Positions 1 to 24,000 of a stretch of DNA of 24,000 nucleotides are shown here, piece after piece. The notes beneath the pieces were generated by a model, which saw nothing but the letters and a program-made list of their open reading frames with translations, ran no database searches and was not told the DNA's origin. Where the stretch lies: the NCBI GenBank assembly GCA_035689345.1, contig DASSLR010000012.1, positions 33,065 through 57,064 on the forward strand. The letters are read 5' to 3'. The stretch's first letter is position 1. Every line of letters starts with the position of its first letter. The position numbers and the translations under genes were made by a program. Source of the stretch: Candidatus Dormiibacterota bacterium. GTDB lineage: Bacteria > Chloroflexota > Dormibacteria > Dormibacterales > Dormibacteraceae.

Positions 1-1140
1 CACGACGACGAGGAGCACCTGCGGTTCGTCGGCCTCGTCGCCTTCGCCGACCCCCTGCGGCCAGGTGTGCGCGAGGCCATCGCCGAGTGTCGCGACGCGG
101 GCATACGGGTGATCATGATCACAGGCGACCATCCGGCCACGGCGCGAGCCCTGGCCGCCGCGCTCCAGATGCCGGGCTCTGACCAGGTGGCGACCGGCGC
201 CGACATCGAGGCTCCTGACCGGCTGATGGACGTGGCCTCGAAAGCCAACGTCTTTGCGCGCGTGCGGCCAGAACAGAAATACATCCTGGTGCGAGAGCTG
301 AAGCGCCAGGGATCGATCGTCGCCATGACCGGCGACGGCATCAACGACGCGCCTGCCCTCCGCGAGGCAGACATCGGCGTCGCCATGGGCAAGCGCGGCA
401 CGGAGGTGGCTCGAGAAGCCGCGACGCTCGTCCTGCTCGACGACAACTTCTCGACCATCGTGGCGGCGGTGCGCGAAGGGCGACGCATCTTCACGAACCT
501 GCGCAAAGCCTTCGCCTACCTCGTGGCGTTTCATCTTCCGCTGCTGCTGACGGCCTTCGTGATCCCGCTTCTGGGCGAGCCGCTCCTCCTTTTGCCAGTG
601 CACCTGGTGTTGCTGGAGCTCTTCATCCATCCAGTCGTCTCGCTCGTCTTTGAGGACGCGCCGGCTCCTCCATGGCTGATGCGTCAGCCGCCTCGCTCGG
701 CCCGTGAGTTCCTGCTCGGACGCGCAGAGCTGCTCAGATCGACGGCTCAGGGCGCGGTACTTTCGATTGCGGTCATCGCGCTGTACGTCTGGCGCCTCTC
801 GGCGGGCTCGTCGATCGACGAGGCCCGGGCCACCGCGTTCGTCACGCTGGTTCTCGGTCAGATCCTGCTCCTCGTGATCGAGCGGACGCGGCCGAAGACG
901 GTGTGGGCCGGGCTGGCGGACTTCGGGCGGACCTCGGCCGTCGTCGTCGTCTCTGCGCTGGCTCTCGTGATCCTGATGGTGTACATGCCCTTCGCGGCAG
1001 AGATCCTCAAGCTGACGCCGCTGAGCGAAGCGGACTGGGCTTACGCCGTCGCGATCAGCGTCCTGGCGACGATCTGGGCCGAGCCGTTGAAGCTGCTGCG
1101 CTCGCGCACCAGCTCGATGGGGACTCAGCGCGCAGTCTGA
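1..1140 (+). CDS. P-type cation-transporting ATPase (P2 / CtpF-SERCA-like), C-terminal ~380 aa; the 5' end lies outside the window
   Basis: The frame is open from base 1; HDDEEHLRFVGLVAFADPLRPG precedes the track's internal start at 67. The ITGDHPATA and MTGDGINDAPALREADIGVAMG hinge motifs are present, followed by several hydrophobic C-terminal helices. Stop is TGA at 1138-1140. Confidence 0.9.
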   Translation, partial: HDDEEHLRFVGLVAFADPLRPGVREAIAECRDAGIRVIMITGDHPATARALAAALQMPGSDQVATGADIEAPDRLMDVASKANVFARVRPEQKYILVRELKRQGSIVAMTGDGINDAPALREADIGVAMGKRGTEVAREAATLVLLDDNFSTIVAAVREGRRIFTNLRKAFAYLVAFHLPLLLTAFVIPLLGEPLLLLPVHLVLLELFIHPVVSLVFEDAPAPPWLMRQPPRSAREFLLGRAELLRSTAQGAVLSIAVIALYVWRLSAGSSIDEARATAFVTLVLGQILLLVIERTRPKTVWAGLADFGRTSAVVVVSALALVILMVYMPFAAEILKLTPLSEADWAYAVAISVLATIWAEPLKLLRSRTSSMGTQRAV

Positions 1141-1971
1141 TCAGCGCCTCTTCGCGTCTTCTCTCGCCACGACGAGCGGCCGCCGCGACAGGTGCGAAAC
1201 CGAGACCGCCGGGCCGATGATGGCCGGGCCGAACTCCGTTGCGGCCGGGTGCGCGCCCATGACGATCAGGTCCGCGCCGATCGATTCGGAGAATTCCGCG
1301 AGTGAGCGGGCCAGGCCCGCCCGCGTGTTCAACACCTTCGATTCGACCTGCAGGCCTGCTCGAACGAGAGCCGCGGCTGCGGAAGCAAGTGCCTGCTCGC
1401 CATGCGACTCATGCGCGTGATAGATGGTGCGCTCGAGCTCCTCTCCTCGCGGGTAAGACACGTGGACCAAGAACACCTTTGCGCTCAGGGCGCGGGCCAG
1501 CTTCTTCGTCACCGCCAGCAGCGGGTCCAGCCCGACCTGGCCTTCGACGGCGACGACGATCGAGTACGGCCCGGCGACCGTGTCTCCATCGGCCCGCACC
1601 AGGAGGACCGGGCACGTCACGCGAGCCATGACCTCCTGGCTCACGCTGCCAAGGATCGCTTTGCCAAGTCTCGACCGACCTCGTGATCCCATCACGAGCA
1701 GGTCCGGTTTGACCCGGCGCGAAGCGGCCACGATCTCCTCCGCGGGCTCTCCTGAGCGAACCTCGATGCGCGCCGGGATGCCCGCCGCGGCGAGCGCGGC
1801 CGCCGCCCGGCTTTCGGGCGCGTCATGGCCGGTATCGCTGAAGCCAGGCTCGTGTGCGTGCAGCACCGCGACGTCGGCCTTGAGCGCCGATGCGATCCCA
1901 CCGGCCAGGCGCACCGCCGCTGCCGAAGCGTCACTGGCGTCGATCGCTAGCAGGATGCGAGTCCGCCGCAT
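1141..1971 (-). CDS. Tandem-domain universal stress protein (two UspA-type domains)
   Basis: Two USP repeats are visible: ILLAIDASDASAAAV...LLVMGSRGRSRLGKAILGSVSQEVMARVTCPVLLV and SIVVAVEG...DLIVMGAH...VSHLSRRPLVV. ATG at 1971 is preceded by the SD GAAGGTG; the track's GTG start at 1980 lies inside that SD. The stop abuts the ATPase stop. Confidence 0.85.
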   Translation of the reverse strand: MRRTRILLAIDASDASAAAVRLAGGIASALKADVAVLHAHEPGFSDTGHDAPESRAAAALAAAGIPARIEVRSGEPAEEIVAASRRVKPDLLVMGSRGRSRLGKAILGSVSQEVMARVTCPVLLVRADGDTVAGPYSIVVAVEGQVGLDPLLAVTKKLARALSAKVFLVHVSYPRGEELERTIYHAHESHGEQALASAAAALVRAGLQVESKVLNTRAGLARSLAEFSESIGADLIVMGAHPAATEFGPAIIGPAVSVSHLSRRPLVVAREDAKRR

Positions 1972-2007
1972 ACGTGACACCTTCGCCTGTTCGCCGATCC
2001 ACGCACA

Positions 2008-2021
2008 GGGGCGTGAGTCCC
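2008..2021. promoter_or_regulatory. Candidate DosR/DevR-like operator, box A (GGGGCGTGAGTCCC)
   Basis: Matches 11 of 14 positions of the core GGGACTTTAGTCCC of the mycobacterial DosR consensus TTSGGGACTWWAGTCCCSAA. It lies about 43 bp upstream of the tandem-USP ATG, in the divergent USP-USP spacer. Confidence 0.3.
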
Positions 2022-2093
2022 GCCCAGGCCCGCCCGATGGCCCTTAGCGCCTGTGCGCTCGACGGTTGTCGAACCGCTAGCCACCCGCAACTC

Positions 2094-2107
2094 GGGTCTT
2101 TCGTCCC
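2094..2107. promoter_or_regulatory. Candidate DosR/DevR-like operator, box B (GGGTCTTTCGTCCC)
   Basis: Matches 12 of 14 positions of the DosR core, with 5-nt arms (GGGTC / GTCCC) around a 4-nt T-rich spacer. Its centre is about 56 bp upstream of the USP ATG at 2157. Confidence 0.35.
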
Positions 2108-2156
2108 TTGGCGGCGCGACCGGCCGGCGCCAGATTCTCTTCAGGAGGCTTGGCAA

Positions 2157-2645
2157 ATGAATGACGGAACGAGCACGGCGATCAAGCGGATAGTCGTCGG
2201 CCTTGACGGGTCCAGGGCATCAGGGGCCGCGTTGGGCTGGGCGATCGATTTGGCCAGGGGCATGGGCTCGGAGGTCATCGCCGTGCATGCCATCGACCTG
2301 CCGGCGCCCTATTCGCAGCCGTACGTCGCGCCGGTCAAGGTCAACGAGGAGTGGCGGCGAAGAGTGAGGGCCGAGTTCGAAGACGTGTGGTGTGCGCCAT
2401 TGCGTGTAGCGGGAATCCGCCACCGGATGGTCATGGACGACGGGCGGGCGGCATCCGTGATCAGGCGTGTCGCGAACAGCAACAGCGCCGACATCATCGT
2501 GGTCGGTCGCCGAGGTCGAAGCGAGTCCGCCGAGGTCATCCTGGGCAGCGTGAGTCACGACCTCGTACTTCGCTCGACCATCCCGGTGCTCGTGATCGAG
2601 CCGGAACCCGCTGCGCGTGGCAAGAGAAAGCATCGCGCGGCTTAG
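2157..2645 (+). CDS. Universal stress protein (single UspA domain, 162 aa)
   Basis: AGGAGG at 2143-2148 sits 8 nt before ATG 2157; the track start at 1890 adds an implausible Arg/Pro-rich leader. USP signatures: IKRIVVGLDGSRASGAALGWAI...IIVVGRRGRSESAEVILGSVSHDLVLRSTIPVLVI. Confidence 0.9.
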   Translation: MNDGTSTAIKRIVVGLDGSRASGAALGWAIDLARGMGSEVIAVHAIDLPAPYSQPYVAPVKVNEEWRRRVRAEFEDVWCAPLRVAGIRHRMVMDDGRAASVIRRVANSNSADIIVVGRRGRSESAEVILGSVSHDLVLRSTIPVLVIEPEPAARGKRKHRAA

Positions 2646-2662
2646 TGAGCGTCCCGAATCCG

Positions 2663-2680
2663 CAGGGCCATGTGGCCCTG
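2663..2680 (+). terminator. GC-rich hairpin downstream of the USP gene; possible U-tract-less terminator
   Basis: CAGGGCC-ATGT-GGCCCTG forms a 7-bp stem with a 4-nt loop, 18 nt after the TAG stop. It can be extended by GTCC (2651-2654) pairing with GGAC (2681-2684). No T-run follows it. Confidence 0.4.
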
Positions 2681-2684
2681 GGAC

Positions 2685-2850
2685 TGAGCCGAGAGCACCA
2701 CTAGGCTGAAGCTAGTCCTCGAGGGGCTGAGTACGGTAGCCGGAAGGACACCGAACGTTGAGTAGGCGGAAGGCCGAAAAGGCTGGAGGCTGAAAAGCGA
2801 ATAGGGAACCTGGAGGCACGGAAAGGTTCCTCGAGGCATTTTCACGTGGG
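2685..2850. ncRNA. Candidate small RNA or structured non-coding element; strand unresolved
   Basis: This lies in a 226-bp spacer between two converging 3' ends, in a window where other convergent junctions are 0, 0, 3 and 12 bp or overlap. The region is locally GC-poor and purine-rich on the + strand. It carries repeated GGAAGG/GGAGG/GGA motifs and several stem-loops, including GGAACC-N14-GGTTCC at 2805-2830. Confidence 0.3.
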
Positions 2851-2871
2851 AGAGGCGCCACCCGAGCGCGC

Positions 2872-3252
2872 CTACGAAGGTCCCGAGACCGGCCGGCGCC
2901 AGTGTCGGGAGGAAAGGATCACCACCAGGAAGGCGGCCACGTCAACGAGTCCCGTGGGCAGGTTGACCGCGACGGCGAACATCGCCTCAGGCGGTGAGTA
3001 CCCGGGCCAGTTGAGCGCCACCAGCCCGAAGTAGAGGACACCGAGCGCGCCGGCGGCCCAACCTGTCACGCGCAGCCAGGCGAGGCTCTGCGCCCGCAAA
3101 CCCAAACCCACGAGGAAGGCCGGTGCTGCGTACATCCCGGCGTAAGCGATGCCACCAGCGGCTCCCCCCGGGTTCGGGCTGAACGTCAACGCGATCGCGA
3201 CGATCAGGTGTCCTGCCGCCAGCGCGATCGCGATCCAGGAGAGTCGCTTCAT
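2872..3252 (-). CDS. Small polytopic membrane protein (about 4 TM), function unknown
   Basis: The 126-aa ORF has four hydrophobic stretches and high third-position GC. Its ATG lies 10 nt downstream of the DinB-like stop, so it is probably the last gene of the osmC-usp-DUF1918-dinB operon. Confidence 0.6.
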   Translation of the reverse strand: MKRLSWIAIALAAGHLIVAIALTFSPNPGGAAGGIAYAGMYAAPAFLVGLGLRAQSLAWLRVTGWAAGALGVLYFGLVALNWPGYSPPEAMFAVAVNLPTGLVDVAAFLVVILSSRHWRRPVSGPS

Positions 3253-3262
3253 CAGTAGCGCG

Positions 3263-3778
3263 TCAAGGTGAAGCCGAGCGTTGAATGATGCCGCGCACGA
3301 AATCGGCCTGGGCCGCCTGCTCGAAGTTGTGGCCTGCGACGCTGACCAGCCTCACGCCGAGCGTCACGGGCGGGTCCCAGCGCTCGTCGACGACGCGGTC
3401 AAGGTCGGCATCGGTGACGGAGGCGACAAAGCTCATCGCCTTCGCATGCTGGGCGTCGAAGTAGCCGCGGAGCAAGGCAGCGTCTCCAGTCACGGCGGCG
3501 ACCTGCTCGGACGTGTGCCCATAGCCCACGTCCTCATCGTCGAAAGGCAGGCGCCATCGCTTCGCCCATCCGCCGGACGTCCAGACCTGCGGCCACCCCG
3601 CCACCCGCGCGACGTGGTCGTCTTCGATCCGGCTCAGGTGCCAGACGAGCCACGCGATCGAGTTCGCGTCGCGATCCACGCGGTACGTCAGCTGCTCTGG
3701 GGTCAGGTCCTCCAGCGCTCCGTGCACCATGTCCGGGATCCTGCCAAACGCGTCGACCAGCAGCTCACTGGTTTTCAC
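3263..3778 (-). CDS. DinB-family / mycothiol-transferase-like (DUF664-type) protein
   Basis: Features typical of the DinB four-helix-bundle family: ELLVDAFGRIPDMVHGALEDLTPEQLTYR, NSIAWLVWHLSRIEDDHV and a C-terminal H-containing helix. I prefer GTG at 3778, 7 nt after the DUF1918 stop. The track's GTG at 3811 would overlap the upstream gene by 26 nt. Confidence 0.75.
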   Translation of the reverse strand: MKTSELLVDAFGRIPDMVHGALEDLTPEQLTYRVDRDANSIAWLVWHLSRIEDDHVARVAGWPQVWTSGGWAKRWRLPFDDEDVGYGHTSEQVAAVTGDAALLRGYFDAQHAKAMSFVASVTDADLDRVVDERWDPPVTLGVRLVSVAGHNFEQAAQADFVRGIIQRSASP

Positions 3779-3785
3779 ACGGCGC

Positions 3786-4010
3786 CTACCTGGCGCCGGC
3801 CTTGCCTGCACCGCGCTTGCGCGCGCGCCGCACGATGGTGCTGCTGCCGAAGCCGGGGAAGAACGTGCTCTTGTGTCCGTCTTCCCAGCTCACCAGGTAG
3901 TGCACCGAGTCACCGGTGCCGAGGACCTCGATGATCTCGCCCTCGCGCGCTGGTGTGCCGACCCGCCCCGACTCGACGACCAGACGATCTCCGATCTCTC
4001 CTGTTGCCAT
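3786..4010 (-). CDS. DUF1918 domain protein (74 aa)
   Basis: GDRLVVESGRVGTPAREGEIIEVLGTGDSVHYLVSWEDGHKSTFFPG matches the actinobacterial DUF1918 pattern as I remember it. GGAGG lies upstream of the ATG at 4010. Confidence 0.8.
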   Translation of the reverse strand: MATGEIGDRLVVESGRVGTPAREGEIIEVLGTGDSVHYLVSWEDGHKSTFFPGFGSSTIVRRARKRGAGKAGAR

Positions 4011-4044
4011 CGCTCTGCACCTCCAGTTTCAACGGCCGCCGCTT

Positions 4045-4530
4045 CTAGCGGGCGGGCAGCGAGGAGATCACCAGCACCGGGCGCTTGCAGTGGAGCACGA
4101 GCTCGTGGCTGACGCTCCCGAGCAGCAACTCCGCAACCTCACCCCGGCCGCGCCTCCCTGCGATGACCACGTCTGCGTTGGCCTGGTCCGCGGCCTCCAT
4201 GATCACCGAGGCTGCGCGCCCGTCGGCGATCACTGTCCGGTACTTCACACCGGCATCCCTGAGCACCCGACACCAGTTCTCTTCGAACTCTTTCTGGATG
4301 TCGGCGCGCCACTGCTCGTCGAACTGCACCGGGATGGTGGGCGCCGCATAGCCGGTGTCGAAGTAAACCGCAGGCGCGATCGCGAACACGGCGACGATCT
4401 CCGATCCCATGCCCTTGGCCATGGTGATCGCCCAGCCCAGCGCGGCGGCGGCGTGCTCCGAGCCGTCGACGCCGACCACGATCCGCTTGATTCCGCCTCG
4501 CGATCCCTTCGGCTCCGCGGTGTCCTCCAT
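4045..4530 (-). CDS. Universal stress protein (single domain), paralogue of 2157-2645
   Basis: IKRIVVGVDGSEHAAAALGWAI...VVIAGRRGRGEVAELLLGSVSHELVLHCKRPVLVI. It starts 4 nt after the OsmC stop. Confidence 0.9.
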   Translation of the reverse strand: MEDTAEPKGSRGGIKRIVVGVDGSEHAAAALGWAITMAKGMGSEIVAVFAIAPAVYFDTGYAAPTIPVQFDEQWRADIQKEFEENWCRVLRDAGVKYRTVIADGRAASVIMEAADQANADVVIAGRRGRGEVAELLLGSVSHELVLHCKRPVLVISSLPAR

Positions 4531-4534
4531 GGGA

Positions 4535-4957
4535 TCAGCGGCCTTCAGCGGTGACCGCGGCAGGCTCGCTGAACGCGTATTTGAGCGTCGGCGGCTCCGT
4601 CAGCATCTTGCGTGCCGGGCACGCCACCATCGCCGCCTCCAGGAAACGATGGTCGCTGTCCGTGAGACCCGGCGGCGTTGAGATCGTCAGCTGAACGTGG
4701 TCGATGCGCCCGTTCTCGATGTCCCAGCTGAAGTCTGCCTCGACCGCGAAGGGCTCGAATGGCAGGCCCTCGTTGGACAGGTGCTTGACCCCCTCCTCGG
4801 CGGCACAGGCCGCCAGGCCCGCGACCATAAGCTCTGTCGGTGTCGGTCCCTCGTCTTCGCCTCCGATCGCGACCGGCTCGTCCGAGACGAGGCGATACCC
4901 GCGGATCTGAATGTCGAAAGACTCGCCGTACCTGTGCTTCACCGTGATTCTGGCCAT
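4535..4957 (-). CDS. OsmC/Ohr-family protein (peroxiredoxin-like)
   Basis: 140 aa with GEDEGPTPTELMVAGLAACAAE and a second Cys in AAMVACPARKML, the two-Cys OsmC pattern. Confidence 0.85.
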   Translation of the reverse strand: MARITVKHRYGESFDIQIRGYRLVSDEPVAIGGEDEGPTPTELMVAGLAACAAEEGVKHLSNEGLPFEPFAVEADFSWDIENGRIDHVQLTISTPPGLTDSDHRFLEAAMVACPARKMLTEPPTLKYAFSEPAAVTAEGR

Positions 4958-5069
4958 GGGTCAAGGGTGTGTCGCGGAGGCACCCCGCCGTAGGGCCGGT
5001 CGGCCTTGCCCGCGACGCCAATGGCCTCTACTGGCCTGGGTCGAGCGCCGCGAGACTCGGATTCGGGCC

Positions 5070-6053
5070 ATGGCACTCGATGTCTTGACGATCGGAGACC
5101 CGACCATCGATACGTCGATCAGGATCCACGACGCCCACGTCGCGCTCCAGGTCCATCCGGAGCGGGCCGAGCTCCACATCGATTACGCGGACAAGATCCC
5201 GGTCGACGAGATGTACCGCTCAACCGGGGGAAACTGCGTGAACGCGGCGCGGGCGGCGCGGCGGCTGGGCCTGGACGTCGCGGTCTATGGCGTCACCGGC
5301 GACGATCTCGACGGCCGCTGGATCCGGCAGGAGCTTGCCCACGCCCGAGTCGACACGTCGCTGATGGCCGTGGACAGGAAGCGCTCGACCAACGCGAGCA
5401 TCGCGCTGATCTTTCGCGGCGAGCGGACTCTATTCGTCTGGCATCAACCGCGCCATTACCACCTGCCCGTCCTTCCCGAGACGGCCTGGATCTACGCGAC
5501 ATCGGTGGGCCCGCTGGGCCCCGCAATCTCCGACCTGCACTCAGCTCTGCTGCGCGCATTGCGCCACCAGCCGGCGGCTCGGCTGGCCTTCAGCCCTGGC
5601 ACGCATCAGCTGCGGATGGGTGCGAAGGCCATCGCGCCGATGCTCTGCGCGACCGAGCTCTTGCTCTTGAATCGCGAGGAGGCTGAGGAGCTGACATGCC
5701 GCCCGAAAGCGGAGCCAAGAGAGCTGCTCCAAAGGCTGCACGCCCTAGGGCCCCGCAAGGTCGTCATGACCGACGGCATCCGCGGGTCTTACGGCTATGA
5801 CGGTGAGCGGTATCTCAGGACCGGAGTTCTGAAGATGCCGGTCGTCGACCGCACCGGGGCGGGCGACTCGTACGGCGCCACGGTCATGACAGCGCTGCAC
5901 CTCGGCCTGGACCTGGGCACCGCGATGGCCTGGGGGACGGCTCAGGCGGCGTTCGTGGTGAGCGCGCTGGGTGCCGCGCCCGGGCTTGTGGACAGGCGAC
6001 GCTTACAGGCCGTTGTGGGCGAGCACCCAGGCCTGGTCGCGAAGGCTTTTTGA
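5070..6053 (+). CDS. PfkB-family carbohydrate / sugar-phosphate kinase
   Basis: N-terminal DVLTIGDPTIDT, GGNCVNAARAARRLG, and the C-terminal anion-hole/catalytic motif VVDRTGAGDSYGATVM. I use ATG 5070; the track start at 4911 overlaps osmC and reads as non-protein-like sequence. Confidence 0.85.
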   Translation: MALDVLTIGDPTIDTSIRIHDAHVALQVHPERAELHIDYADKIPVDEMYRSTGGNCVNAARAARRLGLDVAVYGVTGDDLDGRWIRQELAHARVDTSLMAVDRKRSTNASIALIFRGERTLFVWHQPRHYHLPVLPETAWIYATSVGPLGPAISDLHSALLRALRHQPAARLAFSPGTHQLRMGAKAIAPMLCATELLLLNREEAEELTCRPKAEPRELLQRLHALGPRKVVMTDGIRGSYGYDGERYLRTGVLKMPVVDRTGAGDSYGATVMTALHLGLDLGTAMAWGTAQAAFVVSALGAAPGLVDRRRLQAVVGEHPGLVAKAF

Positions 6054-6149
6054 GGCTTTGAACGGCGGTCCTCGGCGCGGGGCTCATCGATTCTTCCGCC
6101 GGAGTCCTCACGCGGTAACTGGCGGCCACGATGTGTCGTTATTACTGCT

Positions 6150-7325
6150 GTGAAAGCAGTCGGCCTGGCGGCGATGGTCCTGTTGATCGCCGCATGCGGA
6201 TCAGTCTCGACAGCTGCGCACCCCTCGCCATCGCCATCGACGCAGTTCTCACCCCAGCCATCTCCCAACCCTGACCTGCTCGTCGCGACGCTCGAGGCGA
6301 AGGGGACGGCGAACCCATGGACCTACAACACGGTCGTGATCACCGACCTGCGCGGCTCGGTCAAGGCTCAGGCGACCTTCGACCCGCTGCCCACGCCCGC
6401 GCTCGGCTGCATGGGAGCGATCCTTCCACCCATGGCGCACGTCGTCGGCAACAGGGTGTACTACGCCGACGGTCACGGCACCATCCGCACACTGGCGCCT
6501 GACGGCTCCACGGCGACCGTGGCCAGGCTCCCGCTGACTTCCGCGCAGCAGATGCTTTCTTTCGCGATCAGCCCGGATGCCTCCAGGTTGCTGGGCGCCA
6601 TCTTCACGGCGCCGGCCAATGCGTTCCCATGCGACGGTTCCCAACCAACCGGCAGCTATTCATATGCCGCGTACTCCGGGCCGGTCGGAGGTTCGATGCA
6701 GCTCGTTGCACACCAGACCTGGGCGAGCGTTCCTCAGGTGATGGCTTTCACCGGCTGGGACGCAGTCGGTCCGGTGGGCAGCTATCCGTCAGTGTGGGCG
6801 AGCCAGGGTGGTGGACCTGCATCGACGCTCGGCGTCAAGGCGCGAATCGATCCTGTAACCCTGCGAGCGACTGAGCTCGGCAGTTCAGGTTCATGCCTCG
6901 TCTGGGACTCCAACGCGACCGGGTCGTACGTGTGCGAGGTCGTGCCGGCGACGCTCGACGCGCAGCAGAAGGTTCAGACGCGCATCAGCGTGCGCGCGCC
7001 GGACGGTCACGAGGATTGGGGCTTCACCGTCACGGACGAGAACGAGGCCAGCCGTCCGTTCCTGTCGCCCGGCGGTGAGCACGTCGTGGTGTGCTGCAGC
7101 TTCGATCCCCAGAGCGAATTCGTGTATGCGCGAGACGGCGGCCACAGGCTGCTGGCGGGCCGCTTTTCCGCCGACGGCTGGCTCGATGCGAACGCCGTCT
7201 ACGGCTGGACCGACGCCACTAACGAAAACCCCCACGGAGTGGTTGCGTACGTTGCGCTCAACGCTCCCGACACGATCGTGCGCCTCGGGCTTTCAGGCCA
7301 GGTCGTGGGTTCGCTGTCGGCCTGA
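6150..7325 (+). CDS. Lipoprotein, function unknown (possibly beta-rich/propeller-like)
   Basis: GTG start followed by the signal/lipobox KAVGLAAMVLLIAACGS and a Pro/Ser linker. I recognise no catalytic motif. Confidence 0.7.
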   Translation: MKAVGLAAMVLLIAACGSVSTAAHPSPSPSTQFSPQPSPNPDLLVATLEAKGTANPWTYNTVVITDLRGSVKAQATFDPLPTPALGCMGAILPPMAHVVGNRVYYADGHGTIRTLAPDGSTATVARLPLTSAQQMLSFAISPDASRLLGAIFTAPANAFPCDGSQPTGSYSYAAYSGPVGGSMQLVAHQTWASVPQVMAFTGWDAVGPVGSYPSVWASQGGGPASTLGVKARIDPVTLRATELGSSGSCLVWDSNATGSYVCEVVPATLDAQQKVQTRISVRAPDGHEDWGFTVTDENEASRPFLSPGGEHVVVCCSFDPQSEFVYARDGGHRLLAGRFSADGWLDANAVYGWTDATNENPHGVVAYVALNAPDTIVRLGLSGQVVGSLSA

Positions 7326-7337
7326 TCCTGCGCGACG

Positions 7338-7964
7338 TCAGGCGAGGAACTCCCACAGTGATCCGGCCAGGAACACGGGCACGGCCAGTGCGTAGACGTA
7401 CCCAGCGTCCTTGAGCGCCAGGGTCGGAACGCGCAGGCCGAGGATCGAGGGTAACGAGCGGTCGGCCCGGACTCGCCAGGCCGCCAGCCCCACGTACACG
7501 CCGGCGCCCATCGTCAGCACGTAGCCGATGAGCTGCAGCACGACCGTCACGAGGTAGTAGACGGCGCTCGAGGGCGATGCCAGGCGGCTCACGTGGTTTC
7601 GGTCGATCGAGACGACGCCGCCCACCCACCCGCGGTACGCGGCGATCGGAAACGGCCCGACGACAGACAGGCCGGTCACCGACGTAGGGATCGCACCCAG
7701 AACGAGGTTCGATCCGAAATCGAGCAGCGCAGCCTGCAGGCGATCGCCGTGGTTGTACGCGATGGTGATCGGGCTCGCCTGCCCGCCAGCCACCACCGCG
7801 TCGCGCTGCTCGAGCGCGACCGGCCATCCCGCCGAGGCAAGTCCGATTCCCAGGCCGACGAAGAGGAGGTAGGTCGCCGCGGACGCGAGGATCGGCCCGC
7901 GCGCGCGGCGAAGGGCGAGCCGAACGCGACGCAGGAAGCCCATTGTCTCTCGCCAAAGTCGCAC
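7338..7964 (-). CDS. Polytopic integral membrane protein (possibly SpoIIM/DUF95-like)
   Basis: 208 aa with a basic N-terminus (RRVRLALRRARG) and about 5 hydrophobic helices. The family assignment is only a resemblance. An alternative start is ATG 7943. Confidence 0.55.
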   Translation of the reverse strand: MRLWRETMGFLRRVRLALRRARGPILASAATYLLFVGLGIGLASAGWPVALEQRDAVVAGGQASPITIAYNHGDRLQAALLDFGSNLVLGAIPTSVTGLSVVGPFPIAAYRGWVGGVVSIDRNHVSRLASPSSAVYYLVTVVLQLIGYVLTMGAGVYVGLAAWRVRADRSLPSILGLRVPTLALKDAGYVYALAVPVFLAGSLWEFLA

Positions 7965-8073
7965 CCGGTCGATGTCGCCCGTAGTGCCTTCCGGCCCGCG
8001 TCTTCGGGGCCGGCCGCCGGTTGGCCCCCCGCCGCGCTCGCGTCAGAGTGGACACAGGAAGGAGGTTGGCAAA

Positions 8074-8652
8074 ATGGCCGACAGAGTCAGGACCGGCGCC
8101 GCGCCGCGCGCCGACGCTCGGTGGTGGTTGGGAGCCGCAGCGGTCGCGGCCGCGGCGGCCGCCACGGTTTACTGGTTCGATCCCGCGAGTGGCCGGTCAC
8201 GGCGCGCTCGTACCGCGCAACAGGTCGGGCACGTGGCCAGGGCGGCCCGAGCTCGAATGGCGCGCGAGATTCACTACCTGTGCACGACCGCAAGCGGCAA
8301 GGCCTTGCACCACATCGCGGGTGACAAGCCCGTCGCACTCGAGGGTCGCGCCCTGCTCGATCGCGTCGAAAGCGAGCTGTTCACCGATCCGGCCATCCCG
8401 CACGGTGCTCTCAACTTCGACGTCGAGGGCACGACCGTAGTGCTTCGCGGCCAGCTGCCGTCACAGGCCGATATCGATCGGGTCAAGGGCGCGGTGAAGA
8501 AAGTGCGTGGCGTCGCAAAGGTCAGGAGCTTCCTGCACCTTCCGGGCATGCCGGCGCCCAACAAGGTGTCGGCCTTGCTGGCGGGAACCGCCGCCACCCG
8601 GCAGGACGGATGGCCCGAGGAGCCGCCGCCCGACGTCGACTCGGAAGCCTGA
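8074..8652 (+). CDS. BON-domain protein (OsmY-like) with an N-terminal hydrophobic anchor
   Basis: GGAAGGAGG at 8057-8065 precedes ATG 8074. The anchor is WWLGAAAVAAAAAATVYWF. The C-terminal BON-type segment is LLDRVESELFTDPAIPHGALNFDVEGTTVVLRGQLPSQADIDRVKGAVKKVRGVAKV. Confidence 0.75.
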   Translation: MADRVRTGAAPRADARWWLGAAAVAAAAAATVYWFDPASGRSRRARTAQQVGHVARAARARMAREIHYLCTTASGKALHHIAGDKPVALEGRALLDRVESELFTDPAIPHGALNFDVEGTTVVLRGQLPSQADIDRVKGAVKKVRGVAKVRSFLHLPGMPAPNKVSALLAGTAATRQDGWPEEPPPDVDSEA

Positions 8653-8655
8653 GGC

Positions 8656-9189
8656 TTAACCCAGGAAGACGCCGGGGACCGTCCACCCGGCGTTGAAGTG
8701 GCGGCCGCTCAGCTCCTCCACCTTCAGCGCCATCCAGTGCAGCTTCGAACCCGGCGCGTCGGGCTTCACCGCCAGCCGGCGCAGCTCGCGACTGGCCTCG
8801 TCCGTGGCCTCGGTGATGTCCTCCAGGCGCCCGAACGCCATCACGCTCCAGCCTTCGAGCGTGTGCGGGTCGTACTCATCGACCTCGAAGCACGAGATCG
8901 AGCCAGGGCCGTGCTCGAGCTTGGCGCCCGGTGACGTGCGAAAGACGATCGCCGACTCCCCGACCGCGTAGTTGACGGGAAACAGATGCGGGCGGTCGTG
9001 CACGTTGATGACGACACGTCCCAAACGCTGAGTGCGCAGGCGACTCCAGCACTGCTCGGCGGAGAGAGCCAGCACATCGGGCGACGCGTAGACGGTGCGC
9101 GCCCGCCCAGGTGATTCCGATCCGGCTGCAGGTGAATTGCCCATCACGAAGCGAGTGTGGGCGGCATGCTGACCACGGATCACGGCCAT
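8656..9189 (-). CDS. Pyridoxamine 5'-phosphate oxidase-like (split-barrel flavin/F420-binding) family protein
   Basis: LSAEQCWSRLRTQRLGRVVINVHDRPHLFPVNYAV...IVFRTSPGAKL...FEVDEYDPHTLEGWSVMAFG. ATG lies 6 nt after the ATPase stop. Confidence 0.8.
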   Translation of the reverse strand: MAVIRGQHAAHTRFVMGNSPAAGSESPGRARTVYASPDVLALSAEQCWSRLRTQRLGRVVINVHDRPHLFPVNYAVGESAIVFRTSPGAKLEHGPGSISCFEVDEYDPHTLEGWSVMAFGRLEDITEATDEASRELRRLAVKPDAPGSKLHWMALKVEELSGRHFNAGWTVPGVFLG

Positions 9190-9195
9190 TGGGCC

Positions 9196-11493
9196 CTATG
9201 AGAACCGGCGACTGGCCCTGGCCTGGACGAGCGCGTTGGAGCCCATCTCGAGGGCACCGAGCGCCAGGCTCACGATCCCGACCGCCGCCAGCATCACCAG
9301 CGGTCGCGGGAAGTCGAGGTCGAAAAAGGCACGCGCTGGCGGTATCAACAGCACCGTCGCCAGCCCGAGGGCCATGCCGATCACGAGCGCGCGTCGCTGA
9401 TTGGTCAGGGGGCTTGCCAGTCGCGCCAGCACCCAGAGGCCGACCGCCGCCATCACGATCGTGGCCAGCGTCCGCTCCTCGCTCAGCGGAATGTCCGGCT
9501 CGCCGATCGCCAGGGCGTAGGCGGTGAAGGTGGCCGCCGCCGCGACCAACCCGGTCGGCAGCGCGAACGCGAGCACGCGCCGGAGGAATGGCTTGCGCGA
9601 GGGCAGAAAGCTCGGGCCGAGGGCCAGAAAGACCGAAGGAATTCCGATCGTGAAAGCGCTGATCAGGGTGAGCTGGCGTGGCAGGAACGGGAACGGAAAG
9701 ACGGCGACCCCGACCGCGATTGCGAGCAGGAACGCATACACCGTCTTGGTGAAGAACAGGCTCGCGAGCCGCTCGACGTTGCCGATGACTCGCCGGCCCT
9801 CGCTGAGCACCGCGGGCACGGCGTCGAAAGATCCCTCGGTCAGAACGCACGCCGCGACCGCCCGCGCGGCCGCGCTTCCACCACCGAATGCGATCCCGAG
9901 GTCGGCCTCCTTCAGCGCGAGCACGTCGTTGACTCCATCGCCTGCCATCGCGACCGTGTGCCCGGCCGAGCGGAGGGCGCGAATGATCGCGCGCTTCTGC
10001 TCCGGCCTGACCCGGCCGAAGATCGAGGCTTGCTTCGCGACCTCCACCAGCTCGGGCCCGTCATCGGGCAGCCGGCGGCAGTCGACCGCCTCGAGCGAAT
10101 CGAGGCCGACCTGCTTCGCGATCCTGGCCACCGAGTCCGGATGGTCGCCGGAGATGAGCTTGATGGCCAGGCCCTGGTCGACCAGGTGCTTCAAGGTGGC
10201 CGCCGCACCGGGCTTGACGGACTCTTCCAGGACGACGAGCGCGGCCGGATCGAGACCGTCGACTCCGTCCTCGCTCACGCCGGCCGCCTGGGCGATGAGA
10301 AGTGCGCGCCGGTCGGTGGCGAAGGAGCGGTCGGGCACGATGACGTCGGGCGCTCCGATCACCCACCAGCCGCGGTCGTGAAATCTCGCGGCGCTCCATT
10401 TGCGCTCCGAGGAAAAAGGCACAGCTGCCTCGAGCACCCAGCCGGCCGGTGACGGATTCGCCTCTGCGATCGCGCGCATCGCAGGGTTGGCCCGTGGGTC
10501 GATATGCGTGATGGCGCCGAGCGCCTCCTTCCAGGTCGGATCGGCGGTCAGCGCATCGACGCGCGCGACGCTCACCTCGGCAGCCGTGAGAGTTCCGGTC
10601 TTGTCGAAGCAGACCACGTCGGTCCGGGCCAGCATCTCGACGGCCGCCAGCTGCTGGATCAGCACCTTGCGGCGGCCCAGCCTGATCACCGCCAGGGCCA
10701 GCGTCGCGCTCGTGAGGAGCACGAGACCTTCCGGGACCAGCGTGATCACGCCGGCCACGGAGGCGCGGGCGGCGTCGGGCAGCGAGGGGTTGGCGCGCAG
10801 CTGCGAGACCACGAGCAGCAGCGCGGTGGGCGCGATGATCCAGGTCACCAGTCGCAGGATCTGGTTGATGCCGAGCATGAGCTCCGAGCGCACGAGCTGA
10901 AAACGCCGCGCCTCGACGGTGAGCCGTCGCGCGTACGTCGCCTCACCCACCTTCGAGGCTCGATAGCTGCCGCCGCCGGCCGAGACGAAGCTGCCGGCCA
11001 GGAGCATGTCGCCACGCTTCTTGCTGACCGGCGTCGCCTCACCCGTGAGCAGCGCCTCGTTGACCTCGACCGGCGAGTCACTTTCGAGCGGGCCGTCGAC
11101 GACGACCTCGTCCCCTACGGCGATCTCGAGCAAGTCGTCCTGCACGATCTCGTCCAGACCGAGCTCTGTGCGCCGGCCGTCCCGGATGACTGTTGCCCGC
11201 GGCGCCGCAACGAGGGCCAGCCGGTCCAGCGTGACCTTGGCGCGCACCTCCTGCGCGATCCCGATCAGCGCGTTGAGCACAAGGATCAGGCCGAACACGG
11301 CATCCTGAAGCGGCCCGACGATCAGGATCACGACGAGCATAGATCCCAGCAACGCGTTGAACCGGGTCAGCAGATTCGCCTTCAGGATGTCGCCGATGCT
11401 CCGGCTCGTGACGTCGCGCGTGGTGTTGACGAGACCGCGCTCGGCATGCTCGCTCACCTGCTGCCGGGTGAGGCCCCCATTGAGAACGGCCAT
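9196..11493 (-). CDS. P-type cation-translocating ATPase (P2-like, mycobacterial CtpE-like; probable Ca2+/divalent cation)
   Basis: 765 aa with TGE (LLTGEATPV), PEGL in M4 (VPEGLVLLTS), the phosphorylation site CFDKTGTLT, the hinge MAGDGVNDVLALKEADLGIAFG, and multiple TM helices at both ends. Confidence 0.95.
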   Translation of the reverse strand: MAVLNGGLTRQQVSEHAERGLVNTTRDVTSRSIGDILKANLLTRFNALLGSMLVVILIVGPLQDAVFGLILVLNALIGIAQEVRAKVTLDRLALVAAPRATVIRDGRRTELGLDEIVQDDLLEIAVGDEVVVDGPLESDSPVEVNEALLTGEATPVSKKRGDMLLAGSFVSAGGGSYRASKVGEATYARRLTVEARRFQLVRSELMLGINQILRLVTWIIAPTALLLVVSQLRANPSLPDAARASVAGVITLVPEGLVLLTSATLALAVIRLGRRKVLIQQLAAVEMLARTDVVCFDKTGTLTAAEVSVARVDALTADPTWKEALGAITHIDPRANPAMRAIAEANPSPAGWVLEAAVPFSSERKWSAARFHDRGWWVIGAPDVIVPDRSFATDRRALLIAQAAGVSEDGVDGLDPAALVVLEESVKPGAAATLKHLVDQGLAIKLISGDHPDSVARIAKQVGLDSLEAVDCRRLPDDGPELVEVAKQASIFGRVRPEQKRAIIRALRSAGHTVAMAGDGVNDVLALKEADLGIAFGGGSAAARAVAACVLTEGSFDAVPAVLSEGRRVIGNVERLASLFFTKTVYAFLLAIAVGVAVFPFPFLPRQLTLISAFTIGIPSVFLALGPSFLPSRKPFLRRVLAFALPTGLVAAAATFTAYALAIGEPDIPLSEERTLATIVMAAVGLWVLARLASPLTNQRRALVIGMALGLATVLLIPPARAFFDLDFPRPLVMLAAVGIVSLALGALEMGSNALVQARASRRFS

Positions 11494-11505
11494 GTTCAGG
11501 CGAGC

Positions 11506-13209
11506 CTAGGTCACGTAGTCGGCGATGAGGACCAACCTGTAGCCGCGCTGCTGGATGTCCGCGATCACCTTCGGTAGCGCGTCTGCGTCGAGCGTCGACC
11601 CGTCGTTGGCGGCGCCGACGTGCATCAGCACTATCTCGCCGGGCTGCAGCGCGTTCAGCACTCGTTGCTCGACCGTGGCCGCTGACTGACCGTTGTTCCG
11701 GCCCTCCCAACCGAGCGTGTCGACGGTCCAGCGGATGCCACCATAACCCAGGGCATGGGCATCGGCGAGAACGCGTGCGTCGGTGTTGCCGTATGGAAAG
11801 CGAAACAGGGGTCGAGGATCCTTGCCGGTGGCCGCCTGGATCACGGATTGCGCGTGCGATATCTGTTCGCGAACCTGGCTGTCGTTCAGGGTCGTCAGCC
11901 GCGGATGGTCATACGTGTGGTTGCCGATGCCATAGGAATCCGCGATCGTGCGCGCGTCCTTGGGGTAGACCTCGGTCCATCGTCCGGTGAGGAAGAACGT
12001 CGCCGGAACTCCGGCGGCTTTCAAAGCCGCGAGTATCGGAGCCACTCCGGCGTTGTTGCCACCCGCGTCGAAGGTCAGGGCGACGACCTTGTCCGTGGTC
12101 GGCAGCTTCGACCATTCGCCCCCGGCGAGTGACTTCGGAACACCTGGCGGAGTCGGGCTCGGCGTTGGCGGCGCGGCCGGCAGAAGCCTGCGGGCGCCGG
12201 AGTAATCGCCGATGGTGGGCATGGAGGCGAGCGCCACCTCTTCCACGGCGTAACCGGGTGAAGGCGAGTCGATGACCATGCCGTTGCCCACGTACATGGC
12301 CACGTGGTACGCGCTGCCGGCCGACGAGAAGAAAACGAGGTCGCCGGGTTGCAGGTTCTGCCGCGACACCGGCGTGCCGAACCCTGACTGAGGGTCGGAG
12401 TCGCGCGGGATCGCGATCCCGTACGTCGCGTACAGGAGGTGCACCAGGCCCGAGCAGTCGAATCCGAACCCCGACGTCCCACCCCACAGGTAAGGAAGGC
12501 CCTTGAACTGGCGCGCGCTGGCGATGACCGCCGCCGCATTGACCGAGCGGACGCCCCGGCCGACCGCCGACGCGTCGACCGTCATCACCGCACCCCCGGG
12601 CAGCCCGACCCGGTAAGAGGCGCTGGACCCATCGAGAAGAGGAAGCGTGGTGCCGAAGCTCACCTCGATCGCCGTGCCTGCGCCCCTCAGCCATGCGGTG
12701 GCGCTCGTCACGGTCACGGTCTCGCTCGCGTCCGGCGGCGGCGCCGCGGTCAGCTGGCGCACTGGAATCCAGGCCGGGTATCCGCGGGAATCCAGCGGCG
12801 TCGACTGTTCGGGCACCACCACCTGCGCCCAGCTGCCGGCGACCTTCAGCACGAGGACCTCGTCCCCGAGGAGAACCTGCGTGTCGAGGCGGTCGATCAA
12901 TCCGACCTTGTCGGCCGCGCTCATCGTGGCGAGCCACGATCGGATCTGGGCGGGATTCTGCAACGCGGGAGCGTCGACGGCCCGGGGTGCCTGTGGCGAG
13001 CGCCAGCCGGAAGCCACGCTCACCGCCACCCACGCGGGTGCCCCGGCCTTCACCTCGGGCGACGGGCTCGGTGCGGGCGACGAAGGTTGCGCCGAGGGCG
13101 AAGCGAAAGCGGAAGGCGAGCTGCCTCCGACCGGAGGCCGGCTGCCGCACGCGGCGAGCGCCAACATCAAGAAGACGGCGCCGATCAGACGCAATCCGCC
13201 TCGTCGCAC
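11506..13209 (-). CDS. Secreted lipoprotein fusing SH3b-like repeats, an NlpC/P60 peptidoglycan endopeptidase and a NodB-type polysaccharide deacetylase
   Basis: I use the GTG start at 13209, which gives the signal/lipobox RRGGLRLIGAVFLMLALAACGS. NlpC/P60: YLWGGTSGFGFDCSGLVHLLY...YHVAMYVGNGMVID. NodB: ALTFDAGGN, NHTYDH, RFPYG, LMHVG. The track's upstream extension to 13572 is Arg/Gln-rich and crosses a + strand terminator. Confidence 0.9.
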   Translation of the reverse strand: MRRGGLRLIGAVFLMLALAACGSRPPVGGSSPSAFASPSAQPSSPAPSPSPEVKAGAPAWVAVSVASGWRSPQAPRAVDAPALQNPAQIRSWLATMSAADKVGLIDRLDTQVLLGDEVLVLKVAGSWAQVVVPEQSTPLDSRGYPAWIPVRQLTAAPPPDASETVTVTSATAWLRGAGTAIEVSFGTTLPLLDGSSASYRVGLPGGAVMTVDASAVGRGVRSVNAAAVIASARQFKGLPYLWGGTSGFGFDCSGLVHLLYATYGIAIPRDSDPQSGFGTPVSRQNLQPGDLVFFSSAGSAYHVAMYVGNGMVIDSPSPGYAVEEVALASMPTIGDYSGARRLLPAAPPTPSPTPPGVPKSLAGGEWSKLPTTDKVVALTFDAGGNNAGVAPILAALKAAGVPATFFLTGRWTEVYPKDARTIADSYGIGNHTYDHPRLTTLNDSQVREQISHAQSVIQAATGKDPRPLFRFPYGNTDARVLADAHALGYGGIRWTVDTLGWEGRNNGQSAATVEQRVLNALQPGEIVLMHVGAANDGSTLDADALPKVIADIQQRGYRLVLIADYVT

Positions 13210-13329
13210 AACCCAATGGTTCGTGCGTGGCCGGCGGTGCGGGAGGGCCGCTCGACACCGTTTTCTCCGGCCGCCCGACCCTTGGACCGCCTGCTGCCTG
13301 GGACCACGCTTACGCCAGAGGTGATCGAA

Positions 13330-13536
13330 ATGACGGCACTTTTGCTGGCGGGCTACGTTCCCGCACCGCTGCCGGCCGCCACCGGAAGCAGCGATCCATG
13401 GGGCATCGCTCTCGTGGTCGGCAGCGTCCTGGCTCTGGCGGTCGCCATCACCGTGGCGCTCGTCTACTTCAACCGGCCCGCCCCGAAGCGGGTGGAGAAG
13501 GCAGCTCCAATCGAGCACTTGCGGAAGGCCGCCTGA
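13330..13536 (+). CDS. Small single-pass membrane protein (68 aa), not listed separately in the ORF track
   Basis: GAGGTG SD at 18-23 (13318-13323) sits 6 nt before ATG 13330. The TM segment is WGIALVVGSVLALAVAITVALVYF, followed by a basic tail. About 84 % GC at third codon positions by hand count. A strong intrinsic terminator starts 23 nt after the stop. Confidence 0.5.
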   Translation: MTALLLAGYVPAPLPAATGSSDPWGIALVVGSVLALAVAITVALVYFNRPAPKRVEKAAPIEHLRKAA

Positions 13537-13558
13537 TACCAGGCAAGCGGATACGAAG

Positions 13559-13593
13559 GGGGAGCGCCACATGCGCTCCCCTCTCGTTTTGTT
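13559..13593 (+). terminator. Rho-independent terminator
   Basis: GGGGAGCGC (13559-13567), loop CACAT, GCGCTCCCC (13573-13581), followed by TCTCGTTTTGTT. Confidence 0.7.
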
Positions 13594-13669
13594 GAGGCCG
13601 CACGGCCCGCGCGGCGTAGGTCCTTTCGCTCTTATCCCTTCGCGCGAGGCCGTCGATCATCCGAGCCAG

Positions 13670-13960
13670 ATGGATCGCAAGAGGCGCGTCCTGGTTGCCT
13701 GTGGAACGGCGATCGCCACTTCCACCCATGTGGCCAACCGGCTGGAGCGTGAATTCGCGGCTCGCGGTCTCGACATCGCCATCACTCAGTGCCGCGTGGC
13801 CGAGGTGCCATCGCACGTGGGAGATGTCGACGTGGTCGTGACGACGGCGCCTATGGCGCCCGTCGATTCACTGCCGATCGTGAGCGGGATCCCGTTCCTC
13901 ACCGGCATCGGCGAAGACGAAGCCTTGAAGCAAATCCTCGAAGCGGTTGAAGGAGGTTAA
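13670..13960 (+). CDS. PTS EIIB component, galactitol family (GatB/SgcB-like)
   Basis: 96 aa. RRVLVACGTAIATSTHVANRLE...ITQCRVAEV...PIVSGIPFLTGIGEDEALKQILEAV is collinear with E. coli GatB as I recall it, with the active-site Cys in VACG. Confidence 0.9.
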   Translation: MDRKRRVLVACGTAIATSTHVANRLEREFAARGLDIAITQCRVAEVPSHVGDVDVVVTTAPMAPVDSLPIVSGIPFLTGIGEDEALKQILEAVEGG

Positions 13961-13969
13961 CGCGAGGAA

Positions 13970-15397
13970 ATGGACTGGGATTCGATAGTGACGTTCGTTC
14001 GGGACCAGCTGGGCAACACCGTCGTCTTGCCCATCGTCATCGCCGCGCTCGGTATCGCGCTCGGTCAGCGATGGCCGAAGGCGATTCGCTCTGGCCTGAC
14101 GGTCGGTGTGGGCTTCGTCGGCCTGGGGCTGGTCATCACGCTTCTGTTGGGTGCGCTGGGCCCCGCCACCGACGCGATCGTTTCGCGGTTTGGGCTGCAC
14201 CTGACCACGATGGACGTAGGCTGGCCGGTGGCGGCCGCAATCGCGTTCGGCACGACGGTCGGTGCGTTGATCATCCCGTTGGCGCTCGGCGTCAACGTGG
14301 CGATGCTGCTGACGCGACTGACCAAGACCCTCAACGTCGACATCTGGAACTTCTGGCACTTCGCCTTCACCGGGTCGCTGGTGTACCTGGTGACCGGGCG
14401 CAACATCTGGGCCGGCTTGATCGCAGCCGCCGTCCACGCCGTCATCTCGCTGAAGGTGGCGGACATCACCGCTCCGGCGATCCAGAAGTTCTTCAACCTG
14501 CCTGGTGTCTCGATTCCGCAGGGCTTCGCCGTCACCACGGTGCCGGTCGTCCTCGCCTTCAACTGGGTGCTCGACCGCATCCCGTTCGTCAAGGACATCA
14601 AGATCGACTCCGCGACCCTGCAGAAGAGGCTGGGCGTCCTCGGCGAGCCCTTGATCCTGGGCGTGATCCTCGGCGTCTTCTTCGGCCTCGTCGCCGGATA
14701 CGACTTCCCGAAGACCGCCGTACTGTCCGTGCAGCTTGGTGCGGTGATGCTGCTCGTGCCGCGCATCATCGGCATCTTCATGGAAGGCCTTGTGCCCGTC
14801 TCGGAGGCGGCGCGCGTCTTCTTCCAGAAGCACTTCCACGGCCGTGAGTACTACGTCGGTCTGGACTCCGCCATCCTGATCGGGCACCCGATCACCATCG
14901 CGGCGGCGATCCTGCTGATCCCGACTGTGCTGCTCCTGGCCGCCATCCTTCCCGGCAACACGACCCTGCCGTTCGCGGACCTCGCGGCGCTCGCGTTCTT
15001 CGTGGCGATGGCGACACCGCTCACCAAGGGCAACCTGTTCCGCACGTACGTGATCGGCGCTTTCACCATGGTCATGGTCCTGTACCTGACCACGTTCTTC
15101 GGACCGAACCTGACGCAGACGGCGTCGGATATCGGTTTCAAGCTGCCCTCGACCGTCGCGGCCGGTGCCACCATCAGCGCGCTCTCGGGCGGCAACCTCT
15201 ACGCGTTCATCAACTACATCTCGGCGCAGTGGCTCGGCATCTTCGGCCCGATCGCGCTGCTGCTGATCGTCGGCGCAGGCGCGTACCTGCTGCGCAACTA
15301 CACGTACAGCCCCAAGGAGGCTCCGACCGCTCCGCCGGCGGCTGAGGCTCCGAAGCCGACTGTCCTGCCACCGACCGCGAGGCCGGTGACCACCTGA
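13970..15397 (+). CDS. PTS EIIC component, galactitol family (GatC/SgcC-like), with a Pro/Ala-rich C-terminal tail
   Basis: 475 aa. VLPIVIAALGIALG, GVGFVGLGLVI, NVAMLLTRLTKTLNVDIWNFWHFAFTG, LVPRIIGIFMEGLVPVSEAAR, LPFADLAALAFFVAMA and GNLFRT parallel E. coli GatC. Confidence 0.95.
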   Translation: MDWDSIVTFVRDQLGNTVVLPIVIAALGIALGQRWPKAIRSGLTVGVGFVGLGLVITLLLGALGPATDAIVSRFGLHLTTMDVGWPVAAAIAFGTTVGALIIPLALGVNVAMLLTRLTKTLNVDIWNFWHFAFTGSLVYLVTGRNIWAGLIAAAVHAVISLKVADITAPAIQKFFNLPGVSIPQGFAVTTVPVVLAFNWVLDRIPFVKDIKIDSATLQKRLGVLGEPLILGVILGVFFGLVAGYDFPKTAVLSVQLGAVMLLVPRIIGIFMEGLVPVSEAARVFFQKHFHGREYYVGLDSAILIGHPITIAAAILLIPTVLLLAAILPGNTTLPFADLAALAFFVAMATPLTKGNLFRTYVIGAFTMVMVLYLTTFFGPNLTQTASDIGFKLPSTVAAGATISALSGGNLYAFINYISAQWLGIFGPIALLLIVGAGAYLLRNYTYSPKEAPTAPPAAEAPKPTVLPPTARPVTT

Positions 15398-15412
15398 AAG
15401 CTGGGAGGTATT

Positions 15413-15449
15413 CGGGAGCGGACCGCGTCCGCTCCCGGACCTCGGGAGC
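15413..15449 (+). promoter_or_regulatory. Intercistronic RNA element: a stable hairpin with an alternative pairing that would sequester the SD
   Basis: CGGGAGCGGAC (15413-15423) pairs perfectly with GTCCGCTCCCG (15427-15437). GCTCCCG (15431-15437) is also complementary to CGGGAGC (15443-15449), which contains the SD GGGAG of the M42 gene. Confidence 0.5.
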
Positions 15450-15456
15450 AATGGAA

Positions 15457-16596
15457 ATGGCAGCGACGACCACGGCGAAGTCCACAAGAAGCATCGTGCC
15501 TATGCTGGAGCGTCTTTCGGCCATCGCCGCGCCCTCGGGCAACGAGGACCGCGTGATCGCGGCGGTCGTGGCACATGCCGAGGCCTGCGGGTTCTCGCCG
15601 GTCGTCGACAATATCGGCAACGTCGTTGTCCCGGTCGCGGAGGGAGCTGCCGGCTCGCCGCTGGTCTTCGCGCACCTCGACGAGCTCGGTCTCACCGTCA
15701 GGTCGATCGACGGCGACGGATTCGTCGGCGTGGAGCGTTTGGGCGGAGTGCCCGAGAGAGTGCTTCCCGGGCTCAAGATGCTCATCCACACCCGAGCCGC
15801 GGACATACCCGCGATCGTCGGCCTCAAGGCCCACCACCTCACGCCCGCCGGAGAGAAGTACGTGGTCCGGCCGGCCGAGGAGCTCTACCTCGACGCCGGA
15901 TTCCCCAGCAGGGCGGCGGCCCACGAGGCGGGCATCCGGGTAGGCGACCCGATCACCTACTCGCCGTCCTTCACGCATCTGGCCGGCGGACTGGTCAGCG
16001 GTAAGTCGTTCGACGACCGGCTGGCGGTCGCCGCGCTGCTGATGCTGCTCGACTCTTTCGCCGAATCACCCCCCGACCGCGGCGTGCTGGTCGCATTCAC
16101 CGTGCAGGAGGAGTTCAACGTCCGGGGTTCGCTCGCCATCGCGCAGCGGTGGCGGCCAGGCATCGCCGTGCAGGTCGATGTCGCGCCGGCGTGCGACACG
16201 CCCGACCTGGCCGGTCGCGATCCGGTGAGGCTCGGCGGCGGGCCGGTGCTGACGCGCCTGAGTTTCCACGGGCGAGGAACTCTCGGCGGCCTGGTGCCCC
16301 ATCCTGCGCTGCTGCGGGCGCTCGAGGAAGCTGCTGCCGCGGCGGAGGTGCCGGTCCAGTACCAGTCGATCGTCGGCCTCATCACCGACGCGGCTTTTCT
16401 TCCGATGGCGACCGGTGACGGCATCGCCGCCGCCGAGGTTGGGATCCCGTGCCGCTACACGCACAGCCCGATCGAGACTGCCGATCCGCGAGACGCGGAG
16501 CTCATGGTCCGGCTGCTCGAACGATTCATCAGAGCCCACGCGAACATCGACATGCGCCGCGGCCGGCCGCTGGCGAAGCAAGGAGGAATGTCGTGA
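15457..16596 (+). CDS. M42-family metallopeptidase/cellulase-like protein (FrvX/SgcX-like)
   Basis: MLERLSAIAAPSGNEDRV, FAHLDELGL, GKSFDDRLAVAAL, FTVQEEFNVRGS, IPCRYTHSP. GGGAG at 15444-15448 is 8 nt from ATG 15457; the track's ATG at 15451 is only 2 nt from that SD. Confidence 0.9.
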   Translation: MAATTTAKSTRSIVPMLERLSAIAAPSGNEDRVIAAVVAHAEACGFSPVVDNIGNVVVPVAEGAAGSPLVFAHLDELGLTVRSIDGDGFVGVERLGGVPERVLPGLKMLIHTRAADIPAIVGLKAHHLTPAGEKYVVRPAEELYLDAGFPSRAAAHEAGIRVGDPITYSPSFTHLAGGLVSGKSFDDRLAVAALLMLLDSFAESPPDRGVLVAFTVQEEFNVRGSLAIAQRWRPGIAVQVDVAPACDTPDLAGRDPVRLGGGPVLTRLSFHGRGTLGGLVPHPALLRALEEAAAAAEVPVQYQSIVGLITDAAFLPMATGDGIAAAEVGIPCRYTHSPIETADPRDAELMVRLLERFIRAHANIDMRRGRPLAKQGGMS

Positions 16597-17435
16597 ACGC
16601 GATCGAGGAGATCTTTGGCAAGTCGAAGGCCATCATCGCGATGGCGCACTTCCCACCTTTGCCCGGACAACCGCTGTACGACGCGTCAGGCGGCCTGGCG
16701 AAGATTCGCGAGGTCGTCAGCGACGACGTCGACCGGCTGGCGGCGGCCGGGGCGGACGGAATCCTGTTCTGCAACGAAGGCGACCGCCCCTACCGGGCGC
16801 ACGCCGGCCACGAAACAGTGGCCGTGATGTCGTCGGTCATCCAGGACGCGGCGCGTGGACTGCGCATTCCATTCGGTGCCGACGTCCTGTGGGACCCGCA
16901 GGCGGCGATCGCGATCGCGTTCGCGACCGGCGCACGATTCGTGCGCGAGGTGTTCACCGGGGTCTACTCGAGCGACTTCGGGATCTGGAACACTGACCCA
17001 GCCGGCGCGCTGCGCTTCCGGCGTGAGCTCGGCGCTTCCGACTTGCGCTGCTTCTACAACATCACGGCGGAGTTCGCGTCGCCGCTGGCCGCTCGACCCA
17101 TCGAGCTGACAGCTCGCTCCGCGGTGTTCTCGTCGCTGGCCGACGCCATCTGCGTCTCGGGCAGCCTGACCGGCACCGCTCCCGACATCGACGTCGTGGC
17201 GGCGGTCAAGCGCGCGGTTCCCGACACCGCGGTCATCGTGAACACCGGCGTGCGCGCGGACACGGTCGGCAAATTTCTCAACGCCGCCGACGCCGTCATC
17301 GTCGGCACCGCGTTGAAGCGTGACGGCGTGACGTGGAATCCGGTGGATGCCGACCGCGCCAAGAGCTTCATCGCCGCCGCGGCGGGCACAGGAGTCTGGA
17401 GTCCCGGTCCCGCGCGCACGCCCGCCATGGTGTAG
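16593..17435 (+). CDS. BtpA-family TIM-barrel protein (SgcQ-like)
   Basis: AGGAGG at 16581-16586 sits 6 nt before GTG 16593, which overlaps the M42 stop (GTGA). AIIAMAHFPPLPGQPLYD, GADGILFCNEGDRPY, FGADVLWDP, ICVSGSLTGTAPD and VIVGTALKRDG match the BtpA/SgcQ pattern. Confidence 0.85.
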   Translation: MNAIEEIFGKSKAIIAMAHFPPLPGQPLYDASGGLAKIREVVSDDVDRLAAAGADGILFCNEGDRPYRAHAGHETVAVMSSVIQDAARGLRIPFGADVLWDPQAAIAIAFATGARFVREVFTGVYSSDFGIWNTDPAGALRFRRELGASDLRCFYNITAEFASPLAARPIELTARSAVFSSLADAICVSGSLTGTAPDIDVVAAVKRAVPDTAVIVNTGVRADTVGKFLNAADAVIVGTALKRDGVTWNPVDADRAKSFIAAAAGTGVWSPGPARTPAMV

Positions 17436-17437
17436 CG

Positions 17438-18091
17438 ATGCGCGTGGCGGTCTCGCTGGCGTCGGCCGATCCGCTGCGGATCGCGGAAGCCGCCGAGCGC
17501 GCCGCCACCGCGGGCGCAAGCGCTCTGCACGTCGATTTCGGCGACGGCCGGTTCGTGCCGTGGCTTGGCGGCGGGGTTGAGCTCGTGGCGGCGCTGGTCC
17601 GGCTGGCGGCCATTCCGGTCGACGTCCATCTGATGGTGGAGGAGCCTGAGCCCTACTTCGCTCCTCTGGCGGCGGCCGGCGCGACCTCCGTCGTCGCGCA
17701 CATCGAACGCGCGCCGTATCCATGGCGACTCCGCGCGCTCGCTCATCGCTCCGGCATGCAGTTCGGGTTGGCGTTGAACCCGGCGACGCCGATAAGCGAC
17801 CTGGAGCCGGTGATCAGCTGCGCCGACTACTTAGTACTGCTCACCACGGAGCCCGACGGAGCGGGCGAGCTCATGCTGCCGAACACGCTGGAGCGCGTCC
17901 AGGCCGCGCGAGCTCTCATCGGCCCCGATCGCGCGCTCGAGATCGACGGCGGCGTGACCGGTGAATCCCTCACCTGGCCCATGAGGGCCGCGGTAGACCG
18001 TCTCGTCGTCGGTCGGGCGGTGCTCGACTCAGCGGAGCCGGCAATCCTGATCGCACATCTCGCGTCCGGCAACGGGGTCGGGGTGCGATGA
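17438..18091 (+). CDS. Divergent ribulose-phosphate 3-epimerase family protein (SgcE-like)
   Basis: ATG lies 2 nt after the BtpA stop. SLASADPL, LHVDFGDGRFVP, VDVHLMV, LNPATP, LLTTEPDGAGE, EIDGGV, VVGRAV. The Rpe metal ligands (H, D, H, D) appear conserved, but the phosphate-loop region is altered. Confidence 0.8.
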   Translation: MRVAVSLASADPLRIAEAAERAATAGASALHVDFGDGRFVPWLGGGVELVAALVRLAAIPVDVHLMVEEPEPYFAPLAAAGATSVVAHIERAPYPWRLRALAHRSGMQFGLALNPATPISDLEPVISCADYLVLLTTEPDGAGELMLPNTLERVQAARALIGPDRALEIDGGVTGESLTWPMRAAVDRLVVGRAVLDSAEPAILIAHLASGNGVGVR

Positions 18092-18558
18092 GCGTCGCGG
18101 CGCCGTCGAGCCTGTACTGGTCGTCCGGGTTGGTGCGCCGGTTTTCGTCAGCGGACGGTCCAGAGGACGCGATAAGGCTCGTCGGCAACTTGCTCATCAA
18201 AGCGGGCGCAGCGACAGCCGCGCACGTCGAAGCTGCGGTGCGTCGCGAGGCGGAGTACCCGACCGGGCTCCCAGCGAGCGTGCCCTTCGCGCTCGCGCAC
18301 ACGGACGCGCCCGGGGCGCTGCGGCTGGCGGCTGCGGTCGGCATCTTCGAGCAACCGGTCGTGTTCCGCCGCATGGACCGGCCCTCGGAGATGCTGCCGG
18401 TGAGGCTGGTGGCGATGCTCACCGTGCCCAGGCGCCACATGCAGGCGGAGCTCCTCAGCAACCTGATCAAAGGGCTGGCCTCTCCGGGTGTGGCCGAGCA
18501 GCTGCTCGAAGCGCCGCCACCGGATGCCCTGCGGCTGCTGCGCGGGGTGACGGGATGA
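18088..18558 (+). CDS. PTS EIIA component, type 2 (mannitol/fructose/Gat family; SgcA/GatA-like)
   Basis: ATGA overlap with the epimerase stop. 156 aa with the phosphorylatable His in SVPFALAHTD and EAEYPTGLP upstream, typical of EIIA-2. Confidence 0.85.
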   Translation: MSVAAPSSLYWSSGLVRRFSSADGPEDAIRLVGNLLIKAGAATAAHVEAAVRREAEYPTGLPASVPFALAHTDAPGALRLAAAVGIFEQPVVFRRMDRPSEMLPVRLVAMLTVPRRHMQAELLSNLIKGLASPGVAEQLLEAPPPDALRLLRGVTG

Positions 18559-20186
18559 GCCCGGCGCGGGCAACCGTCCTGCGGGGGATAGCGGCCTCGC
18601 GCGGCGAGGCAGCGGGCCCTGTGTTCGTGGTGCGCGAGGGTCCGGCAGAGGGCGGTCGGGCGGCGGCCGATTTCGACTCCGCCGCCCAGGCGGTCGCGAT
18701 GCGCCTCGACGCGATCGCAGACCAGGCGACGTCCAGGCCCGAGGGGGCCGCGATCCTGCGGGCACAGGCGGCGATGGCGCGGGACCCGGTGCTGGCCGCG
18801 TCGGTTCGCGAGCGGCAGGGTCGAGGCGAAAACCTGGCCGCCGCCATCAAGTCCGCGACCGATGCATACGCGGACAGGCTCCTCGAGCTCGACGACGCGT
18901 ACCTTCGCCAGCGCGCGGCCGACGTGCGCGAGATCGGGCGCCTGCTCATCGCCGAAGCCGAAGGGGGAATCGGGTCGCGGCTCGGCGGCTTGCGCAGCCC
19001 GGCGGTGGTGGTCGCTCGCGACCTTTCACCGGCCGACACGTTGAGCGTCGCCGGCGACCTGCTCCTGGCCCTGGTCACCGAGGAGGGCGGGCTCACGTCA
19101 CACACCGCCATCGTGGCGCGCGAGCTCGGCATCCCGGCCGTGGTGGGACTGCAGGGCGCGGTGGCGGCCGCGGCGGGACACGCGGGTGTCCGGGTGGACG
19201 GAGACGCTGGCGAAGTCACGTTCATGGACAGCGCCGAGCCGCGGCAGGCCAGGTCGATGACGCGGCTGATCGACGCGGCGTCGGCCCCCGTGCCGGTCCT
19301 GGCGAACGCCGGCTCGGTCGAGGCCGCCACTTCCGCCGCCGCTCGCGGTGCGGCGGGCATCGGCCTGTTCAGGACCGAGTTCATGTTCATGGCCCAGCAC
19401 GGACCGATGTCCGAGGACGATCAGGCCGCGACCTACGCCCGGGTCTGCGATGCGCTGCCGGGCCGGGTGGTCGTGGTCCGCACGCTGGACGCAGGCGCTG
19501 ACAAGCCGCTACCGTTCCTGCCGCCGGCGACGGAAGCCAATCCTCAGCTGGGGCGTCGAGGCGTCCGCCTGTGGCTGGGCAACGAGGAGCTGTGCAGGCC
19601 GCAGGTGCGCGCGCTGCTCCGCTGCGCGGCGACGCATCCGCGGATGCAGGTGATGCTGCCGATGGTCGGCGCGCGTCCGGAGATGGTCGCGGCGCGGGCT
19701 CTCTTTGCGGCCGAGGCCGCAAGCCTCGGTGTGGGCGTTCCGGACATCGGGATGATGGTGGAAGTGCCCGCGGTGGCCGCGGCGCTAGAGGCATTCCAGG
19801 GCGTGACGGATTTCGTCAGTCTCGGCACCAACGATCTCACCCAGTACGCGGTGGCCGCGGACCGAGGAATGGATTGGCCGGACGATCTTGGAGTGTTCAA
19901 TCCCGGCGTGCTGCGCCTGATCGCGACCGTGATCGAGAGCGCCCGGCGCATGGCGATCGGGGCAGGCGCCTGCGGCGAGATGGCAGGCAGACCCGAAGGG
20001 GGCATCTTCCTGGTCGGGGTCGGAGCTACATCGCTGAGCATGACCGCCGACTCCATCCCGGCCGTGGTCGAGGCCACGAGCCGGTTGGGGGGCGAGCGCT
20101 GCGCCACCGCCGCTCGCGAGGCTTTGCAGGCGGACTCAGCGCGCGGCGCTCTTGCCGTCCTGAGGAGCGCCCTCGCCGAGGCCTGA
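18555..20186 (+). CDS. ptsI: Phosphoenolpyruvate-protein phosphotransferase (PTS Enzyme I)
   Basis: ATGA overlap with the EIIA stop. GGLTSHTAIVARELGIPAVVG carries the active His. GIGLFRTEFMF, VVRTLDAGADKP and SLGTNDLTQY are also present. Confidence 0.95.
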   Translation: MSPARATVLRGIAASRGEAAGPVFVVREGPAEGGRAAADFDSAAQAVAMRLDAIADQATSRPEGAAILRAQAAMARDPVLAASVRERQGRGENLAAAIKSATDAYADRLLELDDAYLRQRAADVREIGRLLIAEAEGGIGSRLGGLRSPAVVVARDLSPADTLSVAGDLLLALVTEEGGLTSHTAIVARELGIPAVVGLQGAVAAAAGHAGVRVDGDAGEVTFMDSAEPRQARSMTRLIDAASAPVPVLANAGSVEAATSAAARGAAGIGLFRTEFMFMAQHGPMSEDDQAATYARVCDALPGRVVVVRTLDAGADKPLPFLPPATEANPQLGRRGVRLWLGNEELCRPQVRALLRCAATHPRMQVMLPMVGARPEMVAARALFAAEAASLGVGVPDIGMMVEVPAVAAALEAFQGVTDFVSLGTNDLTQYAVAADRGMDWPDDLGVFNPGVLRLIATVIESARRMAIGAGACGEMAGRPEGGIFLVGVGATSLSMTADSIPAVVEATSRLGGERCATAAREALQADSARGALAVLRSALAEA

Positions 20187-20441
20187 GTCGATCGCGGCAG
20201 CGAGCTGTTCGAGGTCGTCGGCTTCGTCCTGCCCGTCGACCGTGACTTCGATCCGCTGGCCCTCGCTTGCTCCGAGCGTGAGCACCTCGAGGATGCTCTT
20301 GCCGTTCGCCCTGGTACCTGGCCGATCCAGGTTCTGGACGCGCACGTCAGAGCTCAGCCCCGCCGCCGTGCGCACGAACACGGTGGCGGGGCGCGCGTGG
20401 AGCCCTGATGCGTTCCGCAGCCGGAAGACCTGTGTTCTCAC
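20136..20441 (-). CDS. ptsH: Phosphocarrier protein HPr, with a C-terminal extension
   Basis: GTG start. NASGLHARPA is the His15 motif and ANGKSILEVLTLGA is the Ser46-type motif. At 101 aa it is longer than typical HPr, and its tail overlaps the ptsI 3' end by 51 nt. Confidence 0.9.
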   Translation of the reverse strand: MRTQVFRLRNASGLHARPATVFVRTAAGLSSDVRVQNLDRPGTRANGKSILEVLTLGASEGQRIEVTVDGQDEADDLEQLAAAIDSGLGEGAPQDGKSAAR

Positions 20442-20450
20442 CGATGACCG

Positions 20451-21260
20451 CTACTTGAGCAGCCGCCCGCCGTCGACGATGACCAGCGAACCGGTCATGT
20501 AGTCGGACGCCGGCGACGCGAGGAATACGGCCACCTTGGCGATGTCGTCGGGGGTGCCGAAACGGCCGAGGGGCACCTGGCTGATGAACTGCTTCGTCAG
20601 CTGCTGCAGCTGCTCGGCGGTCATGCCCTGCATCGGCTTCGAGGCGCCTTCGGTGGTGATGCCGCCGGGCGCGATCGCGTTGACGGTCACGTTGTGCGGC
20701 GCCATCTCCAGGGCGAAGTTCTTGGTGAACATCAGCACGCCGCCCTTGGAAGCGTCGTACGCGGCGAGGCCCGGCATTGACGGATGGACCGAGTCGATCG
20801 ACGCAACGTTGACGATCTTGCCGCCGCGACCCTGCTTAACCATCTGCAGCCCAGCCGCCTTCGACATGAAGACGAGCCCGCGCAGGTTGACATCGATGAC
20901 GCGGTCGAAGAACTCGGGAGTCATCTCCAGCACCGGGCTGGTCGGGTAGATGCCCGCGTTGTTGACCAGGATGTCGATCGACCCGAGCTCGTCGACGACC
21001 CGCTGCACCGCCGCTGCGGCGGCGTCCGCGTCGGCGATGTCGAGCACCATTCCCCGCGCCTCGGCATCCAGCTTCGCCGCGGCCGGCTGCACGATGGGGC
21101 TGAGGTCGGCGAGCATCACCTTGGCGCCGGCTTCGACGAAGCGCTGCGCGATCCCATAGCCGATGCCCATGGCCGCTCCCGTGATGAGGGCGTTGCGGCC
21201 TTTCAATCCAAAGGGGCCCCAGCCTGTCGTTGGAGCCGCTTCTGCAATCGCGGTGACCAT
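20451..21260 (-). CDS. Short-chain dehydrogenase/reductase (classical SDR); candidate sugar/polyol-phosphate dehydrogenase
   Basis: AAGGAGG sits 8 nt before the ATG. ALITGAAMGIGYGIA is the TGxxxGxG motif; NNAG is present; S...YDASK is the catalytic triad/tetrad; PGGITT follows. Confidence 0.9.
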   Translation of the reverse strand: MVTAIAEAAPTTGWGPFGLKGRNALITGAAMGIGYGIAQRFVEAGAKVMLADLSPIVQPAAAKLDAEARGMVLDIADADAAAAAVQRVVDELGSIDILVNNAGIYPTSPVLEMTPEFFDRVIDVNLRGLVFMSKAAGLQMVKQGRGGKIVNVASIDSVHPSMPGLAAYDASKGGVLMFTKNFALEMAPHNVTVNAIAPGGITTEGASKPMQGMTAEQLQQLTKQFISQVPLGRFGTPDDIAKVAVFLASPASDYMTGSLVIVDGGRLLK

Positions 21261-21398
21261 CTTCAGTACCTCCTTGACGGAAAACTCACTCGTCTCATCC
21301 TGCGGAGGGAAGCGGTCCAGACCAATCGTCCGTCGGCCCCTACCGGCACGGTCGAAAGGCTCTAGATCGCGCCACCGGCGCGCCCGATATTTGAAAGC

Positions 21399-21962
21399 GT
21401 GAAGAGCGGGCTTCGGGTCGCCATGGCGCTGGCGGTGGTGCTCGTCGTCGCGGCCTGCGGGACGTCGAGCCCAGTCGCGACCGTGCCGAGCCCATCACCG
21501 GCGCCGTCGCAGACGACGATTCAGAGTCCCTCGCCGGCTCTGGTCTCGATCGTCGTCGCGAACGCGGAGATCAGAGCCCGCGTTTCGGGCGCCAACCCAG
21601 TGCTGCTGCCGGCCGCGGTGCCCGCCGGCTGGTCGGCGCGGCTCACTGAGCTCGGGTCCTGGTTCTTCACGGTGATCTACAGCAGCCCGGATGGAAAGCA
21701 AACGATCGAGTTCGCGATCGTCGTGCCCAACCCGCCACCGCCTGGGCCGAACGGCCTGCAGGTGCAGCCAGGCTTCCACGGCGACCGGCACTCGCTGTAT
21801 CAGGTGGATGACAAGGCCCAGGCAGGAAGCCATCGATGGCTGATCTGGAACGAGCCCGGGACCTGGTCCGAGCCAAACGGGTTGCCGGGCGTGCCGTACT
21901 TCCTCAGCACGACGGGCCTCACGGACGCGGAGTTCTGGGCCGTCGCGAACTCCGTGAAGTAG
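21399..21962 (+). CDS. Lipoprotein, function unknown
   Basis: Signal/lipobox KSGLRVAMALAVVLVVAACGT, then a Pro/Ser linker. The start is GTG 21399 or ATG 21420. The stop TAG abuts the ackA stop. Confidence 0.65.
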   Translation: MKSGLRVAMALAVVLVVAACGTSSPVATVPSPSPAPSQTTIQSPSPALVSIVVANAEIRARVSGANPVLLPAAVPAGWSARLTELGSWFFTVIYSSPDGKQTIEFAIVVPNPPPPGPNGLQVQPGFHGDRHSLYQVDDKAQAGSHRWLIWNEPGTWSEPNGLPGVPYFLSTTGLTDAEFWAVANSVK

Positions 21963-23060
21963 TCAGGCGGTCGAGAGCACCCGCCGGACCTCGCGCGCGA
22001 CCTCAACGTCTTCCCGGGCGCGGACGACCAGCGTCCGGGCCTCGGCCTCCGTGGTGCTGATGTCGTGATCGCCAGTCGCATCCGCGTTCAAGTCAGGACT
22101 GATGTCGAGGCCAAGGAAACGCAGGCCGGACACGGCCCCGGCGCGGACGGCGGGCGCGTGCTCGCCGACTCCCCCTGTGAAGACGAGCGCGTCCAGGCCG
22201 TTCATGGCCGCGGCCATCGCGGCGATGCCGGCCCGGAGGCGGTGAAGGTAGACGTCGAGCGCGAGGCGTGAGCGCTTCACGCCTGCGCCCACGCCGCGCA
22301 GCACCTCGCGCATGTCTGCCACGCCGGCCAGCGCCAGAAGGCCCGACTTCGAGTCGAGCGTCTCGGTCAGCTGGGGCTCCGTCATTCCATGGCGTCGCTG
22401 CAGCCAGAGCACGATTCCCGGATCCACGCTTCCCGACCGCGTGGCCATGACCAGACCTTCCATCGGGGTGAAGCCCATGGTCGTGTCCACCGAGCGGCCT
22501 CCCAGCACGGCCGCGAGCGAAGCGCCTGCACCAAGGTGGCAGGTGACGGTGCGCAGCAGCTCCGCCGGCCGATCGAGCATCTCCGCCGCACGCCTCGACG
22601 CGTACGCGTGCGAGAACCCGTGGAACCCGAAGCGCCGCACGCCCAGCCGCGACTGCCACTCCAGCGGCACCGCGTAGGTGGAGGCCTCCGCGGGCATCGT
22701 CGAGTGAAAGGCGGTGTCGAAGCACGCCACCGCCGGCACTCGTGGAAGCAGTGTCCGCGTCGCCGCGATGCCGGCAAGCGAGGCGGGGAGGTGAAGGGGG
22801 GCGAGGTCGGTGATCGAGCCCAGGTAGTCGATGAGCTCCGGGTCGACCCGCACGGATTGCGGATATCGCGGCCCACCGTGAACCACACGGTGACCCACCG
22901 CATCGACGCCGGACATCACGCGCACCGCACCCTGCAGCTCGGACTCGTCGAACTCGCCGCCTTTCGCGTCGAAGTCGCGCTCGAAGAGGGTCGAGTCGTC
23001 TTCCTCGACCAGGCTCACCTTGAGGGAGCTCGAGCCGGCGTTGACTACGAGTACTTTCAG
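21963..23060 (-). CDS. ackA: Acetate kinase
   Basis: [66 protein letters not shown] and VFTGGVGEH are all present. No ATG, GTG or TTG is available for the N-terminus. The 5' boundary is set at CTG 23060, which overlaps the xfp stop. Confidence 0.85.
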
Positions 23061-24000
23061 TGCGGCCAGGTCCAGTTGAGAACGTCCGGCGCGTCCTGGC
23101 CGTGATCGCGCGTGTACTGGCGATGGCGCAGGCGCTCGTCCTCCATCCGCTGCCGCACATGCGCGGCATTCGAGCGAAGGCCCGGCACCCGGTCGATCAC
23201 GTCCATTACCAGGTGGAACCGGTCGAGGTCGTTGAGCATGACCATGTCGAAGGGAGTGGTCGTCGTCCCTTCCTCTTTGTATCCGCGGACATGGATGTTG
23301 TCGTGATTGGTGCGCCGGTACGTGAGGCGGTGGATGAGCCACGGGTAACCGTGGTAGGCGAAGATCACGGGGCGGTTGGTGGTGAAGAGGGCGTCGAACT
23401 CCGCGTCCGAAAGGCCGTGAGGATGCTCGCTGGCCGGCTGCAGGCGCATTAGGTCGACGACGTTGACCACGCGAACTTTGAGCGTGCCGAGGTGCTTGCG
23501 GATCAGGTCTGCCGCGGCGAGCGTCTCCAGGGTCGGGATGTCGCCCGCGCAAGCGAGCACGACGTCCGGGTCGCCACCTTCGTCGGTCGACGCCCAGTCC
23601 CAGACGCCGAGCCCGCGCGTGCAGTGCGCGATCGCCTCGTCCATGGACAGGTAGTTCAGAGCCGGCTGCTTGCCGGCCACGATCACGTTGACGTAGTTGC
23701 GGCTGCGCAGGCAGTGGTCGGTGATCGAGAGAAGCGTGTTGGCGTCGGGTGCCAGGTAAACGCGGATCACCTCCGCCTTCTTGTTGACTACGTGGTCGAT
23801 GAAGCCGGGATCCTGGTGAGTGAACCCGTTGTGGTCCTGGCGCCAGACGTGCGATGACAACAGGTAGTTGAGCGAGGCGATGGGTCGCCGCCACGGCAGC
23901 TGGCGCGTGACCTTCAACCACTTCGCGTGCTGGTTGAACATCGAGTCGACGATGTGCACGAAGGCCTCATAGCAGTTGAAGAGGCCGTGGCGACCCGTGA
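23057..24000 (-). CDS. xfp: Xylulose-5-phosphate/fructose-6-phosphate phosphoketolase, C-terminal ~313 aa; the 5' end lies outside the window
   Basis: The frame is open to the window edge ([29 protein letters not shown]...). [33 protein letters not shown] and the C-terminus DVLNWTWPH are present. The in-frame portion is 23057-23998. Confidence 0.95.

Follow-up and report, generated by a model that had tools for sequence, protein, structure and literature searches.

The closest described system to the locus considered here is the sgcXBCQAE-sgcR cluster of Escherichia coli K-12, an orphan PTS of the galactitol (Gat) family carried on the KpLE2 island. As of July 2026 its substrate had yet to be identified, in agreement with the statement of an earlier note on the present DNA that it had never been established, and E. 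coli mutants deleted for sgcC or sgcX show normal growth on 190 carbon sources (PMC13343008). We analysed a stretch of 24,000 nucleotides (hereafter the window) from a MAG contig of an uncultured soil bacterium of the Dormibacterota, which encodes the same six structural families. On the evidence given below, we consider it probable that this locus is a Dormibacterota counterpart of the orphan E. coli system, built onto the general PTS pair of the lineage.

Positions 13670-20186 of the forward strand hold seven closely spaced genes, the calls and families of which were all verified, in the order EIIB, EIIC, M42, BtpA/SgcQ, Rpe-like, EIIA and EI (B-C-X-Q-E-A-I, as against X-B-C-Q-A-E-R in E. 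coli). Genes for HPr and a short-chain dehydrogenase (SDR) converge on this operon; beyond them lie ackA and a 3' portion of xfp. Reading the junctions directly gave start/stop overlaps at 16593 (GTGA), 18088 (ATGA) and 18555 (ATGA), and gaps of 9 nt between EIIB and EIIC and of 2 nt between BtpA and the Rpe-like gene, bearing out the earlier description of 4-nt overlaps or tiny gaps across the operon; the product families claimed for the seven genes and for the converging SDR and HPr likewise held under profile classification (Pfam, NCBIfam). Assignment to the sgc type is upheld by BLASTP identities of 47% to SgcC, 42% to SgcQ, 36% to SgcX, 36% to SgcB and 30% to SgcE. The phosphorelay residues are complete, comprising the His and Cys of EI, His15 of HPr, the His of EIIA and the Cys of EIIB. 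Furthermore, the same seven genes, with ptsH converging on and overlapping the last of them, occur in two further contigs of the Dormibacterota, L082 (BtpA 74% and EI 63% identical to those of the window) and L095 (EI 55%), and our small sample of near relatives consists of these two sgc-type contigs together with three xfp-ackA contigs.

The sugar-specific PTS components resemble those of E. coli to differing degrees. EIIB (13670-13960, forward strand; PF02302, 1e-9; GatB model, 3e-18) carries its active-site Cys within RRVLVACGT, is 34% identical to GatB, and begins at an ATG at 13670 that is also kept in L082. EIIC (13970-15397, forward) belongs to the galactitol family (PF03611, 273.7 bits; TIGR00827, 467.8 bits, under the cut-off of 542), and is closest to SgcC, followed by GatC (41%), while UlaA gave no match in the comparison, so that its earlier placement as Gat-family rather than UlaA-like stands. 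The type 2 EIIA (18088-18558, forward; PF00359, 61 bits), which has ATGA overlaps at both ends and its His within FALAHTD, is 28% identical to GatA (5e-8) and had no match to SgcA. The proposed set of sgc-type genes holds for B, C, X, Q and E, whereas the EIIA is GatA-like. As with the E. coli galactitol PTS (gatYZABCD), a polyol-type pathway is plausible, yet the window lacks the GatD Zn-dehydrogenase and the GatYZ aldolase, and has M42, BtpA and Rpe-like genes instead.

EIIC and M42 are separated by a spacer of 53 nt (15398-15450), within which lies a GC-rich stem-loop, GGGAGCGGAC-CGC-GTCCGCTCCC (15412-15438, forward), with a minimum free energy of -34.6 kcal/mol compared with -19.8 +/- 3.2 for shuffled sequences. 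The structure noted previously is thus real, although the length of about 59 nt attributed to the spacer is that of L082, where the 10-bp stem is identical and the loop differs; locus L087 has another hairpin in the corresponding position. We infer that the hairpin serves as an mRNA stabiliser or partial terminator.

In Corynebacterium and haloarchaea, for example, fructose PTS clusters carry the general PTS genes along with one sugar system, and there, as here, EI and HPr are encoded beside sugar-specific EII and catabolic genes. Enzyme I (ptsI; 18555-20186, forward) contains the N-terminal, mobile His and PEP-binding Pfam domains (TIGR01417, 327.5 bits, below the cut-off of 341.7) and the motifs GGLTSHTAIVAR and GACGEM, and its clade comprises ~80-90 clusters at 47-63% identity, among them several named Dormibacteraeota. 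HPr (ptsH; 20441-20136, reverse; PF00381, 87 bits; TIGR01003, 77.7 bits, above the cut-off of 47.9) has His15 within GLHARPA. Unlike E. coli sgc, the window has ptsI inside the operon, ptsH converging on it and an SDR gene joined to ptsH; unlike the Corynebacterium and haloarchaeal clusters, it has ptsI and ptsH facing each other with a 51-nt overlap of their 3' ends, and the same pair occurs near several EII families in the clade. The convergent overlap is also present in L082, L087, L088 and L095, and the pair adjoins a Gat-type PTS with an E1/E2 cassette in L087, a mannose-type PTS in L088 and a Dha-type PTS in L096, while in L089 EI is without a partner. Given this range of PTS types, the embedding is no special feature of the sgc module: the arrangement described in the earlier note is real, but it is the ordinary one of the clade rather than unusual, and EI/HPr is a lineage-typical anchor.

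The two genes that follow EIIC are translationally coupled. M42 encodes an SgcX-like metallohydrolase (15451-16596, forward; PF05343, 216.5 bits) whose metal and catalytic motifs align with those of MJ0555 (9qr6) and 4wwv, and BtpA/SgcQ (16593-17435, forward; TIGR00259, 237.6 bits, above the cut-off of 153.4), a (beta/alpha)8 barrel, starts at a GTG within the M42 stop. This 4-nt overlap is shared by the window, L082, L083 and L095, and the coupled M42-BtpA pair works with a PTS in some loci and with an ABC transporter and kinase in others. To our knowledge, neither a substrate nor an enzyme activity is known for any homologue of SgcQ or SgcX. No PDB relative of BtpA was found by sequence search, and its AF2 model (pLDDT 91) has only distant fold neighbours (PcrB, HisF, ThiE, RPE and KDPG aldolase); as structure and sequence comparisons gave no informative neighbour, its step after phosphorylation is read from gene neighbourhood only. 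The third enzyme, an SgcE-type epimerase of the Rpe family (17438-18091, forward; PF00834, 148 bits; rpe equivalog, 143 bits, below the cut-off of 212.6), retains the H-x-D-x-x-D, DVHLM and DGG motifs, and shares with SgcE the motif T-x-E-P-D-G in place of the canonical N-P-G-F-G-G-Q.

A census of BtpA/SgcQ neighbourhoods in 80 genomes (82 loci) shows that BtpA mostly adjoins kinases and polyol-type dehydrogenases, with XylB-like FGGY kinases at 56 of the 82 loci, polyol-dehydrogenase-like SDRs at 34, Dak1/2 at 7 and a PTS at 6. EIIBC, M42, BtpA, Rpe and EIIA were found together in relatives from three phyla, confirming the expected co-occurrence of Gat-type EIIBC with BtpA, M42 and an Rpe-like gene. 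PTS-type loci nest within ABC+Dak-type clades in a neighbour-joining BtpA tree (drawn without support values), suggesting that the uptake system associated with BtpA has switched during evolution. The polyol or keto-sugar substrate proposed earlier fits these neighbours. An alternative is suggested by the E. coli L-ascorbate system (ulaABCDEF/ulaG), in which a hydrolase, a phosphate-binding barrel enzyme and a 3-epimerase leading to the pentose phosphate pathway likewise come after a PTS: the PTS would import a lactone, lactam, ester or N-acyl sugar derivative that M42 opens or deacylates, BtpA cleaves or decarboxylates, and the epimerase finishes. The shared layout after a related PTS, the intact metal and catalytic residues of M42 and the induction of E. 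coli sgc by nitrogen-containing substrates all speak for such chemistry, but BtpA-UlaD homology is undetectable (hhalign probability 0.6%). The two systems also differ in that the EIIC does not match UlaA and the epimerase has the Rpe rather than the UlaE fold. Moreover, ABC-type BtpA loci bear Zn-ADH along with Dak and FGGY kinases, and M42 is missing altogether from the BtpA context seen most often; both points favour plain polyol or ketose chemistry. We therefore regard the ascorbate-like route as unlikely, and the pairing of M42 with UlaG, BtpA with UlaD and the SgcE-type epimerase with UlaE as equally so.

The operon has no counterpart of the E. coli regulator gene beside it. In accordance with the earlier note, Pfam and NCBIfam searches detected no regulator family in any window ORF, 4 ORFs being without any family match. 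DeoR is present in E. coli and in three loci from other phyla (L012, L065 and L076), and was found in none of the three Dormibacterota loci (the window, L082 and L095); the DeoR/SgcR repressor of other phyla probably does not control the operon here. Within the MAG the searches covered the window, and regulators, further EI/HPr copies or a housekeeping rpe may lie elsewhere in it. A DosR-like pattern occurred only at chance level, no shared operator was found, and the upstream regions showed no conservation. These results bear on a further possibility, namely that M42 is an ordinary aminopeptidase, as is every solved M42 relative, and that the nutrient handled by the module is a glyco-amino-acid or is peptide-linked, or that its function lies in stress or dormancy, rather than in a plain sugar pathway. 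In that case the operon would be part of the surrounding stress-type neighbourhood, and such genes do recur near ptsI/ptsH (USP, DinB/MST, Pyridox_ox_2, P-type ATPase and PfkB), while E. coli sgc reacts both to starvation and to poor carbon sources rich in nitrogen. However, the lack of a shared operator and the coupling of M42 to BtpA, in the company of sugar transporters, kinases and polyol dehydrogenases, make this very improbable.

The flanking genes were the basis of a broader proposal. In the Lactobacillus casei ribitol locus, a mannose-type PTS, a pentitol-phosphate dehydrogenase, Rpe and phosphoketolase are encoded together, and a similar flow from pentitol through xylulose-5-P to acetyl-P can be proposed if 13670-24000 is one co-evolved island of PTS uptake, SDR oxidation, BtpA/M42, epimerisation, phosphoketolase and acetate kinase. 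The genes are physically close, an SDR accompanies many BtpA loci, and an Rpe-type product could supply Xfp by established biochemistry. The classical SDR itself (21260-20451, reverse; adh_short; adh_short_C2, 215.5 bits) lies 9 nt upstream of ptsH and is co-transcribed with it, and the NCBIfam models that fit it best are either generic or of a polyol-dehydrogenase kind (glucose 1-DH subfamily, GolD/DthD, L-iditol 2-DH). Its position is taken by PfkB in L082 and by Pyridox_ox_2 in L095, so this arrangement is found in the window only, which weakens the case for the SDR as a pathway dehydrogenase, although such a role is possible. A PfkB-family sugar kinase (5070-6053, forward; PF00294), 7.6 kb upstream in the window and 73% identical to the PfkB adjoining ptsH in L082, is a candidate accessory gene.

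Phosphoketolase (24000-23057, reverse; 313 C-terminal residues, the window ending within the gene; XFP_C, 330.5 bits; XFP, 177.5 bits) and acetate kinase (~23060-21963, reverse; PF00871, 381 bits), the probable CTG start of which overlaps the xfp stop, are indeed present as previously described, but an intervening gene on the opposite strand had been overlooked (21399-21962, forward; GC3 0.87). It encodes a lipoprotein-like product having a signal sequence with a lipobox, agrees with the NCBI protein numbering (one protein between SDR and AckA), splits the two units and is outside the module. Neither xfp nor ackA was within reach at any of 80 BtpA-anchored loci, nor at any of seven loci with BtpA or EI homologues (L082, L083, L087, L088, L089, L095 and L096), of which L082 reaches just ~2 kb past ptsH. 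Conversely, AckA homologues 75-80% identical to that of the window were always paired with xfp, and in none of these three loci was a PTS or SDR nearby, the neighbours being unrelated. The wiring of the module to phosphoketolase and acetate kinase is thus not supported. In contrast to the L. casei locus, the PTS here is Gat-type, and xfp-ackA forms a separate unit without conserved linkage to it. A single island is quite unlikely; we judge xfp-ackA to be a separate, conserved central-metabolism pair, an independent unit that is nearby by chance, and one that could use xylulose-5-P whatever its source.

Under the preferred reading, that of an sgc-type system on the lineage's own EI/HPr pair, phosphoryl groups would pass from PEP through EI, HPr, EIIA and EIIB to a polyol or ketose as it enters through the Gat-family EIIC. 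The coupled M42-BtpA pair would then process the sugar phosphate, BtpA as a phosphate-binding barrel working on the phosphorylated sugar and M42 as a dinuclear-metal hydrolase-type enzyme, and the epimerase would invert C3 of a ketose phosphate to yield an intermediate of the pentose phosphate pathway; in this genome only, the SDR may contribute oxidoreduction of a polyol phosphate or ketose. Since xfp-ackA is an independent unit, the locus represents a useful further example of the poorly understood sgc type, and not a novel kind of pathway.

Every gene that the earlier note had named in this locus is borne out by the ORF listing together with Pfam and NCBIfam. On the forward strand these are EIIB (13670-13960), a Gat-family EIIC (13970-15397), an M42 protein (15451-16596), BtpA/SgcQ (16593-17435), an Rpe-family protein (17438-18091), EIIA type 2 (18088-18558) and Enzyme I (EI, 18555-20186), and on the reverse strand HPr (20441-20136), an SDR (21260-20451), acetate kinase (ackA, about 23060-21963) and the last 313 residues of phosphoketolase (xfp, 24000-23057), which is cut off at the window edge. 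A forward-strand lipoprotein gene (21399-21962, third-position G+C 0.87) lies between the SDR gene and ackA. The gene calls of the locus are supported by their third-position G+C of 0.73-0.90, in a window of 65-73% G+C, and BtpA, EI and AckA are identical to the NCBI proteins HET7465320.1, HET7465323.1 and HET7465327.1, encoded on a 123-kb contig of a "Candidatus Dormibacteraeota bacterium" MAG. The junctions are as claimed (GTGA at 16593, ATGA at 18088 and 18555, gaps of 9 nt and 2 nt), and the structured spacer between EIIC and the M42 gene is present, but measures 53 nt instead of 59 nt. The translations contain the phosphorelay residues of EIIB (Cys, VLVACGT), EIIA (His, FALAHTD), HPr (His15, GLHARPA) and EI (His, GGLTSHTAIVAR; Cys, GACGEM). 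For ackA, no ATG, GTG or TTG start keeps the N-terminus intact (23018-23060, reverse strand); a start at CTG 23060, which shares the sequence CTGA with the stop of xfp, gives the canonical N-terminal sequence and 365 aa as in homologues, whereas the NCBI call of 351 aa from the GTG at 23018 cuts into the NAGSSS motif.

The operon resembles the sgc cluster of E. coli. EIIC scores 273.7 bits against PF03611 (cut-off 24.2) and 467.8 bits against TIGR00827 over model positions 3-400 of 407, where the cut-off for galactitol-specific members is 542.2; by BLASTP it is nearer to SgcC (47%, 358 bits) than to GatC (41%, 244 bits), and no match to UlaA was obtained at E < 0.1. By sequence comparison, EIIC thus belongs to the PTS galactitol (Gat) family, closer to GatC/SgcC than to the ascorbate transporter UlaA, as had been proposed, and the outcome that the earlier note had named as a refutation, an EIIC grouping with UlaA, did not occur. 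The sgc-type assignment of the whole module likewise stands: EIIA, EIIB, EIIC, M42 (SgcX), BtpA (SgcQ) and Rpe-like (SgcE) proteins are all encoded within one operon, and BLASTP against the annotated K-12 sgc region gave identities of 47% to SgcC, 42% to SgcQ, 36% to both SgcX and SgcB, and 30% to SgcE. The two systems share this family set, yet they differ in that EIIA here matches GatA and has no match to SgcA, and in that the adjacent SgcR of E. coli has no counterpart here. The Rpe-like protein scores 143 bits on the rpe equivalog (cut-off 212.6) and keeps the metal and catalytic residues of Rpe; both it and SgcE carry T-x-E-P-D-G in place of the canonical N-P-G-F-G-G-Q and lack the Met of H-x-D-x-M-D (H-x-D-x-x-D). 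We consequently assign the epimerase to an SgcE subtype and not to housekeeping Rpe. As of July 2026 the substrate and functions of sgc were still to be established, and on none of 190 carbon sources did delta-sgcC or delta-sgcX mutants show a phenotype (PMC13343008).

BtpA scores 237.6 bits against TIGR00259 (cut-off 153.4) and 150.6 bits against the cyanobacterial BtpA equivalog, below its cut-off of 400. A sequence search of the PDB with BtpA returned no relatives, and a profile search returned just the generic C-terminal phosphate-binding motif common to TrpA, GGGPS and Rpe. Its AlphaFold model (pLDDT 91) is a (beta/alpha)8 barrel, and the best Foldseek neighbours in the PDB (PcrB/GGGPS, HisF, ThiE, RPE, KDPG aldolase and Kce) are generic TIM barrels at TM 0.5-0.6 and 11-20% identity. 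In hhalign comparisons the BtpA profile proved homologous to neither UlaD nor the Rpe-like protein, and the idea of a KGPDC-like decarboxylase was therefore dropped as far as homology is concerned. Most of the invariant residues at the ends of the predicted strands are acidic, one is a His, and no strand-borne Lys is conserved, a pattern that favours a presumptive metal- or enediolate-type chemistry over that of a Schiff-base aldolase. The M42 protein scores 216.5 bits against PF05343, and in alignments with 9qr6 and 4wwv its H-x-D-E, F-D-D-R, Q-E-E, D-V and R-Y-x-H-s-P motifs are matched; it keeps every metal and catalytic motif of the TET aminopeptidases of solved structure. Judged by this model match and these residues, it is a member of the M42 aminopeptidase family, and it falls far under every NCBIfam equivalog cut-off (best 128.8 vs 412 bits).

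A link of the phosphoketolase and acetate kinase genes to this module is not supported. The PTS genes had been proposed to be wired to xfp and ackA, yet neither gene occurs within 10 kb of BtpA in any of 80 BtpA-anchored genome loci, nor in seven loci found through BtpA or EI homologues, namely L082 and L095 (Dormibacterota contigs with the same operon) and L083, L087, L088, L089 and L096. Conversely, AckA homologues at 75-80% identity always have an xfp partner (3 loci), and no PTS or SDR gene is found near xfp-ackA in any of these three; the neighbours are instead USP, cytochrome b, HSP20 and WS/DGAT genes in one, and Nramp and MgtE genes in two. In the window, xfp-ackA forms a separate convergent unit beyond the intervening lipoprotein gene. 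In the ribitol locus of L. casei phosphoketolase is encoded together with the pentitol PTS, whereas the xfp of the window shows no such link. We judge xfp-ackA to be a unit of its own, whose place beside the PTS is best read as coincidence. The appearance of a self-contained fermentative route rested on the phosphoketolase link, and falls with it.

A second feature that had been thought unusual, the embedding of EI and HPr in a sugar-specific locus, is typical of its EI clade. EI contains PF05524, PF00391 and PF02896 and scores 327.5 bits against TIGR01417 (cut-off 341.7), as a member of a divergent, clade-specific group; HPr scores 77.7 bits against TIGR01003 (cut-off 47.9) and 87 bits against PF00381, with GLH15ARPA present. 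Some 80-90 protein clusters, with identities of 47-63%, make up the clade, and several carry the name Dormibacteraeota; beyond it identity falls sharply to about 40%; a metagenome scan with EI as single query gave just irrelevant matches (27% identical). A close relative, L082 (BtpA 74%, EI 63% identical), has the seven genes in window order with an overlapping convergent ptsH, followed by PfkB instead of the SDR, and in L095 (EI 55% identical) the seven genes recur with a ptsH that again overlaps, Pyridox_ox_2 being the next gene. The BtpA, M42 and epimerase genes are therefore retained beside EIIBC in both relatives, while the link to the SDR, though plausible, is specific to this genome. 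PfkB is a better-conserved neighbour than the SDR, since the PfkB of the window, whose true start lies near 5070, shares 73% identity with that of L082.

In other clade members the EI gene adjoins different partners. L087 (2681-9960) keeps the EIIB-EIIC...EIIA-EI/HPr scaffold with a Gat-type PTS, and M42-BtpA-Rpe is replaced by E1alpha, E1beta and E2 genes of a 2-oxoacid or acetoin dehydrogenase complex between EIIC and EIIA; E1alpha/beta genes were also seen close to M42-BtpA-ABC loci (L010, L013, L059 and L083). In L088 the clade EI lies by a PTS of the mannose type, accompanied by genes for SIS and amidohydrolase proteins, in L096 by HPr, EIIA-Man, Dak1/Dak2, FGGY-kinase-like and glycerol-3-phosphate-dehydrogenase-like genes, and in L089 it stands alone. 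Because different EII modules adjoin the clade EI and HPr, we regard the convergent ptsI/ptsH pair as the general PTS anchor of the lineage, and, as read from gene context, EI would serve several EII families (sgc-type, Gat with E1/E2, mannose-type and Dha-type). The overlap between the 3' ends of ptsI and ptsH is 51 nt long in the window (20136-20186), 36 nt in L082 (9036-9071), L088 (4801-4836) and L095 (11600-11635), and 21 nt in L087 (9739-9759). ptsHI is usually a co-directional operon, and the convergent overlap in the Dormibacterota EI clade could bring about antisense or transcriptional interference.

The absence of a regulator gene, also claimed previously, is upheld, as Pfam and NCBIfam detect no regulator family in the window, and none is encoded near the operon in L082 or L095. 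DeoR is present in related loci from Limnocylindrales (L012) and Anaerolineae (L065, L076) and in E. coli, yet missing from all three Dormibacterota copies (window, L082 and L095). The 460-nt gap upstream of EIIB (13210-13669), which begins at the probable start of a divergent NlpC/P60 lipoprotein gene (GTG 13209), contains a strong, terminator-like hairpin with a T-run (13558-13582), as well as a questionable membrane-protein ORF of 68 codons (13331-13536) whose codon-position G+C is atypical. An Rfam scan of the window, this gap included, gave zero matches, a sigma-70 promoter scan gave zero sites, and alignment of the region upstream of EIIB among the window, L082 and L095 revealed no shared operator or conserved motif. 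The hairpin was considered as a leader attenuator and rejected, given that a PRD antiterminator gene is absent and that the hairpin is not kept in L082 or L095. A second hairpin, in the EIIC-M42 spacer, has the same 10-bp stem (GGGAGCGGAC/GTCCGCTCCC) in the window (15398-15450) and L082 (4274-4332) with differing loops, between flanking proteins that are just about 74% identical, and in L087 another hairpin occupies this place after EIIC. We infer that this element would act as an intra-operon stabiliser or partial terminator, setting the transporter:enzyme ratio.

Four window ORFs have no Pfam or NCBIfam match (2872-3252, 3916-4554, 6150-7325 and 7338-7964), all with coding-like third-position G+C except 3916-4554 (GC3 0.69), and a novel regulator may be among them. 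Positions 1-11500 otherwise hold stress-type genes: a pair of divergent USP genes, two for P-type ATPases, and DinB/MST, PfkB, BON-domain and Pyridox_ox_2 genes. Of these, the USP, DinB/MST, PfkB, Pyridox_ox_2 and P-type ATPase types are met again next to ptsI/ptsH in L082, L088 and L095. The interval between the USP genes has two matches to a DosR-box-like pattern (2008-2021 and 2094-2107), which were discounted because their number equals the chance expectation.

To place BtpA in a wider context, a BtpA alignment was scanned over one genome per species, giving 80 loci that were annotated by tblastn with window proteins and with Pfam/NCBIfam-typed proteins of representative loci; with L082 and L083 the denominator is 82 BtpA loci. 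The commonest neighbours are an FGGY kinase (56/82; XylB-like, 357 bits vs a cut-off of 380), a DeoR regulator (49/82) and a polyol-dehydrogenase-like SDR (34/82), followed by M42 (22/82), IMPase-like (17/82), Zn-ADH (9/82), Dak1/Dak2 kinase and Rpe-like (7/82 each) and Gat-type EII genes (6/82). Three layouts can be distinguished. Layout A combines Gat-PTS, M42, BtpA and Rpe-like genes, with or without HPr and EI, and is carried by the window, L082, L095, Limnocylindrales (L012), Anaerolineae (L065, L074 and L076) and E. coli. Layout B, carried by L083 and by actinomycetes, Spongiactinospora among them, comprises DeoR, M42, BtpA, a CUT2 ABC transporter, Dak1/Dak2, Zn-ADH and often a second FGGY kinase; the CUT2 binding protein adjoining M42-BtpA is encoded at 10860-11897 in Spongiactinospora rosea (L005) and at 4031-5119 in L083. 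Layout C, the commonest, notably in Chloroflexota, comprises DeoR, BtpA, a XylB-like kinase, an SDR, a CUT1 ABC transporter and IMPase, without M42. It appears to be an undescribed carbohydrate operon, chiefly of Chloroflexota; examples are L022 (8979-18356), L023 (9112-17202) and about 30 similar loci, some with an MtaA/URO-D-like protein.

The Rpe-like gene occurs mainly with the PTS versions (exceptions L007 and L061), and a 4-nt M42/BtpA overlap is present in all gene-called loci that have both genes (window, L082, L083 and L095). In a BtpA neighbour-joining tree, which carries no support values, the window and L082 fall within the layout B clade, where L012 is nested separately, and E. 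coli SgcQ falls with the PTS loci of Anaerolineae in a second M42-associated clade; these placements therefore suggest that the uptake system was swapped more than once. Two loci, L073 and L077 (one Dormibacteraeota, one Acidiferrales), have two BtpA paralogues 5 kb apart (at about 10001 and about 15080). These neighbourhoods put BtpA at a step after the phosphorylation of the sugar, and the kinases and polyol-type dehydrogenases beside it lend support to the idea of a polyol or ketose substrate.

A literature search yielded nothing relevant on BtpA/SgcQ function, on PTS-linked M42 proteins or on PTS in Dormibacterota. A possible, if rather doubtful, joint reading of these observations is that SgcX and SgcQ, as a translationally coupled pair of enzymes, form the core of a hitherto undescribed pathway for polyol or ketose phosphates, and that this core has repeatedly been plugged into different front ends for uptake and phosphorylation: a Gat-type PTS with the SgcE epimerase, or a CUT2 ABC transporter with Dak or FGGY kinases and Zn-ADH. 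In the third layout BtpA lacks M42 and is accompanied by a CUT1 ABC transporter, a XylB-like kinase and an SDR. On the same tentative reading, the Dormibacterota EIIB-EIIC...EIIA-EI/HPr scaffold would be an acceptor of enzyme cassettes, with M42-BtpA-Rpe in the window and E1alpha-E1beta-E2 in L087.

The sgc system is among the last E. coli PTSs without a known substrate, and SgcQ and SgcX have no assigned reaction. The sgc-type gene set is ancient and widespread (Dormibacterota, Chloroflexota and Proteobacteria) and can supply the chief, or even the sole, EII with which the EI/HPr pair of a lineage works, and BtpA nearly always adjoins a sugar-phosphorylating system and a polyol-type dehydrogenase. 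The main value of the locus is comparative, in that it helps to define the constant companions of SgcX and SgcQ and draws attention to non-PTS versions that are tractable for deorphanisation. In cultured actinomycetes M42-BtpA is accompanied by an ABC transporter whose binding protein could be ligand-screened, and, if the joint reading is true, these non-PTS versions would offer a direct route to the sgc substrate.

What the first reader, a model, noticed from the sequence alone, without database searches (positions are those of the whole stretch)
15457..17435. Two enzymes of unknown role (M42 SgcX-like and BtpA SgcQ-like) translationally coupled inside a sugar PTS operon
Seen: the M42 gene and the BtpA-family gene sit between EIIC and the epimerase. 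The BtpA GTG overlaps the M42 stop (GTGA), with a perfect AGGAGG 6 nt upstream.

Established: M42 proteins are annotated as aminopeptidases or endoglucanases. BtpA was named for photosystem I biogenesis. Neither role makes obvious sense in a cytoplasmic sugar-phosphate pathway, yet both also accompany PTS genes in E. coli (SgcX/SgcQ; FrvX in the frv cluster).

Inference: the pairing is conserved between a proteobacterium and this high-GC organism. That argues the two proteins act on the PTS product, for example de-esterification/deacylation by the metallohydrolase and a TIM-barrel isomerase/aldolase-type step by BtpA. It argues against their nominal functions.
Basis: partly seen in the sequence, partly recalled or inferred. 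Interest (0 to 1): 0.65.

Follow-up and report, generated by a model that had tools for sequence, protein, structure and literature searches.

The report
Actinobacterial sgc-like sugar PTS operon
This is a high-GC relative of the long-known but still unexplained E. coli sgc sugar-uptake operon; comparison with about 170 related loci shows its two odd enzymes (an M42 metallohydrolase and a BtpA/SgcQ TIM barrel) form a conserved coupled pair that travels with sugar transporters and sugar kinases, so they most likely work on a phosphorylated sugar.

Summary
**Observation: confirmed.** The M42 gene (15457-16596) and the BtpA/SgcQ gene (16593-17435) overlap by 4 nt (GTGA), with AGGAGG 6 nt upstream. 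They lie in a tight operon: IIB-IIC(Gat)-M42-BtpA-Rpe-like-IIA-EI.

**What it is.** The cluster is a homologue of E. coli sgcXBCQAER (IIC 47%, SgcQ 42%, SgcX 36% identity). The biochemistry of that operon was still unknown in 2026.

**What the related loci show.**
- The 4-nt M42/BtpA overlap recurs in 22 of 24 related loci.
- The pair occurs either with a Gat-type PTS (5 loci plus E. coli) or with a ribose-type ABC transporter plus a xylulokinase-like FGGY kinase.
- In another lineage the gene order is reversed (BtpA-M42-FGGY).
- Most BtpA loci have neither M42 nor PTS. They read DeoR-BtpA-FGGY kinase-SDR-ABC (FGGY in 63 of 80, M42 in 9, PTS in 1).

**Structure and sequence.**
- The BtpA model (pLDDT 96.7) is a phosphate-binding (β/α)8 barrel with no solved close relative.
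- All M42 metal and catalytic residues are invariant.

**Verdict.** BtpA is probably a core sugar-phosphate-converting enzyme, and M42 an accessory hydrolase of one clade. The exact reactions and the substrate remain unknown. This is a new member of a known, uncharacterised kind, of moderate interest.

The parts
13558..13582 (.). 10-bp perfect inverted repeat (GGGGGAGCGC-CACAT-GCGCTCCCC) in the divergent intergenic region upstream of the operon. It could be an operator or a terminator-like hairpin.
   Evidence: and sequence. It overlaps the start codon of the divergent NlpC/P60-deacetylase gene. Its function was not tested.
13670..13960 (+). PTS EIIB (Lac/Cel-type IIB fold, SgcB/GatB-like). 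The ORF is open from 13571; the likely start is ATG 13670.
   Evidence: Pfam PTS_IIB 1e-09. 35% identity to E. coli SgcB. The VACG active-site Cys motif is present.
13970..15397 (+). PTS EIIC of the Gat family (SgcC-like)
   Evidence: Pfam EIIC-GAT 3.7e-81. TIGR00827 scores 467.8 bits, below the 542.2 cut-off. 47% identity to E. coli SgcC.
15457..16596 (+). SgcX-like M42 dinuclear metallohydrolase
   Evidence: Pfam Peptidase_M42 5.4e-64. 36% identity to SgcX. H73, D75, D186, E218, E219, D241 and H336 are invariant in 31 clade members including SgcX. Best solved relatives are MJ0555 (9qr6) and 4wwv.
16581..16586 (+). AGGAGG Shine-Dalgarno for the BtpA gene, inside the 3' end of the M42 gene
   Evidence: GGAGG-like motifs sit at the same place in most related loci.
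16593..17435 (+). SgcQ-like BtpA-family (β/α)8 barrel. The GTG start overlaps the M42 stop (GTGA).
   Evidence: Pfam BtpA 1.9e-71. TIGR00259 scores 237.6 against a cut-off of 153.4. 42% identity to SgcQ. AF2 model pLDDT 96.7. Fold matches are to phosphate-binding barrels.
17438..18091 (+). SgcE-like ribulose-phosphate 3-epimerase family protein
   Evidence: Pfam Ribul_P_3_epim 1.7e-43. TIGR01163 scores 143.7, below the 212.6 cut-off. H31, D33, H64 and D170 are conserved.
18088..18558 (+). PTS EIIA (EIIA_2 type). Its start overlaps the epimerase stop.
   Evidence: Pfam PTS_EIIA_2 1.7e-16. Weak match to GatA.
18555..20186 (+). PTS Enzyme I (PEP-protein phosphotransferase). Its start overlaps the EIIA stop.
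   Evidence: Pfam PEP-utilisers_N, PEP-utilizers and PEP-utilizers_C. TIGR01417 1.4e-97. The same position is occupied in L084 and L088.
20136..20441 (-). HPr, convergent with EI and overlapping its 3' end by 51 nt
   Evidence: Pfam PTS-HPr 8.8e-25. GLHARPA His-15 motif. The same arrangement occurs in L084 and L088.
20451..21260 (-). SDR oxidoreductase directly upstream of HPr on the - strand. Whether it belongs to the pathway is uncertain.
   Evidence: Pfam adh_short_C2 1.1e-63. Only 36% identical to the SDR conserved next to BtpA/FGGY elsewhere. Absent from the PTS-type relatives L084 and L088.

Best explanation
The region is an actinobacterial version of the E. coli sgc operon: a self-contained carbohydrate uptake and catabolism unit.

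**Shown**
- A complete dedicated phosphotransferase chain is encoded: EI, HPr, IIA, IIB and a Gat-family IIC.
- Three soluble enzymes lie in the same operon: an SgcX-like M42 metallohydrolase, an SgcQ-like BtpA barrel and an SgcE-like epimerase.
- The M42 and BtpA genes are joined by a conserved 4-nt stop/start overlap with an internal Shine-Dalgarno.

**Inferred**
- The PTS imports and phosphorylates an unidentified small carbohydrate, probably of pentose, pentulose, polyol or hexitol size.
- The BtpA barrel holds the phosphate in its Gly-rich loops after β7 and β8. It uses conserved polar and acidic residues at the catalytic face (H19, N61/E62, D101, R118/E119, N156/E160) for an enolisation-type step on the sugar phosphate. 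That step would be isomerisation, epimerisation or aldol cleavage, probably metal-assisted.
- The M42 enzyme, made in fixed proportion through translational coupling, hydrolyses an amide- or ester-linked feature of the same substrate or intermediate, not ordinary peptides.
- The epimerase then adjusts C3 of the resulting ketose phosphate so that it enters the pentose-phosphate pathway.

**Across the family**
- BtpA plus a phosphorylating step (FGGY kinase or PTS) is the invariant core.
- M42, SDR, Rpe and Dak/Zn-ADH are interchangeable accessories that adapt the core to different substrates.
For: **Gene content and orthology to sgc**
-.

**Complete PTS**
-.

**Coupling**
- The same 4-nt overlap occurs in 22 of 24 loci.

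**Exchange of the uptake system around an unchanged M42-BtpA pair**
- PTS-type loci: L083, L084, L088, L096.
- ABC plus FGGY-kinase loci: L082, L085-L087, L089, L168-L171.
- In the NJ tree the PTS type sits inside the block of M42-coupled BtpAs.
- The reversed order BtpA-M42-FGGY occurs in L154, L163 and L165.

**Family-wide context of BtpA**
- FGGY kinase directly downstream in 63 of 80 loci, SDR in 43 of 80, DeoR regulator in 55 of 80.
- The kinase is xylulokinase-like: TIGR01312 at 357 bits.

**BtpA fold**
- AF2 pLDDT is 96.7.
- Best PDB matches are PcrB/GGGPS, Rpe, KDPG/KDPGal aldolase, ThiE, HisF and TrpA.
- Profile hits to TrpA, GGGPS, OMPDC and CutC fall only in the β7-β8 phosphate loops.
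- hhalign against the operon's own Rpe-like profile gives 72% probability, E 3e-5.
- Conserved residues lie at the C-terminal ends of strands.

**M42 active site**
- It is invariant across the clade.

**Cluster partners in the ABC type**
- A Dak kinase and an AdhP/Ahr-like Zn-ADH are present. They are typical for handling an unphosphorylated triose or aldehyde fragment.
Against: - No substrate or activity is known for any BtpA/SgcQ or SgcX protein.
- E. coli Δsgc mutants showed no defect on 190 carbon sources. The operon responds to nitrogen-containing poor substrates instead of to a sugar (PMC13343008).
- No Lys conserved across the family is available for class I aldolase chemistry.
- BtpA lacks the His ligands of Rpe, so the reaction type cannot be read from homology.
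- Characterised M42 enzymes are aminopeptidases. No non-peptide substrate is known for this family (own knowledge).
- The accessory genes differ between the PTS type (Rpe) and the ABC type (Dak, Zn-ADH, IMPase), so the two types may not share one substrate.
- Model coordinates could not be inspected, so the active-site geometry is inferred from secondary structure and conservation only.
Confidence: 0.55

Rival explanations
1. The M42 protein is an ordinary TET-type aminopeptidase. It sits in sugar operons for regulatory reasons, for example peptide scavenging when carbon is poor. It does not touch the transported sugar, and only BtpA and the epimerase belong to the sugar pathway.
For: - All canonical aminopeptidase residues are conserved.
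- The closest solved relatives are aminopeptidases.
- Most BtpA operons work without any M42.
- E. coli sgc is induced by nitrogen-containing, slow-growth substrates.
- E. coli YpdE, another PTS-linked M42, is reported to be a broad aminopeptidase (own knowledge).
Against: - The 4-nt overlap with BtpA holds in 22 of 24 loci across phyla.
- Adjacency is kept in both gene orders.
- Adjacency is kept through an exchange of transporter type.
- From the M42 side, 3 of 3 randomly chosen relatives have BtpA next door.
- Such tight linkage is unusual for a merely co-regulated housekeeping peptidase.
Confidence: 0.2
2. The substrate is a sugar-amino acid conjugate (a glycated or aminoacylated sugar or polyol). 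The M42 enzyme releases the amino acid from the phosphorylated conjugate by its normal aminopeptidase-like chemistry. BtpA and the epimerase then process the sugar phosphate. This is a specific version of the main model.
For: - The aminopeptidase-type active site is intact.
- E. coli sgc responds to nitrogen-containing substrates with predicted ammonium release.
- The M42 type lacks the SDR found in the M42-free type, which suggests a different kind of substrate.
Against: - There is no deglycase, amino acid transporter or amino acid catabolic gene in the clusters.
- The binding protein of the ABC type resembles monosaccharide binders such as RhaS and LsrB.
- This is speculation, with no direct evidence.
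Confidence: 0.12
3. BtpA/SgcQ is not an enzyme. It is an assembly or stability factor for membrane complexes, as proposed for cyanobacterial BtpA and photosystem I. Here it would serve the EIIC or the ABC permease.
For: - The family name and the cyanobacterial genetics point this way (own knowledge).
- A 2026 paper describes SgcQ as having 'PTS chaperone-like features'.
- A membrane transporter is encoded in nearly every BtpA locus.
Against: - The window protein scores 150.6 bits against a cut-off of 400 for the cyanobacterial BtpA equivalog.
- It is a soluble (β/α)8 barrel with the standard phosphate-binding loops and conserved polar residues at the catalytic face.
- Its most constant neighbour is a soluble sugar kinase, not any one transporter type.
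- The transporter classes vary between loci: PTS, CUT1 ABC, ribose-type ABC and APC permease.
Confidence: 0.07

Closest known systems
E. coli K-12 sgcXBCQAER operon (KpLE2 island)
   Same: The protein set is the same:
- Gat-family IIA/IIB/IIC: SgcC 47% and SgcB 35% identity
- M42 SgcX: 36% identity
- BtpA-family SgcQ: 42% identity
- Rpe-like SgcE: 30% identity

In both cases the function is unknown.
   Different: - The gene order differs. In E. coli sgcX comes first and is not adjacent to sgcQ. Here M42 and BtpA overlap.
- This locus adds its own EI and HPr.
- It lacks the DeoR regulator SgcR, which is present in relatives L083 and L096.
- E. coli SgcQ falls outside the clade of M42-overlapped BtpAs in the NJ tree.
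Galactitol PTS pathway (gatYZABCD) of E. coli
   Same: Both have a Gat-family IIA/IIB/IIC that delivers a phosphorylated polyol or sugar to cytoplasmic enzymes, ending in a TIM-barrel step (own knowledge for gat).
   Different: - There are no GatD, GatY or GatZ homologues here.
- The EIIC scores below the galactitol-specific cut-off (467.8 against 542.2).
- M42, BtpA and Rpe-like enzymes are present instead.
L-ascorbate (ula) operon logic: PTS plus a metallohydrolase (UlaG lactonase), a ribulose-phosphate-binding barrel (UlaD decarboxylase) and epimerases (UlaE/UlaF)
   Same: The architecture is the same: a PTS, then a metal-dependent hydrolase, then a phosphate-binding TIM barrel, then an epimerase leading to xylulose 5-phosphate. 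This resemblance comes from own knowledge and was not tested.
   Different: - The hydrolase here has the M42 (MH clan) fold, not the metallo-β-lactamase fold.
- BtpA is only remotely related to that barrel superfamily and lacks the KGPDC motifs.
- The epimerase is Rpe-type.
Cyanobacterial BtpA (photosystem I biogenesis/stability factor)
   Same: It belongs to the same Pfam/TIGR family, PF03437/TIGR00259.
   Different: - The window protein fails the cyanobacterial equivalog model (150.6 against 400 bits).
- The host is a non-photosynthetic, high-GC organism.
- The gene lies in a sugar operon.
TET/M42 aminopeptidases (PhTET1-3, TmPep1050, MJ0555, E. coli YpdE/FrvX)
   Same: Same family, with identical metal ligands and catalytic Glu. 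E. coli FrvX and YpdE are also encoded in PTS clusters (own knowledge).
   Different: - It scores far below every curated M42 equivalog cut-off.
- It is strictly linked to a BtpA gene.
- Its substrate is unknown.

Membership tests
sgc-type PTS operon (E. coli sgcXBCQAER) | Gat-family EIIA, EIIB and EIIC genes | tested here: met
   Pfam PTS_IIB, EIIC-GAT and PTS_EIIA_2. SgcC 47% and SgcB 35% identity. The IIA has no BLAST hit to SgcA below 1e-3 but belongs to the same Pfam family.
sgc-type PTS operon (E. coli sgcXBCQAER) | M42 (SgcX), BtpA-family (SgcQ) and Rpe-like (SgcE) genes in the same cluster | tested here: met
   BLASTP gives 36%, 42% and 30% identity, with E 8e-69, 2e-72 and 3e-30.
sgc-type PTS operon (E. 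coli sgcXBCQAER) | DeoR-family regulator SgcR adjacent | tested here: not met
   tblastn of SgcR against the window finds nothing. Relatives L083 and L096 do have one.
BtpA/SgcQ family (TIGR00259, PF03437) | Score above the curated family cut-off over the full length | tested here: met
   TIGR00259 scores 237.6 bits against 153.4. Pfam BtpA scores 240.9 bits, covering residues 11-264.
Photosystem I biogenesis protein BtpA (NF045918 equivalog) | Score above the equivalog cut-off | tested here: not met
   150.6 bits against a cut-off of 400.
M42 (TET) metallopeptidases | Family HMM match, the five metal ligands and the catalytic Glu | tested here: met
   PF05343 scores 216.5 bits. H73, D75, D186, E218/E219, D241 and H336 are invariant. 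They align to the same motifs in MJ0555.
M42 (TET) metallopeptidases | Aminopeptidase activity and dodecameric tetrahedral assembly | not testable with these tools
   This needs enzyme assays and a structure or SEC. No multimer prediction was available.
Ribulose-phosphate 3-epimerase (TIGR01163 equivalog) | Score above the equivalog cut-off | tested here: not met
   143.7 bits against 212.6. It is also below the SgcE-type PRK08005 and AlsE cut-offs. The family-level Pfam match and conserved H31, D33, H64 and D170 are present.
Galactitol-specific PTS (GatABC) | EIIC above the TIGR00827 cut-off, and IIA/IIB above the Gat equivalog cut-offs | tested here: not met
   EIIC 467.8 against 542.2, IIB 65.9 against 95, IIA 37.2 against 139. 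It belongs to the Gat family, but its specificity is not assigned.
Phosphate-binding (β/α)8 barrels (ribulose-phosphate-binding barrel group) | TIM-barrel fold with Gly-rich phosphate loops after β7 and β8; detectable homology to members | tested here: inconclusive
   - The fold and loops are present.
- Foldseek TM is only 0.5-0.6.
- HMM hits are confined to the C-terminal loops.
- hhalign against Rpe-like gives 72% probability.
- Coordinates could not be inspected for the ligand site.

The most novel reading that the evidence does not exclude
BtpA/SgcQ proteins of heterotrophs are a widespread family (about 2,570 clusters at 50% identity) of unrecognised sugar-phosphate enzymes: a new isomerase, epimerase or aldolase activity. 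They form the core of a modular catabolic pathway for a so far unidentified small carbohydrate. The SgcX-type M42 proteins bound to them would be the first members of the M42 'aminopeptidase' family to act on a non-peptide (sugar-derived) substrate, possibly in a physical complex with BtpA.
Probability: 0.35. Interest if true: 0.7.

Novelty: new member of a known kind. Interest (0 to 1): 0.45.

Why it matters
The sgc operon has been an annotated but unexplained PTS system in E. coli for about 30 years. A 2026 transcriptome atlas still lists its substrate and biochemistry as unknown.

The comparative picture obtained here does three things:
- It makes BtpA plus a phosphorylating step the constant core.
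- It makes M42 a tightly coupled accessory of one clade.
- It shows natural swaps between PTS and ABC-plus-kinase uptake.

Together these turn the puzzle into a testable one. The ABC-type homologues in cultured actinomycetes (Spongiactinospora rosea, Pseudonocardia acaciae) carry a soluble binding protein and an FGGY kinase. Both can be screened for ligands, which would reveal the substrate for the whole family, including E. coli sgc.

The results also argue that the 'photosystem I biogenesis' and 'endoglucanase/aminopeptidase' labels carried by thousands of genes are probably misleading in heterotrophs.

Tried and rejected
- **Sequence search of BtpA against the PDB:** no hit at E ≤ 1. The profile search found only the generic C-terminal phosphate-loop similarity. 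No solved family member exists to copy a function from.
- **Domain fusions of BtpA as a functional clue:** long representatives (P0126, P0222, P0204, P0240) carry no second Pfam domain. One DeoR-HTH fusion looks like a merged gene call.
- **Literature:** searches for SgcQ, BtpA family, PF03437, COG0434, TIGR00259 and M42 with PTS found no functional study. A search for tetritol-pathway enzymes (LerK/LerI/DerK) gave nothing usable. The idea that the Dak plus Zn-ADH genes mark an erythritol/threitol pathway was therefore left as untested speculation.
- **The adjacent SDR (20451-21260) as an orthologue of the SDR conserved next to BtpA/FGGY:** only 36% identical, and absent from the PTS-type relatives, so it is not claimed as part of the pathway.
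- **The divergent NlpC/P60-polysaccharide deacetylase gene as part of the system:** not conserved in relatives, so rejected.
- **Riboswitch or leader RNA upstream:** no Rfam match in the window. No sigma-70-type promoter was found by the simple scan.
- **Look-up of the window's own contig by exact protein:** not on record, so the organism was not identified beyond 'high-GC, probably Actinomycetota'.
- **Greedy ORF maps:** in high-GC loci these sometimes replaced real genes with antisense shadow ORFs. Counts quoted here therefore come from the cluster and tblastn tables.
Full report
**1. The observation**

The window has 68% G+C. On the + strand there is a compact gene row:

| Gene | Coordinates | Join to the next gene |
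|---|---|---|
| PTS IIB | ORF from 13571, likely start 13670, to 13960 | 9-nt gap |
| EIIC, Gat family | 13970-15397 | 53-59 nt gap |
| M42 metallopeptidase-family protein | 15451/15457-16596 | 4-nt overlap |
| BtpA-family protein | GTG 16593-17435 | 2-nt gap |
| Ribulose-phosphate 3-epimerase-family protein | 17438-18091 | 4-nt overlap |
| EIIA (EIIA_2 type) | 18088-18558 | 4-nt overlap |
| Enzyme I | 18555-20186 | - |

- The sequence AAGGAGGAATGTCGTGAAC places AGGAGG at 16581-16586, six bases before GTG 16593.
It overlaps the end of the EI gene by 51 nt and follows an SDR gene at 20451-21260.
- The locus therefore encodes a complete private phosphotransferase chain.

**2. What it corresponds to**

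I compared the window proteins with the annotated E. coli K-12 region by BLASTP.

| Window protein | E. coli protein | Identity |
|---|---|---|
| EIIC | SgcC | 47% |
| BtpA | SgcQ | 42% |
| M42 | SgcX | 36% |
| IIB | SgcB | 35% |
| Epimerase | SgcE | 30% |

- This is an sgc-type operon.
- Curated models place the proteins in their families but below every function-specific cut-off:
  - BtpA/SgcQ family: 237.6 against 153.4 (met).
  - Cyanobacterial BtpA: 150.6 against 400.
  - Rpe: 143.7 against 212.6.
  - Galactitol EIIC: 467.8 against 542.2.
  - All M42 equivalogs are far below their cut-offs.
- The literature held here shows that sgc is still unexplained:
  - It is called a PTS 'for an unknown sugar' (PMC5797941).
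[quoted passage not shown] It found no growth defect of Δsgc strains on 190 carbon sources, and reports induction on nitrogen-containing, slow-growth substrates (PMC13343008).
- No paper on the function of BtpA-family proteins outside cyanobacteria was found.

**3. Is the M42-BtpA pairing conserved, and with what?**

*BtpA side, genomes*
- A scan of one genome per species with a BtpA alignment confirmed 587 relatives. The best 80 loci were fetched.
- tblastn with the window and E. coli proteins found:
  - M42 in 9 of 80 loci, directly upstream of BtpA in 8.
  - PTS genes in only 1 (a Limnocylindrales MAG, L014 = L083).
  - A DeoR regulator next to BtpA in 55.
- Clustering all neighbouring ORFs and annotating representatives showed the dominant context:
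  - a xylulokinase-like FGGY kinase immediately downstream of BtpA in 63 of 80 loci;
  - an SDR in 43;
  - a CUT1-type ABC transporter in about 30;
  - an IMPase-family phosphatase in 12.

*BtpA side, metagenomes*
- A metagenome scan for close relatives gave the same split and added PTS-type loci.
- L084 and L088 have the same order as the window, including EI and convergent HPr. L096 also has a DeoR regulator.

*Called-gene tables*
- These define a second, commoner M42 type: [IMPase<] FGGY< DeoR< | M42 BtpA, a ribose-type binding protein, an ABC ATPase, two permeases, then often Dak1, Dak2 and an AdhP/Ahr-like Zn-ADH.

*M42 side*
- Three relatives chosen only for long contigs all had BtpA as the next gene.

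*Overlap, gene order and tree*
- The 4-nt A/GTGA overlap is present in 22 of 24 M42-BtpA loci, a few of which are duplicates of the same contig.
- In another lineage the order is BtpA-M42-FGGY, again abutting. The BtpA there is nearer to E. coli SgcQ (L154, L163, L165).
- In a neighbour-joining tree the M42-overlapped BtpAs form one block, with the PTS-type loci nested inside the ABC/FGGY type.

**4. What this says about function**

- The pair M42-BtpA is kept through an exchange of the uptake system.
- Across the whole family, the one constant partner of BtpA is an enzyme that phosphorylates a sugar: an FGGY kinase, or a PTS, which does transport and phosphorylation in one step.
- This is the strongest available argument that BtpA acts on a phosphorylated carbohydrate.
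- It also corrects that inference:
  - The association is not with the PTS as such. About 3% of sampled BtpA loci have one.
  - M42 is an accessory of particular clades, not a universal partner.
  - In this sample the M42-type loci lack the SDR that most M42-free loci carry. That suggests the accessory enzymes adapt a common core to different substrates.

**5. The proteins themselves**

*BtpA*
- The AlphaFold model built on 80 diverse sequences is very confident (pLDDT 96.7, pTM 0.93). It is a (β/α)8 barrel with an extra hairpin after β4.
- No solved structure is close (TM 0.5-0.6). The best matches are all phosphate-binding barrels: PcrB/GGGPS, Rpe, KDPG and KDPGal aldolases, thiamin-phosphate synthase, HisF and TrpA.
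- A profile search of the PDB hits only the β7-β8 phosphate-loop region of TrpA, GGGPS, OMPDC and CutC.
- hhalign against a profile of the operon's own Rpe-like protein gives 72% probability (E 3e-5) over β2-β8. BtpA carries Asn/Glu/Asp where Rpe has its His ligands.
- Residues conserved among close relatives and E. coli SgcQ sit at the C-terminal strand ends, the usual catalytic face: H19, N61, E62, D101, R118, E119, N156, E160, S189-G190, N217-T218-G219, G238-T239 and K242.
- H19, N61, R118, G190, G194, G219 and G238 are at least 90% conserved across the family.
- No Lys conserved across the family is available for Schiff-base chemistry.
- I therefore favour a metal-assisted enolisation-type reaction (isomerase, epimerase or aldolase) on a sugar phosphate. 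I cannot choose among these.
  - The Dak kinase and aldehyde-reductase-like ADH in the ABC type lean towards aldol cleavage that releases an unphosphorylated fragment.
  - The Rpe-like partner in the PTS type leans towards an epimerase/isomerase route.

*M42*
- The H-x-D, D, EE, D and H residues that bind the two metals and provide the catalytic Glu are invariant in 31 clade members, including E. coli SgcX. They align with those of solved TET aminopeptidases.
- It is therefore under selection as an active hydrolase, not a decayed scaffold.
- What it hydrolyses is unknown. An amide- or ester-linked group on the sugar, or a sugar-amino acid conjugate, are the readings most compatible with its chemistry and its linkage.

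**6. Rivals**

- M42 as a plain aminopeptidase that is only co-regulated. This fits its active site and the nitrogen-linked induction in E. coli. It fits poorly with overlap-level linkage maintained across phyla, gene orders and transporter types.
- BtpA as a membrane-complex assembly factor. This fits the family name. It does not fit the soluble phosphate-binding barrel, the conserved catalytic-face residues, or the fact that the transporter class varies while the kinase stays.
- A sugar-amino acid conjugate as substrate. This is a special case of the main model, with no direct support.

**7. Novelty and score**

- The feature is real and the pairing is conserved. However, it is a new member of a known, uncharacterised operon type (sgc), not a new kind of system.
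- Its value is as a well-posed 'known unknown'.
- The comparative data obtained here give a concrete experimental route. Use the binding protein and kinase of ABC-type homologues in cultured actinomycetes to find the ligand, then feed the phosphorylated product to BtpA and M42.
- Interest: 0.45.
- Most novel reading not excluded: a new sugar-phosphate enzyme family, plus the first non-peptide M42 substrate. Probability about 0.35, interest 0.7 if true.

Noticed in passing
window 20136-20441 (-): An HPr gene (GLHARPA motif) lies convergent to the operon. It overlaps the 3' end of the EI gene by 51 nt and sits 9 nt downstream of an SDR gene on the same strand. The same convergent EI/HPr overlap occurs in relatives L084 and L088. 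Convergent overlapping transcription of EI and HPr could matter for regulation.
   Followed up: partly
window 13558-13582: A perfect 10-bp inverted repeat (GGGGGAGCGC N5 GCGCTCCCC), followed by a T-rich run, lies in the divergent intergenic region. It overlaps the start codon of the NlpC/P60-deacetylase gene. It could be an operator or a bidirectional terminator-like hairpin. No regulator gene was found in the window.
   Followed up: no
window 11506-13572 (-): A 688-aa protein combines two SH3b domains, an NlpC/P60 peptidase domain and a polysaccharide deacetylase domain (a cell-wall hydrolase/deacetylase fusion). It is divergent from the PTS operon. It is not conserved next to the operon in relatives.
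   Followed up: partly
window 3263-6053 versus L084 1737-2285 and 9644-11159: In the closest relative (L084), the DinB_2/mycothiol-S-transferase-like, OsmC and PfkB-kinase genes directly flank the sgc-like operon. In the window they lie about 8 kb upstream. The intervening block holds a P-type ATPase, a BON-domain protein, a pyridoxamine-oxidase-like protein and the NlpC/P60 gene. This suggests an insertion or rearrangement. The PfkB kinase (69% identical between the two) may belong to the pathway.
   Followed up: partly
L010, L016, L018-L021, L025, L033-L035, L039, L075, L077, L078, L097-L102, L113-L115, L158-L160: A widely conserved operon, DeoR-BtpA-FGGY (xylulokinase-like)-SDR-CUT1 ABC transporter-IMPase-family phosphatase, occurs in Chloroflexota, Thermotogota, Bacillota and Actinomycetota. 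No study of BtpA-family function outside cyanobacteria turned up in the literature searches, so this operon is probably unstudied. A variant replaces the ABC transporter with an APC-family permease plus two conserved proteins that have no family match (clusters c16 and c24).
   Followed up: partly
L168/L169 3404-4222: A second BtpA paralogue sits next to a transposase gene, a few kb upstream of the M42-BtpA pair, in a metagenomic contig seen in several samples.
   Followed up: no
window 21963-23921 (-): The acetate/propionate kinase ORF is 652 aa as listed. The kinase domain starts only at residue ~335 and lacks the first ~78 profile positions. The N-terminal 330 residues have no family match. 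Possible causes are an over-extended ORF, a frameshift or a fusion.
   Followed up: no
window 6150-7325 (+), 7258-8055 (-), 3916-4554 (+): Long ORFs with no Pfam match. In a 68% G+C sequence some may be shadow ORFs.
   Followed up: no
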